Below are positions 1 through 64,000 of a stretch of DNA of 64,000 nt, one piece after another. The position numbers and the translations under genes are program-made. The notes under the pieces are model-generated. The model did not search any database. It had not been told where the DNA came from and worked only from the letters and a program-made list of their open reading frames with translations. This DNA is from a virus, in IMG/VR virus record IMGVR_UViG_3300032293_001730, positions 1 to 64,000 of that record, one strand, 5' to 3'. How positions within the stretch are numbered: the first letter of the stretch is position 1; the number at the start of each line of letters is the position of its first letter.

Positions 1-59
1 GGCTTGCGTGAGCGCCCGCAAAATTTTGAGGTAGGGCTTTTCTGGCCCTGAATCAGCGA

Positions 60-536
60 ATGGGTCGGCCACCAGTCCCCACTGCACTCAAGCTCCTGCG
101 GGACAATCCGGGCAAGCGGCCGATCAACGATGCCGAGCCCACGCCGCCCCCAATCGACGCGACTCCGCCGGCCGGGCTCGAAGGCCTCGCGGTGGAGAAG
201 TGGCACGAGATGGTCTCGCTCTTGTCAGGCATGGGCGTGCTCTCCCAGGCGGATCGCCACGCTGTACAACGCTACTGCCTCATGTGGGAGCAGTGGTATA
301 ACCTCGAAGCCCACTGCCGTGAACACGGCTCGACTCAACTCACTTCGACCGGATACAGCCAAGTGACTGCGGAGGCCACGCTGGTGAAATCTCTCAGGAA
401 AGAACTCTTGGAGATTGAACGCCAGTTTGGAATGACACCGGCTGCCCGATCTTCCATGAAGGTGACCGGTGCCTCTGCCCCCCAAAATCCTCTTGCCGCG
501 TTTGCCGAAAGCCGACGCGGTCAAGCAGGGGCTTAA
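60..536 (+). CDS. terS: Terminase small subunit, P27 family
   Basis: N-terminal GRPPVPTALKLLRDNPGKR and C-terminal FGMTPAARS are typical of P27-family TerS; lies directly upstream of TerL. Confidence 0.9.
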   Translation: MGRPPVPTALKLLRDNPGKRPINDAEPTPPPIDATPPAGLEGLAVEKWHEMVSLLSGMGVLSQADRHAVQRYCLMWEQWYNLEAHCREHGSTQLTSTGYSQVTAEATLVKSLRKELLEIERQFGMTPAARSSMKVTGASAPQNPLAAFAESRRGQAGA

Positions 537-2144
537 ATACTACTTCGACGAAGACAAGGCCGCCCACGCGGTCGCGTTCTTCGAGCGGTTCCTCACGCAC
601 TCGAAGGGCCAGTTCGCCGGCCAGCCTTTTACGCTGCTCGACTGGCAGAAGAGCGACGTCATCGAGGAGCTTTTCGGATGGATGCGTGTCGACAACGACA
701 TGCGGAAGTACCGAGTCGGGTACATAGAGGTGCCTAAAAAAAATGGCGTCTTGGCCCCTGCGGCTGGTTGCCGTGGGGGCCAAGACGACAATGAGGCAAA
801 TCGACTCTTCTGTCCGGCATAGGCCTCTACACGATGGTCGCCGACGGCGAGCAAGCCGCTGAATGCTTCGGCTGTGCCACGTCGAGAGAGCAGGCTTCGA
901 TCGTCTACAAGCAGATGAAGGAGTTGGTCCAGGCCAGCCCATACCTGTCCGAGATGCTGGAGATCGTCGACTCCCGGAAGACGATCGCTTACGTTCCGAC
1001 GAACAGCTTCTGGAAGGTCATCTCCAGCGATGCCGGCCGGCAGGAGGGTTTGAACATCCACTCGCTGTGCTACGACGAGATTCACTCGGCCAAGGATCGC
1101 AAGCTCTGGGACGCGATCAGGTATGGCGGCATTTCCAGAAGCCAGAGCCTGATTCTGGCGATCACCACCGCTGGCGTGGACCGCAACTCGATCGGCTACG
1201 AACTGCATGACCACGCAATGAAATGCAGGCTCGACCCGAGCTATGACGAGCAGTTCTTCGCCTATGTAGCGGCCGCCGCGCCAGAGGATGACTACCGAGA
1301 CCCCGAGGTGTGGAAGGCGGCGAATCCATCCTGGGGCGTCACGATGGACGAGGAGAGCTTCCGCGCTGACGTCCGCGACGCCGAGCAGTCGAACTCCCGT
1401 CTTTCTGGATTCCTCAGGTACCGACTCAATGTCTGGACACAGGGCGACGGCAACAAATTCATCAAGCTCGATCAGTGGGACCGCTGCAAGGGCCTGTCTG
1501 GCAGCCTCGGCCTGGAGCGAGAGTGGTACGCCGGGCTCGATCTTGCTCAGACCTGGGACTGCAACGCATTCGTGGCGGTGAGCAAGGGTCCGGACGACGT
1601 ATTTGACGTGCTCTGCCGGTTCTGGATTCCCGGTGAGAACGCCGGTATCCGTTCGCAGAAGGACGGAGTCCCGTACACAACCTGGGCCAAGAACGAGTCG
1701 GTGGGCCTTACTCTCACGCCAGGGAACACCTGCGACTACTCGTTCATCAAGCGAGACATCCTCCAGTTCTGCAAAGAGCGAACTGTGCGGATGATCGCCG
1801 TCGATCCACACAACAGCCACTACCTCGTACAGCAACTTCAGGCGGAGGGCCTGAATGTGCAAGGATTTTCACAGTCGTTTGCCAGCATGAACCCCGGGAC
1901 GAAAGCGATCGAAAGTTTGATCGCCCAGGCCCGGCTGCGGACCAACGACAACCCTGTGCTGAATTGGATGGCCGGCAATGCGACGACGAAAGAAAACTCC
2001 GAGGGATACATCAAGGTCGTGAAGCCAAGCCCCATGAGTCCGCTGCGGGTCGACGGAATCGTCGCACTCATCATGGCGGTGTCGATTGCCAGCGACGCCG
2101 CCTCCGCCCCACCGACGCCTGAACCGGAGATTCTGATCCTATGA
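469..2144 (+). CDS. terL: Terminase large subunit in two frames (469-747 + 798-2144, ~541 aa if joined), interrupted in Walker A by a 50-nt hairpin gap
   Basis: 5' part has the adenine-binding region FTLLDWQ and YIEVPKKNG. 3' part continues GKSTLLSGIGLYTM, then Walker B CYDEIH, ITTAG, and nuclease motifs GLDLA and RVDGIVALIMA. Exact start codon uncertain. Confidence 0.9.
747..787 (+). other. 18-bp RNA hairpin filling the terL coding gap
   Basis: CGTCTTGGCCCCTGCGGC-TGGTT-GCCGTGGGGGCCAAGACG: 16 Watson-Crick pairs, 2 G-U pairs, 5-nt loop. Confidence 0.9.
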
Positions 2145-5100
2145 TCGAGGAAAACGCGGCGGTCAGCGACATTGTCTGGACACCGGCACGGGGTGAGAAC
2201 GAGCCCGACGTTCGCAGCATCTCGTGGAACAACATCCTCCTGTCGGACGAAGTCCACGGCGGGAAGTTTCTCACGTCCGCCGAGGTGCGGATCAATCCGG
2301 ACACGGCCCTTCAGTCGACTGTGTTCCTCGCAGCCTGCCGGATCATCAGCGAAACGGTGGCTGGATTGCCCCTTCTCGTCCATCGGCGTCTCAAGAACGG
2401 ACACGAAGAGATCGCGAGCGAGATTCCTCTCTCGCATGTCCTTGGATTCGCCCCCAACAGTTGGCAGACCAAGTTCGAGTTCTTCGAGCAGATGCTCATG
2501 GCCCTGACATGCTGGGGCAACAGCTACACCGAGGTGAAGTCTGGCAAGTACGGGAGCGTAACGGAACTCAACAACCTGCACCCGAGCCGAATGCGGATCG
2601 AGCGACTGGAGAACGGGCGTCTCAAGTACAGCTACAACGACCCGCAGACCGGCCGGATGATGCAGTACACGCAAGATCAGATCATGCACGTCCGCTGGAC
2701 GCCCGAGCCGGACGGCGTGAAGGGCATGGTGCCGGTCGAAGTGAGCCGCGACGCGATCGCGCTTGCTCGTGCGTGCGAAATCTACGCTTCAAAGTTCTGG
2801 GCAAACATGGGCCGCCCCGGCGTGGTGCTCCAAACGGACGGCGCGTTGTCCGCCGAGACCGCTGAGAGGCTCCGCGAGAATTGGGAGAGAATTCATCGCG
2901 GCGTCCAAAATGCTCATAGAACGGCCATCCTCACGAATGGACTCAAAATTGAGCCGTTCGGTGCGACAAATAATGATTCGCAATTTCTGGAGGTCCGGAG
3001 ATTTCAATGCGAAGAGATAGCTCGCTGCTTTCGGTTGCCGTTGCATTTGATTCAGGGGCAGTCAGGCGGCAACCTGGAGGTCCAAGGGCAAGAGTTCGTC
3101 AACTACACGCTGATGCCGTGGCTCACTCGCATCGAGCAGAGCATCAGCCGGTCGCTCATCTACGACGACGCGGTCTACTACGCCAAGTTTGACACGAAGG
3201 GGCTGCTCCGTGGCGACTCCGGGAGCCGCGCAAGCTGGTACTCGACCATGCTCAACCTGGGCGTGCTGTCGATTAACGACATTAGACGTGCCGAAGGGTA
3301 CGGTCCGCTCGGCCCTGAGGCCGACACGCACCTCGTGGCGATGAATTTGCAGCCTCTCGAAGAGGCTGTGAAGCCAAAACCGGACCCGTCGATGATGCCG
3401 GGCTTCGGTTCTGGTGCTCCGCCGAAGGCTCCGGGCGGTCCGCCGAGCCTCTCCGAGGTCAAAACAGGCAAGTCGCCGCTCGAATCTCCCAAGGGAGAGG
3501 ACTCGGCGAAGCAAAGGTCCGAGTCGAGGGAGCTTCTGCCGCAGGACGAGAAGCTCGAAGAGGCTCAGCAAGAGATCGCGGACGAGGACGGCAAGTGGAA
3601 CAAGACCGCCGCACACTACATCGAGAAGAATCCGTTCGCTTCCAGGGGCATCAAGTGCCACAACTGCACGCACTACTTCGAAGAAGGCGGCTGCAAGGTC
3701 GTCTCGGGCTCGATTAACGGCGATGCGATCTGCAAGTTGTGGGTGATCCCGACGGAAAAGATCGTGGATGGCCCTGAGCAGCGGGCATTTTGCCCAACGG
3801 GCGAGGGCGGCGGCGTGAAGAACGACTGCTCGCCGGCCGGGGGCAGCGAAGGCAAGCTGACGGCCTCCGAGGCTAGGGAAAAGTTTGAGCGATACAGGCC
3901 TTTCGTGTCAGTTGGTGACTCAAAAAACTCGGAAAACATTCGCGTCCCCCAGGACGAGGAGATTTCCGCTGCCCTCAAGGATGCGGACGTTCAGCAAAGC
4001 AAGATCGGCGCCAGCCGGAAGCTGCCGGATGGCACGCCGGTAGCTCTCCGCATCGACATACCTGCCTGGAATAAGTCGGAGGGCAAGACATACGTCGTTA
4101 CTGTCCATGAGGGCAAGAATCCAGAAGCAAAAAAGCCATTCGGCAGCGTACTTGGCTATGACTCCATGGCAATGCTGAGCGGTCCGGTGCGATTTTCTGC
4201 AAATGACGAAGACCGTGCCCAGCAAGTTGCCGAAGGAAAGAGCAAAACGCCTCTGGCGACTGTCAACGGAGCGTTTTCGGCAAGCAGAGACGTCCCTTCG
4301 GACATCGACTCGTGGACTCCCGTTGGGTACGACCCGCAGAAGGCCACTTATTTCTACGACAAGAGGACGGGCCAGGAAGTTGTGGGCGGAGTCGGCGCTC
4401 TGAGCGCTGGCAACACCGTCTTCACCCGCGAGCCGAAGTACGGAAACAGGAACGCGAAGACGCACTACCGCTCTCTTGAAGAGATGATGGCCGTCGACTC
4501 GTGGGGCCTTGAGTCTCGCGGGTTTTGCCCGACGGGCGAGGGCGGGGGCATCGACAACTCGTGTGGAGACAAGGACGGACAGGGCGGAGAAGACGGCAAT
4601 TCGTCTGATGGAAATGGTTCCAGCGGTGATTCGCCTTCAGACTGCCCGAAGCCATGCCACGATGTAGACGTCGAGGTAGACAAAAACCAGGACGGAGTGA
4701 CTGACAAGGCCCGCGTCGGCGTCCCGGCGATGGACGTGCCGCCACCACCGCCGATCCCCCGCATTCCAAACCTCGACGAGCGTGCTCGTGCAGTCGAAGA
4801 GTCGTTCATTGCTCACTACGAGGATGATCCCGAGGGCGTCGCGGGCCAGTTTCGCGAACTCGTGGGCTCGATGGGCGATCCGCCGACGTTCGGCACTGAC
4901 GACGCCAAGTGTTTGACCGATGCATGGAGCGATCCGGACCCCGAGTCACGAGCAGAGAACCGCGCGACGCTCAACACCTGCCTCCATCAGGCCGCAAACG
5001 CCATCGCTAAGCGAGCATTCCTCCAGCATCTCGACACGCTTAAAGAAGGCGACGAGATCATGGTGACGGTTGGCGGCTGCGGCGCAGGCAAGGGCTTCGC

Positions 5101-5608
5101 TCTCAAGAACAATCCGAAGGCCCTGGAGCAGAAGGGCAAGTCGAAGGCCGTGTGGGACTCCGCCGGCGACCAGAACGCGACTGAGAACCCGTGGATTCTC
5201 GCCGAGGCCGAGAAGCGAGGCCTCAAGGCGACGTTCGTGTATGTACACGCCGACCCAGAGAGGCAGTGGGCCGACCCTGAGCGTGGCGTTGTGAAGCGTG
5301 CGAGCGATCCGAAGGACGGCCGCATGGTCGACGCGAAGGTTTTCGCGGACAGCTATGCGATCGGAGCCAGGAACCACCACGCTTTCCATCAGGCCAACAA
5401 AGACAACGCCAGCGCATCGTTCGTGTTCCTCGATAACACGGGGAAGCCAAAGGAAGTCTCTGGTGTTCCGAAGGAAGCGCTCGCCTACGACTCGGCGAAG
5501 CTGGCCGAATTTGCTGAGCGAACGGTTGAAAAGTCATCGGCGCCGGACCGCGTGAAGACCGGCGCGTTGCAGGGCCGCAAGATTTGGGGCAAGGCGAAAA
5601 AGAAATGA
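2141..5608 (+). CDS. HK97-family portal with long C-terminal extension (Cys4 HiPIP-like module, unknown module, zeta-toxin-like P-loop kinase)
   Basis: First ~410 aa have HK97 portal motifs (TVFLAACRIISETVAGLPL, QFLEVRRFQCEEIARCFRLP, GVLSINDIRRAEG). Then KCHNC..C..CKLW, two RxFCPTG tags, and VTVGGCGAGKG..VYV..RA..GRMV. Confidence 0.88.
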   Translation: MIEENAAVSDIVWTPARGENEPDVRSISWNNILLSDEVHGGKFLTSAEVRINPDTALQSTVFLAACRIISETVAGLPLLVHRRLKNGHEEIASEIPLSHVLGFAPNSWQTKFEFFEQMLMALTCWGNSYTEVKSGKYGSVTELNNLHPSRMRIERLENGRLKYSYNDPQTGRMMQYTQDQIMHVRWTPEPDGVKGMVPVEVSRDAIALARACEIYASKFWANMGRPGVVLQTDGALSAETAERLRENWERIHRGVQNAHRTAILTNGLKIEPFGATNNDSQFLEVRRFQCEEIARCFRLPLHLIQGQSGGNLEVQGQEFVNYTLMPWLTRIEQSISRSLIYDDAVYYAKFDTKGLLRGDSGSRASWYSTMLNLGVLSINDIRRAEGYGPLGPEADTHLVAMNLQPLEEAVKPKPDPSMMPGFGSGAPPKAPGGPPSLSEVKTGKSPLESPKGEDSAKQRSESRELLPQDEKLEEAQQEIADEDGKWNKTAAHYIEKNPFASRGIKCHNCTHYFEEGGCKVVSGSINGDAICKLWVIPTEKIVDGPEQRAFCPTGEGGGVKNDCSPAGGSEGKLTASEAREKFERYRPFVSVGDSKNSENIRVPQDEEISAALKDADVQQSKIGASRKLPDGTPVALRIDIPAWNKSEGKTYVVTVHEGKNPEAKKPFGSVLGYDSMAMLSGPVRFSANDEDRAQQVAEGKSKTPLATVNGAFSASRDVPSDIDSWTPVGYDPQKATYFYDKRTGQEVVGGVGALSAGNTVFTREPKYGNRNAKTHYRSLEEMMAVDSWGLESRGFCPTGEGGGIDNSCGDKDGQGGEDGNSSDGNGSSGDSPSDCPKPCHDVDVEVDKNQDGVTDKARVGVPAMDVPPPPPIPRIPNLDERARAVEESFIAHYEDDPEGVAGQFRELVGSMGDPPTFGTDDAKCLTDAWSDPDPESRAENRATLNTCLHQAANAIAKRAFLQHLDTLKEGDEIMVTVGGCGAGKGFALKNNPKALEQKGKSKAVWDSAGDQNATENPWILAEAEKRGLKATFVYVHADPERQWADPERGVVKRASDPKDGRMVDAKVFADSYAIGARNHHAFHQANKDNASASFVFLDNTGKPKEVSGVPKEALAYDSAKLAEFAERTVEKSSAPDRVKTGALQGRKIWGKAKKK

Positions 5609-8600
5609 GCAAAGCATCCGAGCGGGCGACGGAATTGATCGAGGAGATCAAGAAAGCGGCCGGGATCGGCGACGGCCTCGTCGAGTGGTGGGCCGAGGAC
5701 GCCGATCGCGTCAACAAGATGGCCGAGAAGGCCAGGAAGTTCGCCGCCAAGGTGACGAAGGCCGGCAAAGAGGGCCGTGCCTACTGCCCGACCGGCAAGG
5801 GCGGTGGAGTCGACAATTCGTGCGGGGCCAAGCAGATGATGGCCCCGGACAAGGACGGGGGCGGCGGGGCTGGCGGAGGAAAGCCAGATGAATCCAAGAA
5901 GAGTGAGCCACTCACTCCGCAAAACATTCCGCAGGTGAACTTCAGGACTTCGGAAGTCTCGCATTCTGAGTTCATGGCATCGCGAGACAAGTCCACTCGG
6001 AAGCACAATTTCTCTGAGATTTCCGAGGAGAAGTTCGCCGAGTCTCAGATTTTTTTATCTTCCGACGGTACGGCCGGATGCCTCGTAGACAAAGACGGAG
6101 ACTTGGGAAACGTCTTCAACAACGACGGCCCCAAGAGGGCCGGCTCGGCGGCCGTCATCGAGGCGATCAAATCAGGCGCAAAAACGCTCGACTGCTACGA
6201 AGGTCATTTGACGACGCTATACTCTCAGTTGGGGTTCGTGCCCGTGGCGAAGCTCAGGTTCGTCGACGAGTACGCTCCCCCGGACTGGGACTACGAAAAG
6301 AACAAGAGGCCTGACGTCGTCGTCATGGCCTACCAAGGCGGCGATCGGCAGACGATTCAGAGTCGCGCTGGAACCTTCCCTCCCTACACAGCCCTTCCTG
6401 ACTCCGAGTACACAGATGACTTCGACGCGGCAAAAAGAACTGCAAGACTGGCGAGCGACTCTCACGAAGGACGAAGATCAGTACGTCGAGATGCTGATCA
6501 GCGTGAAGGGAGAGGAGTACGTCCTAGAGACGCTCGACTTCCTCAAGGATCAGTTGGAGACCGCGAGAACTCTCTAGAGTCTCGCGACGACTGCGTCCGC
6601 GATCCGAGCGGGAGATTCGGCGAAGGAAACAAGTGCCAGGAAGGCGCCGGAACAGGCGTCGAGGGGCAAGGCGTTCCTCGCGTTGTGGTCAACGTGGCGC
6701 AGCAAGCGATCTCATCGCCCTCAACAGCGAGGAGCGATGACGGAAAGTCGATCGTCAGTTCTTCTGTTGGCTCTCGCGAAGACGGGACGATCTATAAGTT
6801 CGGCGGCCGCGAGTATGTCAGCACGACAGCCGCCGGAAAGTATCTCGCGGACAGGCAGGCCGAGTCTCGTGGCCCGGCGATCGACTCCGCGAAACCCCTC
6901 GGCGACAAAGACCGCGAGTACGTCGCTGAATCACATGTAGCGCAAATACAAGCCGCCGCCGGCCGGGGCATCAAGCCAGTCTTCTACACGCCAGAAGAGC
7001 GACAGCGGCAGATTGACGAGTTCTCCAGGATTGAGCCTCGCATCAACGGGGGCAGGACAAAGGCTGGCTTCGAGGTCAGCCCTGAGAACGCGGAGTTTCT
7101 GTTCCGTGCCGTGCAGGCTTTGACAAGCTCAAACGCCAGTCCGTTCGCAAACATGCAGCGAACGGACTCCGTGCTGTCGAAGGTATTCGACGGCGACGGC
7201 CGAGTCTCGACTTCGACATCGTTCGGCGTTACCGGCGCAGCGATCAAGTCCTCACTGTCTCGCCTACAGGGGGTGATTGACACGCTCGGAAAGCGACCGG
7301 ACGGCTCAATTGATCCAGCTATGGGCCTAGACAAGACTCGCGACCTATTCACCGGCACAAAAATGCGAGCCGGCGATTTCGACAAGTTTTTTAGGGAGGA
7401 GTTCAAAGGCGAAGGGCCAAGCGTCAAATCATGGAAGCCGGGGAGCTTCCTTGTGGACCAGGAAGTACCTCTCTTCTGCACGTTCGGCCCAAAGTTCGGG
7501 TGCTTCTTCGCGAACAACACCGGCGACTCTGCGCCACTCACGGCCGACATCTGGGCGACTAGGACCTGGGGCAGGATCACCGGAGAGCTTGTGCAGGAAG
7601 CTAAGGCCGGAAAGGCTAAGGACCACGCCAATGAAACGCTGCGAGTGATCAAGGGCGCTAACGCCCAGCAATTGCATGGCGTTGACGGAAACCAGCTTGT
7701 CGACTCCCTGAAAAAAATGTCCGCCACTGGCGAGATCGACGACACCGTTCGTGCGTGGTCGAGCGCTCGGCTGCGGCACTATGCTTCGACTGACTACTCG
7801 GAGAAGCGTGGCACGGCCGGGAAGCTAAATAAGCTCGCCAAGAACATTGTTGAGAACGACACGTCGCTCATGGGCGACCCAGGCAGCGGCAAGCGACGCG
7901 CGAACATGATCGACGTCTACGACTCGATCAGCAAGGCTACCGGGCTTCCGGTCGCGTACGCGCAAGACGTCCTCTGGCAAGACGAGCAAGACGCCTACGC
8001 AGCACTCGGTGCCAAGACGGCAACAGAACAAGGCAAGCTGTCCTTCTACTCTGATCAGATCAGGAAAATTGCCGAAGACCAGTCAAATCGCATTGCCCGT
8101 GCAAAGAAAGAGCGACGCAACGAGTCGCAGCAAACCACCGGCGACTACGACGACTACGAGACGGGCGGCCGCGAGAACCTCTTGTACTGGGAGATGATCA
8201 GCCACCTGTCCGACGAGCAGTTCGTGAAAATCCTTCTCGACATCGAAGGACGCACTTCGGAGCGAAGGGCATTTTGCCCGACGGGCGAAGGCGGCGGCGT
8301 CGACAACTCGTGCTCGACGGACGATTCGCCCGGCGATGCGGGAGAGGGCGGCGGGGGCGATGCCGGTGGCTCCGGTCCCGAGATCAACATCGGCGACAAG
8401 CGAGAGGAAATCGACCGTCGCCTGGATTCGATGGGCGTCGTCGAGGATGACGTTGTCAGCATGGCAGGCGGCGCGTCCGACGGGACGTATGTCTTCATGC
8501 GTCGGGACCATGACCACGAAGGCGGCGACGGCCTGCATGTCGAGACCACGCGAGACGTGGCCGGCGTGAAGGGTGGCCTATTCAGCCAGTCTGTCATTTA

Positions 8601-11600
8601 CAACGCAGGGCCTGCCGAAGACCCGGAGATTGTCGTCGATCACAAGCTGATGGACGTGAAGACGGACGTGAGCCGCGACCCGGAGAAGCGGCACGCAGCC
8701 GCTCGCGAGTTCTTCCGGATTATGACGGGGAGCGTCGAGGCCTCGATCAAGCAAGGCGTCTCGAAGGTTACGCTCAACGCGGCGGGTGATCCACGGCAGG
8801 CCCGAGATGGCATGTTCAAGGGCTACACCATCTGGCCTCGCATGGGATTCGACGCCCCGATTCCTTTTCATGTTCGCAACAAGCTGCCCGAGACTCTCTC
8901 GCACTGCCGCAGCTTGATCGACCTACACGCGACACCCGAAGGCACGAGGTGGTGGCGAGACAACGGCACGGACCTCGACGTTCAGCTTGACCTGACTAGG
9001 CCCGACAGCCCGCAGATGCAGATTTTCGGCAAGTTCGTCCGGCACTTTGAGCGAAGCCGCCGCGAGCTTGCTGTTGGCGAGGGCCTCGACTGGCTGTCCC
9101 CGGAGGACACCGCCAAGCTCGAAGAGTTGTGGGAAGAGATTTGGGACGACGGGCTGCTCGACGACTACGAGGGCGAATCAGAAGATTTCTCGACTCTTGA
9201 GAAGAGAGCATTCTGCCCCACCGGCGAAGGCGGCGGGATCAAGAACGACTGCTCGGCGTCGGATGGCGGCGGCTCTTCGGTAAAGGAACTGGACAACTCC
9301 TGGGAAGACTCGGAAGAGATTGTCGCGGTGTACGAGGGCAAGGACCTCGAAAGACGCCCGCCGATCGAGGGCGCTGAAAAGCTGCGATCCCTTGCAATCG
9401 AGAGCCCGGTCGACATGAAGTCTGCCCTGGACGAGATGGGAGTTTCGCTGTCGGACGCCGTGACCATGTGCGCGGCGCCGTCCGAGGGCACGACAGTCAT
9501 CGTGTCTCCCGAGCATCCATACGATTCGATGGGGCTGGGGACACCGGGCGAAGAGAGCAAGGCCGTTGCGTTCGTGATGACCACGAAGGACGTGTCTGGC
9601 ATCAAAGACGCCCTCGACAGTAACTCGTCTCTGAGAAAAACCAGCGACGGCGAGCTTGTCCTTGAGTATCACGCGTTCCACGCATCGGCAGAGGCCCAAG
9701 AGAAAGCCGCCGTCGCATGCGCGAAGGAAGTGATCGGCGGCGTTATCAAGAGCGTGTCGCTCGCCGAGAAGAGCGGCGTCTCCGAGATTCGCCTCGATGC
9801 CGCCGGCAGCAAAGACAGCGAGGCGTTCAAGGGCTACCGAATGTGGCCGAAGTTCGGCTTCGACGGCGTGATCCCGAGGAAGATGCTCACCCGGCTTCGA
9901 GAAGCCGATCTTTCGCCACGGGCCGTCGCCGAGAAGCGGGCCGGCAAGCTGACGATCCAGGCCTTGTACGAAACGAAGGCCGGGCAGAAGTATTGGGAGG
10001 ATCGGGGACAGGAAATCCCAATGTGGCTCCGCCCAGGCGACCAGAGCACTCCCGGCTGGGAGCGTTTCAAGGCGTATCGGCAACGGCTCGGCAAGCTCGC
10101 CGAGAACCGGAGCTTTGAGGCCGGCGACGAAATCTTCTCTGACGAAGAACTGAAGAAGCTCGAAGAGTTGTGGGAAGAGTTTCGTAAGGAGTCCGGCGAG
10201 AAGCGAGGCTTCTGCGCGACGGGCGAGGGCGGTGGCATCGACAATTCGTGCGGCTCCGACGGCAAGGCGTCTCCTCCGCCTGTCGAGCCTGCCGGCCTTG
10301 ATGTAGCCATGCCATCCAAGAACGGATGGAAGAGCCAAGAGGCGGTTGTTTATTGGGACAAAAATTCGCTGAGCGGGTCAGTCAGTCCGTCGAAGTTACT
10401 GAAGGCCGCCAACTCTTTCACCGTCGTTGACGGGGCAGAGCTTAGCGGTGTTCTCAAGAACACAGGCATCTCGCTTGACGATGCCATTCGCGTCATGGCC
10501 TCGTCGGACGATGACGTGAACATCATCGCCACCGCCGGCGACACGGCCTACGCGATGGGTCGAATGAGCGGCGAAGGCGGCGGCGTAGCCAGCGACAGTG
10601 AGTTCACTGTCGTTTCGAGGAAGGACGTCGACGGCGTGACCAACGCGATCACCGTCACTACTTCCATGAAGAGGCACGAGTCCGGCGAGCTTGAGTTGAA
10701 GTACACGCTTTTAGACGTGTCTCCGGAGGTAAAGGAAAACTCCCGAATCTCGATCGCTCGCCAAATGATGACGTCTGTCACTGCCAGCATCGCCGCCGCC
10801 GAAGAGGTCGGCGTCGACACCATCACGATGCGTGCCGCAGGCGACGCGAGCAACGATCGGTACAAGGGCTACAGAATCTGGCCGCGACTGGGGTTCGACG
10901 GAGAGATTCCCCGAAATCTTGTGACGCGAACGTGGTCCCCGATGAAGGGCGTGTTCAACAGCTACGGCGACAAGATTCCAGACTCTGTTCTCTCTCCCAA
11001 GGCGAGGCAGGAGAAGGCCGGCGGGAAGCTCACCATCCAGTCGCTGTACGAGACAAAAGAAGGACAGCGGTGGTGGGAGAAGTACGGCGGCGGCATGTCT
11101 ATGTCGCTCAGCGTAAGCGACAAGGAGAGCCAGGGCTGGAAGGTCTACTCGAAGGTTCGAGAGCGTTTCGGCAAGTCGTCGCGTGACCTGCTCTCGGCCA
11201 TCGCGGAAGCGTGGATCGAGCGTCGGGCATTTTGCCCAACGGGCGAGGGCAACGGCATCGACAACTCGTGCTCCCCGAAGATGGCCGCCGACAAGGATGG
11301 CGGAGGCGGCGGATCAGCAACGTCATCGCGTTGGGGCGGCGACGAAGCCAACTGGGGGACGTCGAGCGGAACCGAGATTTGGACTCCTGGCAAGCCTCTG
11401 TTCGCGGGCTCTGAGTCGCTCGCGGCCATCAAGATTCACAAGCCAGACGACATCCGCCAGCGGATCGTGGATGGTCTTGGGATGACGGTAGCAGAGGCCG
11501 TGCTGGCGTCGGGCCCCATCAAGGAAGCTGCCGATCGCGCGAGCATCACGCGGCCACGCCTTGAGATCATTCCGCAGCAATTCGGAGACGGCATCGAGAT

Positions 11601-12315
11601 GCACTGGTCCGCGATGGGCGTCGCCACTGGCGAGGGATTTCAGGACGACGAGAAGCAGTTCGCGAAATCCGGCACTGCCGTGAAGGCTGTCGAGGCTTCG
11701 AGAAACATTTCCAAAGGCCGCGACGGCAATGTCCTGCATATGGCGGGGTTCTTTGTTCATCCAGACTTCCAGGGCAAGGGCCTCGCCCTGGAGTCCGTCT
11801 CGAAGTCGGTGTCCTCTGGTGCCGTCCGTCTCGTGATGGAGGCGGAGCGGTTTGATACTGCGAACCCAAACATGAGGATGACTGGGTACCACGTCTGGCC
11901 GAAGTACGGATACGACGCGCCGATCGCCGACGTAGCCAGGGCTCTCCGATCGGGCAGCATTCCTGAGCAGTTTGCAAAGGCCAAGTCCCTCCTCGACATC
12001 TACGCGATGCCCGGTGGACGCGAGTGGTGGAGAGAGAACGGCGGCGCGATCAAGCTCACGTTCGACGCCCGCCCGCGAAGCAAGAGCCGAGAAGCTCTGA
12101 TAAAATTCCAGGATCGGACAAAGGAGCGTCGCAGCATGCCGGCACCAGATAGCTCGCGTCGTGGCATCGACTGCGACAACGATCCGATCCTGGACGAAGT
12201 CTGGGACGAGATTCAGGAGAACGGCCTCAGCGGCGAAGCCCCGAGTCAGGAAGACTGGGACCGCTGGGACAAAGAAGACCAGGAGGCCAAGGATGGCAAA
12301 GCCCGAGAAGTATAG
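5605..12315 (+). CDS. Large polyvalent head-associated protein (~2,236 aa): GNAT-like module, HhH-glycosylase-like module, four paralogous GNAT-like modules
   Basis: ATGA overlap with the portal stop. Modules are separated by six Cys tags. Motifs: LDCYEGHLTTLYSQLGF..YAPPDW; GPKFG.FF.N...TADIW; four copies of GY.xWP.xG[FY]D..[IL]...G..[WY]W. Domain names are by recognition only. Confidence 0.75.
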   Translation: MSKASERATELIEEIKKAAGIGDGLVEWWAEDADRVNKMAEKARKFAAKVTKAGKEGRAYCPTGKGGGVDNSCGAKQMMAPDKDGGGGAGGGKPDESKKSEPLTPQNIPQVNFRTSEVSHSEFMASRDKSTRKHNFSEISEEKFAESQIFLSSDGTAGCLVDKDGDLGNVFNNDGPKRAGSAAVIEAIKSGAKTLDCYEGHLTTLYSQLGFVPVAKLRFVDEYAPPDWDYEKNKRPDVVVMAYQGGDRQTIQSRAGTFPPYTALPDSEYTDDFDAAKRTARLASDSHEGRRSVRRDADQREGRGVRPRDARLPQGSVGDRENSLESRDDCVRDPSGRFGEGNKCQEGAGTGVEGQGVPRVVVNVAQQAISSPSTARSDDGKSIVSSSVGSREDGTIYKFGGREYVSTTAAGKYLADRQAESRGPAIDSAKPLGDKDREYVAESHVAQIQAAAGRGIKPVFYTPEERQRQIDEFSRIEPRINGGRTKAGFEVSPENAEFLFRAVQALTSSNASPFANMQRTDSVLSKVFDGDGRVSTSTSFGVTGAAIKSSLSRLQGVIDTLGKRPDGSIDPAMGLDKTRDLFTGTKMRAGDFDKFFREEFKGEGPSVKSWKPGSFLVDQEVPLFCTFGPKFGCFFANNTGDSAPLTADIWATRTWGRITGELVQEAKAGKAKDHANETLRVIKGANAQQLHGVDGNQLVDSLKKMSATGEIDDTVRAWSSARLRHYASTDYSEKRGTAGKLNKLAKNIVENDTSLMGDPGSGKRRANMIDVYDSISKATGLPVAYAQDVLWQDEQDAYAALGAKTATEQGKLSFYSDQIRKIAEDQSNRIARAKKERRNESQQTTGDYDDYETGGRENLLYWEMISHLSDEQFVKILLDIEGRTSERRAFCPTGEGGGVDNSCSTDDSPGDAGEGGGGDAGGSGPEINIGDKREEIDRRLDSMGVVEDDVVSMAGGASDGTYVFMRRDHDHEGGDGLHVETTRDVAGVKGGLFSQSVIYNAGPAEDPEIVVDHKLMDVKTDVSRDPEKRHAAAREFFRIMTGSVEASIKQGVSKVTLNAAGDPRQARDGMFKGYTIWPRMGFDAPIPFHVRNKLPETLSHCRSLIDLHATPEGTRWWRDNGTDLDVQLDLTRPDSPQMQIFGKFVRHFERSRRELAVGEGLDWLSPEDTAKLEELWEEIWDDGLLDDYEGESEDFSTLEKRAFCPTGEGGGIKNDCSASDGGGSSVKELDNSWEDSEEIVAVYEGKDLERRPPIEGAEKLRSLAIESPVDMKSALDEMGVSLSDAVTMCAAPSEGTTVIVSPEHPYDSMGLGTPGEESKAVAFVMTTKDVSGIKDALDSNSSLRKTSDGELVLEYHAFHASAEAQEKAAVACAKEVIGGVIKSVSLAEKSGVSEIRLDAAGSKDSEAFKGYRMWPKFGFDGVIPRKMLTRLREADLSPRAVAEKRAGKLTIQALYETKAGQKYWEDRGQEIPMWLRPGDQSTPGWERFKAYRQRLGKLAENRSFEAGDEIFSDEELKKLEELWEEFRKESGEKRGFCATGEGGGIDNSCGSDGKASPPPVEPAGLDVAMPSKNGWKSQEAVVYWDKNSLSGSVSPSKLLKAANSFTVVDGAELSGVLKNTGISLDDAIRVMASSDDDVNIIATAGDTAYAMGRMSGEGGGVASDSEFTVVSRKDVDGVTNAITVTTSMKRHESGELELKYTLLDVSPEVKENSRISIARQMMTSVTASIAAAEEVGVDTITMRAAGDASNDRYKGYRIWPRLGFDGEIPRNLVTRTWSPMKGVFNSYGDKIPDSVLSPKARQEKAGGKLTIQSLYETKEGQRWWEKYGGGMSMSLSVSDKESQGWKVYSKVRERFGKSSRDLLSAIAEAWIERRAFCPTGEGNGIDNSCSPKMAADKDGGGGGSATSSRWGGDEANWGTSSGTEIWTPGKPLFAGSESLAAIKIHKPDDIRQRIVDGLGMTVAEAVLASGPIKEAADRASITRPRLEIIPQQFGDGIEMHWSAMGVATGEGFQDDEKQFAKSGTAVKAVEASRNISKGRDGNVLHMAGFFVHPDFQGKGLALESVSKSVSSGAVRLVMEAERFDTANPNMRMTGYHVWPKYGYDAPIADVARALRSGSIPEQFAKAKSLLDIYAMPGGREWWRENGGAIKLTFDARPRSKSREALIKFQDRTKERRSMPAPDSSRRGIDCDNDPILDEVWDEIQENGLSGEAPSQEDWDRWDKEDQEAKDGKAREV
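6416..6577 (+). CDS. Nested out-of-frame small acidic helical protein (53 aa)
   Basis: ATG 6416 to TAG 6577 reads MTSTRQKELQDWRATLTKDEDQYVEMLISVKGEEYVLETLDFLKDQLETARTL with G/C-ending codons, while the host frame becomes Arg-rich and off-frame-like. Confidence 0.6.
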   Translation: MTSTRQKELQDWRATLTKDEDQYVEMLISVKGEEYVLETLDFLKDQLETARTL

Positions 12316-14536
12316 CCACATTAACTTCAAGCCCCCTTCCGGCGCCCGCCGCGAAGCGGAGTACGGCCTCAAGCTCCGCCGCGAGTACGGCCGTGGCGGC
12401 ACTGCCGTCGGCATCGCACGCGCGAGAGACTTGTCGAACGGCACCGAAGTCTCGCCTTCGACAGTGCGACGCATGAAGGCATACTTCGATCGGCATGCAT
12501 CTGACCAGCAAGGCGAGGGTTTCGATCGCGGGGATAAGGGCTGGCCCTCAAATGGCTACATCGCCGCGAAGCTCTGGGGTGGATTCCAGAGCGGCTACTC
12601 GTGGGCGAAGAAGGTCGTCGAGCAGATGAACGCCGCCGACGAGAAGGAAGGCCGATCTTATAGTCCGGATACGGTAGCCCGTAGCATCGAGAGCAAGGAG
12701 ACCGCGATGGACAATGTCGAGCGTCGGTACTTGGCGGCATCGGGCACCGAGAACGCCACGGAGGGCTCGCTCAATGTCGAGCACCGTGCCGACCCTGAGA
12801 CGGGCGAGCGTCGGACGTACCTTGTGGGGTACGCTGCGAAGTTCCGCACCGATTCGTTGCTCTTGGGGGATTTTGTCGAGCAAATTGCCCCCTCGGCGTT
12901 CGAGATCGTCGAGAAGGGGAAGGACCTCGAAGGCCGTCCCCTGGAGACTCGCGGTCTGTTCAACCACGATCCGAATCACCTCATCGGCCGCTACCCAAAC
13001 ACGATGAAGCTCGTGGTCGACAAGCTCGGACTCAAGTACGAGATTCTCTTGCCCGAGAGCCGCCAGGACATCGCCGAAATGGTGGCTCGCGGGGACCTCA
13101 AGGGAAGCAGCTTCAGTTTCATTTGCGCAGAAGGCGGGGAAAAATGGACCCGCGAAGGCGGCAAGAGCCGCCGACTTGTCACAAAAATTAAGGCGTTGCT
13201 GGACTGCGGCCCAGTGACCTACCCGGCGTACAGGGATAGCTCTGTTGCCGTTGCAAAGCGGAGCTACGAACACTTCATCGCGAGTGAGCCCACGCCTGCC
13301 GTGATGGAGCCACCGACGCCAAAGATCGACGTCAGCGAAGAGATGCGGAAGTGCCAGGAGTTCATCGCCGAGCGTCGCGGCTTCTGCCCGACGGGCCCAG
13401 GCGGCGGGATCGATAACTCGTGTGGCGGGAAGGGAGGTGGATCGTCCGAAGGCAAACCTGACGACGACACCGGCGCCGATATTTACGCCGACTCAACGCC
13501 GGCCATTGCGGGCGCGGCCACCGGCGCGGCGATAGGTGCAATCGCCGGAGTGCCCGGGGCAATTGTTGGCGGTTTCGCTGGCCTTGTGGCAGGGGCCGTC
13601 AGCGTCGACCGCTACGTCGCAAAGGTCGAGAAAGCTCTCAAGAAGTTCGGTTCTTCCGTCAAGAAAATCGATTCATTCGCAAGAACACTCGGGAAGTCAA
13701 TGTCCATCGCGGCCGGAAAGAACGGCAGCGTCGAGGCCGAGGGCGGTGGCGTCAAGCTGTCCATTCAGAAGTACAGCAAAGAAGAGGTCGGAAGCAGCCT
13801 TTCCGGTCGAGTTGCGTTTGTCGAGGGAGCAACCAACGCGATCGGCGGCAAAGGCACCGAAAGCGTCGGCCTCCTCGCGAAGACATTGATCAAGGCCGGC
13901 AGAGACCTCGGCGTCGACCACATCATGGTCGCTCTCGACACGATGGACAGACTTGAAGAAGACACGTTTGTCGACGCCGGCTTCACGCATTCGATCGCAG
14001 CCGACGACGCCACTCGCGTCACGATGATCAAGTCTTTCGGGAAGAAGTCGTCCAAGCGTTACGACGAGTTCCTCGACTTCTACCGCGAGCGTCGCGGCTT
14101 CTGTCCGACGGGCCCAGGCGGCGGCGTCGACAACTCGTGCGGCGGCAAGGGCGACTACAAGGAGTGGGACAAGGGCGACCACAAAGACAAGTCCAAGGAG
14201 AAGGACGCCCAGGAGTTTCTCGACAAGGCACGCGAAGGTCAGCTTGCCCGTGGAGGCAAGGACGGAGGCAAGGCCGACGACGGCGGTGGCGTCCAGACCT
14301 GGAGCAAGGGCGAGCATTATCCGTGGACTGCCAAGCAGGTTGGAGACAAGGACGGCTACGTCCAGGGCCAACACCCGGACGGCAGCAAGACCGAGAAGTA
14401 TGAGTTCAAGGACGGTAAGACGTCCGAGGCATACGCTAAACTTTCCGCTGAGTTGAAGAGCAAGCCGAAGAAGCGTGCCGTCGACCCACGGCAAGTCATC
14501 GACGACACGCTGAGGTTCCTCAAGGACCGCCGCTGA
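12293..14536 (+). CDS. HK97-family prohead protease with N- and C-terminal extensions
   Basis: Motifs LVGYAAKF, FVEQIAPSAF, LFNHDPN, GSSFSF, GPVTYPAY. AGGAGG precedes ATG 12293, and a second AAGGAG/ATG (12707) sits at the start of the protease domain. Two Cys tags in the C-terminal extension. Confidence 0.88.
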   Translation: MAKPEKYSHINFKPPSGARREAEYGLKLRREYGRGGTAVGIARARDLSNGTEVSPSTVRRMKAYFDRHASDQQGEGFDRGDKGWPSNGYIAAKLWGGFQSGYSWAKKVVEQMNAADEKEGRSYSPDTVARSIESKETAMDNVERRYLAASGTENATEGSLNVEHRADPETGERRTYLVGYAAKFRTDSLLLGDFVEQIAPSAFEIVEKGKDLEGRPLETRGLFNHDPNHLIGRYPNTMKLVVDKLGLKYEILLPESRQDIAEMVARGDLKGSSFSFICAEGGEKWTREGGKSRRLVTKIKALLDCGPVTYPAYRDSSVAVAKRSYEHFIASEPTPAVMEPPTPKIDVSEEMRKCQEFIAERRGFCPTGPGGGIDNSCGGKGGGSSEGKPDDDTGADIYADSTPAIAGAATGAAIGAIAGVPGAIVGGFAGLVAGAVSVDRYVAKVEKALKKFGSSVKKIDSFARTLGKSMSIAAGKNGSVEAEGGGVKLSIQKYSKEEVGSSLSGRVAFVEGATNAIGGKGTESVGLLAKTLIKAGRDLGVDHIMVALDTMDRLEEDTFVDAGFTHSIAADDATRVTMIKSFGKKSSKRYDEFLDFYRERRGFCPTGPGGGVDNSCGGKGDYKEWDKGDHKDKSKEKDAQEFLDKAREGQLARGGKDGGKADDGGGVQTWSKGEHYPWTAKQVGDKDGYVQGQHPDGSKTEKYEFKDGKTSEAYAKLSAELKSKPKKRAVDPRQVIDDTLRFLKDRR

Positions 14537-16317
14537 TGAGTCTCTCGACAGACTGCCGTATCGCAGCCCTGGTCGCCTTCTCGCAGGCCCGCGCCATGGG
14601 CACGGGAACGAACGCAGGCGGCGGTGCCATCACTGGAGCGGCAGATTGCGGCCGCGATCCGGACGGGAAGTTTGGTGCTGGCAACACCTGCGGCATCGGC
14701 ATCGGCATCAACGACTCCACCCAGGAATTCACGACGCAGATTCTTTCCGGCCAGAAGACAGTTGAGACTCGCCCTACAAACTCGCTTCGCCCTTACATCG
14801 GCAAGACGGTTGGCATCGTGCGAACTGGTAAAGGCAAGGCAACGCTCGTAGGCACGATGAAGATCGGGGAGCCGAAGTTCTATAAGTCGAAGAAGGACTT
14901 CGACGCGGATCGCAAGAAGCACCTCGTCTCTCCAGGGAGCCCGCATTACATCACTGCCGTCGGAAAGTACGGATACCCTCTTTCCGAGGTGCGTCCCGTC
15001 AAGCCGATTGAACTCGACACGAAGGGGTACGTCGGCCGGAGGATTCCGAAGTCGGTCCGAAGCGACGAACTTGAGTACGACCTCGACGGCGTGGAGATGC
15101 GAGCATTCTGTGCGACTGGCTCAGGCGGTGGCGTCGACAACTCGTGCGGCATCTCCAACAGCAAGGGCGAGCGAATCCGCAACGTCCGCACCAAGTCTGA
15201 CAAGATGCAGACGAAGGTGGCCCGCAAGCTCTACCAGATGCGTACCACGGAGAAGCAGATCAAGAAGCTGATCCGTGACCTGGGTGGCAAGGTCAGCAAC
15301 TCCATCGTGGAGATCGAGTCCACGCGAGGTGAGGAAGGCGTCAACATCTTCATCCGGGACCGCGACAACAACGAGACGCATTTCATTCACATGGGCTACT
15401 ACGGCGCAGCCATCTACACGAGCGACAAAGTCTCGAACGACGAGGCGAAGCGGATCAGAGCCGTCTCCGAGGAAGCGTTCCCGAAGACGATCGACAAGCG
15501 GCTCTACGGGCGTGGGAAGAAGTACAATATCGACGTCGTCAACGATCCCACGCAGACGAAGACGGCCTGGGACGGCCTGTCGTCGAAGCAGCGTTTCAAG
15601 GCGAAGCTCGACGCCCGCTACGCCAGCCTGCTCGCGTTCGCGGAGTCTCGTGATTGCGGGCGGGACGAGGACGGCAAATTCTCGTCAGGAAACACCTGCG
15701 GCTCCGGAGTCGCCGCCGCTGCCGCAACCGGCGCCGTCAAAGGCGCCGTCAAAGGAGCGATCACTGGCCTTCTCACTGGGGGCCCTGCCGTCGTGAAGCC
15801 GGCCGCCGCGATCGGCGCTGCCACCGGGGCCGTGAAGGGCATCTACGATAACCAAATGCGGCCGACGCGAGTGAAGAAAACGATCGAGCGGCTTGGCATG
15901 GACGTGAAGCAGGTCGGCAATCTCGTCGAGAAGCTCGGCGGCACTCCCGAATCATCTGCCGACACGAAGGGTGGCTCGCTGCGTCTTACGATCAAAGACA
16001 AGGAGGGCAAGAAGACCTTCAGTGTCGAGGTCGATAAGAAAACGATCACCGTCTACCCAAGGCGAGCCACGGGCGAACTGACAACGAAGGAAATCTCCCG
16101 AGTCAAGGAAATCGCCGACAAGTCCACGCCGAAGTCGATCTCAGTGGTTGTGAAGAAGAGTTCTTCTGCCTACGTCTCGAAGCTCGTGCGAAATGGATTC
16201 ACTGTTGCCGCCGGCAACGCCGGTGACATCTTGGTGGCGACATATCTCACTGCACCCGTTCATTCGTTCGCAAACGATGCCGTTCAGTCGGTCAAGAAAA
16301 CGTTTTCTCGAAGGTAA
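14536..16317 (+). CDS. Multi-module head-region protein with ASCH-like domain and three Cys tags
   Basis: ILSGQKTVETR is an ASCH GxKxxExR motif; tags at ~14644, 15100 and 15649. Confidence 0.7.
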   Translation: MSLSTDCRIAALVAFSQARAMGTGTNAGGGAITGAADCGRDPDGKFGAGNTCGIGIGINDSTQEFTTQILSGQKTVETRPTNSLRPYIGKTVGIVRTGKGKATLVGTMKIGEPKFYKSKKDFDADRKKHLVSPGSPHYITAVGKYGYPLSEVRPVKPIELDTKGYVGRRIPKSVRSDELEYDLDGVEMRAFCATGSGGGVDNSCGISNSKGERIRNVRTKSDKMQTKVARKLYQMRTTEKQIKKLIRDLGGKVSNSIVEIESTRGEEGVNIFIRDRDNNETHFIHMGYYGAAIYTSDKVSNDEAKRIRAVSEEAFPKTIDKRLYGRGKKYNIDVVNDPTQTKTAWDGLSSKQRFKAKLDARYASLLAFAESRDCGRDEDGKFSSGNTCGSGVAAAAATGAVKGAVKGAITGLLTGGPAVVKPAAAIGAATGAVKGIYDNQMRPTRVKKTIERLGMDVKQVGNLVEKLGGTPESSADTKGGSLRLTIKDKEGKKTFSVEVDKKTITVYPRRATGELTTKEISRVKEIADKSTPKSISVVVKKSSSAYVSKLVRNGFTVAAGNAGDILVATYLTAPVHSFANDAVQSVKKTFSRR

Positions 16318-16324
16318 GGAGCCT

Positions 16325-16516
16325 ATGTCTCTTCGTAGCGGCGATAAGTGTTCACGGTCTGGTTGTTGCGGCCGCATGGCTACCAGAAGCTCCAGGCAGA
16401 GCGGTGAGTTCCAGGTGCGGTACCTCAAGTGCCAAGTGTGTGGAGAATCAGCCCGCTCTGTCGTCTCTGCGACCGACGTGCGTTCGATTTGCTGGCGTCG
16501 AGCCCATCAAAAATAG
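16325..16516 (+). CDS. Small zinc-finger protein, Ogr/Delta-like
   Basis: AAGGAG precedes the ATG; pattern C..C.GRMATRSS...RYLKCQVCG. Confidence 0.6.
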   Translation: MSLRSGDKCSRSGCCGRMATRSSRQSGEFQVRYLKCQVCGESARSVVSATDVRSICWRRAHQK

Positions 16517-16630
16517 TGTTGTGTGGCACAACACTTTCTCTTTCTCCCTTCTTCGGGTGAGTGATCGCTCCCAAATAGTTTGAACGTGTGGCACCTGTTT
16601 GCCGCACTCACAAACTAGGAAGCGAATCAC

Positions 16631-18100
16631 ATGGAAGCCTCGTCCAAGGTCAAGCAACTGCTCGACGAACTCGCCGCCGTCCTCGCTGAGATGGGCGCCC
16701 TCCAGGATGCGGGCGGCATCGAAGACACCGAGGTCGAGCACGACGCTGCCGACAAGGCCGGCATGGAAGAGGACGAGACCAAGTCCGAGTCTCCCGAAGA
16801 GGAGTACGAGGAGGAGGAGGCCAAGGAAAAGAAGATTCGCTGCCTCTGCGAGCGTGCCGAGAAGATTCGCGACCGCATCAAGTTCTACGAGTCGGTCGCA
16901 GCGAAGGAGCTTGAGCTTCGCACCGTCCTGGACAAGGCGACCCCCGCTTCGGTGGCTGCCGTTTCTCCCACCACCCCGGCCAAGGAGGGCCGATCCGTGA
17001 CCCAGATTTATCACAACCTTCCCGGTGCCGGTCGTCTCCGTGGCTTCAAGGGCCCCAACGCCGAAGAGCGTGCTTACCGCGCTGGCATGTTCTACAAGGC
17101 CCAGCTTTTTGGTGACAAGGACGCTGCCCGCTGGTGTGCTGATCACGGCGTGATCGACAGCCGTGCGATGGGCGAAGGCGTCAATTCGCTCGGCGGAATT
17201 TTCGTAAATGAGGAAGTGCTCAATGAGGTGATCGTCCTTGTCGAGCAGTACGGTGTGTTCGCCCAGAACGCCCGCAACGTCAACATGCAGTCGGATACCC
17301 TCGTGGTGCCCCGGCGAGTTGGCGGCCTCCAGGCCTATTTTATTGGCGAGAACACGAGCATCCCGGATTCGGACGCCAGTTGGGATCGCGTGCAACTGAT
17401 CGCAAAAAAGGTGGCCGTTTCCAACAGGATTTCTTCAGAGCTTTTGCAGGACTCGGTACTCTCGTTGGGAGATTATTTGACCACCGAAACAGCGAGAGCC
17501 ATCGCGATTCTCACGGATCGCGTGGGCTTCGTTGGTACGGGCTCCGGTGAAGACGGCGGTATCGTTGGTGCTGCGACGAAGATCGCCGACGGCAGCCACA
17601 ACGGCGGCCTCGTGACGGCCGCGACCGGCAACACGTCGGCCACGACCCTCACGATCGACGACTTCGTGAACACCGCAGCCCGCTTGCCTGTGTACGCGAG
17701 GGCGCGTGCGGCATGGTACTGCTCGCCGGCCGTGTTCGCTGCCAGCGTGCAGCGTCTCGGCCTGACGAACCAGGGCAAGCTGACGGGCGGCAACAACGCC
17801 TCGAACCTCGCCGAAGCTCCCGAGATGCGTCTCCTCGGCTACCCGGTGAACTTTGTTCACACGATGCCGAGCAACCTGGGCGTCGACGCCGGCAAGGTGC
17901 AGTTCCTGCTCGGCGACCTGTCGCTCAGCACGATGTACGCGACCCGTCGCGGCCTCCAGATCAAGACCAGCGTCGATCGCTACGCTGAGCTTGACCAAAC
18001 CTTGATCGTGGCGACCACGCGCTTCGACGCGGTTACGCACGACTGCGGAGACGGCACGAAGGCTGGCCCGCTCGTCGGTCTCCGCACGGCTCTCTCCTGA
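16631..18100 (+). CDS. Major capsid protein, HK97 fold with N-terminal delta/scaffold domain
   Basis: Acidic coiled-coil N-terminus, then RAMGEGVNSLGGIFV, ISSELLQDS, LLGYPV, GDLS..Y, RFD. Confidence 0.92.
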   Translation: MEASSKVKQLLDELAAVLAEMGALQDAGGIEDTEVEHDAADKAGMEEDETKSESPEEEYEEEEAKEKKIRCLCERAEKIRDRIKFYESVAAKELELRTVLDKATPASVAAVSPTTPAKEGRSVTQIYHNLPGAGRLRGFKGPNAEERAYRAGMFYKAQLFGDKDAARWCADHGVIDSRAMGEGVNSLGGIFVNEEVLNEVIVLVEQYGVFAQNARNVNMQSDTLVVPRRVGGLQAYFIGENTSIPDSDASWDRVQLIAKKVAVSNRISSELLQDSVLSLGDYLTTETARAIAILTDRVGFVGTGSGEDGGIVGAATKIADGSHNGGLVTAATGNTSATTLTIDDFVNTAARLPVYARARAAWYCSPAVFAASVQRLGLTNQGKLTGGNNASNLAEAPEMRLLGYPVNFVHTMPSNLGVDAGKVQFLLGDLSLSTMYATRRGLQIKTSVDRYAELDQTLIVATTRFDAVTHDCGDGTKAGPLVGLRTALS

Positions 18101-18153
18101 TGTACGGACACGGTAACCCCTAACTAACAACACCTCCCTGGAGCAGTTTTGCA

Positions 18154-18585
18154 ATGAACCACCTGGAAGCCACGAAGTCCGATGCCCGCGTCTCGGCCTC
18201 GGTTGCGACGAACGCCACGCACAGCCATGAGATCGACACGATCGGCTACGAGTACCTGTCGGTCGACGTGGTCTACGGTGCCTACTCGGCTGCCACGAGC
18301 CAGTACGCAACGGTGCTGAAACTCCAGGAGAGCGACGCCTCGGGCAGCGGCCAGACGGACGTCACCGGCTTCTCGGTGACCGCCGGTGCTGGCTCGACGA
18401 CCGGTGCGAAGAACGGTGCCGTGTGCCGCTACAACGTCGACCTTCGCGGTCGCAAGCGGTACATCACCGTTGTCACGACTCCCGGCAACGCTACCCCCGT
18501 TGTGACGTCCGCTCGACTGGGCAAGGCCCACGAGTCGCCGTACAACGCCGCGACCGCCGGCGTCAACAGCTACGTTTCCGGCTGA
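18154..18585 (+). CDS. Putative head decoration protein
   Basis: Small beta-rich Ala/Thr/Gly protein directly after the capsid gene (LQESD, RKRYI). Confidence 0.55.
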   Translation: MNHLEATKSDARVSASVATNATHSHEIDTIGYEYLSVDVVYGAYSAATSQYATVLKLQESDASGSGQTDVTGFSVTAGAGSTTGAKNGAVCRYNVDLRGRKRYITVVTTPGNATPVVTSARLGKAHESPYNAATAGVNSYVSG

Positions 18586-18654
18586 GTCAAGGACGACTCA
18601 CCTGGGCATGGATGCCCAAGCCATTTTTTAGTCGGAGGGCTTGGAGCACGATGA

Positions 18655-19428
18655 ATGCGAGTTGTCGTTGGCAACGTCGAGCATGACGTTCAGGTAGCTG
18701 CTTGTTTCTCGGTTCCCCGACTGGGGTTCCAGGACAACTTCTTTACGGTCTTCTCTGCGCTTGCTCCCCACGGTGTGAAAATCACCAAGGGGACTGGCGC
18801 ATTTTGGGATCAGACCATGTCTCGGATTCTCTCCGATCTCTCGAAAGAGGAGACCGGCAACCAGTTCGTAATTACAGTTGATTACGATTCTGTCTTTGAG
18901 CCCGACTGCGTGAATCGTTTGATGGCGGCGATGCTGATCAGTGGCGTCGACGCCCTGGCTCCGCTTCAAACGAAGCGAGACGATCAGACTTTGATGTTCA
19001 CTCCGGAAGGCCTTGCAACGGATGAGGGCCCTGTGACCGTGAGCCTGCCGGGCGACTGGTGGGAGAAGCCGGCCCAGCCTGTCGACACGGCCCACTTCGG
19101 TCTCACGATCATTCGCACGGCCGCCCTGCGGCGAATGCCCAAGCCGTGGTTCATCGGAATCCCGGGCCCTGACGGCGATTGGGGTGACGGCAGGCGAGAC
19201 CCTGACATTGAATTCTGGCATCGCTTCCGAAAGGCGGGCAACACGCTCGCAGTCTGCCCGCAGGTCGCGATCGGCCACGCGGAACTGGTCATTACATGGC
19301 CCGACCAGCGACTGAAGGCGATACACCAATACCCGACGCACTACTGGGGCGACGGCGGCAAGCGGCCGCCCGAGGCCTGGGGGAGCGAGGACCACGCGGC
19401 GAAGTCAACGAAGAGGACGCAGGAATGA
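18655..19428 (+). CDS. GT-A fold (family 2-like) glycosyltransferase
   Basis: ITVDYDSVF DxD motif, HFGLTIIR, PWF, DIEFW..R.AG, IGHAE. Confidence 0.7.
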   Translation: MRVVVGNVEHDVQVAACFSVPRLGFQDNFFTVFSALAPHGVKITKGTGAFWDQTMSRILSDLSKEETGNQFVITVDYDSVFEPDCVNRLMAAMLISGVDALAPLQTKRDDQTLMFTPEGLATDEGPVTVSLPGDWWEKPAQPVDTAHFGLTIIRTAALRRMPKPWFIGIPGPDGDWGDGRRDPDIEFWHRFRKAGNTLAVCPQVAIGHAELVITWPDQRLKAIHQYPTHYWGDGGKRPPEAWGSEDHAAKSTKRTQE

Positions 19429-19628
19429 AGATCAGACTCTTGAAAAACTGGAGTTGGTACAAGGCCGGTGACGTCGCGGACGTTCACGAGCCGCTTGCGA
19501 AGAACTGGCTGCACGAAGGCGTGGCAGAGCCGGCCGGCGAGGAGCGTTCAGTCGTCGTGGATCGGGCCGAAGCAGACAACTCGCGGGTCGAGCGGGCTGT
19601 CGTCACCGAGAAGCGGCGAAGCAAATGA
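19425..19628 (+). CDS. Small head-module protein
   Basis: MKIRLLKNWSWYKAGDVADV...GVAE is a common small protein before head-tail connectors; overlaps both neighbours by 4 nt. Confidence 0.55.
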   Translation: MKIRLLKNWSWYKAGDVADVHEPLAKNWLHEGVAEPAGEERSVVVDRAEADNSRVERAVVTEKRRSK

Positions 19629-20278
19629 CGTATCCATCGCGGTTTGATCGCTACCTTGAGGTCGTCTCACGCACGAACCTGAAGTACCGCTCGCTCGTGC
19701 GTGTCACGGAGCCGACTGTCGAGCCGGTCTCGGTGGCAGAGGCCAAGCATCACCTCAGGCTTGACGCTGACTTTAGCGACGACGACCTGTATGTCTCCTC
19801 GCTGATCACGGCCGCGAGGTATTACGTTGAGAATTACGTCGACAGGACCCTCCTGCGGACTCAGTTTCGGATGAAGCTCGATTATTTCCCCACCTGGGAC
19901 CTTCCGCTGCCCCGCCCGCCTTTGATGGCGGACCCTGTCACCGTGCAGTACGTCTCGTCCGATGCTTCGCTCGGGTACGCGTTAACGAGCTACACCAACT
20001 TCCGGACCGATCGCGATGCCACCCCAGCCGTCATCCGGCCGCAGTGGAACGGAACTTGGCCTACTGTCCGGGGTGCCGAGAACGACGTCGTCATCTCGTG
20101 GTGGGCGGGCTACGGAACCACCGGAGCAGACGTGCCGATCCCCGCCCGCCACGCGATGCTTCTGATCTTGTCTCACTGGTACCGCACCCGCGAGAGCGTT
20201 TCAGAGGTCCGTTTCGCGCCCGTGCCCATGTCCGCCGAGACTCTCCTCGGCACCGTCAACTGGGGGCAGTACCGGTGA
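19625..20278 (+). CDS. Head-tail connector (gp6-like)
   Basis: EPVSVAEAKHHLR.D...DD..LITAAR..VE; AGYG...VP...AMLLILSHWY..RE. Confidence 0.88.
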   Translation: MTYPSRFDRYLEVVSRTNLKYRSLVRVTEPTVEPVSVAEAKHHLRLDADFSDDDLYVSSLITAARYYVENYVDRTLLRTQFRMKLDYFPTWDLPLPRPPLMADPVTVQYVSSDASLGYALTSYTNFRTDRDATPAVIRPQWNGTWPTVRGAENDVVISWWAGYGTTGADVPIPARHAMLLILSHWYRTRESVSEVRFAPVPMSAETLLGTVNWGQYR

Positions 20279-20607
20279 TCAATGCAGGCGATCTTCGCGA
20301 GGCGGTCACCGTCCAGGTGGCGTCAAAGACGACGAACGCCTACGGCGAGACGGTCCTCAGTTGGACGACATTCGCGACACGCCGCGCCGCCGTCGACGGC
20401 AGGACAATCACCGAGACGATGGGCCAGGAGCAGCCGTACACGAGCGGGGCCTACAACGTCCGGTTCCGGTACCTGCCAGGGCTGACGTCTGAGATGCGGC
20501 TGGTGTGGACGAGCCGCAGCCCAGCCAGGACGCTCGACATCGTCGCCATCACCGAGAAGAACAATCGGGAAGAGCACCAGCTTGTGTGCAAGGAGTGGCG
20601 GGCGTGA
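20275..20607 (+). CDS. Head closure / head-tail adaptor
   Basis: GTG start; INAGDLREAVTVQ...NAYGE...W..FA...RY..GLTSEMR. Confidence 0.8.
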   Translation: MINAGDLREAVTVQVASKTTNAYGETVLSWTTFATRRAAVDGRTITETMGQEQPYTSGAYNVRFRYLPGLTSEMRLVWTSRSPARTLDIVAITEKNNREEHQLVCKEWRA

Positions 20608-21002
20608 GCATTGAGATTCTCGGGCTCGAAGAAACCCTCGACGCTATCCGCGCCCTGCCCACGGTCATCGACCGGGCCAGGGCTTTTACGCCCGTAGCGG
20701 ACCAGTTCAAGGCTCGGCTGACTGATGCGACTCCCATCGGCTACAGCGGAAAGCTCAAGAAGTCGGTGATCGCCCAGGTTGACGATGATGAGGCCCTCGT
20801 CGGATACGAGGAAGGCGTCGAGACGGCCGGAAATCCGAAGCTCGACAGCGTCACACGGCCACGCACCAGGGGCAGGAGCGTGCTCTGGGTCCACGCGGAG
20901 AGCCTGGAGGAACTCATGGCTCAGGAGTTCGAGGACTTCGAGTCCACGGCGGTCTCGGTCCTGGAGGAATCATTCGCGGAGCAGATCAATGCCGGCTCCT
21001 GA
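20604..21002 (+). CDS. HK97 gp10-like neck protein
   Basis: IEILGLEE...TP..SGKLKKS, plus gene position. Confidence 0.65.
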   Translation: MSIEILGLEETLDAIRALPTVIDRARAFTPVADQFKARLTDATPIGYSGKLKKSVIAQVDDDEALVGYEEGVETAGNPKLDSVTRPRTRGRSVLWVHAESLEELMAQEFEDFESTAVSVLEESFAEQINAGS

Positions 21003-21384
21003 AACGTGGCTGAAGCATGCCCTGACCCAGGCCACAACGGCCGGCGTGCATCCGGTGCTCGCCCCGCAAAACGCAACCTTCCCGCTCGTCGTTTACCGCC
21101 GATCATCCACCCGCCGGGAGCGTGGAATGGGCGGGAACTTTGGCGTCCCAGTCGCCTCCTTCTCGGTTTCGATCGTCTCGCAGTCCTACTCCGAGGCCAA
21201 GGACATAGCCGACGCAATTCGCCTGAGGGCCGACAACTTTACGGGCGATTTTTCCGGCGTGAGAATCATTACATCGGCATTGACGGCCGAGAGCGACAAC
21301 ATGGAGCGTCCCCCCGAGGGCCAAGCCAAGCCGCTTTACAGGGTTGATCAGGTCTACGACGTTCGCTTTCAAGAAACTGTTTAA
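20989..21384 (+). CDS. Tail completion/terminator protein (DUF3168-like)
   Basis: HPVLAPQNATFPLVVY...SYSEAKDIADAIR, plus gene position. Confidence 0.75.
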   Translation: MPAPETWLKHALTQATTAGVHPVLAPQNATFPLVVYRRSSTRRERGMGGNFGVPVASFSVSIVSQSYSEAKDIADAIRLRADNFTGDFSGVRIITSALTAESDNMERPPEGQAKPLYRVDQVYDVRFQETV

Positions 21385-21404
21385 CGTCCAAGGAGGGACG
21401 AAAA

Positions 21405-21776
21405 ATGCCTTTCGAGTCTTCGCAGGGAATCGGATTCAGCTTCAGCGGTCAGGTCTTCACGGCCAACCAAATTCAGGTTTCGCAGCAGGTCAGCGAGATC
21501 GACGTCTCTTCGCTCTCTGATCCGACCGGCAGCTTCCGCAGTTTTCGCCCCGCCCCGATCCGCGAGGCCCCCGAGCTTCAGATCGAGTTCGTCGGAATGA
21601 ACCTTCCGCAGATGACCGCCACCGGCGCGATTACCTGGACGGTCGCCGCCAGCGGCTCGAACGCGGGCTTCACGACCGGCATCCCGACCGTGGCGCTCTG
21701 CACTCAGGCAAGCGTAACGGCCGCTGTCGGCGAGTTGATCAAGGGCTCGGCGACGTTCCGTCTGACGCAGAACTAG
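21405..21776 (+). CDS. Putative tail tube protein
   Basis: Strong RBS, EIDVSSL motif, beta-rich, position between neck and chaperone genes. Confidence 0.6.
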   Translation: MPFESSQGIGFSFSGQVFTANQIQVSQQVSEIDVSSLSDPTGSFRSFRPAPIREAPELQIEFVGMNLPQMTATGAITWTVAASGSNAGFTTGIPTVALCTQASVTAAVGELIKGSATFRLTQN

Positions 21777-21806
21777 GCAAAGCCTCCTGAGCTAGGGAGG
21801 TGATCC

Positions 21807-22220
21807 ATGGCACTCCTGTCACCGCACGGCTCGCCTACGGCGACCAACGGACTGGAGTGTACTTGGGCTGGGTTCAGGTTTGCAGTCAGGTCGCTGTCCT
21901 ACAGTAGGTCCGCCTCGGCGGAAGTAGATATTACATGCATGGACTCGTCGGCCGAGACGGACGCGAGAAACTCCACGAGGAGACTCACCGTCAAGTCTGT
22001 TGAGTATGGAATCATCGACCCAGGCGAAGTTCAGCTTGAGTTCCTAACCAGCGCAAACGGACTAACTCTATCTGGCTTTATTGGCAGAAAAAGTGAACTC
22101 AGGTTTAGTACGGATGAGTTTACGGTCGCCTCTCAGGCAATCTTGACGCAGTTCTCTTCTCAGATGCAGGTGGGTGAGTTCGTCACCTGCAACTGTACGT
22201 TCAAGTTCACGGAGCTTTAG
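21807..22220 (+). CDS. Second tail tube-like protein
   Basis: EVDITCMD..DPGEVQLEF..VGEFV...TFKFT parallels the upstream ORF (EIDVSSL..ELQIEF..VGELI..TFRLT). Confidence 0.55.
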   Translation: MALLSPHGSPTATNGLECTWAGFRFAVRSLSYSRSASAEVDITCMDSSAETDARNSTRRLTVKSVEYGIIDPGEVQLEFLTSANGLTLSGFIGRKSELRFSTDEFTVASQAILTQFSSQMQVGEFVTCNCTFKFTEL

Positions 22221-22270
22221 AATCCAGTTGTACGGATACGGTTTCTTTTCCCCTGATGGAGTAGGTAGGC

Positions 22271-22932
22271 ATGGCATTTCTCAACAAGGCGGCGATTCTG
22301 GCGGCGAAGGACAAGAAGCAGGTCGAGGTCACTGTTCCTGAGTGGCTCGACGATGCAGGGCAGCCCGGAGTGGTCTGCCTTCGGGTGCTGACCGGCACGG
22401 AGCGTGATCGCTTCGAGGCCGAGTTCGTGGGCGGCAACAAGAGCGTGGACATGGTCCGAGCGAAGCTCGTGGCGAAGTGTCTGTGTGACTCGGAAGGCAA
22501 CCGTCTCTTCACCGAGCAGGAGATTCCTGCTCTCGGCGAGAAGTCGGCAGCCGTCCTCGACCGGCTCTTCACGCAGTGCATGAAGTTGAATCGGTTTACC
22601 AAAGATGACGTGGAGGAACTCGCGGGAAACTCCTGAGCCGTCCGAGGCGGCGATTTGAGTATCGGCTGGCGTTAGCACTCGGCAAGACGCACAGGCAACT
22701 CCTTGAGGAGTGCGATGCGCAAGAACTCGCTGAGTGGGAGGCCTTTTGGCTCATCGAGCCGTGGGGGGACGAGTGGCGACAAATCGCTCGTCTCACCACG
22801 GCTCTTTGCACTGCCTGGGGCAGCAAGAACCTTGAAGAAGAAATGATCATGCCGAGCCACAGGAAGCAACAGCAAACGCCTGGGCAGATGTTGTCTGAGC
22901 TAATGAAAATTCCATCGCTGACAAAGAAGTAA
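22271..22932 (+). CDS. Tail assembly chaperone G (22271-22636) and -1 frameshift product G-T (to 22932)
   Basis: Slippery G_GGA_AAC at 22624-22630 just before the stop. The -1 frame is open (LALALGKT..ELAEWEAFWLIEPWG) to TAA 22930-22932, abutting the tape measure ATG. Confidence 0.88.
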
Positions 22933-25900
22933 TGGCAACGATCGGCAGCATCACCGTCGCGTTTGGGGCGGACCTTCGCGGGCTGAGCGAGGGGATCGAC
23001 TCCATTGCCGGCATGTTCGATCGAGTATCCGAGAAGGCAGAGAAGCTCGCCGAGCAGCTTGATTCGATCACATCGAAGTCGGTTTCGCTCAAGGTGGCGG
23101 TGGAGTCGTCTGGGGTCGAAAAGGCGAAGTCTCAGATCAAGGACATTCCGGGCAATTCTACAAAGAAAGTTTCTGTCTCAGTTGATGCGTCAGAGGTTGC
23201 CGACGCTGGAGACGACGTCGCCGATCTGGGCACGTCGCTCACTGCGACGTCACAGGCAGCCTCCGGCGGGCGCGGCCCCTTGGCGTCACTTCTCGTAACC
23301 ACGGCAAGGCTGTCCTCGACCGCGATTGCCGGGGCCTCGGCGTACTCGCAATTGCGAGAAGCGACATTAAAAAACATCAGCGCAATTACCGGACTTAATT
23401 CGACGCAGAAGTCGCTGGTTGTTATTCAGGAAGCCCTTCGCGGGAACGGAGCAGCCCTAAAGGTTGTTATCCAGGCTACATCGCAGGCCGTCCGGGAATA
23501 CGCGAAGTCTTTTTTGACGGTCGAGGGAGCGCAGGCAGCACTACAGAGCGCCGCGCTGGCAACCGCCAGGGCGTTTGGCATATCCGACGAAGCAGTAGTG
23601 AGGTCTATCGGGTTCTTCTCTCAGTTCGCCACCAATCAGATCGCGACTGCGGGAGTGTTTCGTATTTCGCAGAGGGCTTCCGATCTTCTCGCGAAGGGCT
23701 ACGAGTCTCTCGCCGTCTCCGCCGCTAAATACTTCACTGGCTCCGACCGGGCTCTCGCCGCAGGTAAGTCTCTCGCGGACGCGCTGAAAAGCCTCGCCGC
23801 CGGCGTGAATTTCCTGAACAAGGGATTCGACTCCGCCGCCAGTGCTATCGCCAAGTTCTCCCAAAACTTCAATATCGTCGGGCGGGTGTCTGCGACTGTT
23901 GGAGCGGCCTTTGACAAAGCCGCTTCGCTCGTTTCTTCTTTCGCGTCGTCCGTTGCGTCGTCAAAGACTGCCTCGGACGTGATCAGAGCTTTCTCGGCGG
24001 CTTTCGGAAGCCTTTCTGCGGCGGCAAAGTCTGCGTCCCCAGTAATTGCCGCGACAATGAAAAGCATCGCGGCAGGCGTGGCTCCGGCGGCGAGACTTGT
24101 CGGCAGCTTCAGCTTACTGGCGACAGCGTTTTCTGTAGTCTCTGCGGCTTCAGGGGAAACTGCGGCAGGGTTTTTTAGGGTCGCCGCCGGCGCGGTGGCG
24201 CAAACTGCCGCCGTTGGCGCCGCAACCGGCGCCATCACGGCCGCTGCGGCTGGCACGTCGGTCATGGCCGGTGCCGCCGCTGGTGCTGCAACGGCTGTTG
24301 GCGGCCTTGCCTCGATCTTTCCGGTCACAACTGCCCTGGCTGTTGCCCTGGCTGTTGCCACGGGCCGTGTTGCCCACGCCCTGCAACACGTCGGCGACAA
24401 CGCAGAGATGATGGGCAACCTCGCCGACAGGTTCGGACAGCCCGTGCAGGAGATCGAGAAGCTCAAGATCGCCGCCGAGCAATCGGGCGTCGCGCTTAAC
24501 TCCGTCGTTCGTGCGCAGCAGATTTTCAGCCAGAACGTCAGCAAGATCAAGATCGGCAACATGGGCGTGGCTCAGACTCGCGAGGCGAGCGCGGCCATGA
24601 AGCAGTTGGGCATCAGCGTCGAGGACCTCCGGAACAAGAAGCCCGAAGATTTGTTTCTTGACGTTGCTCGCGAAATCTCCAAGCTGCCGGACGCCACAAA
24701 GAAGACGCAGGTCGCGATGGACCTGTTCGGGCGAACCGGCCCGCAGCTTCTTCCGCTTCTCAAGAATCTTGAACAAGTCAACGAAGACATCGGCAGGCTT
24801 GGCGGAACGATTAGCGACCTCGATTTCGAGAGGTTCCTGGCCGTAGACCAGTCCTTCGACAGGCTGCGGACAGCATCCGGGGCCATGACAGACGACCTCG
24901 CCATTCCTTTCACGAGGATGCAGGAGGCCTGGAACAACGCGTCGGCCGAAGTCATTGGCGGACTTGCGCCTCTCGTGGGCGCCGTGAGCGAGGTCATCGC
25001 GGACCTGTCCACTCCACTCGCTGTGATTGTCGAGGTGACAGGCAGGGTAATCGGCATTTTTGCAAGAGTTGCTGCGGCCGTCACGAAGATCGTCACGGCT
25101 TTCCTGCCCGTGGCTTCGATAGCCGTTCTTTTCGAGCTACTCGGAGACGCGATCAACGCGGTCTTGTCTCCGGTGGAGGGCCTCGTGGAGGGACTGGAGG
25201 GTTTCGCGTCTATGATCGAGGAGGCCATGCGGCCCACGGTTGAAGGGTTTCTTGAGATTGGCGAGGCCGCAACAGAACTCCTAAACATACTCACCGATTT
25301 TATGGGCCTCGGACATATTTTCGGCGAAACGACCGCCTCCCTGCTTGCCCTCGGAGCCGCGTATCTTGTAGTCACGTCTTCATCGCGAATCTTCTCTGCC
25401 GTTATGGCGACCTCGGCCGGGACTGCCATCGCAAGCGCAGTCACGACGGCCGCAGCCTGGGTCGCCGCCGGGGCTGCAATCGCCGCATCACTGATCGGCG
25501 TTGCGGTCGTGGGGATTACGGTCTATGTCGCTTCACTCATTGCAGCCACTGCGGCCACCATTGCCTCCTGCGCAGCGATGCACATCGCGTGGCTGTTCGG
25601 CCTTGGCCCGATTGGCCTACTGATCGCTGGCATCGAACTCCTTGCGGTTGGTGTCATTGCCCTGTACGCACTCGGGGGAAGCATCGTCGACTTCTTCAGT
25701 GGCTGGGGCCAAGGCGCCAAGGAAATCGACGGTGCTACTGCAAGCGTCGAGGAACTGACTGCGGCCGTTGAGGAAAATCAGAACAAGGGATTGGGCAAGG
25801 ACGCACAGGCGTTGGCTGACGCACTCGCACCTTCCGGAGGCAGTTCTGGAACCGCCAGTGTCGATTTCGGTGACGATGGGAGGGTCGCGGAAGCGGAGTT

Positions 25901-28529
25901 TGGAAAGGCCCGCGAAGCGGTCGTGCAGTTCGGCATGTCGTTCGGCCTCGGCGAAAAGCAGGCGGAACTATGGGCGCAAAGCGTTGCTGCCGAGGCCGCT
26001 CGCGTTGCCGAGTCGCTCAAGGGGCCGTCAAAGGAAGAGATCATGTCGGGCATCTCGTCAGCCAGAGATGAGATGGCCGATCTCTCGATTCGCGCAGCCA
26101 AGTTCGGGCAAGCCGGCGCCGACGCCGCGTCGAGGAGCACGGAAGAGTTCAACGAGCTACAGCGGCAACTCGGCTCTGGAAAAATTAATATCGATGAGTT
26201 CAACGAAGGCGCCGCAGACATCGCAGAGAATCTCAGCAAGGGGCTGGATCAGATCGCGAAGTCGAGCCCCGAGGAAACGCTCAAGAGAAATCTGGAACTC
26301 TTCAAGCAACTCGACGATTCTGTGAAGTCAGCCGGGAAGTCTCTTCGCGATCTGACGGCCGTCCGCATGGTCGGCGACAAGATGCTGCCTGCGTCTGAGG
26401 AGGTCAAGAGGCGTGCCGCCGAGTTGCAGTCTGAATACTCCTCCGCTCTCGACGCGATCAAGAGGAAGCAGGCGTCTGGCGGCTTCCAGGCTGAACTCGA
26501 CAAGAGGAGAAGTCAGGCCCAGGCGGACTTCGACTCTGGCAAGATCGACTCGGCCGGTTTTGCCGCTATCACGGCAGAACTCGACTCCACGAACGCCCAG
26601 GAGCAAGCCTCGCTTGCCGTCGAGGAAGTCCAGCGAGAGTTCGACCGCAAGAAGGCAAAAATCCAGGCCGACATTTCCTTTGCCGACGACATCCGCAAGA
26701 AACTCGAAGACGCGTTCACGTCTCCCGTCCAGAAGATGGAGAAGGAACTCAAGAAGATCGCAGAGAATCCGGACCTGAACCCGAGCGAGAAGGCAGCGGC
26801 GTCCTTCATGGTCAAGAATCAGGCACGCGAGCAGCTTGTCGGCAAGAACGCCCAATCGCAACTCCAAGAGCGGAGACGCGACCTAACCCAAGCCAGGGAC
26901 TCGGGCCTCATCTCCGGCGAAAGTTTCACCGCAGAGATGAAGAAGGCCGCAGAAGATTTCGCCGCCGCTGTCGGGGTCACGAAGACTCCGTTCGAGGCAT
27001 TCTCGTCATCGCTCGATAACATCGCCAAGCAGTTTGGCTTTGCCGGGCAGCCACTCGAAGAGGTTCGCCGTAAGCTGGCCGGCAACGCCGAGCAGCTTGC
27101 CGTCTTCGACCGGGCTGTCCAGGAGGCCCGCGACAATTTGCTTGCATCACTGGGGGTCGAGAAGAGCCCGCAGAAAGTATTTGAAGAGCAGATGAAGAAG
27201 ATCGACGAGGCAGTCAACGCGACCGACCCGTCAAAGAGGATCACAGAGAGCGAGGCTGCACAGGCACGCGCGGCCGCGACCCGCAAGCGAGACTCGTCGC
27301 TCGGGGCGGGCGAGGACTTAGCCGGCCAGTTTGCAGAGCGGCAGAAGAAAATCGAAGAGGCTTACGGCGGTGGCAAGGACCCTGCCAAGCTCGCGGTCGC
27401 AAACAATAATCTCGCCATCGACAGGAGGCAGGCCGCCGGCCTAGACGCCACCCCCGCCCAAGCGTTGCAGGCAGGAATCGACAAAATAAACGACGTGTTT
27501 GGCGAAGCCGGCAAGGGCACTGCCGAATACAACGAAGCGATCAAGAAGAACCGCGACTCCGTTCTTCAGTCTGTCGGAATTGAGAAGAGTGCTGTTCAAG
27601 TCCGCCAGGAAGCGAACAAGCGGCTCGAAGGCCTTTCCCTCTCCGCAGGGGAGGCCGCTCAGGCCCAGCAAAAAATCTCCGACTCGTTCATGTCGGCCCT
27701 CGGGATCACGAAGACCCCCTTCGAGCAGTTCTCGGGTGAACTCGACAACATCGCCGCCCAGTTTGACATGGCGGGGCAGCCGCTCGACAAGGTCCGCGAG
27801 TCCCTGAAGGGCAACGCCAAGGACCTCGAACTGTTCGATCGTGCCGTGAAGCAGGCGCGAGACAATCTGCTTGCATCACTCGGGGTCGAGAAGACGCCGC
27901 AGCAAGTCTTTGAAGAGCAGATGAAAAAGATCGACGAGGCGGAGAACGCGACTGACCCAAGCAAGAAGATCACTGCGGAGGAGGCCACGAAGGCCAGGGT
28001 GGCCGCTGCTCGCAAGCGGGAAGAGGCTCTCGGCGCCGATACGGCGAACACGCGTGCCGGGCGATTCTCCGAGCGTCGCCGTGAGATCGAAGAGGCGTTC
28101 GGCAAGAACGGCGAAAAGAACCAGGAAGCGTTCGACTCCGCGATGAAGAACCTGAGGAAGCAGGGGCCCGGGGCTGAGCAGGAGAGCCCCGTGCAGGCCT
28201 TCAAGGACAGCCTGAAGGAACTGGAGTACATGAGGGGCTCGGGGGCGATCGACGACAAGGAGTTCTCGCAGCGAAAGCTCAATCTCCAGGCCGAGCTTCA
28301 GGAGTCTCTCGGTCCCGCGCTCGACAACCTCAAACCCGACCGCCGTGCGATCGAGGGCTCGGACGTTCGCAGCAAGTCTGGCGTCGACACCTTCTTCCGC
28401 ATCCTTCGCGGCAACGACAACCCGTCGCTCAAGGCGCAGCTTGAGGTGGCAAAGAACACGCGATTCCTCGCAGAGGCCGCAAGGAATCCAGACGCCGCGC
28501 CAGTGATCGCGCAACTTCCGGCGAGGTAG
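22932..28529 (+). CDS. Tape measure protein
   Basis: 1,865 aa, Ala-rich and helical, MATIGSITV start, AMDLFGRTG motif, directly after the chaperones. Confidence 0.92.
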   Translation: MATIGSITVAFGADLRGLSEGIDSIAGMFDRVSEKAEKLAEQLDSITSKSVSLKVAVESSGVEKAKSQIKDIPGNSTKKVSVSVDASEVADAGDDVADLGTSLTATSQAASGGRGPLASLLVTTARLSSTAIAGASAYSQLREATLKNISAITGLNSTQKSLVVIQEALRGNGAALKVVIQATSQAVREYAKSFLTVEGAQAALQSAALATARAFGISDEAVVRSIGFFSQFATNQIATAGVFRISQRASDLLAKGYESLAVSAAKYFTGSDRALAAGKSLADALKSLAAGVNFLNKGFDSAASAIAKFSQNFNIVGRVSATVGAAFDKAASLVSSFASSVASSKTASDVIRAFSAAFGSLSAAAKSASPVIAATMKSIAAGVAPAARLVGSFSLLATAFSVVSAASGETAAGFFRVAAGAVAQTAAVGAATGAITAAAAGTSVMAGAAAGAATAVGGLASIFPVTTALAVALAVATGRVAHALQHVGDNAEMMGNLADRFGQPVQEIEKLKIAAEQSGVALNSVVRAQQIFSQNVSKIKIGNMGVAQTREASAAMKQLGISVEDLRNKKPEDLFLDVAREISKLPDATKKTQVAMDLFGRTGPQLLPLLKNLEQVNEDIGRLGGTISDLDFERFLAVDQSFDRLRTASGAMTDDLAIPFTRMQEAWNNASAEVIGGLAPLVGAVSEVIADLSTPLAVIVEVTGRVIGIFARVAAAVTKIVTAFLPVASIAVLFELLGDAINAVLSPVEGLVEGLEGFASMIEEAMRPTVEGFLEIGEAATELLNILTDFMGLGHIFGETTASLLALGAAYLVVTSSSRIFSAVMATSAGTAIASAVTTAAAWVAAGAAIAASLIGVAVVGITVYVASLIAATAATIASCAAMHIAWLFGLGPIGLLIAGIELLAVGVIALYALGGSIVDFFSGWGQGAKEIDGATASVEELTAAVEENQNKGLGKDAQALADALAPSGGSSGTASVDFGDDGRVAEAEFGKAREAVVQFGMSFGLGEKQAELWAQSVAAEAARVAESLKGPSKEEIMSGISSARDEMADLSIRAAKFGQAGADAASRSTEEFNELQRQLGSGKINIDEFNEGAADIAENLSKGLDQIAKSSPEETLKRNLELFKQLDDSVKSAGKSLRDLTAVRMVGDKMLPASEEVKRRAAELQSEYSSALDAIKRKQASGGFQAELDKRRSQAQADFDSGKIDSAGFAAITAELDSTNAQEQASLAVEEVQREFDRKKAKIQADISFADDIRKKLEDAFTSPVQKMEKELKKIAENPDLNPSEKAAASFMVKNQAREQLVGKNAQSQLQERRRDLTQARDSGLISGESFTAEMKKAAEDFAAAVGVTKTPFEAFSSSLDNIAKQFGFAGQPLEEVRRKLAGNAEQLAVFDRAVQEARDNLLASLGVEKSPQKVFEEQMKKIDEAVNATDPSKRITESEAAQARAAATRKRDSSLGAGEDLAGQFAERQKKIEEAYGGGKDPAKLAVANNNLAIDRRQAAGLDATPAQALQAGIDKINDVFGEAGKGTAEYNEAIKKNRDSVLQSVGIEKSAVQVRQEANKRLEGLSLSAGEAAQAQQKISDSFMSALGITKTPFEQFSGELDNIAAQFDMAGQPLDKVRESLKGNAKDLELFDRAVKQARDNLLASLGVEKTPQQVFEEQMKKIDEAENATDPSKKITAEEATKARVAAARKREEALGADTANTRAGRFSERRREIEEAFGKNGEKNQEAFDSAMKNLRKQGPGAEQESPVQAFKDSLKELEYMRGSGAIDDKEFSQRKLNLQAELQESLGPALDNLKPDRRAIEGSDVRSKSGVDTFFRILRGNDNPSLKAQLEVAKNTRFLAEAARNPDAAPVIAQLPAR

Positions 28530-28531
28530 AC

Positions 28532-29407
28532 ATGGCAGTTGTTTCAACGAGAGAGATGTTCCGGGGACGCTCGCGGTCAGCGACGTTCGGCGACGTGCCG
28601 ACGTACACTCGCGTGTGGATGGTCACCGTCGACGACGCCGCGAATGCGTACCAGGAAATCAGTGCCGCTCCTGGAGTCGCGTGGCTTGAGGCCCACCCAG
28701 AGGACGAGAATGCTTTCCTCACGGATTCGAGCGTCCAACAGGAGGGCGACTCGCCGTTTCACTACCGGGTCACGTTCACCTACAAGGGGCTCAAGCCAGA
28801 CGAGGCCAATCCCGTTCCGACCGATCGACCAGCGCAGTTTTCCTTCTCTGGTTCTCTCGCCTCGGCCCCGTGCTTCTGGCATTACCCAACCCCGGGCGAT
28901 AATTCTGCATCATCTAGGCGGATCATCATCAACACCGCCGGTGACCCCATCGGCGGCCTCGATCGCGACGAGGGTGAGTTTACGGTCTCGATTACTAAGA
29001 ACAATCTCCCGCCTTTCCCCTACGCCAGGGCGCAGAACTACGTCGGCGCGATCAACAGCGACTCCTGGAGCGGCGGCGATCCGGGGACGTGGAAGTGCAT
29101 GTCGATCACCGGAAACCGGAAGATCGAAGAGGTAAACGGCGAGCAGTTCGTCTACTACGAAGTGAGCACCACGCTCGCGTACCGTGGCACTGGCTGGGAC
29201 CTCCAGACCTGGGACGTTGGGTTCAACGAGATTGTCAGCGGCCAGCGGAAGAAGATCATGGCCGGCAGCGAGCCGGTAAGCGAGCCGGCAGCGTTAAGCA
29301 GCGGCAGGGCCAAGGCCCCGGGCCAGCCCCCCGACATGCTGACGTTTCGTATCTACAAGTCTTTGACGTTCAACGGCACTTTTCCCGTTATACCGGATAC
29401 GGTATGA
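28532..29407 (+). CDS. Tail tip/distal tail-region protein
   Basis: Position after the tape measure; phage-like codon usage. Confidence 0.55.
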   Translation: MAVVSTREMFRGRSRSATFGDVPTYTRVWMVTVDDAANAYQEISAAPGVAWLEAHPEDENAFLTDSSVQQEGDSPFHYRVTFTYKGLKPDEANPVPTDRPAQFSFSGSLASAPCFWHYPTPGDNSASSRRIIINTAGDPIGGLDRDEGEFTVSITKNNLPPFPYARAQNYVGAINSDSWSGGDPGTWKCMSITGNRKIEEVNGEQFVYYEVSTTLAYRGTGWDLQTWDVGFNEIVSGQRKKIMAGSEPVSEPAALSSGRAKAPGQPPDMLTFRIYKSLTFNGTFPVIPDTV

Positions 29408-29793
29408 GTTCAAGCAGTTACAGATCGAGCGGCAACTGGGGCAAGAAGGCCGTCCAGTTCACGCTCCAGGATGCAGAGCGAATCGCCGGTGCTGTACAGG
29501 CTGTTGAGCGAGGGCGGCGTGGCCGGAAGCCGAGCGCGTTGCCGAGAGCGGCGGGCGGCGGAGGCGGCTCCGGCGGCGGCGCTGTTGTTGAGGCCGCGTT
29601 TTTTGGCGCATGGCAGCAATCGCAAGGCAAGCATGTCAGCGTACCCGTGGGCGGACAGTTTACGGCGGCAACGACACTTTATGTGATCAACAACCTCAAC
29701 ACAGTGCCCCCTGCGCCATATGCCAGGACTTGCTACGTCTACCTGCACGACGAGGATGCGAACGCCTGGCGCCTCCTGAATGCCTCGGTGTAA
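29404..29793 (+). CDS. Hypothetical tail-region protein
   Basis: ATGA overlap with the upstream stop; fills the gap to the fibre gene. Confidence 0.6.
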   Translation: MSSSSYRSSGNWGKKAVQFTLQDAERIAGAVQAVERGRRGRKPSALPRAAGGGGGSGGGAVVEAAFFGAWQQSQGKHVSVPVGGQFTAATTLYVINNLNTVPPAPYARTCYVYLHDEDANAWRLLNASV

Positions 29794-29796
29794 GAG

Positions 29797-32700
29797 ATGA
29801 TTTTCTGGCCTTTTCTCTACGTCAAGGATCAGGCTCACTCGACGACTGGCAGTGAGTATACAAGTCAGTATGTCGATCGTCGCACTCTGTCCTCGCTGCA
29901 AGGCCTCGGCTATTCGCCGTGGATTGAAAACCAGGGGGACTGGGTCGACTTCAGTGGTGATATTGCCACCAACGGATTCGGGCTTCCGTTCACAGGAGGC
30001 TACGCGATCAAAAGCGACGGCACGCTGTGGTCTCTCGGCGGCACGCCGACCGACACTTTGTTCCAGGGAGATGACATCGCAAAGCCGTATCAGGTCGGCT
30101 CCGATTCAGACTGGGCGAGTTTCTCCGGCGAATTCATCCTCAAGACCGACGGGTCACTGTGGTCTTTTGGAGGAAAGGGAAGAGGGTCCGACTTACAGTC
30201 CTTCTATGGCAGAGGAGATGCTATTTCTGGCGGATACGGAAATGATAATAGCTTCCGCGCAGTAATATCTTGTTCAATTCGGTCGATTGAACTATTCAGC
30301 TATCAGCCGCACTTTGCAAAGAAGCCTGCGGTTACAATCGAGTCGAGAAAAAGGGTCGGCTACAATGAATTTACGCCCGTTCCACTTGCGGGGGGGAGCG
30401 GCGTTCAGTTGTCTGTCAACTGGAAGGGCCAGCTACGCGATATTCGCCTTGTGTCTGGCGGATCAGGCTACACGTCCGCGCCGACCGTCTCTGCAATTCC
30501 CGAGGGCGATGACGTCGACGATGGTTTGAAAATGTGGGCCTTAATGAATCCCTCCGCAACGGCTAGGTTTGTTGTCCAGTCGGGCGGATCGGGCTACACA
30601 TACGCGACCGCGACCGATCCGATCACTGGGGCAACCGCAGACGCAGTTGTAGAAAACGGGGCGGTCACTTCCTGGACGATGACGTCTTCCGGCTCCGCCT
30701 CGCGGAGAATTTCCACTTCCCCGTACTTTCCGAGCGTCCAGTCAACGACGGCAACGGTTCAGGGTGACGGCACTGGCGCAGCAGCCTCCTGCGTGGCGGC
30801 ACCGACGTCGATAGCCGGAATTAGGGCTGGAAACTCAATATTCTCAACCGGGAACATATACGCAAGCGCCGACAACCCTCAGTGCTGGACGACGCCGCCT
30901 TTGATTTCCATCTCTGGCGGCGGAGGCTCTGGGGCGGAGGCCGTAGTCGACAACTTGTGGGGAACCATAAAGTCGATTGCGGTAACCAACGGCGGGAGCG
31001 GGTACAGCGGAGGCAGCTTGTACCCGCTTCGAGCCGTCGCGACCCCGGCCAGCGGCGACACTCTTTCCACGAAAGAGGACATCGGCGACGTAAAACTTTT
31101 AGGCGGCAGCGTCGTTCGGATTGATGGACCGCAAGCTCCTGTTTTTCTTGGCGGCCAGACGGCAAGTACAGGTGTCATGCAGCCGTTCAACATTGAAATC
31201 GCAGACATGTCCGAGCAGGATGCAGCAGGGTTTCCAGCCAATATACCCTTTAGTGCGGAGTTGGTCGGACTTGGCGGGCTGACTGTCCCGCTAACGTTGT
31301 CGTCTCAGGTGTATACCGACGGCGGTACCGTGGCTCGCAGAAAAATCTTCGCGTCGCTCGACAGCCCGGCGGGGGGCTTCGGCCGCCAGCCGCCGATGAT
31401 TCGTACTTACTTCCGTGGACATAGAGAAGGTATTCCTACGGCTACAGAATTTGTTCAAAGAGTATTTGTGAATGATTGCAATGACTGTAGCTATGGTTCG
31501 TCTGGTTTCACGGTCTGCGCCGGCAGTACCCCGACGGCACTTGTCGCAAGAGTCGGACTAAGCAACGGTTTTTTGCCTAACGCGTTTCTGCTTGCAAACT
31601 CGGCAAAAAAAGTTAAAGCAGCCGGACCGCTTGGCGCAGAAATTGAATATGTGAACATAAACGGCGAATGGCGTCAGGAGTCGTCTAAGAATGTATTGCT
31701 TGGCGAGTACCCTCATTCGGCTACCGTGCCAATCCCCCCGCCGTCTAACCCCCCCGTCGACATTGAGTGGAGCGACGCACCGCTTCGATTTTCTAATTCG
31801 TATCCGTGGTGGAATGCAGGCTACGCTTTTATCCCAGAAAGAACATCCGAATTCGCTAACATTTACTGCATCGACGGTCGGCCGGGGTCGGCCGGGGTCG
31901 GCAGTTTGGCTACAGGGACCGCAAGCCTTACTCAAGGAGCGGGCGGGCTTTGGGGATACCAGTCCGTATCGCTTGCGTCCGGAGGGTCTGGATACACAGA
32001 AGAGCCGACCGTATATTTTGCGATCAACTCTCGGCCGATACCCGAAAGAATTGGAAACAAAACATGGACCAGCGTCGGCAGCAGCGTCACGGTTGTCTGG
32101 CTGCGAAATCTGGCGTTCTTCAATTTTGCCAGCCCCCTGACGGTACAAGTCGGCGTGACGACATCCGGAGAGGCGTACTTTATACCGTCTGCTTATTTTA
32201 ACGACGGCGGCCAGCCAATTCCTGTCGGGAGAGGGGTGAAAGTTACCTGCGAGACAACGCTTACAGACCATATTGATCAATCCAGGATTATCATTGATTA
32301 TCCGGACTCTCCACTTGGCGAGCAGCCGAGTGTCAATAGCTGGAGGGCAGGCTATTTTCCAAACTTTTTGAATCGCGAGAGTGGCCTTGCCGCAACCCTT
32401 GAAAGCCAGGATTTTCCAGCGGACGGAAAAGATGAACGGCAGTACAGAACAATCGCGTTCAATCAAGAGTTTTTCGGCGGTGGATACACAAAGGTGCCCG
32501 CCGTTCGTTTTTTAGAACTAGACCCCGACAATCCTATTTACGAGTTTACGGCCGAGCTTGTCGGGCCTGAATCTTTTTCGAGGGTATCCGGGACTTTCCT
32601 TATTGACTCAAACGGTACTGCGTGGGACCCGTTTTCAAAAGAGCCAGGGGCGTACCCGACGATCACCGCAGTCAGCCGCACAAAATTCGTCGGGAGAGCC

Positions 32701-35700
32701 ACAAAACGCACCGAGCCAGAATACGGCGGCTTCGCCAGCGGCCAATGGTGGGGCGGACCGATCGGGTTTGTGGGCGCCCTCGCAGGTGCCGCCGACTTTT
32801 CGGGAGAGCTTGAAGAGATCGAGTTGGCAGAAAGCAAAACTCATCGAGTTTCGATTTTTAGAACAGGCCTTGAAAATTCTGGTGTCGTTTCTTGCTCCGT
32901 TTCCGTCGCAGGCGGACTGGGCAATCAAGGGGCTGCCCACGGCAGCGGGACCGCGTACACCTACGAAGACGAGTTCACCTGCCCGGCAGGCACGTCGGTT
33001 GTTCCGTTCTCCAGGTTTGATTTTGGCACAATAGTAGATAAGGGATACAGAACTAGAATTTCGACGGACACATTTATTCGCAGTTCAAGGGCGCCCGCTC
33101 AACTCAACTTCACGCTTCCGTCGCTGGCCGATGGCAGGCTCTCCCGGGCGGGGGACACATATTTCTTCGCGTTTAGCAATTGGGGCGTCGAAGCTGATTC
33201 TTTCTCTCCTCCCTCGATCACGGTCGATGGTGACGCCTCGTTTGAAATTTGCGAAAATGTCGTATCTTCGATGAGGAGAGTGCCTCGCGTTGTCGAGAAT
33301 CGCGGACAAATCGTGTGGCTCGATGATGGGTCAGTCGGGTACTACATTAACGGCGTTGTCTTCGTCGATCCAGTCTTGTCTGGACTTCTTCCTCCACAAA
33401 ACGCTTCACTCAACACCGGCAGAATAGGGCAGAAGCTCTACGGCCTTACTTCATTTGGCGTTGACACAAACGGCAATTGGTTGCCGGCAGGCTGCTCCAA
33501 CAGGCTCCGCCGCAAGATCGACCTCGAAGTGAAGGTGGACTCGTTCGGCTCTGGGTACACGGAGCCGCCAGTCGTTGAGGTAAGTCAGCCCCCGGGCACG
33601 GCTATCGTCAAGACCAAGATCAACGGCAAGGCCAGGGGCGCGGCGATTGTTCGGCCCGGGGTCGGGTTTCATTCCCCTCCGGCTCTCACGGTGACGCCAA
33701 ACGACGATGAAGGCGACGGCGCCTCGCTGACGGCAGTTATTCAGGGGCCAGTCTACGACACGAAATTGACATCTGGCGGTTCTGGATACAGGTGTCCTCC
33801 GGAAGTGCTGTTTTCAACGAACGGCGTACCGGGAGTTGCCTCTGCATCGTGCTCCGGGTCAATCGGCTCCGTGACTGTTGCTGACGGGGGGAGCGGATTC
33901 CGGTCGCCGGCGGAGATTTCATTTTCAGGCCTGGGGAGCGGGGCGTCTGCGACCGCGCAAATAAAGGGATACGTCCAGTACGTCACGGTAAACAACAGCG
34001 GCGCCGGGTACGCTTCGGAGCCGGCTGTGTCTTTCTCGGGCGGGGGCGGGTCCGGCGCGGCTGCGATTCCCGTGCTCTCGGCAGACGGCCAGGGGAAGTT
34101 CAAGGTCACGAGAGTCATCGTGACTTCCGGCGGCTCAGGCTATACGTCAGAGCCAAGCGTGTCATTCTCCGGAGGCGGCGGATCAGGAGCATCCGCCGCC
34201 GCCACGCTCGACGCTGCAATAACGTCAGTTCAACTAACGTCCGGAGGCTCGGGATACGCAACAGGGACTTCCGCCTCCGCCGGGAACGCAAAACTTGGCG
34301 TCACGCTCTCGATGGCAGTCGACTCGATTGACATTCAGTACGGCGGCAGATACCGGCGGCAGCCTACGGTCTCGTTGCAGCCGTTTGGGCACATTGAGTC
34401 GATCTCACTCACAAACGGAGGCAGCGGCTATTCGTCTTCGCCCCTGGTCGGCGTAGTCGCGCCGTGCGGAAAAGGTGCGAAAGCGGAGTGCAGGATTTCA
34501 GCATCCGTAGCCTCCATTTCCGTACTGAGCGGAGGGCAGGGGTATGTCAATCCGCCTCTGGTCGAGCTTGTCGGCGGCTACGACCCAGCAAACGGCAGGC
34601 AAGCGAAGGCTCACGCCGTTGCCTCCGGCGGAGTCGTTTCCTCGATCGTCATAGACGACGAAGGCTCAGGGTATTTCCAGCCCCCAACGGTTTCTTTTGC
34701 GAAGTACACCGAAGCGATTCTGAAATGTACGGCCTCTGGCGGCGCTATTACGGGCGTCGATGTTCTCTCTGGCGGTTACGGATACGCAGCCGCCCCCGCC
34801 CTCTCCTTCTCCGGAGGCAACGGCGCGACGGCTACGGCAACCGTATCCGGCGGAAGAATTACTTCAGTTACAGTAACCTCAGGGGGCTCCGGGTATTCGG
34901 ACGGGGCAAGGTGCCTGATTGCAAGCGGAATCGGCACGGGGGCTACTGCATCTGCAAGCATATCAGGAGAAGTTTCGTCGGTGACTGTCACGGACTGCGG
35001 ATACGATTTCGAGCCAGGAGAACCTGTTTTCGTCTTCTTTAGCGGCGGAGGCGGCGACGGCGCGGCGGCGACGGCATCCATTTCCACGGCAGGCTCAGGC
35101 GCGGCGGCAACTGCCAGGATCAACGGTTCGATCGTGGCCGTGAAGATCAACTCACAGGGCAGTGGATACCAAACGTCGCCTTCCGTTTCGGTCGACATGA
35201 GCAACAATTTCCTGGCAGAAGACCCTTCTGACCCAGATTTCTTGCCTTACATTCAACTGCGAATTGCGGGAAGAGTTTCCGAGGCAGAGATCGTCGAGCC
35301 GGGCTCAAGCTACGGCACGCGAGACGACCGTTTCAACATTTTCCAAAAGCCTTCCTGGGCAACCGCAGCGGCGGGCCCGCTCGGAGGAGCAATCACGGCC
35401 GTCTCGTATTCCCAGGCGGGGCTGACAGGCGTTTACTCTGCCCCCCCGCAGATGAATTTTGAAAACACAATCGTGCCCTACTCCGAGACTTCTTGCCTGA
35501 AAGGCGCTTTTAGCGTCGACGTCGGCGAGCAAGGTTCAGGCCCGGCCCGTACAGGAACAGGAAGTATTTACACGGGGGGCGGGGGTGCGCTTCCTGATGA
35601 TTTTCGTCCGTCCTCTAGTCTGTCAACTTACCGTCGGCTGGACAATTCTGGAGATAGCGGAATATCGTTTTCAATGCTTGGAAAGGTCGGCGCTTCTAGT

Positions 35701-36657
35701 AATTGCATTGAATTCGATTCAACATTGAGGCAATTTCGTCTTGATCGCCTTCGGAGAGGGCCGTGGGGTTTTGCAATGCCCGTGTACTCGCAGTCTTCTT
35801 TGCCGACAGTCCTCGTCGTAGACGCAAACGGGGAGGGCGCGGCCGCTCAGATGCAGTCGCCGAGTTCCCTTCCAATAACCTCCCAGGGAGATGACTACAC
35901 CCTTGACGCAACGCTCTACATGCGGGGCGGGAGGCCAGCCTCGTGGGACTCGCCACCGATCGGATCGGTCAGCATCAACCAGTCGACCGGGAAAATCACC
36001 GACACTATAACGTGGCAAACCATCGGCCAGGGAAACGGCGTTTTTGAAAATGGCGCTTACGCCGACGTCTACCTCGACGGAGGCGGCGGCAGCGAAGGGT
36101 CTCTCCTTCCGGTGGGTACCTTAACTGCCCGCAACCCGCCGCAACTGATTGGACTTAACCCTGCCGCATCTTTCTGGAGCAGGTCTTTTTCGTCCCCGCC
36201 GAGGGTGATTGTTGTCACAAGGGAAAAGCCTGCACACCGACAGAGAAGCGATGTTTCATTTTCGTATTTTCAAAGGCCAGAAAAGCCGCTATTTGCGAAC
36301 CAGCTACTGGCGTTGAACCAGTCTCTTCCGCTGGTAAGCGCCGCCCCAGAGTCGATGACGTCAGAATCAACTTCGCCAGCGGTTATTTTCAGGGACGTCT
36401 TCTCAAGCTGGAAAGACCCGACGTCAAGCGTGCCATTCGGAGATGGATGGAACTTTTTTATGCACTACTGGGACGGTCAAGTTGACTTTGTTTGGATTGG
36501 CTATCCAAGCCAAGCCAGGGCCACGGATTTATCTTCCGCCCCCGCGTTTTCTTTCTCGCTCGGCGGGGAGGGAGGCGGGGCGTCCGCACACTCAGAATTT
36601 GTCGGCTGGACAGGCTACTTCAGCGATTTCCGCGCTGTTCGCATTCCCCCAACATGA
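29797..36657 (+). CDS. Giant tail fibre/adhesin-like protein with many GGSGY-x3-P-x-V repeats
   Basis: 2,286 aa. Recurrent (V/L)TxGGSGYxxxPxVxxxGGGGxGAxAxA units; RCC1-like IKSDGTLWS and LKTDGSLWS near the N-terminus. Confidence 0.75.
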   Translation: MIFWPFLYVKDQAHSTTGSEYTSQYVDRRTLSSLQGLGYSPWIENQGDWVDFSGDIATNGFGLPFTGGYAIKSDGTLWSLGGTPTDTLFQGDDIAKPYQVGSDSDWASFSGEFILKTDGSLWSFGGKGRGSDLQSFYGRGDAISGGYGNDNSFRAVISCSIRSIELFSYQPHFAKKPAVTIESRKRVGYNEFTPVPLAGGSGVQLSVNWKGQLRDIRLVSGGSGYTSAPTVSAIPEGDDVDDGLKMWALMNPSATARFVVQSGGSGYTYATATDPITGATADAVVENGAVTSWTMTSSGSASRRISTSPYFPSVQSTTATVQGDGTGAAASCVAAPTSIAGIRAGNSIFSTGNIYASADNPQCWTTPPLISISGGGGSGAEAVVDNLWGTIKSIAVTNGGSGYSGGSLYPLRAVATPASGDTLSTKEDIGDVKLLGGSVVRIDGPQAPVFLGGQTASTGVMQPFNIEIADMSEQDAAGFPANIPFSAELVGLGGLTVPLTLSSQVYTDGGTVARRKIFASLDSPAGGFGRQPPMIRTYFRGHREGIPTATEFVQRVFVNDCNDCSYGSSGFTVCAGSTPTALVARVGLSNGFLPNAFLLANSAKKVKAAGPLGAEIEYVNINGEWRQESSKNVLLGEYPHSATVPIPPPSNPPVDIEWSDAPLRFSNSYPWWNAGYAFIPERTSEFANIYCIDGRPGSAGVGSLATGTASLTQGAGGLWGYQSVSLASGGSGYTEEPTVYFAINSRPIPERIGNKTWTSVGSSVTVVWLRNLAFFNFASPLTVQVGVTTSGEAYFIPSAYFNDGGQPIPVGRGVKVTCETTLTDHIDQSRIIIDYPDSPLGEQPSVNSWRAGYFPNFLNRESGLAATLESQDFPADGKDERQYRTIAFNQEFFGGGYTKVPAVRFLELDPDNPIYEFTAELVGPESFSRVSGTFLIDSNGTAWDPFSKEPGAYPTITAVSRTKFVGRATKRTEPEYGGFASGQWWGGPIGFVGALAGAADFSGELEEIELAESKTHRVSIFRTGLENSGVVSCSVSVAGGLGNQGAAHGSGTAYTYEDEFTCPAGTSVVPFSRFDFGTIVDKGYRTRISTDTFIRSSRAPAQLNFTLPSLADGRLSRAGDTYFFAFSNWGVEADSFSPPSITVDGDASFEICENVVSSMRRVPRVVENRGQIVWLDDGSVGYYINGVVFVDPVLSGLLPPQNASLNTGRIGQKLYGLTSFGVDTNGNWLPAGCSNRLRRKIDLEVKVDSFGSGYTEPPVVEVSQPPGTAIVKTKINGKARGAAIVRPGVGFHSPPALTVTPNDDEGDGASLTAVIQGPVYDTKLTSGGSGYRCPPEVLFSTNGVPGVASASCSGSIGSVTVADGGSGFRSPAEISFSGLGSGASATAQIKGYVQYVTVNNSGAGYASEPAVSFSGGGGSGAAAIPVLSADGQGKFKVTRVIVTSGGSGYTSEPSVSFSGGGGSGASAAATLDAAITSVQLTSGGSGYATGTSASAGNAKLGVTLSMAVDSIDIQYGGRYRRQPTVSLQPFGHIESISLTNGGSGYSSSPLVGVVAPCGKGAKAECRISASVASISVLSGGQGYVNPPLVELVGGYDPANGRQAKAHAVASGGVVSSIVIDDEGSGYFQPPTVSFAKYTEAILKCTASGGAITGVDVLSGGYGYAAAPALSFSGGNGATATATVSGGRITSVTVTSGGSGYSDGARCLIASGIGTGATASASISGEVSSVTVTDCGYDFEPGEPVFVFFSGGGGDGAAATASISTAGSGAAATARINGSIVAVKINSQGSGYQTSPSVSVDMSNNFLAEDPSDPDFLPYIQLRIAGRVSEAEIVEPGSSYGTRDDRFNIFQKPSWATAAAGPLGGAITAVSYSQAGLTGVYSAPPQMNFENTIVPYSETSCLKGAFSVDVGEQGSGPARTGTGSIYTGGGGALPDDFRPSSSLSTYRRLDNSGDSGISFSMLGKVGASSNCIEFDSTLRQFRLDRLRRGPWGFAMPVYSQSSLPTVLVVDANGEGAAAQMQSPSSLPITSQGDDYTLDATLYMRGGRPASWDSPPIGSVSINQSTGKITDTITWQTIGQGNGVFENGAYADVYLDGGGGSEGSLLPVGTLTARNPPQLIGLNPAASFWSRSFSSPPRVIVVTREKPAHRQRSDVSFSYFQRPEKPLFANQLLALNQSLPLVSAAPESMTSESTSPAVIFRDVFSSWKDPTSSVPFGDGWNFFMHYWDGQVDFVWIGYPSQARATDLSSAPAFSFSLGGEGGGASAHSEFVGWTGYFSDFRAVRIPPT

Positions 36658-37037
36658 ACCCCTGCCTCCCCGGAACAGCCCTGAAGCAACTCCTGTCCTG
36701 GTTCAAGCTCCAGGACGAAGCCGGCTGCCAGTGTGCGTCCAGGGCCCGAATCATGGACGCTTGGGGGTGTGACGAGACAGAGAGGAGAATGGACGAAGTG
36801 GTTGGCTGGCTGCGGGAGGCCGCCGCCGCCCGAGGACTGCCGTTCATCGATTTCGCCGCCAGAGCCGCCGTGAAACTTGCAATCTGGAGAGCGAGGAATG
36901 GATCATCACTTCCTGATCAACGGCCAGAGGTGGCTCTGGAGGTACTCGAAGCTCAAGGGCGGAGCGGAGGGCTGGACGGAGTACAGCAAGCACAAGGTGC
37001 TGATCCACTCGAAGCTCCGCCGGCGAGCGAGACTTGA
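36654..37037 (+). CDS. Hypothetical protein (PGTALK..CxC..MDAWG..WLREAA..RGLPF)
   Basis: ATGA overlap with the fibre stop; the pattern recalls small proteins of planctomycete prophages (recollection, unverified). Confidence 0.55.
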   Translation: MNPCLPGTALKQLLSWFKLQDEAGCQCASRARIMDAWGCDETERRMDEVVGWLREAAAARGLPFIDFAARAAVKLAIWRARNGSSLPDQRPEVALEVLEAQGRSGGLDGVQQAQGADPLEAPPASET

Positions 37038-37185
37038 ATGCGAACTCCACGAGGGATTGCACGCTGCCCTGGGCGACACGATCAGCGAGTCCTGTGTCGA
37101 GCGGACGGCTGCGGACTTGGCAAAAATCCTCTACTCGTTAGGCTATAGGCTGGATACGAGTACCCACGGAGGGCAACAGCCATGA
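36898..37185 (+). CDS. Small HExxH metallopeptidase-like protein
   Basis: LECELHEGLHA followed by a downstream Glu. Confidence 0.6.
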   Translation: MDHHFLINGQRWLWRYSKLKGGAEGWTEYSKHKVLIHSKLRRRARLECELHEGLHAALGDTISESCVERTAADLAKILYSLGYRLDTSTHGGQQP

Positions 37186-37688
37186 TCGACGACAGGGAGG
37201 CAGTGGAGGAATTGGTCGAGGAGATGAAGAGCGACGACGTCGTGCCTCGACTCTTCGACTCGCTCGACAATCCGAAGGACATCGTCGGCAGCAACAAGTT
37301 GCCGCTTCATCTCTGGCCGATGACGGCCACCGCGATGGGCTCGATCGCGATGCTCAACGGCGCAATCAAGTATGGCCGAAGCAACTGGCGGGTAGTTGGC
37401 ATCAAGGCCTCGATCTACGTCGACGCCTGCCAGCGGCATCTCTCGCAGTGGTTCGAGGGACACGAGTGCGACGAGGAGGGGGTGCCTCACCTCGCTTCGG
37501 CGCTCGCCTGCCTCGCGATTGTCGTCGACGCCCGTGCTGCCGGGACGCTCAGGGACGATCGGCAGGTCGAGGGCGGATACCGAGAACTCGTTCAGCAACT
37601 CACGCCGCATGTTGCCAGGATCAGAGAACTGCATGCAGATCGTCCTCCGGCCAAGCAGTGGACGATCCAAGACTCTCCCCCGCCGTGA
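37182..37688 (+). CDS. dATP/dGTP diphosphohydrolase-like (DUF5664)
   Basis: NPKD..G..KLPLHL, GAIKYGRSNWR, DACQRHL..W, PHLASA, DDR. Confidence 0.8.
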   Translation: MIDDREAVEELVEEMKSDDVVPRLFDSLDNPKDIVGSNKLPLHLWPMTATAMGSIAMLNGAIKYGRSNWRVVGIKASIYVDACQRHLSQWFEGHECDEEGVPHLASALACLAIVVDARAAGTLRDDRQVEGGYRELVQQLTPHVARIRELHADRPPAKQWTIQDSPPP

Positions 37689-37730
37689 GAGGCGGCCACA
37701 CGTCCTCGCCTACCCCGTGTGGCCGCCTCC
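37688..37730. terminator. Hairpin between convergent genes (probable bidirectional terminator)
   Basis: GAGGCGGCCACACG...CGTGTGGCCGCCTC 14-bp inverted repeat; no clear U tract. Confidence 0.5.
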
Positions 37731-37737
37731 GGCGGGC

Positions 37738-38613
37738 TTATCCTCGATGAATCGTCGGCAGGACGTGGCACGCGGGCGTGCTCAAGTCTGCATACCTGGG
37801 ATCGAGGTATGCCTTCGTGATTTTTGGGCTTGAGTGATCGAGCAGGAGAGTTGGATTGCCTCCCCGTGCAGCGTAGTGACTCGCGGCACAGCGTCGGAGC
37901 TTGTGGAATTTTGCCTTCCTCCCGCTCCCCAGGCCCGCAGCCGTGACAATGTCGCCGAAACGCATCCAGATGTGCGTGTAGCAGCGATCCCAACGCCAGA
38001 TCAGGTCCGTCGGCTTCCGCCCCTCGCACAGCTTGCCCACGAGCAACGCCGTCTCGTCGGTGAGCGTGTAGAGCCGGTCCCGTTTGCCCCCCTTTCGGTT
38101 CTCGGCCCGGACGAGCAGCCGAGCCCCAGACCAGTCTTCCACACGGGCGGCGAAGATCGCGCCGCACCGTTCCGCCGACTCGTAGAGGACACAGATCAAC
38201 GATCGCCAGAAAAGCCCGGCCGGCACGTCGCCGATTCGCCCAGGTGTCGCCCCGGCGATCGACACGAGGTGCTGTAGCTCCTCGACGGACCAGCACTGCG
38301 GAACTCGCTCCGGCAGTCGCGACGACGGCGGCACGCACGGGGAGACGTTCCTGATTCCACGGTCACGGGCAAAGCGACCCAGCGACACTAGCTGGCTTCG
38401 CTCCTTCTCGGCCGTGTAGGGGCTTCGTTGCTGAGCCCGCAGGTCGAGGAATCTCGACAGCACGAGATCGTCGAGATCGTCGACGGTGGCCTCGCGGGCT
38501 AGGTAGCGAGTGAATGTCCTGAGGGTGCAGCGATACAGGCGGGCGGTGTTTTCGCTTCGCCCACGCAGGCGAAGGGGGCGGAAGTGGTTCTCGAATAAAT
38601 CGTTGAGTGTCAT
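37738..38613 (-). CDS. int: Tyrosine recombinase/integrase
   Basis: SAM-like N-terminus (RSENTARLY); catalytic residues R (SAER), K, HKLR, DHSS and Y (KAYLD). Confidence 0.85.
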   Translation of the reverse strand: MTLNDLFENHFRPLRLRGRSENTARLYRCTLRTFTRYLAREATVDDLDDLVLSRFLDLRAQQRSPYTAEKERSQLVSLGRFARDRGIRNVSPCVPPSSRLPERVPQCWSVEELQHLVSIAGATPGRIGDVPAGLFWRSLICVLYESAERCGAIFAARVEDWSGARLLVRAENRKGGKRDRLYTLTDETALLVGKLCEGRKPTDLIWRWDRCYTHIWMRFGDIVTAAGLGSGRKAKFHKLRRCAASHYAARGGNPTLLLDHSSPKITKAYLDPRYADLSTPACHVLPTIHRG

Positions 38614-38733
38614 GGCGTATCTCCAAATTACAGGGAAGGAGGATACGCATCCGTGCGAGGTAGTCATGCCTCCGTGGGGGGGCGCTCTCCTTCGAGAGAG
38701 GGCCCCCCGGGGTATGCCTTTTTGGACTAATCG

Positions 38734-39018
38734 CTACAGAGGGGGTCGTCTCCCTCGGTTGTCGCCCTTAATCGCGATCCGAATGTCCTCGCCCAGGGCG
38801 AGGGCTGCATATTCGATCGTGTTCAGCGGCGAATCTTCTCTTGAGCCATCGTGCGCGCAGAGCAGGTGATGGGGCAGGACGTCACGGATGATTTTCCGGA
38901 CGGCCTCGTTGCCGACGACACGGCCCACGCGGCCCTCGATCAAGTCTGCGATCCGCTTGGCATCGTCATAGGCGTCGAGGCATTCAACTTCTCCGACTGC
39001 GTCCCAAAACGGCTTCAT
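38734..39018 (-). CDS. Hypothetical protein, divergently transcribed upstream of the integrase
   Basis: AGGAGAACCAGC-ATG RBS on the - strand; 94 aa. Confidence 0.6.
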   Translation of the reverse strand: MKPFWDAVGEVECLDAYDDAKRIADLIEGRVGRVVGNEAVRKIIRDVLPHHLLCAHDGSREDSPLNTIEYAALALGEDIRIAIKGDNRGRRPPL

Positions 39019-39108
39019 GCTGGTTCTCCTGGTTGGGGTCACTTTTCCGAGGGGGCGATCCCCACGGCCGGAGAAATAGTGGCACCCCCGCCACTTGAAT
39101 GCAAGTCC

Positions 39109-39137
39109 CCAGGGTTCTGGACGGTCCAGAACCCTGG
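39109..39137. promoter_or_regulatory. Perfect 29-bp palindrome in the divergent intergenic region
   Basis: CCAGGGTTCTGGAC-G-GTCCAGAACCCTGG. Confidence 0.7.
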
Positions 39138-39173
39138 TTTTTGGCCCGAAAGTACGGAAATGAGGAGACATTC

Positions 39174-39623
39174 ATGGCTGCGGACAGGATTGTGTCGGTT
39201 GTCGAGGCGGCGTCGGTGCGGGGGGTCTCCCGCGAGGCGATTATGAAGGCCATCAAGACGGGTCGCCTCTACGGCCACCTATTGTCCGGAAAGGGTTACT
39301 TACTCTCGGCGAGGCAGGTCGAAGGCAAGACGTTCGACAGGCCGGCGTTCGAGAAGCTCTGCCGTCAGTACATCAGCGTCCCGGAGGCCTGCAACATCGT
39401 CTGGAAAACAGACGCTGCCGTGATGCGAGACCTCAGATCGGGAAAGATCAAGGGACTCAGAGTCAATCCGAAGTGCTGGGCCGTGCTCAAGTCTTCGGCC
39501 GAGGAAGAGTTTCGAGACTACGAGGAGAACGAGAAGCACCGCGTCGGCAGAAAGAGGACTGTCGGCGCCACTCGCTCGCCGCGAGACATCCGAAAAAAGT
39601 CCTTGAAACGGAAAGGCCGCTGA
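39174..39623 (+). CDS. Tandem HTH (excisionase/MerR-like) DNA-binding protein
   Basis: VSVVEAASVRGVSREAIMKAIKTGRL and ISVPEAC..VMRDLRSGKI; GAGGAG RBS. Confidence 0.75.
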   Translation: MAADRIVSVVEAASVRGVSREAIMKAIKTGRLYGHLLSGKGYLLSARQVEGKTFDRPAFEKLCRQYISVPEACNIVWKTDAAVMRDLRSGKIKGLRVNPKCWAVLKSSAEEEFRDYEENEKHRVGRKRTVGATRSPRDIRKKSLKRKGR

Positions 39624-39646
39624 GTACAATCGGCACAGTGTTGCAA

Positions 39647-39856
39647 ATGATTATCCTGACCACCGTCGAGGCGGCCGAAGAACTCGGGACAAGCGCGTCA
39701 AGCATTTCTCGTGCTGCGAGGAAGGCCAACGTGGGAGTCCGACGAGAGGACGGTCGCCTCGTCGGTGTCAGCCGCAACGACATGAAGGCGATCAAGAAGC
39801 TCCTGCGGTACAAGGCCGGCAATCCCAACTTCGTCAAGGTGAAGAGGCATGCATAA
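39647..39856 (+). CDS. Small HTH protein
   Basis: LTTVEAAEELGTSASSISRAAR; TTGAAA-N16-TACAAT upstream (39603-39630). Confidence 0.7.
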   Translation: MIILTTVEAAEELGTSASSISRAARKANVGVRREDGRLVGVSRNDMKAIKKLLRYKAGNPNFVKVKRHA

Positions 39857-40733
39857 AGTCTTCTACAGCGACGACTACTGCCGTGCATCGCACGCGTTCG
39901 ACACGACACGCAAAGCCGCCTGGATCGCCGATTCGCTTCGCAGCCGGCCGATTCCTGGCATTGAAGTTGTCGAGCCACGGCCGGCGATGCTCGTCGAGGT
40001 AGAGCAGGTCCACTCCCGAGACTACGTCGAGGCGATTCGCACGGGCGACCCGGACAGCGTCGCGTCGTCGAGCGGCCTACCGTGGTGCCCGGACACGCTC
40101 ACGGCCGTGCTCGCGAGCACGGGAGGCATGATCGACGCCGTTCGCGAGGCTGCGAAGTCCGGGCTCGCCGGTTCGTTGTCGAGCGGCATGCACCACGCGA
40201 GGCGGGATTACGGCATGGGCTTCTGCACGTTCAACGGCCTTGCCATCGCCGCCCATGAGGCCGAGCTTTTGGGGTTCAATGACATCTTGATCCTCGATCT
40301 TGACGCGCACGGCGGTGGCGGAACCGCTTCTCTTATTTCTGGGAAAGTACGGATAAGCCAACTCGACCTCGTCGTCGACCCGTTCGACCTGGGTGAGGGC
40401 TCGATCGACCTGTCACGGCGGAGCCCGATCGACTACCTGACGGTGCTCGACTCGACGCTCCACGAGTTGTCGCCAGACATCGTGATCTACAACGCCGGCA
40501 TGGACGTCGCCGTGGGCGACTGCGGCCCGCTCGGCTTCGACTCGAACATCATCGCCGCCCGGGAGGCCACGGTTTTTTCGTGGGCTGCCGAGCGTTCGAT
40601 TCCGATCTGCTACGCGATGGCCGGGGGATACACGGGCCCTGACCGATCTCGCGGCCTGCTCGTAGCTCACCACCGCTGCACCATCCGGGCGGCGGAGCAA
40701 ATTTTCTCTCAGCGTCAAGGAGCGACGGTATGA
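39849..40733 (+). CDS. Histone deacetylase-family (Zn-dependent amidohydrolase) protein
   Basis: VHSRDYV, GMHHA, GFCTFNG, LDLDAHGGGGT, YNAGMD, GGY. Confidence 0.88.
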   Translation: MHKVFYSDDYCRASHAFDTTRKAAWIADSLRSRPIPGIEVVEPRPAMLVEVEQVHSRDYVEAIRTGDPDSVASSSGLPWCPDTLTAVLASTGGMIDAVREAAKSGLAGSLSSGMHHARRDYGMGFCTFNGLAIAAHEAELLGFNDILILDLDAHGGGGTASLISGKVRISQLDLVVDPFDLGEGSIDLSRRSPIDYLTVLDSTLHELSPDIVIYNAGMDVAVGDCGPLGFDSNIIAAREATVFSWAAERSIPICYAMAGGYTGPDRSRGLLVAHHRCTIRAAEQIFSQRQGATV

Positions 40734-40954
40734 ACTGTGCGAATTGCGTCTTCTGGAACTCGAACCCCGTCATGCAGCCCCCGGTGCCGGGCATGCCGCC
40801 GCAGATGCCTCTGCCCCAGGGCCTCGGTCAGTGCCGACGCAACGCTCCGTTTCCGCTTCCGATGCCGCCGATGGGCATGCAGCAAATGCCCCCGCTCCAG
40901 TGGCCGGTCACGACGGCCAACGACACCTGCGGCGAGTGCAAGGTGAAGGAATGA
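40730..40954 (+). CDS. Small Cys-rich protein
   Basis: CANC.FW..CRRNAP..WPVT..DTCGE. Confidence 0.6.
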   Translation: MNCANCVFWNSNPVMQPPVPGMPPQMPLPQGLGQCRRNAPFPLPMPPMGMQQMPPLQWPVTTANDTCGECKVKE

Positions 40955-41346
40955 GCAACGTCAACCACCCTGCCCACTACAACTCGCACCCGAGCGGCGT
41001 TGAAGCGATCGAGATCGCCGAGCGGCTGTCGTTCAATCTCGGCAACGCCATCAAGTACCTGATGCGACGGAAGCACAAGGGCCGAGAACTTGAAGACCTG
41101 CAAAAGGCCCTCTGGTACACGAAGCGGGAGCACGAGCGGCTCTCGAAAAACACGAGAGAGGTCTGGGGCCTTCCGCCCGGAGACGTCTACGAGAAGGCAA
41201 TCATGGTCGTCTCCGCCGAGGATTGTCCGGATATGGGCACCGCGATGGGGCTCATTGCGCTCGCGAGTTGGTCCGAGTCGGCAGCGAGGCTCGTGTTCCT
41301 CGCGGCGAGGTTGATCGAGGAAGAGATTCAGGAGCTATCGAAGTGA
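40951..41346 (+). CDS. DUF3310 (SaV-like) protein
   Basis: VNHPAHY..EAIEI..FNLGNAIKY..EDLQKALWY. Confidence 0.85.
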   Translation: MSNVNHPAHYNSHPSGVEAIEIAERLSFNLGNAIKYLMRRKHKGRELEDLQKALWYTKREHERLSKNTREVWGLPPGDVYEKAIMVVSAEDCPDMGTAMGLIALASWSESAARLVFLAARLIEEEIQELSK

Positions 41347-41552
41347 TGCTCCTCACGTTCGCGGCCTTTGCGTCGGCCATTCTTTTGTTGTGTGCCGCCA
41401 AAAACGGCGAGACCTGACTGAAATTTTTAGGCACGGAGGCCACCGATGAACGAAGACTTGAGTCGATTCGTCCCGACGATCATCACGATCTCGATCATTG
41501 CAGTCTCGACGATCTCCTTTTTCGTCGGCCTCATCATCGGGGCGGCCGCCGG

Positions 41553-42287
41553 ATGAAGAACGTCATTCTCAGGGGCGACTGCCTGAAGGTCCTGCCGACT
41601 CTCCCGAGAGAGAGCGTCGACCTCGTCGTCGCGGACCCGCCATACAACATCGGCGTTGACTACGGCAACGGCAAGAAAGCCGATCGCCGCGACGACTACT
41701 GGGGCTGGTGCGAGCGGTGGATCGGCTGGTGCTACCGAGCACTCAAGCCGACGGGATCGCTCTGGATCATCAGCGGCCAGGAGCACGGCGCGGAGATCGA
41801 CATCGCGATCCAGCGTGCTGGGATGACGATGCGGAACCGGATCACTTGGCATGAGACATTCGGCGTCTATTGCCACGGGAAGTTCGGCCGCACGAGCCGG
41901 CCGCTCTTCTACGCGACCAAGTCTCCGAAGGGCTTCACGTTCAATCGCGAGGCCGTCACGATCCCGTCCGCTCGACAGGCGAAGTACGGCGACAGGCGTG
42001 CCGCCCCGGGCGGGAAAATCATGGGCGACGTGTGGCAGATCAATCGCGTCTGCGGCACGTTCAAGGAACGCGTCAAGGGTGTGCCCACGCAGCTTCCCGT
42101 GGAACTCGTGCAGCGAATCATCGGCGTGTCGAGCAATCCCGGCGACATCGTGCTCGACCCGTTTGCAGGCAGCGGAACGTCCCTCGTCGTCGCGAAGGCG
42201 ATGGGGCGTGAGGCGATTGGGATCGAACTGAACCCCGACTATGCCGCCATCGCGAGTCGGCGTTTTGAAGGAGCGAAGACAGCATGA
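41553..42287 (+). CDS. DNA N6-adenine/N4-cytosine methyltransferase (beta class)
   Basis: DPPY precedes VLDPFAGSGT; GIELNPDY. Confidence 0.92.
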   Translation: MKNVILRGDCLKVLPTLPRESVDLVVADPPYNIGVDYGNGKKADRRDDYWGWCERWIGWCYRALKPTGSLWIISGQEHGAEIDIAIQRAGMTMRNRITWHETFGVYCHGKFGRTSRPLFYATKSPKGFTFNREAVTIPSARQAKYGDRRAAPGGKIMGDVWQINRVCGTFKERVKGVPTQLPVELVQRIIGVSSNPGDIVLDPFAGSGTSLVVAKAMGREAIGIELNPDYAAIASRRFEGAKTA

Positions 42288-42601
42288 GCGCGAGAATGTG
42301 GCCGTACCTGATCGAAGCCGTTGAGCAATGGGCATTGGATCGCAGGATTATCCCCAACTCGTCACCGCAGGCTCAGCTAATGAAAACGATGAGCGAACTC
42401 GGAGAACTTGCCGACGCCACGCTCAAGGACGACGACGAAGGAATCGTCGACGGACTCGGTGACGTTCTCGTGACGCTCGTCATCTACGCGAAGCTCCAGG
42501 GAGTCGATCTGGGGGCTTGCCTCGCTTCCGCATACGACGTCATCAAGGATCGTCGCGGAACGCTCACGCCGGAGGGCGTCTTCGTGAAGGAGGAGCCATG
42601 A
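42284..42601 (+). CDS. MazG-like NTP pyrophosphohydrolase
   Basis: QLMKTMSELGELA..DGLGDVLVTL..CL..AY.VIKDRRG..GVFVKE. Confidence 0.85.
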   Translation: MSARMWPYLIEAVEQWALDRRIIPNSSPQAQLMKTMSELGELADATLKDDDEGIVDGLGDVLVTLVIYAKLQGVDLGACLASAYDVIKDRRGTLTPEGVFVKEEP

Positions 42602-42936
42602 GGCCTCTCCTCTACATCGCGGCCCCGTACACTCGGCCCGAGCCGGTCCACAACCTGCACGGCGTCTGCCGTGTGGCGATGGAAATCTACGAGCGGACGG
42701 AGTGGTGCCCGTTTGTGCCGCACCTGTCGCTCGTATGGCAGGCGGTGACGCCACGAGACTACGACCACTGGATCAATTACGACCTGCATGTCATGCGGCA
42801 ATGTCAGGCGGTGGTCCGGCTTCCAGGCGAATCTCCCGGCGCGGACGGCGAGATCGAGGAAGCGAAGAGACTTGGGATCAGAATTGTGTCGCTTGAAGAA
42901 CTGCCGCCCGAGGCCCTGGAGCACTGGCACCTATGA
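42598..42936 (+). CDS. DUF4406 / nucleoside deoxyribosyltransferase-like protein
   Basis: LYIAAPYT..PFVPH..CQAVVRLPGESPGADGE. Confidence 0.7.
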   Translation: MRPLLYIAAPYTRPEPVHNLHGVCRVAMEIYERTEWCPFVPHLSLVWQAVTPRDYDHWINYDLHVMRQCQAVVRLPGESPGADGEIEEAKRLGIRIVSLEELPPEALEHWHL

Positions 42937-43177
42937 AACTTATTTCGGAAGCCGTTGGCACCATCGCGTTCATCGCGACCTTGTATCTCATCTTGGGATT
43001 CATCGTGATGACGGCGTGGAACTGGTCGATGCCGCCGCTTTTTTCGTTGCCTCGTGCGACGTGGCTCAACGGAGTGGGCCTCGCACTTTTGGCGGCGTCT
43101 TTTCGTCCGGCGAATCGCCCTATTGCAAAGCCGCAGCAATAGGTGTATGATTGGGCTCCCCTTCAGGAGAAGCCCAC

Positions 43178-44135
43178 ATGCCCACCAAGATTCTGACCAA
43201 AGCTGACGAGATCGCGACCATCCGCGAGTTCGTCGTCAGCCTGCCCGAAGTGTCCTATCTGCGGTCGGCCCTGGAGCCGTTCGCAGAGGAGTTCGCGAGG
43301 GACATCTACTCGGACCTCGTGCCCCAGGTGCGTGACTCCTGGAACGCCAGGATCGAGGCCGATCGTGAGACGAAGGTCGCACGCGAAGAGCTTCGTGCTG
43401 TCCAGGCGGAGATCAAGAAGGCCCGCCAGGAGGCGGCCATCGAGGCGGCCCGCATCATCCGGCTCCGTGATGCTTTCCAGAGCATCAGGACGTCGGCCGG
43501 TGCTGGCGAACGTGCGATCAACGAGATTGTCGAGTCACTCAAGTAAAGTCTGGAGACGATAACCATGATCGAACTCAAGGAACCGTTTTTCATCTCGTCG
43601 AGGCTTCTGCCTGCCGTGAAGGTCGGTGGAACGACGGTGAGCATCGAGTACGCCGGCACCCGGCTGCCGGACGGTCGCGTTCCATATCGGTACTTCCTCG
43701 ACTTCCCCGACGGGACGGAGCACGTCGGAGAGGACCTGAAGTCGGGAGCGTTCGGAGGGACGCTGCGGCAGGGAATGGAGTCCCTGCTTGCGTTCCTCGA
43801 AGCATGCGGAGAGTCGAGAAATCCACGCTACGGAGACCACGGCGAGAACGCGGACCTGTTCCCCGAGTTGATCGGAGACTGGGCGTATCAAAACAGCGAC
43901 GAGATCACGAGCGTCAGGCTCTGGATCGAGGAGACGGATGGGTGCTGCATTGAAACTCGTTAGGGTCGCTTCAGGTTGGTACGAGACGCGGTGTGGGCGG
44001 TACTCCGTCCTCGTCGCGAACGGAGCCTGGAAGGCCGTCGAGAACGGAACACTTGCAAGCGAAGCCTTTCGCACGAAGCGAGAGGCGGTCGAATCAATTG
44101 CACGGAGGCTGACGGAGGAACGGACAACAGCGTAG
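43178..44135 (+). CDS. Cluster of three small hypothetical genes (43178-43546, 43565-43963, ~43950-44135)
   Basis: RBS, tight packing and codon usage; no recognisable motifs. Confidence 0.6.
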
Positions 44136-44269
44136 GAGGGAAGGCATGGTCACAGCCTTATTAGGTTAACGCTCCGCCGTGAGCGTCAGCGGCTTGTCAA
44201 CACGGCCGCATCGGTCGCCCAGTCGGAAGGTGGCGAGTAACGTCCGACATAGTCCTTTGCATCTCCTGG

Positions 44270-44309
44270 CGGGGCCGGCACTGTGCCCAAGCGGTGCCGG
44301 CCCCGTTTT
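44270..44309 (+). terminator. Rho-independent terminator
   Basis: CGGGGCCGGCAC...GTGCCGGCCCCG followed by TTTT, just upstream of the 44317 promoter. Confidence 0.7.
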
Positions 44310-44367
44310 GCTTCGCTTGCCAATGCTGCGGGGTCGGTGTATACTTGAGCGACCACTGGAGGAAGCG

Positions 44368-44904
44368 ATGAAGACCACCATCCTGACACACGACGCACTC
44401 GGCAACCCGATTCACACTTTCACCGTCACCTTCACCGAGGTATGCGGCGAGGGGCGGTCATGGTCCTGCCGCATTCGAGAAACGGATCGCACGATCGTCG
44501 GGCAGTGGGCCCGTGCCGTGAACTGTCTCGCCAAAGACCCTTCGATCGGGCGGGTACGGTGCGACAGGCTTGGGCCAAGGATTTTTTGGCAACCAGAAGA
44601 AGGGCCGAGGCTTGGGGCTCTGGGCACGATCGTCGTCCACCTTGATTCCGGAGAAACGGTCAAGATCAAAGCCGTGGCGACGTACAGCCGGCCGGCAATC
44701 TCCTGGAAGTACGAATACCTGCTCGATTCGGCGGGTCGCGTCCCGCATGTCGGGGCAAAGAAGTGGATCGGCCGAGTAGACGGAGAAGTCCGGTTCATCG
44801 TTCAGAAGGACGGCGGCACCTGGAAATCGTCCACTGCGGACTGGGTGGACCGCTCGAAGACGAAGGAAGAAGCGTTCTCGAAGTGCGAGGAGAAGCTGAA
44901 GTGA
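44368..44904 (+). CDS. Hypothetical protein
   Basis: GGAGG RBS after the promoter. Confidence 0.6.
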   Translation: MKTTILTHDALGNPIHTFTVTFTEVCGEGRSWSCRIRETDRTIVGQWARAVNCLAKDPSIGRVRCDRLGPRIFWQPEEGPRLGALGTIVVHLDSGETVKIKAVATYSRPAISWKYEYLLDSAGRVPHVGAKKWIGRVDGEVRFIVQKDGGTWKSSTADWVDRSKTKEEAFSKCEEKLK

Positions 44905-45341
44905 AGTACATCTACCACGACGGCGGCCGCGAGGCTGCCGGATACTCGGGCAAGGCCTCGGACTGCGTGTGCCGGTCCATCGCCATCGCGTCGGGCATCG
45001 ACTACCAGGAAATCTACGATCGTCTCGCGGACGGCAACGCCACGCAGCGTGGGGCGTCTCGTGGCCGCACGGCACGCAACGGCATCATCACGCAACGCCA
45101 GTGGTTCAAGGACTACATGGCGTGGCTCGGGTTCGAGTGGACGCCCACGATGAAGGTCGGCCGGGGCTGCACGGTCCACCTCCGGTCCGAGGAGCTTCCC
45201 CTCGGTCGACTCGTGGTGGCGGTGAGCAAGCACTACACGGCGGTGATCGACGGCACGATCTACGACACGCATGACTGCTCCCGTGGTGGGACGCGGTGTG
45301 TGTACGGGTACTGGACCTGGAAGGGAGAGGCTCATGTCTAA
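44901..45341 (+). CDS. Papain-fold (C39-like) peptidase-like protein
   Basis: DCVCRSIAIA...KHYTAVIDG.IYDT, a Cys-His-Asp pattern. Confidence 0.6.
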   Translation: MKYIYHDGGREAAGYSGKASDCVCRSIAIASGIDYQEIYDRLADGNATQRGASRGRTARNGIITQRQWFKDYMAWLGFEWTPTMKVGRGCTVHLRSEELPLGRLVVAVSKHYTAVIDGTIYDTHDCSRGGTRCVYGYWTWKGEAHV

Positions 45342-46459
45342 AGCTGACTACGAAATCGTTCTCGCGTTTCGCGACATCGTGTTCATCGTCGACCTCGACC
45401 GAGGCGGGCGGAGCGTCACGAACGACGCCGAGGCTGTCTGGGCTGAGGTCCAGTCGCAGCGTCCAGGCGTTCGACTCGTCTACCGCGACTCTATGGGGCG
45501 GTGGGACGAGATCATCGGCGGCTCGGAGTTCAAGCCATACCACGGCGACCGTCCGGCGATCGAGGTCTGCGAGTGCTGCGAGCGAGTGTTCAGGAAGTGG
45601 GACCGCTGCACGAACGGCCGGTGCCCGAGGTGCCACGACAGGCATTGCACGAGCGGCGGCGAGACGTGCCCAGGTCACGGCCGGCGTTGGCCTGAGGGCG
45701 TCGTCGGGGACGTCGAGCACGAGAGGAAGATCGAGGGTCTCAGGAAGAAATATGGGGTGACGGCATGATCTACGCGAAGCACAAACGATTCGTTCTCTAC
45801 GGCGGCTATCTCGGGAACAGCAAGCTCACGTTCCGATTCGATCCTCACGACGACAATTCCAGCGTCGAGAAGAAGATCGGGCAACGGTGGGTGCCTGTGT
45901 TCCCTCGCAAGTATCGCTTCTGCGAGGACCTCGCCGATGAGGCTCGCATTTGCGAGGCGAGGGCAAGGCGAATTCCGGAGGACCTGTTCCGGTGTGAGTG
46001 GCGGATGATCAGCGATCGGCTCGACGCTCCAGTCAAGGGCTCCGGCGCCGTCCACTACAAGCCGACGAGGTGTGGGTATTTCTGCGGAACTGACAAGCAC
46101 GTCACCTCCAACGAGCGGACGACGGACGTCCGCAAGGTGACGTGCGATGGCTGCAAGAAAGCTATACGGGAGGCTGTGAGATGAAAAAGATCGCCTGGAT
46201 CACCTGGGGCCTGCCCCAACCGCAAAAGGTCGAGGTGGTCGGTCCTCTGAGGCCCGGCAACACGATCGTGAAGTTCAAGGGCGTGTCGCCGTCCGTACCG
46301 GACGAACACATCCACGAGACGGAAGCGGCCGCGTGGTCGAGACTCATCAGAGACGCAGAGAGAAACTTGGATCACGCAGTCGCGAGGCTGGAGTGGCTCC
46401 GCCAGGAGCGAGAAAACTGTTTGACCAATACACCGACAGCGGAGACAATGAACCCATGA
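45334..46459 (+). CDS. Three small hypothetical genes (45334-45768, 45765-46184, 46181-46459)
   Basis: Overlapping start/stop codons; Cys-rich C-termini in the first two. Confidence 0.55.
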
Positions 46460-46728
46460 TGAAGAAACCCAAATACGTTCTGGAGCCGAGCAGCGAGCGT
46501 CGCGTCGCGGCCCGCGAGGCCGCCCGTATCCTCGACTGTTCGATGGGGCACTTGCGAGCACTGGCCCGCAAAGAGGTCCTCAAGTCCTGGAAGATCGGCC
46601 CGAGCACGGTGCTGTACAGCCTCGACGAGATCGTGGCCTACGGCACTGAAAAGGCCAAGGGCCGGAAGGCCGGCAAGGTTCGCGGCGCTCGGCCCCAGGG
46701 ATTCTCGCCAGACCTATCCGGCGAATAA
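46456..46728 (+). CDS. HTH (excisionase-like) protein
   Basis: AREAARILDCSMGHLRALARKEVLKSWKIG. Confidence 0.7.
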   Translation: MMKKPKYVLEPSSERRVAAREAARILDCSMGHLRALARKEVLKSWKIGPSTVLYSLDEIVAYGTEKAKGRKAGKVRGARPQGFSPDLSGE

Positions 46729-46815
46729 AACTCCCGTCTTTCTCGGCCATTTGCGGCCCACTTGCAATGCACCGAGACCGGTGGTATGATGCTGGGGTCA
46801 CGAGGAGACATCGAC

Positions 46816-49812
46816 ATGAAAACGGTTCGTCCAATCTCGTTCTTCCCGCCGTCGTCCGGCAAGGGCAAGTGGCACGCGGCCGCTGCGTGCAGCACCCTCT
46901 CGGCGTGCGGCTCGGGGGCGACGGTCAACTCGCTCGGGTTTCAGCGGATTCAGGTCGAGGGCGGAGTCGATGCGAAGTGGGTTCATCCGATTTGTTGCCG
47001 TCGGTGTCTCAAGCAAGCCTGCGGGGAGTAACACGATGCCCTACAAATTCCTTCGAGTCACGAGCAACGACGGCCGGTGCGAGAAGTGCGGCACGGCCTG
47101 CCCGAAGCGTCGGGTCGAGGTGCTGCCCGTCGACGCCGATGGCAACGCCTGCGGAGAGGTGCAACTCTGGGGCGTGAACTGCGCCGCCTTCGCCCGCTAC
47201 GGCAGCAAGTCGCAGCGGCACCAGCAGGCCGTCGTCAACGAGGCCGTTACCGCCGAGGCTGGTCGCGCCTACTGGGAGAAGGCCCGCCTGGGGCGTGTCG
47301 CCGTCGCCGGTCAATCCTACGACTTCGGCGGGCCGGCGACTGTCGTAGTCTGCGGCAGCGGCGAGAACTCCTGCCCAGAGGGGCTTGCCAACCGCCTGTA
47401 CCACCGCACCGGCCGAAACCTGATCGGCAGCTACTTCGCTCGCGGCCCCCAGGGCGAGGTTGTGCGTGTCGACGGCAGCGACGCGGCCGACGTGCAGTTC
47501 TTCGCGGATCGTGGGTATGTTCAGTGCTCGAACCCCGTGGAGGCTGCGACATGAACAAGCCCCAAAGGCTGTACGAGGTCACCACACCGGCTGGCAAAGT
47601 GCTGCCGCTCCGGCGAGGCCTCCAGTTCCGCCACAAGCGAATCATCGACGCCCAGTGCGTCGTCACCCGGGTGTGTCGCGGCATGGTGTACTACAAGGTC
47701 CTCCCCAATAGCTCCAGCGACTGCTTCCCCGTCGACCAGTTCGACCGATGGGCCGAAATCCCCGTGGAATAGCCCCCCTTGCAATGCACCGACGTCGGTG
47801 CTATACTTGGGGCACCCCAGGAGAAATACCATGACCGACCTCAGCATCCTCTCGCCCTCCGAAGTCGACACGATCTACCTGAAGCGGCTTGCCTCCTACG
47901 ACCGTGCTGCGAACGCCCTCGGCTATGCGACCGACCGCGTCCTCCGCGAGTCGGGCGATCAAGTCGGCGTCCAGACCGGCCGCCGCGCATGGTCCTGGCA
48001 CATCGTCCGCAAGGGCACGACCCTGCCGAGCTACCCGGTCTACGCCGACGTCCAGCCGCACCTCCTGACGGTCCAAGAGTGCGTCGACGGCCGTCTGGCG
48101 TCGGCTGAAAGCCTGGACGCCCTGGCCCAGGCCACGACCGTCTGCCGCGAGGCCCAGTCGGCCTGCCGCGAGGTCGAGGTCGAGTACGCTCGCCGACCCT
48201 GGAGTCGCTACTGGCTCGTCACGTCGAGCGACGGGCACATCCACCGCTCGTGCCATTGCTCGACGTGCAATAAGGGCCTCCGCCGCACGGGGTTCGCTCT
48301 GACGCCGTTCCTGAGCGGCAAGTCTGACGCCGATGCCGTTGCCGACCTGGGCCCGGCGCTGTGCAGCGTCTGCTTCCCGGACGCCCCGGTCGAGTCGAGG
48401 GAGCAGTCCCGCATCCCGGCCCGGCTCGCCCTGGCCCTCGCCGAGGAGGGCGTCGAGGCCTTCCAGAAGGCTCGCCAGGAGGCATCGGCCAAGCGGGCCG
48501 CTCGGTGCCCCGGCTCGGGCCAGCAAGGCATCCTGGACGGCCACCGGGCCTTCCACAAGTGCCCGGTCTGCGGCGAGTCTCAGCGGGCCACCGCAGGCGG
48601 CAAGTTTCGGCCCCACAAGCCGGCCCAGTTCTACATCGAGAACAACGACTACAAGGCCTGGAACGGCTCTGCCTGGGGCCCCCGCACGAAGGCCGCGATC
48701 TACGGGTCTTTCGACGAGGCCGAGGCGGTGGCGGCTCAGGTCAACGGCAAAGCGAGGAGGAAGTGATGGAACTCGAAGAACCGCTCGATCCGAAGGAAGC
48801 CGCAGCCGCCATCCGGGGCATCGTGACGAACTGGAGGGCCTGCACTCAGGCCGCCGGGCTCGCCAAGAAGGCCGGGAGGGGCCGGGACGCCGTCGAGCCC
48901 CTGGCTGCCTCCCTGGCCGCGATCATCGAGGCTGCGGCGTGGCTGTCCCAGGGCGACGGCGAGGACCGGCTCGCCCTGGCCCGGGCGGTGGCCGAGGGGC
49001 TTGTGTCATAGGCCGAAAACGACCCCCTTGCAATGCACCGAGGCCGGTGCTATACTTGAGGCAGACGGGACGAGAAACCACTAACCAGGAGACGACCAGT
49101 GAGCACTTTCATCCGACAAGCGTTCGAGACCTACAAGCGACTCTTCGAGGCCCGTCAGGCCGCCGTCGCCGCCGGCCATTACATCCTCCAGGGACCGTCC
49201 CTTGTCGGCTACCTGGGCGACGGCGTCACTGAGGCTGTGCCGACGTGCAGAGACCTCCAGAAACGGTACTTCGAGGCCCAGGCCTCGCTTCTCGAAGGCC
49301 TCGATGCCGTGATCAAGTCGAAGACCGGATTCGCCGGCTCATTCGCTGCCCTGGTCGACGCCCAGCGGCTGCACGGGTACGTTCCGACGATCCGCCCCGA
49401 TGGCGACGACGAACTTGCCGTTCTGGCCGATGCCTACGACTTCGCCGTCGAGAGACAGGCCCTGCCGAGCGAGTGCTACCGGGGCGTCCAGGCCCAGGCT
49501 GCCAAGCCCCGCACGGTCCACCTCCTCGACGACCTGGGGGTCTACAAGGCGACCCTGAAGCGGAACTTCGCCGACAACGACCGGGGCGCCGAGTTCGACC
49601 GCGACCGGGAACTGCTCGCCCGCAGGACGCAGCGGTACACGCTCGAAGAGGCCGAGGTGCTGCTCGGGTGGTGCTCCACGTCGCACGACGACTGCGTCGA
49701 CGAGAACCCAGAGGACTACAGCCCGATCGAGGTCTACACCGCCCGGCAGAAGCTCCTCCGGCGGGACGACGCCGTGGCTCGCCTGGAGGCCTTGAAGGCG
49801 GCCGTGCCATAG
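46816..49812 (+). CDS. Cassette genes 46816-47031, 47036-47554, 47551-47772, 47831-48766, 48766-49011, 49099-49812 (hypothetical, several Zn-binding)
   Basis: Each follows a repeat promoter and AGGAG RBS or is translationally coupled; CxxC and HxHxxxxC motifs. Confidence 0.65.
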
Positions 49813-49882
49813 CCCCTTGCAATGCACCGAGGCCGGTGCTATACTGCCCCCAGTCGATCACCACCAGCCAGGAGCCAAACCG

Positions 49883-50764
49883 ATGAGCAGCTACCCCCGA
49901 GCCAAGATCGCCAGCCCCGCCAAGATCGTCGTCGACCCCTGCTTCCGCTGCGGCGGCGGTGGCGTCGTCCCGCCCTGGGGCGAGTGTTTCCGCTGCGGTG
50001 GCAACGGCAAGGACCCGACTTACCGTAGCTGGGCCTATCCGTCCGACTGGACCGACGACCAGTGCAAGGCCCACGAGGCCGCTCGCGACGCCAGGAACGA
50101 GGCGGCCCGGGGCCGGGCCCACGCCAAGAAGCAGGCCGAGGCCACCCGCGTCTGGGAGGCCAACGTGGCGGCCCACCCGATCCTGGTCGAGGCCAAGGCG
50201 GCCCTCCAGGCGTACTCGGACGGCGAGCCCGAGCCCGTCCTCGAAGGCCTGTACGGCGAGGAGACGCACGACTCGATCCGGGCCCGCAACGAGTACGCCC
50301 GGCTCAACTCCCTGCCGCCGTTCGTGTACGACATCGTCTCGAAGGCCAGCCGGTTCCAGGTCAGCGAGAAGCAGGCGGCGGCCGTCGAGAAGGCCCTCGC
50401 CGACCGGGACTCGCGGCACGTCCGGGACGAGGCCCGCAAGGCGTCGTTCAAGGACATCCCCGCCGGCCGGGGCGAGGTCGAGGGCGTGATCGTGAGCGTC
50501 AAGAACACCTCGACTCAGGTGGGCTACCGCACGGTCTCGCAGACCAAGGTGCTCGTCCAGTGCGACGGCTACCGCCTGTACGGCACCGTGCCGTCGGCTG
50601 TCACCGCCATCGCCTACCGCGACGGCTACCCCGCCGATGCAGCCTCCAAGCTCCAGGGCCTCCGCATTCGCTTCACCGCTACGGTCCAGCCGAAGGAGGC
50701 CGGCTTCGGCTTCTTCAGCCGCCCGACCGGCGGCGAGGTGCTCGACGCGGCGGCCACCGCCTGA
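49883..50764 (+). CDS. Zn-finger (CxxCGGxG x2) plus OB-fold-like protein
   Basis: CFRCGGGG..CFRCGGNG; C-terminal VEGVIVSVK..YGTVPS..FTATV..FGFFSRP. Confidence 0.65.
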   Translation: MSSYPRAKIASPAKIVVDPCFRCGGGGVVPPWGECFRCGGNGKDPTYRSWAYPSDWTDDQCKAHEAARDARNEAARGRAHAKKQAEATRVWEANVAAHPILVEAKAALQAYSDGEPEPVLEGLYGEETHDSIRARNEYARLNSLPPFVYDIVSKASRFQVSEKQAAAVEKALADRDSRHVRDEARKASFKDIPAGRGEVEGVIVSVKNTSTQVGYRTVSQTKVLVQCDGYRLYGTVPSAVTAIAYRDGYPADAASKLQGLRIRFTATVQPKEAGFGFFSRPTGGEVLDAAATA

Positions 50765-50800
50765 ATTGTCCGGATACACCAACCCCCAGGAGACTTGCCC

Positions 50801-51286
50801 GTGAACGCCTCCCCAGTCACCACGTTCGCCAAGCTGGCCGAGTCCGCCGGCTGGCGGTTCGAGACAGCCTGGACCGACCGTGAGCCCAACCCTGAGGCCC
50901 TGGAGATCGCCGGCGCCCGCTACGCCACGCTCGTGTCTGCCGACGGGCTCGTGAAGGTGGGGCTCGTCGGCACGCGGCTCTACTACCACGGCGGGCGGGT
51001 CTGGTGGGGCGACCCCTGCTTCGACATCGAGCCCGACCGCGTCACGGTCGCCGGGATCGTCGTCGACCCGGGCCACCGTCGCCAGAGGCTCGGGACGGCG
51101 GCCGTGCGGTCGCTCGTGGACGTGGCCGACCAGGGCGGCTTCCGGCTGCTCCTGGAGGCCCAGCCGATCGGAACGGGCATCAGCCGGCGGAAGCTGGTGC
51201 AGTGGTACAAGGGCCTGGGGTTCGAGCCCGCCTACCCCGGTGAGGGCGAGACGATCTTGTGTCATAGGCCGAAAGCGGCCTGTTGA
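50801..51286 (+). CDS. GNAT acetyltransferase
   Basis: IVVDPGHRRQRLGT acetyl-CoA motif; LVQWYKGLGF. Confidence 0.8.
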   Translation: MNASPVTTFAKLAESAGWRFETAWTDREPNPEALEIAGARYATLVSADGLVKVGLVGTRLYYHGGRVWWGDPCFDIEPDRVTVAGIVVDPGHRRQRLGTAAVRSLVDVADQGGFRLLLEAQPIGTGISRRKLVQWYKGLGFEPAYPGEGETILCHRPKAAC

Positions 51287-51353
51287 CAATGCACCGACCC
51301 CGGTGTATACTTGGGGGACGACGGACGAAACACCACCTATCAGGAGACGAACC

Positions 51354-54300
51354 GTGAGCGACAATGCCACCTATTTCATCAAGCTGAAGAGCCTGTCGAA
51401 TCAGGCGTGCGAGACGCAGACGATCACCAAGGCCAACGAGAGCACGCCCGTGTTCGTCGCTCGGGTTCAGGCCGTCGCCAGGGGCTGGGGGCGGGGCAAC
51501 GGCAGCACCGCCGTTCAGGTCTCCGTCGAGACCTACGGCGGTGAATGCGTCGTCTCGGCTCACGCCTTCGCCATCCCCGCGACGCCGGTCGAGGTCGACG
51601 AGGACGAGCAGCCCGTCACGATCACCATCACGAAGGCTCAGGCCGCGATCGTCCTGGCGGGCCTCTCAAGGCGGTACATCGAGCTTGAGTGCCTCGGAGG
51701 CTGGGAGGCGAATGTCCTCGGCCAGGAGACAAAGGCCACCTACCAGTCGATCGACAAGCAGGTCTACGGCGACGCTTGATTGTCCGGATACGCAGAACCA
51801 TCACCCTCAACCAGGAGACTTACCAGTGAACATCGACAAGCCGATCCGAATCGAAGCGGGCAAGTACGAGTATCGCGGCTTCACGATCGAGCGGGCCACG
51901 AACATTCGCGGCTGCCCCTGGATCGTGAAGGGGCGTGGGCTTGGGTGGCAGCCCTGCTTCAAGACAATCCTCCGTGCATGGCAAGAAATCCGCTACTGGG
52001 AGCACACGTTCGCCAATGGCGGGAGGCTCTCGCCGGCCACGCTCAAGGCCTTCGCCCCCGCGAAGACCATCAAGCTGCCCCCTGCGTTCTACCAGGACCA
52101 CTCGGAGCGAGACTTGCCCACACCCGAAGACATCGGCAATGCCAAGAGTTACGTCCTGGTCCGGGCCGACGACCCCGCCCTGCCTGAGCTTCTCAACGAC
52201 GCCGAGTTCTGCGCCGATCCCTGGGGGCCTGACGCCGAGTGGCTCGGCGGGCTCAAGGCCTCAGCCAGGGCGACGATCAGGGCCATCCGGGACGTCACCG
52301 GCTGGGACGACGCAAGTGATACGGTCAAGCGGCTGCGGAAGCCGCAAAAGGCCTGATTTCAGGCCCCTTGACAATGCACCGACTGCGGTGTATACTTGGG
52401 GCACACGGGAGACATGACCATGAGCAAGCAGTCGATCAAGTGGCACGACATCCGGTGGCTCCAGGGGCCGACGCACTACTACGCGAACATCGGCGGCACC
52501 CTTCACCAGATCAACCGCTCGACGGTCTCGGCCTGGGGGTTCCGGGCATCGGGATACGACCTCGTGGTCGCCGGCCGGACGGTGGGCAGCTTCCGCCGGC
52601 TCGCCGACGCGAAGGAGGCCTGCCGATGACCACCGCAGCCATCAAGCGAGCCCTGGTAGCCATGACGAGCGGCGAGTGCCGCTGGATCGGCCGCGAGGAC
52701 GTCCACGTCTACTGCCGCAGCCCGCTCAACCACGGGAGGACCTACCGCGTCGTCACGGCCGACCGGGACTACGAGGGGCAGCCGTGGATCGAGGCGGAGG
52801 CCGCCCTGGCCGTGATCAAGCAGCTTGTGTCATAGGCCTTGCATAGCACCGACGTCGGTGCTATACTGGGACAGTCGAGAACGAAACACCACTAACCAGG
52901 AGACGAGCCGTGAAAGACCCCCTCAAGAACATCATCAAGTCCGCCGGCTTCGAGGACGTGACCTGCGACGTCCCTGTGTCCTGCTACTCCCTGCCCCTGA
53001 CGTTCCGGGCATTCCACGCCCTGCACGCCCTGGACCACGGGCTCATCGGCACGCCCGACTACCTGGGCATCGCCTACTTCTGGGCGCACGACTACAAGTT
53101 CTATCTCCGCGAGGCGACGCAAAAGCAGCGGAAGATCGTCCACGATCTGTTCCTCAAGGCGGGGCTCGCCCTCGACGGGGTCAGTCCAGAGCACGCCGCG
53201 ATCGTCGAGAAGCACCTCGGCAAGCGGCTCAAGAAGGTCTACGGCTGATACCATCCACCCCTAACCAGGAGACCACCCGTGAACAACAAGCTGCTACAAG
53301 ACGAGCTTCGCACCTGCATCCGCCTTCTCCGCTGCTACGCGCGAGCCGAGCGAGATCGCGGAGACGCCCATCAGGCTGCCGGCATCGGCAGGCATATCGA
53401 CCGGATATGCGCCGTGTCGCTTCACGCCGGGGGGGTGAAGGAGATCGAGCCGGGCGTGTTCTCGACTGGTGGGCTCTTTGCCCGCCGCTACCTCGACCTG
53501 ACGGACGGCACGAAGCAGCACTTGCGGGAACTGCTCGCGTCATAGGCCGCGCCCGAAAACGTCAAGCGATCCACCACCACCAACCAGGAGACTTGCCCAT
53601 GAACACCCAAAAGACCATCACATTCGGCAAACGGCACAGCGTCGCGGTGACGTTCTACAAGGGATCGGACGGCCTCTGGCACGCCCACGGTGGGCTCCTG
53701 GTCGTCCCAAGAAAGAGCCTCAAGGCAGCCCGCGCGGCGGTCGCCAGTCGCCTCCAGAGCCTCAGCCGCCTCGGCCCGGGCTCGAAGGTGAAGCTCTGGG
53801 GCTCGACCTGGAGGGTCGTCGAGTGGCAGCCCGAGAACGGCAAGGGCGGGGCCTACTGGCTCCGGAACTCTAAGGGCGAGGACGCCGTGGCCGGGCCCGA
53901 CGAAGTGGAGCGTGTGTCATAGGCCTTGCCAATGCACCGATCCCGGTGTATACTGCACCCAGACGACGACGAAACACAACTAACCAGGAGACATCGAATG
54001 ATCATCTACAGCGTCGACAAGCCGGGCACCCCGAAGGTTTCCAAGGGAGACCTGGAGTACACGAGTCAAAAGCACGTCGCGTTCCAGGGCCTCTGCCGCG
54101 TCGAGGCGGCCGCCGACGAGTTCTTCGGCGGCAGTCGCTCGAAGCCCTACGTCGGCCGCGTCCTGGAAAGCCCCACCTGGGGGAAGCTCCTGGCCGAGGC
54201 CAGGAAGGTCCAGCGGGCCACCCGGGACGAGCACCACGTCTTCCTGGAGGGCGCCCGCGTCCGGTACGTCGACGGCGGCGTCCAGGTGATCGAGCTTTTC

Positions 54301-56232
54301 TTTGGTTCCTGAGGCCTTGCAATGCACCGGCATCGGTGCTATACTTGGGACACGACGAACGAAACACCATTCACGAGGAGACGACCAGTGAGCACCACCA
54401 ACTACATCCCGAAGCCCGAGTCCGTCGAGCTTCACCTCGGCAGCGACCCCCATTTCACGAAGAAGTACGGCAAGGCCGTCAAGGCCCTGGGCGGACGGTA
54501 CAGTGAATGCCGTGGCGACGCCCACCGTCGGTTCGTCACGCTGCCCTGGAACGATGAAGGCCGGTCGCTGGCAAACAAGCTGGTCGCCGAGTTCGGCACC
54601 GGCAGCCTCCTGTGCGGCAAGACGACGCTGATCGTGCGGGGCAGTGAGACGTTCCGGGGGAAGCACGTTCACGCCTGGGTTGTCGTCCACAAGGTCGCTC
54701 GCGGCTCCGTCGACCCGTGCGGGGTGCTGCTCGGCCTGTACGAGGCCGCTTTCCTCCTGGCCTTCCCTGAGGCCGCGTTCCCCGAGCCGCCCGTCGTCAA
54801 GGCCCCGAAGCCGCTCGCCGCCGACCTGTACCTCAACACGCCGGTGAAGTTCCACGCCGTCCTCGAAGCCCTGCAACAGTACATCGACAACGGCAACGAC
54901 GCAGACCACCTCGCCGACGACGAGGAACTTCAGGCCAAGCTGGAGGCCGCAGAGGCTTTCCGCGACCAGCTTGACGGAGTCCTGGCGTCCCTCGCCAATG
55001 CCTGATTGTCCGGATACGCTTACCCCCCACCACCCAGCCGGGAGACGAACCGTGAGAGAGAACATCCTCAAGCTCACCGACAAGGAAATCGAGTTCATCA
55101 AGAACAGCCTCCGCCGCTCCTCGCAGCGAGGCGAAGACGAGGAGCGTGTCGCCGAGCAGGCCGGCAACGCCGAAGCTGCGGCCTTCTATCGCCAACTGGC
55201 TAAAGACGCGACGAGCCTGCTTCTCGTCATCGAGGTGCAGGTCGCCAAGCCTGACGAAGACAGCGACGAGTGCCCGGAGTGCGGCGAGGACTACGGATAC
55301 TGCCAGTGCGAAGACGAGGAGAACTGACCTTCCACCTAACCCAGCAAGCCCGCGACATCCTGAAGTACGCCCAGGCATCCACCCACGTCCAGAGACAATC
55401 GAAACTCGAAGCGAAGGAGGCGGTTAAGTGAACAAGCTCAAATTCGTTAAGCCGCTCAAGAGCGACCAAAGACACTACGTCCACGGCGAGAGAATCGAGC
55501 GGTGGGGCTGGTATCGAGACAGCGAGTACCGTCAGGTCTTCGCGTATGTCATCACAGAAAGCTGCAAGGCCTATCGCTGGCCGGGCGGCAAACTGGTGGC
55601 AGAGCATCGCGAGAAGCCGATGGCCGTGGATCACTACGCATACTCTCGGCAAGCGAGGTGGCCGACGGCCCCGTGGCTCCAGCGTTCGTACACGAAACTT
55701 GCGTCGCTGTGCCGCAAGGATTTTGAGACTCGATCGAAAACCCAGGAGACCGTCCAGTGAGCATCCCCCTGAACCTCACCGCAAGCCAGCAGTCGCTCCT
55801 CGCGGAGCTTTGCTGCGTCATCGCGGACCTCGCCCGCACCAACGACGACTGGACGGCCGTGCCGCCCGTCGAGGCTGTGCGGACCTGCAACAAGCTGCTC
55901 GAAGTCGTCGAGACGTTCGACGCGAGCAGCCAGACCTTCGGCGTCCTCTACGACAAACTCCACCGCACGGGAGCCAATGCATGACCACCTACACCACCAC
56001 CCGCTCCCGTTTCTCAGACCCCAGTCAGATCACGCCCGGCAGCATCGTGAGACTCGGCGGGGGGCTGTGCAAAGTGATCACGCCTCGCATCCTGGAGTGC
56101 TGCCACACGGGGCGATGGTTCGTCGACGCGCGAGCGTTTCGAGGAGGCGAGCACGCCGAGCCGGTGAGGGTCGAGTACGTCGGCTCTCAGTCAGACCCGG
56201 CCGTCAAGGCCATGATCGAGGAGAGCAAGTGA
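51354..56232 (+). CDS. Cassette genes 51354-51779, 51826-52356, ~52420-52629, 52626-52835, 52910-53248, 53279-53545, 53599-53922, 53998-54312, 54388-55005, 55052-55327, 55428-55760, 55757-55984, 55981-56232 (hypothetical)
   Basis: Most have a (CC)AGGAGAC-type RBS, often with a GTG start, downstream of repeat promoters. Confidence 0.65.
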
Positions 56233-56402
56233 GCCGAATCATTCTCACCGCCGAAGCAGCGAAGATTCTCGGAGTCTCGACGTCGACCGTCCGCAGACTC
56301 GCGAAGAGAGGCGACATCAAGTCTTGGAGACTTGGAGTCGGGTCCTATGGGTTCAAACTCGAAGACGTCCTGGCACGCAAGGAGAAGACATGCAAAGACT
56401 GA
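56229..56402 (+). CDS. HTH_17 (excisionase-like) protein
   Basis: LTAEAAKILGVSTSTVRRLAKRGDI. Confidence 0.75.
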   Translation: MSRIILTAEAAKILGVSTSTVRRLAKRGDIKSWRLGVGSYGFKLEDVLARKEKTCKD

Positions 56403-56586
56403 TCAACGCCCTCGTGCTCGTGCGGCTCGGGCAGGAACTCGGCGCCGACACGCCCCTCGCCCGAGCCATCGCCCAACTCGTCGAAGAGGCCCTAAAACTG
56501 GGCGTGTCATAGCCCCCTTGCAATTCACCGACGTCGGTGTATAATGGGGGAGTAGAGCAACGATACCACCAACCAGGAGCAAACCC

Positions 56587-58455
56587 ATGTCCGCTTTCGT
56601 GTGCAGCAAAAACCATATCGCAGCCGTCGCCGCTTTCGGCTCGTCGAAGCACGCGTTCCTCGGTGGCGGCTACGCCAGCTTCGACAGCATCTACAAGACG
56701 CTTGCCGATGCCAACGTCCGCAGCGTGTGCCACCGCTACGGCGAGTCCGCCGATGAGTACGACAGCCTCCTGCCCCCGCCCGACAGCCGCCGGGCGCCGA
56801 AGTGCTCCGCCATCGAGATCGTCAAGTTGTGCGACTGCCTCGACTACCAGTCCAGCGAGACCGACGACTGGCGTGAGTCGGAAGCCTGCAAGCTGCTCGG
56901 CCGCATTCGCAACGCGGCGATCAACGCACTGCCCGGCTACGACGAGGCAAAGTGGGCTATCGGCTGATTGTCTGGACACACACACCACCCTCAACCATCA
57001 GGAGACCTACCCGTGAAGTTCACAGCCCAATTCGACAAGTACGTCTGCCCAGGCGACACGATCCGCCGCAACGTGACCGACACCGTGTCGCTCGTGGCCC
57101 GGCTGGAGTTCGACCAGGACACACGCCCTGAGGACTCCGACTGCTACGACGAGAAGGACATCGCCCGCTGGAAGGCGGACGAGTGGTTCTACGGCGGCGT
57201 GGTGCTCTCGATCGAGGTCAACGGCGAGAAGGTCCGCGATCACGTCGCCAGCCTCTGGGGCATCGACTGCAACTTCGGCCAGGACAATAGCTACCTCGCC
57301 GAGGTCGCCAACGACCTGCTCGCAGAGTCGAAGGACGAGATTCGAGACTTCCTGGAGACGCTCGCGGCTCAGGCCTCGAACGCCGCCGTGCTCGTGGCTT
57401 GACGACAAAGTACGGATTCGATTACCCTCCCCCACCCCCGACGAAAGGAACCCAGCCGATGGCCCACGAAACACTTGAATTCGCCGAGTTCGCCCGCCGC
57501 TACTGCGAGCGACACGTCAACACGCCCGATGGGCTCGCAGAGATATTCCAGCAACAGGTCGAGCTTTTCCAGCCCGACGGCTGGCTGCTCCTGGAATGCC
57601 AGGACTTCTCGTCGAGCCGCCTCGGGCACTACGTCATCCTGCCCTACGGCGGACAGGCGACGCTCAAGACGATCCCAGACCGGCCGGTGAGCCCCCGGGG
57701 ACTCGCGAGCGACATGAGCGTCGTCGTCGCGGTACTGCCGGCGGACAAGCTGCCTTCGCAAGGAGGTGACAAGTGAACGCAATCAGAATCATTCACCCGC
57801 GATGGGAGGACGGCGCCCTCGTGTTCGACGACCCGGCCGTGGGGCTCGTTCGCGAGCCCTTCGTCGCGGGGGCTGACGTGGCGATCGGGCTCCTGGCGAA
57901 GAAAGTCAAAGGATGCAGCCGCGAGTTCTCGCTGCTCTTCTCCGACTCGCCGTTCCCGGGGCATCAGGCGTCGATGAAGTGGCAGAGCGAGGAGTACGGC
58001 GGCAACTGGTATTACTGCAAGCAACTTGGCATGAGCGGCTGGCTGTGTCCGGCGTTGCTCAAGTATTTCGATTCCGCACCGAAGAATCTGTACCTCCAGG
58101 TCAAGCGAAAGGAGTCTTGATGATCACGATCGAGAGACATGATGAGTATCGAGTCTCGGAGCGTGTGGTGCTTCGCCCAGGCGACGTGTTCCGCGCGACC
58201 GATGGCCCGTACTGGCGGTCAGGCAAGGACGAGATCAGCTTGAAAGCCCCAGGCCCGTATCGCTTCGTGTCGTTTGCGAAGCGAGGCGCCGTCGGCTGGA
58301 TCGAAGCGTTCGACAAGTTTGGCAACTTCACGGTGCTTCACATCGAGGGCCGTCGCAAGAAGATCGACACCGCGATCGTGGCTCGTCCGTACCGTGTCAT
58401 CGGAAAAAAGCGGCCTCAATTGCAACGGCTTGACAATAGGAAGAAGGGTCGCTAG
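56587..58455 (+). CDS. Cassette genes 56587-56967, 57013-57402, 57459-57776, 57773-58120 (DUF6717-like), 58120-58455
   Basis: RBS or translational coupling; VFDD..GLVREPFVAGAD..GWLCPALLKYF in the 57773 ORF. Confidence 0.65.
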
Positions 58456-58458
58456 AAT
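58430..58458 (+). promoter_or_regulatory. Sigma70-type promoter for the replication/recombination module
   Basis: TTGACA-N17-TAGAAT, with no operator palindrome. Confidence 0.7.
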
Positions 58459-58513
58459 CTTTGGCAGTCAGTCAATAGTCCGGAAACGATAACCCATCAG
58501 GAGAAAGAAACCC

Positions 58514-59263
58514 ATGAGCGAAAACAACAGCAAGCTGTGCCTGCACGCCGGAGCGGAACTCGTCGACCGTGAGGCGGTCGACGCGGTGCTCACGCCGCAG
58601 GCGACTGAGACCTGGACGCCGGTGGCCCACGGGCTCCTGGTCGACAGCGTCGAGAACTCCCTCGCCGGGAGCGGGCTCGCCGTCGTCGATCGGGCGTTCG
58701 CCCTCACCAAGGGCGGCGACCGACTGTTCGGGCTTCTCACGCTCGGCGGCGAGGATGGTGGTGGAGACTACGCGTTCACGATCGGCATCCGGAACAGCCA
58801 CGACAAGAAGTTCCCCGTCGGGCTGGCGGCCGGTAGCCGTGTTTTCGTCTGCGACAACCTCGCGTTTTCGAGCGAGGTGGTCATCAAGTCGAAGCACACG
58901 CGTTTCATCCACGATCGTCTGCCGCGTCTCGTGGCCGACGGCGTGGCGGGGCTCGTGCAGCACCGACATGTCCAGGCCCGTCGGATCGAGTGCTACAAGG
59001 AGTTGGAGGTCCGCAGTCAGGCTCACCTGCATGACGTGGTGCTCAAGGCTTACCGCGCCCAGGCGATCCCGGCTCAGGCCATCGCCAAGGTGATCGAGGA
59101 GTTCGAGGCCCCCCGCCATCCGGAGTTCAACGACTGGACTGGCTGGAGCCTTTTCAACGCGTTCACCGAGACCCTGAAGGGGTTCGGCGAATTGCAGCGG
59201 CGGACGCAACGCCTGCATGGCGTGTTCGACGCGGAGGTCGGCCCGAAGCTCCTGGCGGTGTAG
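58514..59263 (+). CDS. DUF932-like protein
   Basis: TW.PVAH..GIRNSHDK..VFVCDNLAF..KHT..WSLFNAFTE. Confidence 0.8.
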   Translation: MSENNSKLCLHAGAELVDREAVDAVLTPQATETWTPVAHGLLVDSVENSLAGSGLAVVDRAFALTKGGDRLFGLLTLGGEDGGGDYAFTIGIRNSHDKKFPVGLAAGSRVFVCDNLAFSSEVVIKSKHTRFIHDRLPRLVADGVAGLVQHRHVQARRIECYKELEVRSQAHLHDVVLKAYRAQAIPAQAIAKVIEEFEAPRHPEFNDWTGWSLFNAFTETLKGFGELQRRTQRLHGVFDAEVGPKLLAV

Positions 59264-59343
59264 TCTCAATGTCTGGATACGAGGCGGGGCGAATCGTCGC
59301 CCCGCCTCGGCCAGAATTCCTCAAATCACGAAGGGACACGACA

Positions 59344-59984
59344 GTGAAGAAGAAAAAGAAAAAAAGCGAGTTCGCGTGGCCGTTCTCGAAGTGGCGGCAG
59401 GACTGGATCGCCGAGGGCGACCGGCTCATCGCCGAGGCCGAAGACTTGATCGGCGGCAGCCCAGGCGAGGCGAAGCCGATCAACGTCCGGCAGTGCGTGT
59501 ACCTGCTCCGCGCCGCAAAGCTGTACGCACGATCGGCACGGTACTACCGCCAAGCCGGCCTGGGGCTCATGGCCCAGGCCTCGTGGCAGGACGCGGCAGA
59601 CTGCTACCTGTCGCTCGGAAAAGAAGACGCCGTCGCCTTGTGTGAGGCGAAGGCGAAGGCGATCCCCACCTATTACGACGAGGAGGAAGTTTAATGTCTT
59701 TCGTTGCAAGCGTGTTTTTCAACAACGAGCGAGAGTTTGGAGTTGCGGTGAGCAAGGTCGAGGTCCTTGGAAAAACCGATCGAAACGTCGCCTTGTCGTT
59801 CGAGACCGGGCACATCTCCGTTCGTGGGTTGGACGAGGTCTGCGAGACGGCCGATGAGGCCTGCGACAAGGCGATCAAAGAGATCGAGTCGAGAAAGGCC
59901 AAGCTGATCGAATCGTATGATTCCCTCCTGGAGGACGTGGAAAAGAAGCGGCAGGCACTTGCCTCCGCTGTCGTCGTCGGTTAA
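59344..59984 (+). CDS. Two hypothetical genes (59344-59694, 59694-59984)
   Basis: Translationally coupled ORFs with phage-like codon usage. Confidence 0.55.
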
Positions 59985-60031
59985 TCTCCCTTCCCACAAC
60001 ACAAAGTACGGATACAGGTAGGCACAGAGAC

Positions 60032-61396
60032 ATGGACGTCCCCCCGTGGGGGCACCAACAGTCCGGATCGGACTGGCTGGTGTCTCGACAATTTGGCTAT
60101 TTGGGCCACGAGGTCGGCTGCGGCAAGAGCCGCACGCTCCTCATGGCCGTCCGAGACAGGCGACTCGTCCTGCTCGTGTGCCCGATCGCCGTCGGCCCTG
60201 CCTGGATCAAGCAGGTCAAGCTGTTCGCCGGCGACCGCAACGTCGTCGTCGTCGTCGAGGGCTCGGCGACGAAGCGGGCGAAGGCCATCCGCGACTCGCT
60301 TGCCACGGATGGCAAGCTGCTCGTCGTCGTCAACTACGACTCTGCCTACCGAGGCGAGGTCGGGAAGGCTCTGCAATCGACTCAGTGGGACGCCATCGTC
60401 TGCGACGAGTCTCACAGGATCAAGTCGCACACAGGCAAGGCGTCGAAGTTCCTGGCGAAACTCGCCAGGGCCAATCCGCAGTCTCTGCGGGTCTGCATGT
60501 CCGGAACGCCGACGCCCAACAATCCGCTCGACTGGTTCGCGCAGTTTCGGTTCCTCGACCCGTCGGTGCTCGGCGAGAACTACCACTCGTTCAAGAATCG
60601 CATTGCGATCACGCACCCCCGCTATCCGGGATGGATCACGGGCTTTAGAGACGAGGCTCTGGCCTCACTCAGGACGCGGATCGACGAGCACATTCACCGG
60701 GTTAAAGCCGACGACGTGCTCACTCTGCCGGACGCGATTCACACCACGATCCCTGTCACGATCAACGCGACCGTCAGGAAGTTCTACAGCGACATGGAGG
60801 CCGATCAGATCGCCCGCCTTGAACGCGGCGAGGCGGTGACGGCCGCGAATGCGATGGTGGTCGTCGGCCGGCTCCAGGCCGCTGCCAGCGGTTTCGCCCG
60901 CGCTGATGGATCGGACGTGTTCGAGCGAATCGCCGGCGAGCCGGACAAGCGGCTTGCCCTTCGAGAGTTCCTCGCGGATTTCCCGCAGCGGGAGCCGCTC
61001 GTCGTGTTCGTGAAATTCATCGAGGACCTGCGGGAGGTCGCCGAGGAATGCAAGGCCGGCGGACGCACAGTGTCGCTGCTCTGCGGGGCGACGAAGCAAC
61101 TCATTGACTGGCAGGAAGGCCTGACGGACGTGATCGTCGTCCAGCAACAGGCCGGCGGCGCCGGTGTGGACCTCACGCGGGCGAGCTACTGCGTGTACTA
61201 CTCGCTGTCGCACAGCCTGGGTGACTTCGAGCAATCGCTCGGCCGGCTGCGTCGCCCAGGCCAGAAGAACTGCGTCCGCTACTACCACCTCGTCGCCGAG
61301 GGGACGGTCGACGAGGACATCTACGCAGCGTTGCAAGACAAGTCGGACATCGTGGAGTCGATTCTTTCAAACCTGACGAGGAGGGTGGCAGCATGA
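60032..61396 (+). CDS. SNF2-like superfamily 2 helicase
   Basis: HEVGCGKS, VCDESH, SGTP, GVDLT, QSLGRLRRPGQ. Confidence 0.9.
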   Translation: MDVPPWGHQQSGSDWLVSRQFGYLGHEVGCGKSRTLLMAVRDRRLVLLVCPIAVGPAWIKQVKLFAGDRNVVVVVEGSATKRAKAIRDSLATDGKLLVVVNYDSAYRGEVGKALQSTQWDAIVCDESHRIKSHTGKASKFLAKLARANPQSLRVCMSGTPTPNNPLDWFAQFRFLDPSVLGENYHSFKNRIAITHPRYPGWITGFRDEALASLRTRIDEHIHRVKADDVLTLPDAIHTTIPVTINATVRKFYSDMEADQIARLERGEAVTAANAMVVVGRLQAAASGFARADGSDVFERIAGEPDKRLALREFLADFPQREPLVVFVKFIEDLREVAEECKAGGRTVSLLCGATKQLIDWQEGLTDVIVVQQQAGGAGVDLTRASYCVYYSLSHSLGDFEQSLGRLRRPGQKNCVRYYHLVAEGTVDEDIYAALQDKSDIVESILSNLTRRVAA

Positions 61397-62232
61397 TTAC
61401 ACATAGTCTGGATACAGGACTTCGTGTCGACTACGACATGGCGAACGAGGTCTATCACGCCGAGAAGAAACACAAGAGCCGTTCTCAGGTCCACCGCTAT
61501 CGCGGCGTGCTCGGCGGCCGGGCCCAGCGGTACGCCGAAGTCCTGGGCAAGAGCCTGTTCAGCGGCAACTCGGCCACGAGCTTCGGATCGCTCGTCGACG
61601 CGGCGTTCGAGGCAGTGGTTCGTGGAGTCGACTGGCGGTCTCGCTGTGTCGTGCCCCCGCCGGGTGTCCTCGCATCGGACGGCAGTCGTCGAGGCAACGC
61701 GTTCAAGGAGTGGCGTTCGAGCTTGCCCGTCGGGGCCGTCGAGTGCTCGGAGTCTGATTTCGGCAAGTGTGCGGACATGATCGCGAGCCTCTGGGAGCAC
61801 AAGGCCGCCAAGGCCCTGATGGATCAGGTCGCACACTCGCAGATGAGTGTGTTCTGGGCCGACGCCAACGGGCACAGGCGGAAGGCTCGTGCCGACGGCG
61901 TGACGCGATCCGGCGCGTGGTTCGACCTGAAGACGACGAGCAGCGAGTGGCGGGAACTCAAGTGGTCCTTCCGCCGGTTCGGCTACGACTGGCAGGCGTC
62001 TTGGTACTCACAAGCGGCGGCAGCGGCCGGTGCTGATCCTTTCGTGTTCAAGTTCATCGTCGTGCAGAGCTTCGCTCCTTACGACGTGAAGGTCGTGTCT
62101 CTCAAGCCCGAGGCCATCGAGCGGGCTCGGATCGAGATCGACGAGACGCTCTTCGAGATGCATCGTCGCGAGCAGACCGGCGAGTACGTCGCCGAGTCGT
62201 ATCACGAGGAAGAGGTGCTCGACCTCGACTGA
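61393..62232 (+). CDS. RecE/ExoVIII-like PD-(D/E)XK nuclease (DUF3799)
   Basis: YHA..SRS, FGSLV, KARAD..DLKTT, YDWQASWY. Confidence 0.85.
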   Translation: MITHSLDTGLRVDYDMANEVYHAEKKHKSRSQVHRYRGVLGGRAQRYAEVLGKSLFSGNSATSFGSLVDAAFEAVVRGVDWRSRCVVPPPGVLASDGSRRGNAFKEWRSSLPVGAVECSESDFGKCADMIASLWEHKAAKALMDQVAHSQMSVFWADANGHRRKARADGVTRSGAWFDLKTTSSEWRELKWSFRRFGYDWQASWYSQAAAAAGADPFVFKFIVVQSFAPYDVKVVSLKPEAIERARIEIDETLFEMHRREQTGEYVAESYHEEEVLDLD

Positions 62233-62317
62233 AGTCTTTAGCGACCAGAACCCGTCCGCGTCGCGGCGGTGTGTCTGTTCGTTGGTTGGTGGTAGGTAAA
62301 GAAAGGAGTTGACATAA

Positions 62318-63085
62318 ATGTCAACAACTCTTGCGGTAGCTGGTTCGTTCCGTGCCCTCGCTCCTAACAGCGAGATCGCGGAGGTCATCCAGGCGAACCT
62401 CGGTGGCGGTTCGCTGCGTCGGTCGGACCTGACGTTCGTCAAGATTCCGACGGGTGGTAGCACCCGCTGGAACTGGTCGGTCGCGGGCAACGAGTTTTCG
62501 GAGAAGAGCATCACGGGCCTGTGTGTCGTGGCGACTCGGACGGAGTACAACCTCTGGCCGCAGTCGACCGCGACGCCCGGCAGTCTTCCGTACCTTCGTT
62601 CGCTCGACGGTGTGGTCGGGCACAAGGTCGGAGACGATCACGGCGACCTGGACCTGAAGGTCCTCGAAGCCGCGAAGAATGCGGACGGCACCTATCGGTG
62701 GAAGGACCTGCCGTACTGCCAGTGGCAGGACCGGACCCCTCCCCGTGCGAAGCCGTCTCGCGTGGTCGGCGTTCTCCGCGAGGAGGACGCAAGTCCTTTG
62801 TTCGTGCAGATTTCTCCGACGAGCCTCAAGCCCGTCGAGGACTTTCTGCGTGCTCTCGCTGCTCAGTTCGTCCCGCACTACCGTGCGATCGTCGAACTGA
62901 CGCTCGAAAAGCGGAAGGGTGCTCGGGCCGACTACGCCGCGATCGTGTGCCGCCATGTCGGCACGATCGGACAGGATGAGGGTGAACGGGCCAAGGCCTT
63001 GTTCACAACGTCCCTCACGCCTGTGTTGACCGGAGGCATCTCGCAGATCGCCCCTCGGTCGGCCGACAACGCGGTGCCCTTCTAG
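62318..63085 (+). CDS. Putative ssDNA-binding/annealing protein
   Basis: Follows the exonuclease, strong RBS, C-terminal DNAVPF tail typical of SSBs. Confidence 0.5.
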   Translation: MSTTLAVAGSFRALAPNSEIAEVIQANLGGGSLRRSDLTFVKIPTGGSTRWNWSVAGNEFSEKSITGLCVVATRTEYNLWPQSTATPGSLPYLRSLDGVVGHKVGDDHGDLDLKVLEAAKNADGTYRWKDLPYCQWQDRTPPRAKPSRVVGVLREEDASPLFVQISPTSLKPVEDFLRALAAQFVPHYRAIVELTLEKRKGARADYAAIVCRHVGTIGQDEGERAKALFTTSLTPVLTGGISQIAPRSADNAVPF

Positions 63086-63099
63086 TTGATTGTCTGGAT

Positions 63100-63141
63100 A
63101 CGGGGGCCCCGGCTGTCGGGGCCCCCGTCTTTTTCTTTTTT
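63100..63141 (+). terminator. Rho-independent terminator
   Basis: ACGGGGGCCCCG..CGGGGCCCCCGT followed by CTTTTTCTTTTTT. Confidence 0.8.
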
Positions 63142-63157
63142 CACGGAGGAATTCACA

Positions 63158-64000
63158 GTGCCCTACGATCCCAACGAAATCTTCGCGGCCGCCGCCGCTC
63201 TCGCCGCGCTCGGCATGAAGGTGGTCAAGCTCTACGGAGTCCGCGAGGACGGCTCCTGCACCTGCTCGAAGGGCCGTGCCTGCCCGAGCATCGGGAAGCA
63301 CCCGGCCGGCGAAGGCTGGCAGCACCTCGCCACCGACAACGAGGAAGAGATCGCGACGTGGTTCGAGGACGTGAACGACAACATCCGATGGAACATCGGC
63401 GTCCGCCTGGGGCGAGTCTCTGGCATCGTCGACGTCGAGGCCGATGACGAGCACGCCATCGAGGTGATGAAGCGGTTCGGGCTCGATCAGATCGACACCA
63501 CGGCCTACAAGGGCTCGCGAGGGCCGCACTACTTGTTCCAGTACGACAGCGACCTGCCTGACGTCGGCGTCGTCAAGGTCGACGGCCTGGAGGTCCGGAT
63601 CGGCGGCGGCGAGATGGCGTCGCAGTCAGTCTTCCCGAAGTCCTGGCATCGGACAGGCGTGCAGTACGACTGGCTGCCTGGGCGGTCTCCTGAAGACGTG
63701 AAGCCGGCAAGGCTGCCTGACGATTTCAAGGAGGCGGTGATCGCCAACTCGAAGGCGAAGGGCTCGGGGGTCATTCAACAGGCCCGCGACATCCTGGCCG
63801 GCGAAGAGAAGGTCGGGGAAGGCGGGCGACACGCGTTCCTGCTCGGGATCGCCTCGTGGCTCGCGCAGCAATGCCGAGACTTCTCGGACTCTGACCGTGT
63901 CCGCCTGACGACGATCCTCAGGTCGGTGAATCAGTTCAAGTGTGCTGTCCCGAAGACAGACGAAGAGATTCGCAAGCTCGCGAACGATCAGTTCGACCAC
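63158..64000 (+). CDS. Bifunctional primase/polymerase (Prim-Pol), truncated by the window end
   Basis: GGAGGA RBS and GTG start; CTC..C.SIGKHP, NIGVRLG, VDVEAD, GPHYLF, PKSWH.TG..Y.W. Not listed in the ORF track. Confidence 0.85.
   Translation, partial: MPYDPNEIFAAAAALAALGMKVVKLYGVREDGSCTCSKGRACPSIGKHPAGEGWQHLATDNEEEIATWFEDVNDNIRWNIGVRLGRVSGIVDVEADDEHAIEVMKRFGLDQIDTTAYKGSRGPHYLFQYDSDLPDVGVVKVDGLEVRIGGGEMASQSVFPKSWHRTGVQYDWLPGRSPEDVKPARLPDDFKEAVIANSKAKGSGVIQQARDILAGEEKVGEGGRHAFLLGIASWLAQQCRDFSDSDRVRLTTILRSVNQFKCAVPKTDEEIRKLANDQFDH

Follow-up and report, generated by a model that had tools for sequence, protein, structure and literature searches.

A conserved hairpin gap in the Walker A codons of a phage large terminase gene, a candidate for programmed translational bypassing

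We analyzed a window of 64,000 nucleotides, positions 1 to 64,000 of the viral record IMGVR_UViG_3300032293_001730 from an uncultured freshwater phage, near the start of which lie the genes for the two terminase subunits. The gene for the large subunit, terL, is broken inside its Walker A motif (P-loop) by a stretch that does not read as terminase. The features of the locus, all on the plus strand, are as follows.

60 to 536, plus strand: terS, small terminase subunit (Pfam Terminase_4, E = 1.9e-20), overlapping the start of terL
469 to 747, plus strand: 5' part of terL (frame 1), GTG 469 through the candidate take-off codon; 93 aa, ending ..YIEVPKKNG
727 to 732, plus strand: GAGGTG, a Shine-Dalgarno-like Glu-Val codon pair, 12 nt before the candidate take-off codon
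736 to 744, plus strand: AAA AAA AAT (an A8 run plus T), the P-loop Lys-Lys-Asn codons, whose usage we followed across variants
745 to 747, plus strand: candidate take-off codon GGC (Gly), the last terminase-like codon of frame 1
747 to 787, plus strand: predicted GC-rich 18-bp RNA hairpin, arms 747-764 and 770-787, loop 765-769
748 to 794, plus strand: non-coding gap of 47 nt (50 nt skipped, counting one Gly codon)
788 to 794, plus strand: A-rich, G-poor variable tail acaatga, with TGA 792-794 in the landing frame
795 to 797, plus strand: candidate landing codon GGC (Gly), the first GGN behind the hairpin
795 to 2144, plus strand: terL 3' segment in frame 3, with Walker A GKST, the remaining ATPase domain and the nuclease domain
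820 to 822, plus strand: TAG, the frame 1 stop for ribosomes that would not skip the gap

Frame 1, read from the GTG at 469, gives ..YRVGYIEVPKKNG, and the Gly codon GGC at 745-747 ends its terminase-like part. Up to this codon the 5' segment aligns position by position with the N-terminal ends of uninterrupted relatives, in which the peptide upstream of the gap is the same; beyond it, frame 1 continues for 24 non-terminase codons to the TAG at 820-822. In frame 3, TGA (792-794) is followed by GGC (795-797), KSTLLSGIGLY.. and a stop at 2142-2144, for a total of 449 aa that match Pfam TerL_ATPase (4e-18) and TerL_nuclease (5.6e-34). The two GGC codons are 50 nt apart, and removing 50 nt yields PKKNGKST, identical to the sequence in all uninterrupted relatives, where one Gly occupies this position. 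The PKKN-G-KST spacing is present in 18 of 18 uninterrupted close relatives, and distant ones have one residue at this position (Gly, or Ala in two). Alternative pairs of take-off and landing codons (Lys AAA to AAA, and Asn in the window) would delete or add P-loop residues and were rejected. An earlier note on this DNA had described the coordinates and frames, the 50-nt codon spacing, the hairpin at 747-787 and the restoration of Walker A, and every one of these details was borne out when we re-read and folded the sequence.

The gap is not confined to this genome. Among about 60 related viral contigs, 28 carry the same insert at the identical site, and additional variant contigs came from a pattern scan of IMG/VR for the hairpin core and from metagenomes. 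Altogether, more than 60 viral and metagenome contigs carry the hairpin at this P-loop position, in about 36 distinct variants, and their TerL proteins are 35-98% identical to that of the window. With a loose pattern, the metagenome scan gave 7 terL among the 120 loci listed, and the IMG/VR matches outside the terL P-loop resemble ordinary terminators. A contig from an independent study spans the gap continuously; this check used Logan contigs only, in which rare gap-less molecules are invisible. In one run the contigs end within the hairpin, apparently through an effect of assembly. In a genome collection we found no close prophage, the single close match being an unclassified MAG contig with a 48-nt variant (L094), and GenBank phages offer no DNA match to the junction and no TerL closer than 38% identity. 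The earlier note had reasoned that absence of the insert from reads or close relatives would betray an artefact or a recent inactivation. The insert is present in both close and distant relatives and in an independent assembly, and we conclude that the gap is neither an assembly artefact nor decay but is real and old.

Judged by its substitution pattern, the interrupted gene is functional, with purifying selection acting on both of its halves. In a clade whose every member bears the hairpin, dN/dS is 0.12-0.25 for the 5' segment and 0.05-0.12 for the 3' segment (pairs at dS 0.24-1.4); pairs with indels were left out as misaligned (WIN with L008, L024 and L040, and L024 with L039). No second TerL or terminase was found anywhere in the genome, which is rated 96% complete, and the portal, capsid, connector and tail-completion genes are intact. 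Inspection of the genome and selection on both sides thus uphold the earlier inference that the other virion genes are sound and that the gap is not decay. The same data bear on the possibility that the split terL is dead or works in two pieces, either because these are defective or helper-dependent elements or because N and C fragments are made separately, with the hairpin having a DNA-level or selfish role. All of the sequences are metagenomic, the insert is found in no cultured phage, and the alleles in L038 and L032 may well be dead. However, strong purifying selection has acted on both halves across a dS of about 1 with the gap present, and the genome has this one TerL beside intact virion genes. 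There is no in-frame start between the TGA at 792 and the GKST codons, and a separate C fragment would lack the P-loop lysine because the first ATG (834) follows Walker A. G-U pairs in the hairpin favor an RNA over a DNA structure. We regard a dead or two-piece terL as quite improbable.

The hairpin at 747-787 has 18 pairs, including two G-U, and a 5-nt loop. Its surroundings (725-830) fold with a minimum free energy of -55.1 kcal/mol (z = -5.9), equaled by 0 of 200 shuffles. The stem is the longest uninterrupted one in the window, and genome-wide (93.9 kb) only one is longer, a 19-bp stem outside the window. Among the relatives, 8 of the 18 pairs have changed on both sides and 97% of cells are paired, a result that 0 of 500 shuffles matched. 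The sense fold is stabler than the antisense fold in 27 of 31 variants (mean -37.4 versus -30.6 kcal/mol) because of the G-U pairs. On this comparative and folding evidence, the structure is selected as a sense-strand RNA hairpin. An Rfam scan of the hairpin region gave no match and no intron family, a terminator scan did not find the hairpin terminator-like, and we found no second copy of it in the 93.9-kb genome and no tRNA genes within the window. Other strong hairpins of this genome, at 44268-44307 and 73715-73757 (the latter outside the window), lie between called ORFs or at an ORF edge and are unrelated in sequence.

The skipped lengths across the variants are 39, 46, 47, 48, 49, 50 and 51 nt, which covers all three phases. 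A stop codon (TAA, TAG or TGA) is present in the loop of 11 of 11 in-frame variants versus 8 of 26 out-of-frame variants (Fisher p = 9e-5), and landing-frame stops in the out-of-frame variants occur at about the chance rate and are given no weight; these counts are drawn from related sequences and the p-values are optimistic. In the window, as in several 47-nt and 49-nt variants, a TGA blocks the frame leading into the 3' part of terL. These features are difficult to reconcile with frameshifting, with stop read-through or with slippage of the transcribing polymerase on the A8 run. In these readings the hairpin would be a stimulator of the dnaX type, and the product would carry 13-17 extra P-loop residues. 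The dnaX-type -1 frameshift cassette consists of a Shine-Dalgarno-like element, A AAA AAG and a hairpin (PMC5009743). The order of GAGGTG, A AAA AAT and a strong, stable hairpin in terL resembles it, and about half of the 47-nt and 50-nt variants can be read across the gap in the -1 frame without a stop. However, as read from the sequence, a -1 slip on the A8 run of the window (736-743) leads into frame 3 and is blocked by TGA 792-794 after 17 codons, just as the earlier note had argued in stating that such a slip cannot rescue the gene. Moreover, the 46-nt and 49-nt variants would need +1 frameshifting, the 49-nt ones have a TGA in the +1 frame, and all in-frame variants contain stops. The spacer between slippery run and stem is just 2-3 nt, versus about 6 nt in dnaX, and the A8 run is missing from six hairpin variants. 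Finally, residues inserted between PKKNG and KST would break Walker A. We give frameshifting, slippage or read-through very little credence.

The codons flanking the gap are constrained. The take-off codon is GGC, GGT or GGG in all Gly-type variants, and the landing codon, with the exception of L034, changes at the wobble position only (GGC, GGA or GGT). Over 33 variants the pairs are GGN/GGN or AAT/AAC, apart from L032 (AAT..ATC), L034 (GGC..TGC) and L038 (CCG..CTG, around a different 52-nt hairpin). In L112, L113 and L121 the hairpin begins one codon earlier and the flanks are AAT..AAC, both Asn. The earlier note had looked to relatives for a conserved insertion site, matched codons and a covarying hairpin, and all are found there, the codons with the three exceptions just named. 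The 22 distinct tails are 32% A and 20% G, and GG occurs in 1-2 of the 20 Gly-type tails versus about 10 expected, so that premature landing triplets are depleted. At take-off the A-site codon is GTC in the window, where a stop codon had correctly been said to be lacking, and GTC, GCC, CGC, GTG or TCC across variants; none is a stop or slow codon, stops being found only in some loops, and the window has no in-frame TTA across 745-797.

Upstream of the gap, AAA, AAA and AAT are used in 30/33, 29/33 and 32/33 hairpin variants, respectively, whereas uninterrupted relatives mostly have AAG AAA AAC. The A8 run is not essential, since L032, L040, L097, L112, L113 and L121 lack it. GAG is present in 31/32 and GTG in 28/28 hairpin-bearing variants, and GTG in 3/7 uninterrupted relatives. 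A functional role for GAGGTG is only inferred from this pattern, which could equally reflect a co-converted flank.

The flanks also bear on removal of the gap at the RNA level, as a mini-intron, in which a nuclease of the host or phage would excise the hairpin segment and the rejoined ends would be translated in the ordinary way. A conserved sense-strand hairpin, independent of length and phase, suits excision equally well, and excision explains the unmatched codons of L032, L034 and L038 more easily. Against this, excision leaves unexplained why Gly (or Asn) flanks with wobble-only changes adjoin a hypervariable tail, and why GG is so scarce in the tails. The 18-bp stem is perfect, without a bulge-helix-bulge, there is no Rfam intron match, and neither RtcB nor an RNA ligase was found among the phage genes, a search limited to the phage genome. 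We know of no bacterial system that cuts about 50 nt from an mRNA and religates the ends. We consider a mini-intron unlikely.

For the gene to be expressed, the gap must be skipped exactly, most likely by ribosome hopping, which is our preferred route. We favor bypassing over frameshifting, and argue against simple excision, because the gaps occur in all phases, in-frame gaps have loop stops, synonymous codons occur at two positions, and the tails lack landing triplets. As far as comparison of sequences can tell, without RNA or protein data, these features fit peptidyl-tRNA re-pairing and bypassing better than splicing or frameshifting. No RNA sequencing run was listed as containing this sequence. 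That terL mRNA still contains the gap and that ribosomes cross it by programmed translational bypassing is, again without RNA or protein data, somewhat more probable in our view than not. The recoding or excision device that the earlier note preferred to decay is supported by the relatives, covariation and selection; bypassing itself has not been demonstrated.

Under bypassing, we propose that a ribosome would translate ..Pro-Lys-Lys-Asn-Gly and stall at the very stable hairpin that begins on the last base of the Gly codon. The peptidyl-tRNA-Gly would then release GGC 745-747, the hairpin would be passed without decoding, and the tRNA would re-pair with the first cognate triplet behind it, GGC 795-797. 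Decoding would restart at AAA, so that the P-loop reads PKKNGKST without interruption in a complete TerL of about 541 aa, and ribosomes that do not skip would terminate at TAG 820. The Glu-C peptide of the fused product would be VPKKNGKSTLLSGIGLYTMVADGE, with zero inserted residues. The hop and its trigger are inferences only, as is any part played by the A8 run or GAGGTG. Several features speak against bypassing. Neither a stop nor a rare codon follows take-off, which sets terL apart from T4 gene 60 and the mitochondrial byps. The 18-bp stem far exceeds the take-off stem-loop of gene 60, and about half of it would already be unwound once GGC occupied the P site. Three variants (L032, L034 and L038) lack matched codons, and GGC-to-GGA or GGT-to-GGA pairs would need a P-site wobble mismatch if tRNA-Gly(GCC) is used.

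The closest precedent in phage is the 50-nt bypass of T4 gene 60 and its homologues in myovirus topoisomerases (Huang 1988 and Bonocora 2011, as cited in PMC5009743; Manning and Atkins, bioRxiv 10.1101/2022.08.31.505936). In that cassette family take-off is at Gly46 or Asp45, premature landing triplets are absent and the 3' gap is AU-rich (bioRxiv 10.1101/2022.08.31.505936). Like gene 60, terL encodes an essential phage enzyme and is interrupted within a conserved motif by a gap of about 50 nt; a stem-loop right after a Gly take-off codon, a synonymous landing codon and an A-rich 3' gap without premature landing triplets are further shared traits. In both families the take-off of some members shifts to the neighboring codon, with the landing codon matched again, the pattern of spread suggests horizontal transfer, for terL only tentatively, and the site is one targeted by homing endonucleases. 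Unlike gene 60, the terL gap lies in a different gene (at Walker A) with no evident cassette relationship, although we made no alignment, and its GC-rich 18-bp stem fills nearly the whole gap, versus a short take-off stem-loop. It also lacks an A-site stop or hungry codon, a linked MobA or HNH gene (none was found in the phage) and a dedicated N-terminal extension peptide, having instead the A8 run and GAGGTG upstream, and its bypassing has no experimental demonstration.

In a second comparison, the byps of Magnusiomyces capitatus mitochondria, reportedly described by Lang and coworkers in PNAS in 2014, are mobile hairpin inserts of 27-55 nt in coding regions that are retained in the mRNA and skipped. 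Like them, the terL gaps are short hairpin inserts with relaxed codon matching and some weakly matched or unmatched members. However, byps are mitochondrial, occur in many copies in many genes and block with unassigned codons, whereas the terL cassette has one site in one gene. In a final comparison, the terminase of Streptomyces phage phiHau3 is a candidate for UUA-triggered bypassing of a 10-nt insert (7-nt in two prophages), and gaps of this type were found in 3 of 100 genes examined (Smith 2013; PMC10732093). As in terL, frame-disrupting non-coding nucleotides break an essential large terminase gene, a Shine-Dalgarno-like element precedes the gap, and bypassing has been put forward as the explanation. 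In contrast to the hairpin gap of terL, phiHau3-type gaps are 7-10 nt long, begin with the rare UUA, lie at other protein positions and contain no hairpin.

The distribution of the hairpin conflicts with that of its host gene. Its sequence is identical at 39-40 of 41 nt in TerLs only 39-45% identical to that of the window, but at 27-29 of 41 nt in TerLs about 70% identical. The TerL tree requires at least 5-7 gains or losses of the hairpin, although descent could still have been vertical, with several precise losses. In L032 a divergent patch of sequence surrounds the insert, and some relatives have a LAGLIDADG intein at the same P-loop site. A mobile cassette is suggested because hairpin similarity conflicts with the TerL tree and an intein occupies the same site, and from these comparisons it appears to move among terL lineages by recombination. 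By occupying the P-loop site, the cassette may shield it from the homing endonuclease encoded in the intein. The earlier note had viewed the gap as limiting terminase output; apparent horizontal spread and the homing-endonuclease intein point to a selfish or anti-homing origin at least as much, and a dosage role is conjectural. As a tentative hypothesis, which we judge slightly more likely to fail than to hold in full, mobile hairpin cassettes would be widespread in the terL Walker A codons of uncultured freshwater phages, causing bacterial ribosomes to hop 39-51 nt without a stop or hungry codon, triggered by an 18-bp stem abutting the P-site codon, and would be kept because they block intein or homing attack or tune terminase dosage.

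To our knowledge, experiments have established long-range bypassing in two settings only, T4 gene 60 with its homologues and the mitochondria of one yeast. If our reading is correct, terL would be a second bacterial bypassing family, with dozens of natural variants that differ in gap length (39-51 nt), in Gly or Asn take-off and in loop and tail, some without the A-run, and these would serve as a natural mutational series on ribosome release, passage of a large hairpin and landing. If the gap is instead removed from the RNA, it would represent a new kind of bacterial mRNA splicing, which is equally notable. For phage annotation, terL genes of this type are called as two fragments or missed. 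The finding is also relevant to the competition between selfish elements and homing endonucleases over the most conserved sites in phage genes.

The initial 64 kb that form the window come from a 93,893-bp IMG/VR virus record with a CheckV completeness of 96%. Its terminase genes and hairpin are arranged as follows:

60-536, terS (Pfam Terminase_4)
469 onward, 5' part of terL, GTG start, frame 1, reading ..YRVGYIEVPKKNG with a Gly codon at 745-747
747-787, hairpin with an 18-bp stem and a 5-nt loop
795-2144, 3' part of terL, frame 3, 449 codons, directly behind a TGA at 792-794, with GGC at 795-797 and then KSTLLSGIGLY..

Past the Gly codon, frame 1 continues for 24 non-terminase codons to a TAG at 820-822, and the frame-3 part matches Pfam TerL_ATPase and TerL_nuclease. 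The earlier note had read this gap as a candidate 50-nt translational bypass within the Walker A motif, and all of its coordinates and sequence statements held when frames, codons and stem were re-checked. The hairpin is the longest uninterrupted stem in the window (z = -5.9 versus shuffles for the local fold), and the only longer one in the genome is a 19-bp stem beyond the window, at 73715-73757. That stem and a 17-bp hairpin at 44268-44307 are long and GC-rich, lie between called ORFs or at an ORF edge, are unrelated in sequence to the terL hairpin, and are probably regulatory or terminator structures.

We find that the insert is real and widely shared. A protein-guided scan of IMG/VR gave 80 related loci; among those with both terL halves, 28 have the insert at exactly the same point, and the uninterrupted relatives read PKKN-G-KST with one Gly only. 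Scanning for the hairpin core returned 43 contigs, 23 of them new. The hairpin is in the terL P-loop in 17 of these, some encoding far more distant TerLs, and the remaining six look like ordinary terminators. Further variants came from metagenome contigs and one MAG contig. Contigs from an independent study run across the insert unbroken, and none was without it. Both terL halves have dN/dS of 0.05-0.25 (dS 0.24-1.4) in a clade of 13 sequences, all hairpin-bearing. The genome has no second large terminase, and it retains intact genes for portal, HK97-type capsid, connector and tail completion. The insert is thus neither an assembly artefact nor decay, the latter in line with the earlier inference, and the shared insert, purifying dN/dS, single TerL and intact virion genes lead us to infer from sequence that the interrupted gene has long yielded functional TerL. 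In one run (X2), Logan contigs stop within the hairpin (window 773-781) and overlap there by 9 nt; this palindrome tends to interrupt short-read assemblies, and such gaps may be hidden in other data sets.

Elsewhere in the window, the portal ORF (2141-5608, 1155 aa) has a portal domain confined to residues 62-386 and a long C-terminal extension of low complexity. The next ORF (5584-12315) encodes 2243 aa, and farther along are giant ORFs of 1865 aa (22932-28529) and 2286 aa (29797-36657). A phage protein with a histone deacetylase domain (Pfam Hist_deacetyl, E = 1.3e-33) is encoded at 39849-40733.

How is the gap passed? In 33 distinct variants of our main table and 3 more from elsewhere, the length to be skipped is 39, 46, 47, 48, 49, 50 or 51 nt, and all three phases occur. 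All 11 distinct variants with a multiple of three have a TAA, TAG or TGA in frame 0 in the hairpin loop, versus 8 of 26 out-of-frame variants (Fisher p = 9e-5, an optimistic value for related sequences). A TGA shuts the frame entering the 3' part in the window, as it does in every 49-nt variant and in several of the 47-nt ones. Read-through would add 13-17 residues within Walker A, whose PKKN-G-KST spacing is identical in all uninterrupted close relatives. Given these phases, stops, closed frames and spacing, we rule out a single frameshift, transcriptional slippage on the A8 run and stop read-through as the common mechanism; for the window itself, this bears out the earlier argument that a -1 slip on the A-run cannot rescue the gene. 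Exact skipping, as predicted from these sequences, can serve all variants. We consider exact skipping of the gap, whether in the RNA or during translation, very probable.

The hairpin proposed earlier is also supported by covariation. In an alignment of 31 variants (29 distinct), the 18-pair helix has 97% of its cells paired, and both sides have changed in eight of the pairs; none of 500 shuffles reached these values, and slid controls collapse. Most variants contain 2-4 G-U pairs, which make the sense strand stabler than the antisense strand (mean fold energy -37.4 versus -30.6 kcal/mol; sense stabler in 27 of 31). This pattern favours a putative mRNA structure over a DNA cruciform or protein-binding palindrome. 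The hairpin has no match in Rfam and is not terminator-like.

Two Gly codons flank the gap in nearly all variants, GGC, GGT or GGG on the 5' side and GGC, GGA or GGT on the 3' side, so that both change at the wobble position only. In three variants with the hairpin one codon earlier (L112, L113 and L121) the bounding codons are AAT and AAC, both Asn. The tail between stem and landing codon is 5-8 nt, A-rich, G-poor and different in almost every variant (a single nt in the L097 locus); GG occurs in 1-2 of 20 Gly-type tails versus about 10 expected at genome composition, and 3' of the stem no cognate triplet precedes the landing codon. Matched codons and GG-poor tails point to tRNA re-pairing, as far as sequence signatures can, and, without RNA data, we hold translational bypassing to be slightly more likely than not. 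Removal of the gap from terL mRNA is not excluded, as no RNA run contained the sequence. It would have to act on a perfect stem without bulges in a phage without RtcB or RNA ligase, and it would need only one of the two matched codons, leaving the other free to drift, yet both are kept. To our knowledge, bacteria have no pathway for such removal.

The weakest part of the bypassing model is the ribosome's passage over the large stem, the manner of which is undetermined. Once GGC occupies the P site, about half of the stem should already have been unwound, and the A-site codon after take-off is neither a stop nor rare. Three variants have unmatched flanking codons, L032 (AAT..ATC), L034 (GGC..TGC) and L038 (CCG..CTG), and may be dead alleles, mismatched landings or a hint of another mechanism. 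The L038 hairpin is a different one of 52 nt with TGA in its loop (L038:505-565). It separates ELP from KKNGK, 9 nt upstream of the position found elsewhere, and its gene bears an intein as well; we take it to be either a dead allele or a gap of a second kind. Upstream of the gap, GAG GTG CCN AAA AAA AAT is found in about 90% of hairpin-bearing variants; uninterrupted relatives mostly have AAG AAA AAC with mixed Val codons, and six hairpin variants lack the A8 run. GAGGTG and the A-run could aid ribosome stalling or loosening, but a co-converted flank could explain the association equally well; we assign them no role.

By analogy, the terL element would work most like the gene 60 gap and mitochondrial byps. 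Gene 60 cassettes take off at Gly46 or the neighbouring Asp45, have matched landing codons and no premature landing triplets, and have an AU-rich 3' gap (bioRxiv 10.1101/2022.08.31.505936). The terL variants share candidate take-off at neighbouring codons, matched landing codons, the absence of early triplets and an A-rich tail, but have no A-site stop or hungry codon and a far larger stem than the gene 60 take-off stem-loop; no relationship between the cassettes is evident, with no alignment comparison made. Unlike byps, the element fails the multi-copy criterion. In its order of a Shine-Dalgarno-like GAGGTG, an A-run and a hairpin, the terL arrangement resembles the dnaX frameshift cassette (PMC5009743). 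The only literature case we found of proposed bypassing in a terminase is phiHau3, with 10-nt UUA-led inserts, 7-nt in two prophages, elsewhere in the gene (PMC10732093; PMC5009743).

A tree built from 86 TerLs groups every hairpin-bearing gene, along with 19 hairpin-less ones, into a single well-supported clade, which requires at least 5-7 gains or losses. Among cultured phages, none has a TerL above 38% identity to the window's or a DNA match to the junction. Hairpin similarity conflicts with the tree: TerLs 39-45% identical to the window's have hairpins matching at 39-40 of 41 positions, whereas those about 70% identical match at just 27-29. L032 is nested among uninterrupted genes, and its nucleotide identity to its nearest relative, L035, is 60-75% in a stretch that reaches some 120 nt upstream and some 60 nt downstream of the insert, and 90-100% farther off (L032:700-850). 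This patch looks like a gene-conversion tract gained with the hairpin, as would be expected from co-conversion with a foreign donor. Three genes of the same clade (L038, L031 and L033) have an intein just after the Lys codon that follows the landing Gly, so that it splits Lys from Ser in GKST:

L038, 514-1590, intein with a LAGLIDADG_3 domain
L049, 2601-3001, mini-intein at the same place
L031 and L033, 5' ends, intein after the Lys of GKST

All four follow the pattern ALA[IV]DTP...THN|S. Because inteins sit there in these relatives, the P-loop codons are a hotspot for selfish elements. No HNH gene is present in the window's own genome. The gene 60 gap was shown to disrupt the recognition site of the homing endonuclease MobA and, by analogy, we infer that a hairpin beside the intein point would disrupt a homing-endonuclease recognition site and may thus have an anti-homing role.

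Follow-up and report, generated by a model that had tools for sequence, protein, structure and literature searches.

Repeated cysteine-loop tags at candidate prohead protease sites in the head polyproteins of an uncultured HK97-type phage

Four head genes of an uncultured HK97-type tailed phage appear, on balance, to code for polyvalent cargo polyproteins, in which modules joined by thirteen tag-bearing junctions would be cut apart behind Arg by the S78 prohead protease and, once freed, would remain in the head until ejected with the DNA. The window analysed here comprises positions 1 to 64,000 of a 93.9-kb record (IMGVR_UViG_3300032293_001730), and the four-gene region is the head-assembly block of this phage.

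Architecture of the head gene block

The HK97-family portal gene is followed by those for an S78 (HK97 gp4-type) protease and an HK97-family major capsid protein, with candidate cargo fused to both the portal and the protease and candidate cargo ORFs situated between the portal and capsid genes (Table 1). Approximately 15 modules, separated by tags and low-complexity linkers, are spread over the portal, giant, S78 protease and 593-aa ORFs. As in polyvalent proteins, several unrelated domains occur per polypeptide, with two AF2 models displaying independently folded units, and the ORFs lie within the head gene block or are fused to a virion domain. The MuF domain (PF04233, Phage_Mu_F) is absent from every head ORF of the window in Pfam searches and is frequent in other tag carriers.

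Table 1. Features of the head gene block. Positions are those of the window; arrows mark candidate cut sites.
Feature	Positions	Strand	Evidence or remarks
Portal ORF, 1,155 aa	2141..5608	+	PF04860 E=1.2e-93, TIGR01537
Junction 1, tag A: EQR↓AF-CPTGEGGGVKNDC	3776..3829	+	Cys-to-Cys 3791-3829
Junction 2, tag A: ESR↓GF-CPTGEGGGIDNSC	4511..4564	+	Cys-to-Cys 4526-4564
Giant ORF, 2,243 aa from TTG 5584	5584..12315	+	Likely start ATG 5605
Junction 3, tag A: EGR↓AY-CPTGKGGGVDNSC, then KQMMAPDKDGGGG motif	5770..5823	+	Cys-to-Cys 5785-5823
Junction 4, tag B: ESR↓DD-CVRDPSGRFGEGNKC	6577..6636	+	Cys-to-Cys 6592-6636
Junction 5, tag A: ERR↓AF-CPTGEGGGVDNSC	8260..8313	+	Cys-to-Cys 8275-8313
Junction 6, tag A: EKR↓AF-CPTGEGGGIKNDC	9199..9252	+	Cys-to-Cys 9214-9252
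Junction 7, tag A: EKR↓GF-CATGEGGGIDNSC	10198..10251	+	Cys-to-Cys 10213-10251
Junction 8, tag A: ERR↓AF-CPTGEGNGIDNSC, then KMAADKDGGGG	11218..11271	+	Cys-to-Cys 11233-11271
Prohead protease ORF (Peptidase_S78)	12161..14536	+	PF04586 E=4.7e-28, TIGR01543; likely start ATG 12293
Junction 9, tag A: ERR↓GF-CPTGPGGGIDNSC	13370..13423	+	Cys-to-Cys 13385-13423; directly behind protease C-terminal helix QEFIAERR
Junction 10, tag A: ERR↓GF-CPTGPGGGVDNSC	14087..14140	+	Cys-to-Cys 14102-14140
593-aa ORF	14536..16317	+	
Tag-less candidate cut site QAR↓AM, 593-aa ORF leader	14584..14598	+	Echoes capsid junction
Tag B CGRDPDGKFGAGNTC	14647..14691	+	No R immediately before
Tag A junction, 593-aa ORF: EMR↓AF-CATGSGGGVDNSC	15094..15147	+	Cys-to-Cys 15109-15147
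Tag B junction, 593-aa ORF: ESR↓D-CGRDEDGKFSSGNTC	15643..15699	+	Cys-to-Cys 15655-15699; Gly/Ala-rich hydrophobic helix next
HK97-type major capsid protein	16631..18100	+	PF05065 E=5.9e-34, TIGR01554; 178-residue N-terminal scaffold (delta) domain
Second tag-less motif E-E-R↓A-Y, within delta domain	17063..17077	+	Kept in relatives
Inferred capsid maturation site DSR↓AMG	17156..17173	+	Alignment with HK97 gp5 K103↓S104

The portal ORF is made up of an HK97-type portal core (residues 62-386), a Cys4 segment, a tag A, a 226-aa module, a further tag A and a 341-aa P-loop module, for which a weak AAA_30 match, and nothing stronger, was obtained. No Pfam family was matched by the giant ORF, whose nearest protein-atlas clusters are DUF7178. 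Its 65-aa leader is followed by a tag A, module A, a tag B and a DUF7178-like module (539 aa). Four GNAT-like modules come next, diverged paralogues by alignment and each headed by a tag A; modelling with AF2 and comparison with Foldseek gave GNAT-fold matches for the latter type of module (E 3e-3 to 6e-2). The protease ORF comprises an N-terminal phrog_2859 domain, the S78 core (pLDDT ~90, AF2), a helix, a tag A, a Gly-zipper module, a second helix, a tag A and a 127-aa module. The His (nt 12965-12967) and Ser (nt 13109-13111) of the core align with H65 and S114 of HK97 gp4, the catalytic pair of this protease family, and neither residue varies among 21 relatives. The C-terminus of this ORF reads ...FLKDRR-stop, which is the natural end of protease ORFs and corresponds to the same helix as that found ahead of the internal tags. 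In the 593-aa ORF, a leader (...AFSQAR↓AMGTG) precedes a tag B, a 136-aa module with a weak ASCH hint, a tag A, a 164-aa module, a second tag B and a Gly-zipper plus 200-aa module. The modules of the window carry weak hints of identity alone, namely to a GNAT fold, a P-loop, ASCH and L5 gp82. The suggestion of an earlier note on this DNA that the carriers are obligatory head proteins is supported. The note's description of the region as ~12 kb of effectors is, however, overstated for this window, because just one module type appears weakly GNAT-like by fold, while the others have no family assignment; the modules are candidate effectors, mostly without a recognisable family.

Tags A and B and their flanks

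Ten copies of tag A (C-x11-C; pattern C.TG.G.G..N.C) and three of tag B (C-x13-C), all on the plus strand, were found by a six-frame regular expression scan of the whole 64-kb window, and neither tag was found outside the four head ORFs within this 64 kb. A degenerate DNA pattern yielded ten forward and no reverse matches in the 93.9-kb record, and none for the control, in which the pattern was read backwards. E-x-R-[AG]-[FY] stands before each of the ten tag A copies, and ESR-D(D) before two of the three tag B copies. The third tag B (14647) follows GAAD, with QAR↓AMGTG located 17 residues upstream, and the earlier note's count of 12 out of 13 tags behind E-x-R is therefore correct, as are its numbers of both tags in the portal, ~2,240-aa, protease and 593-aa ORFs. 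Across all window ORFs of at least 150 aa, 15 matches to [EDQ]-x-R-[AG]-[FYWM] were counted, of which 13 lie in these head genes.

The tag A junctions conform to the consensus E-x-R↓[AG]-[FY]-C-P-T-G-x-G-G-G-[IV]-[DK]-N-[SD]-C, followed by a Gly/Ser/Asp linker, a feature noticed earlier and evident in the sequence logo, and then by the next module, while the upstream module often ends in a helix. Tag B (D-C-G-R-D-x-x-G-K-F-x-x-G-N-x-C) is an interchangeable substitute for tag A, standing in for it ahead of orthologous modules. The AF2 models give pLDDT values of 31-39 for the tag in two contexts, with confident adjoining domains, suggesting that it is a disordered short linear motif; the low values may, alternatively, simply reflect a metal site that was not modelled. 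Identity with a zinc ribbon or knuckle was considered and rejected, with two Cys per tag as against the four Cys/His ligands required, and no match in Pfam, NCBIfam or PHROG.

The candidate cut site

The capsid boundary DSR↓AMGEG and its echo in the 593-aa ORF, QAR↓AMGTG, are both present, as previously noted. The former aligns residue for residue with K103↓S104 of HK97 gp5, the experimentally known cut site of the delta domain, and the junction at this position is [ED]-x-R↓A in 22 of 22 related capsids, with identity down to 32%. In two S78-protease phages with tags behind K (DSK↓AF-C and SIK↓SF-C), the aligned capsid junction likewise carries K (WHK↓TIF and EQK↓ALI), although this covariation concerns two related capsids and a conservative K/R difference. 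The proposal that E-x-R marks the prohead protease site gains support from both the shared motif at the delta/mature capsid junction and this covariation at P1, and sequence comparison indicates that the protease very probably cuts behind E-x-R. The E at -5 and R at -3 could instead form a small hairpin with the tag. No capsid site could be inferred for phages of the largest other tag class (T/V-x-N-[VA]-F, with Asn at -3).

Distribution and portability of the tag

The tag is present in 868 protein clusters from metagenomes and is nearly absent from prokaryote genomes. Among 203 unique tag contexts in other viral contigs, the flanks, scored at positions outside the search pattern, have E at -5 in 71%, R at -3 in 87%, A/G at -2 in 94% and F/Y at -1 in 93%. 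Both Cys are invariant in 583 tags, while position 10 is Asn in 333 and Pro in 208. The residue at -3 is consistent within lineages and variable between classes, whereas [AGV]-F before the first Cys is kept in all classes. That the tag forms the leading end of modules is borne out by its position in 170 proteins, of which 52 have a tag at most 50 aa from the N-terminus and one has a tag at most 50 aa from the C-terminus. Across relatives the same modules move between the portal, giant and 593-aa-type ORFs, with breakpoints at the tags, and the portal and giant ORFs are fused in L009/L116. Of 34 randomly drawn tag proteins, 14 contain MuF, and ADPrib_exo_Tox, ART-PolyVal, 2H, InPase, Zeta_toxin, ParB nuclease, Acb1 and GNAT domains also occur among them; these are clear matches, and they include effector domains classically delivered in virions.

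The tag occurs behind HK97-, lambda-, Mu- and portal_3-type portals. The tag is not specific to the HK97-type proteases to which the earlier note linked it: it also occurs in the head modules of the other three types, with N or L replacing R. The note's claim that the tag is undescribed stands for Pfam, NCBIfam and PHROGs, where the tag was found in no family (nearly absent), and for the literature searched: the carriage of cargo in capsids is known, while a widespread tag at module starts was not found in these sources.

Proposed mechanism and alternative explanations

Fusion to the portal and the protease, or co-assembly with them, would bring the polyproteins into the procapsid. The active S78 protease would then cut behind Arg, as with the capsid's own scaffold domain, and each module would be freed inside the head with a disordered Cys-loop peptide and a flexible linker as its new N-terminus, before exiting together with the DNA when a cell is infected. 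A portable short linear motif, the Cys loop is common to very different phage lineages. Our best guess is that it helps to retain or order the modules in the capsid, or admits them to the portal/tail channel, and that its two invariant cysteines may do so by binding metal or forming disulfides. A broader reading, put forward tentatively and more doubtful than the cleavage scheme itself, is that tailed viruses universally mark their cargo with the C-x11-C loop (or the alternative C-x13-C), a portable header independent of head type (four portal families), which sets capsid retention and/or ordered portal/tail passage, such that a header plus the protease site of the lineage would specify injected cargo.

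The junctions may also remain uncut, with the Cys loops acting as metal or disulfide nodes that tie beads-on-a-string polyproteins within the capsid and E-x-R-A-F forming part of a mini-structure. This is rather unlikely, even though both Cys are invariant in the 583 tags, D9/S11 is swapped for K9/D11 around N10 as if local geometry were kept, and [AGV]-F, unlike the -3 residue, persists in all classes; the low pLDDT is uninformative here, since AF2 cannot model metals. Each tag, however, supplies only two ligands and has no match in Pfam or other families, its flank is identical to a capsid maturation junction that has no Cys loop, the lineage-consistent -3 residue covaries with the capsid junction and terminal modules naturally end in ...RR-stop. 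In such nodes, two tags would bind one Zn between them or be joined by disulfides. Alternatively, the whole 18-20-residue element could be an extended recognition site of the prohead protease (P5 to P15'), with no function after cleavage. In this clade it always accompanies the candidate cut site, and the start of the mature capsid (AMGEGVNSLGG) and the leader of the 593-aa ORF (AMGTGTNAGGG) loosely resemble the T-G-x-G-G-G of the tag. The inferred capsid site nevertheless lacks the Cys loop, and the tag core persists in phages that have another type of head and in which no S78 protease was detected, and also with N, K or L in place of R. Protease grooves usually read far fewer than 13-15 residues on the P' side, and for the many tags lying 6-20 residues from the protein N-terminus a cut would free nothing useful, making this explanation improbable.

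The coincidence of shuffling breakpoints with tags would also be expected if the tag acted mainly at the DNA level, as a conserved GC-rich homologous-recombination junction for module swaps with the peptide as a by-product, and the codon identity among the ten tag A copies of the window is somewhat raised (0.64, against 0.50 expected from codon usage), with Ser always being TCG. Third codon positions, however, vary freely (TGC/TGT, CCA/CCG/CCC, ACG/ACC/ACT, GAG/GAA), the peptide is retained in hundreds of clusters (50% identity) and in classes whose flanks differ, the tags always share a single reading frame and strand, and tag B, which is unrelated in DNA, replaces tag A; we regard this explanation as very improbable. 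Least credible of all is a self-cleaving peptide that would split the polyprotein without a protease, by Asn cyclisation or at a labile Asp-Pro bond. D-N-S and D-P are chemically labile and the tag is found with several head types, but one class has N and the other P at position 10 rather than an invariant Asn, and therefore no single self-cleavage chemistry fits. The 13 residues are, furthermore, predicted to be disordered, with no fold to strain the bond, and the adjoining protease-type site accounts for cleavage more simply.

Significance

The choice of capsid cargo and its delivery to the host are understood in few model phages, examples being the capsid targeting sequence (CTS) of T4 and the protease tail of HK97. 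A motif that marks the starts of swappable cargo modules in 868 clusters and across unrelated head types, beside a predicted protease site, supplies a directly testable grammar for the loading and release of cargo, and places module exchange in polyvalent proteins at defined junctions. The tag also offers a simple means of finding injected effectors, including anti-defence enzymes, in metagenomes, and may become a compact label for packaging foreign proteins into phage particles.

Comparison with known systems

The portal, protease and capsid families are those of HK97, in which the S78 protease gp4 cleaves gp5 at K103↓S104 in removing its delta domain. The two systems share a basic P1 and a small P1', here at a candidate site, and a C-terminal helix behind the protease core. 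Encapsidation in HK97 is said to proceed through the C-terminal region of the protease, a 2013 finding attributed to Duda, Oh and Hendrix, whose paper is cited in PMC12749128. The head proteins of HK97 are single-module, and its gp3, gp4 and gp5, unlike the ORFs described here, carry neither the Cys-loop tag nor cargo modules. In the giant phages SPN3US and phiKZ, many head-internal proteins carry a short motif at which the prohead protease cleaves them, and they are ejected into the cell (PMC5694885, PMC7411985). They are, however, encoded by separate genes and processed at a different motif by a T4-gp21-type protease, with no Cys loop described in the abstracts of these accounts.

Polyvalent proteins are large and multi-modular, their genes being adjacent or fused to those for the portal, MuF or prohead protease (Iyer, Burroughs, Anand, de Souza and Aravind 2017, PMC5512222), and for them, as for the MuF polymorphic toxins (Jamet et al. 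2017, PMC5576092), packaging in the head and injection into the host are predicted. Tag-bearing relatives share the ART-PolyVal, ADPrib_exo_Tox, 2H, InPase, ParB-like nuclease and GNAT domains of polyvalent proteins (PMC5512222). The window differs in having no MuF domain and almost no recognisable modules, and processing is attributed in the polyvalent and MuF papers to zincin-like metallopeptidase domains, none of which was seen in the window; the texts of both papers (PMC5512222, PMC5576092) contain no cysteine/glycine motif, linker or junction peptide.

In T4, the internal proteins IPI-III and Alt bear the CTS and are substrates of gp21, the prohead protease (reviewed in PMC9026906). The CTS resembles the tag in being a short portable peptide beside a prohead protease site (here a candidate one) on proteins that are loaded into the head and reach the host (here probably so). 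A T4-type CTS was considered and rejected for the tag, which lies behind the candidate cut, recurs at internal positions and does not resemble the CTS in sequence. While the latter is a single N-terminal propeptide of 10 residues on the P side, which is removed, has no cysteines and is restricted to T4-like phages (PMC9026906), the tag is situated on the P' side, where it would stay on the product, is repeated inside polyproteins and is common to four portal families.

Head block and tag copies

The IMG/VR record spans 93.9 kb and is estimated to be 96% complete, and the window, its first 64 kb, carries a classical HK97-type head block (see the table). A six-frame scan of the window identifies exactly ten copies of tag A, a C-x11-C peptide (C-[PA]-T-G-x-G-x-G-x-x-N-x-C), and three of the C-x13-C alternative, tag B (C-x-R-D-x-x-G-[KR]-F-x-x-G-N-x-C). 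All are confined to the portal, giant, protease and 593-aa ORFs and none occurs elsewhere in the window, in exact agreement with the earlier note. Over the whole record, a degenerate DNA pattern of the tag matches ten times in the forward direction, and neither the reverse direction nor the control gives a match. E-x-R-[AG]-[FY] precedes every tag A copy and E-S-R-D(D) two of the three tag B copies, which bears out the earlier count of 12 of 13 tags directly following E-x-R, while the third tag B copy is found 17 residues downstream of QAR/AMGTG (slashes mark candidate cuts). The pattern [EDQ]-x-R-[AG]-[FYWM] occurs 15 times in the long ORFs of the window, and 13 of these sites belong to the head genes. 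No tag accompanies three of these 13 sites: the scaffold domain of the capsid holds two of them and the 593-aa ORF leader one. The E-E-R-A-Y of the capsid scaffold domain may represent a second protease site.

Features of the head block and of related loci on other contigs (L handles)
Feature	Position	Remarks
Terminase-like region, 5' of portal	60-2144	Split into ORFs 60-536 and 834-2144
Head block	2141-18100	HK97-type
Portal ORF	2141-5608	PF04860, E=1.2e-93; TIGR01537
Portal extension, ahead of first tag	3461-3784	Four-cysteine segment KCHNC-x9-C-x13-CKLW; kept in 14 relatives; no Pfam match
Giant ORF, 2,243 aa	5584-12315	Without family match; overlaps preceding gene (5584-5608) if first TTG/GTG is the start; ATG 5605 more likely
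x-K-(M)-M-A-[AP]-D-[KR]-D-[GS]-G-G-G, second short motif directly 3' of some tag A copies	5824-5868; 11272-11313	Also in L009, L024, L037, L047, L053, L071
Protease ORF, Peptidase_S78 core	12161-14536	PF04586, E=4.7e-28; TIGR01543; overlaps preceding gene (12161-12315) if first TTG/GTG is the start; ATG 12293 more likely
Gly/Ala-rich hydrophobic "glycine-zipper" helix after a tag	13500-13600	Protease ORF residues ~448-480
Protease ORF end, ...TLRFLKDRR-stop	14500-14536	Also in L015, L019, L024, L035, L053, L103, L125; sometimes with one additional Ala
593-aa ORF	14536-16317	Member of head block
Second "glycine-zipper" helix after a tag	15709-15840	593-aa ORF residues ~392-435
HK97-family capsid protein		PF05065; TIGR01554; N-terminal scaffold domain of 178 residues
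Tag-less E-E-R-A-Y	17063-17077	Capsid scaffold domain; conserved in nearly all related capsids
Tagged MuF polyvalent protein	L137:6974-10570	Also Peptidase_C39_2 and HNH domains
1,112-aa ORF	L166:3947-7282	Peptidase_S78 and AAA ATPase domain; 5' of HK97-type capsid gene (N-terminal region of 283 residues)
Asn-class MuF polyvalent protein	L131:4208-6613	Tag-B-like D-C-E-R-D-P-K-G-R-C at residues ~620-640

The candidate cleavage site

The known cut of HK97 gp5, K103/S104, lies in the context ...TFNK/SLGSDADSAGSLI, to which the window capsid aligns as ...IDSR/AMGEGVNSLGGIF. The motif [ED]-x-R/A is present at this junction in 22 of 22 related capsids, at identities down to 32%, and is the same motif that occurs upstream of the tags. 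Other contigs supply 203 unique tag contexts, in which Glu is found at position -5 in 71%, Arg at -3 in 87%, Ala or Gly at -2 in 94% and Phe or Tyr at -1 in 93%, counted back from the first Cys; these positions lay outside the tag search pattern. The -3 residue is consistent within a protein and differs among lineages (R, K, N or L). Two phages with Lys before the tag (DSK/AF-C and SIK/SF-C), both encoding an S78 protease and an HK97-type capsid, have the aligned capsid junctions WHK/TIF and EQK/ALI. Lys is thus present in both the tag flank and the capsid junction, and P1 therefore covaries between cargo and capsid junctions.

The His and Ser of the window protease align with H65 and S114 of HK97 gp4 and are unchanged in 21 relatives, and the enzyme looks active. 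The protease ORFs end in ...F-L-K-D-R-R-stop and the same helix is found upstream of internal tags (QEFIAERR/ and FLDFYRERR/), so that the terminal modules already resemble cleavage products. For the Asn-class, no cut site could be inferred from the DUF2213 protease/scaffold proteins, and TANQW, a candidate taken from these proteins, was rejected as it is not conserved.

Tagged modules and their exchange

The tag appears to lead the module downstream of it. In a set of 170 representative proteins that start with Met, 52 have their first tag within 50 residues of the N-terminus (the nearest at residue 6). The same 50-residue limit at the C-terminus takes in the last tag of only one protein, and at least 110 residues usually come after the last tag; the median spacing between tags is ~310 residues. 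Among the relatives of the window, modules swap carriers at the tags: other contigs carry the module behind the first portal tag in their giant ORF, portal ORFs contain GNAT-like modules, and portal or giant ORFs contain modules of the 593-aa ORF, while in contigs L009 and L116 the portal and giant ORF form one fused ORF. Orthologous modules may be headed by tag B in place of tag A, and a MAFFT alignment of the two tags requires one 2-residue gap; the two appear to be functional equivalents.

A MuF domain is present in 14 of 34 randomly drawn tag proteins, and the other domains among these include ADPrib_exo_Tox, ART-PolyVal, 2H phosphoesterase, InPase, Zeta_toxin, ParB-like nuclease, Acb1, GNATs and portal. 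The portals preceding the tag in the fetched loci are of the HK97, lambda, Mu and portal_3 types, and ART domains come after the tag. Modules of the window itself are much harder to assign than those of other tag carriers, with sub-threshold Pfam hints only (a GNAT motif in the fourth paralogue, ASCH, Gly-zipper and L5 gp82). Both "glycine-zipper" helices give weak Pfam Gly-zipper matches. PDB sequence searches with three window modules returned nothing usable, and a 539-aa module of the giant ORF is similar to viral DUF7178 clusters. The fourth of the paralogous modules, the diverged GNAT-like units of the giant ORF each headed by tag A, is modelled by AF2 with a pTM of 0.75, and its best Foldseek matches, which are weak (E between 3e-3 and 6e-2), are all of the GNAT fold.

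For this clade, the reading with the best support is that cargo modules would be fused to obligatory head proteins (portal and protease), that the prohead protease would cut them apart after the Arg of E-x-R, and that each released piece would retain the Cys tag at its N-terminus. At the level of sequence comparison, the fused-cargo model of the earlier note gains from the cut-site match, the leading position of the tag and the exchange of modules at tags.

The nature of the tag

The tag is predicted not to be a folded part of its neighbours, as AF2 models give the tag and linker a pLDDT of 31-39 beside a confident module. In an AF2 model of protease plus tag, the tag did not dock in cis and remained disordered (pLDDT 33-37) beside a confident protease core. 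At position 10, 333 tags have Asn and 208 have Pro, the latter forming a second class, [TV]-x-N-[VA]-F-CPTGxGGGVDP[TS]C-SPGG; self-cleavage by Asn cyclisation was rejected since this Asn is not invariant. Lipobox, sulfatase motif and RTX repeat were dismissed on inspection, as their patterns do not fit. Codon identity among the ten tag A copies is 0.64 against 0.50 expected, with third positions varying freely, and the reading of the tag as mainly or purely a DNA-level repeat was rejected. The tag is also not tied to S78 proteases: the Asn-class loci contain portal_3, MuF and DUF2213 genes together with DUF6260-type capsid genes, and neither an S78 protease nor an HK97-family capsid is detectable in them. 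Conservation of the tag across head types makes it more likely that the Cys loop has a general partner (metal, DNA, another tag or the channel) than a lineage-specific protein as partner.

Distribution and relation to known systems

The exact tag pattern occurs in at least 116 stretches in IMG/VR, and a profile built from 140 tag sequences matches 868 clusters at E<=1e-3 and 304 at E<=1e-10 among 1.84 billion representative proteins, with up to ten tags in a single protein and carriers of up to 4,059 aa. Among 185,579 prokaryotic species genomes, only three short MAG contigs contain the tag. A tblastn search of 50,697 cultured-phage records with a 35-aa tag query gave no match, for which the low-complexity filter is possibly responsible, and whole tag proteins matched individual modules in cultured phages and nothing more; a related-locus search with P0093 as the query found none. 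In these searches the tag is widespread yet confined to uncultured viruses.

No model in Pfam, NCBIfam or PHROGs covers the tag, literature searches by motif strings returned nothing relevant to it, and neither Iyer et al. (PMC5512222) nor the MuF toxin paper (PMC5576092) mentions a cysteine/glycine motif, linker or junction. As far as these searches reach, neither the tag nor its junction grammar has been described, in line with the earlier note. Systems in which virions package polyvalent or processed cargo are already known, and the tag carriers correspond to what Iyer et al. (PMC5512222) call phage "polyvalent proteins".
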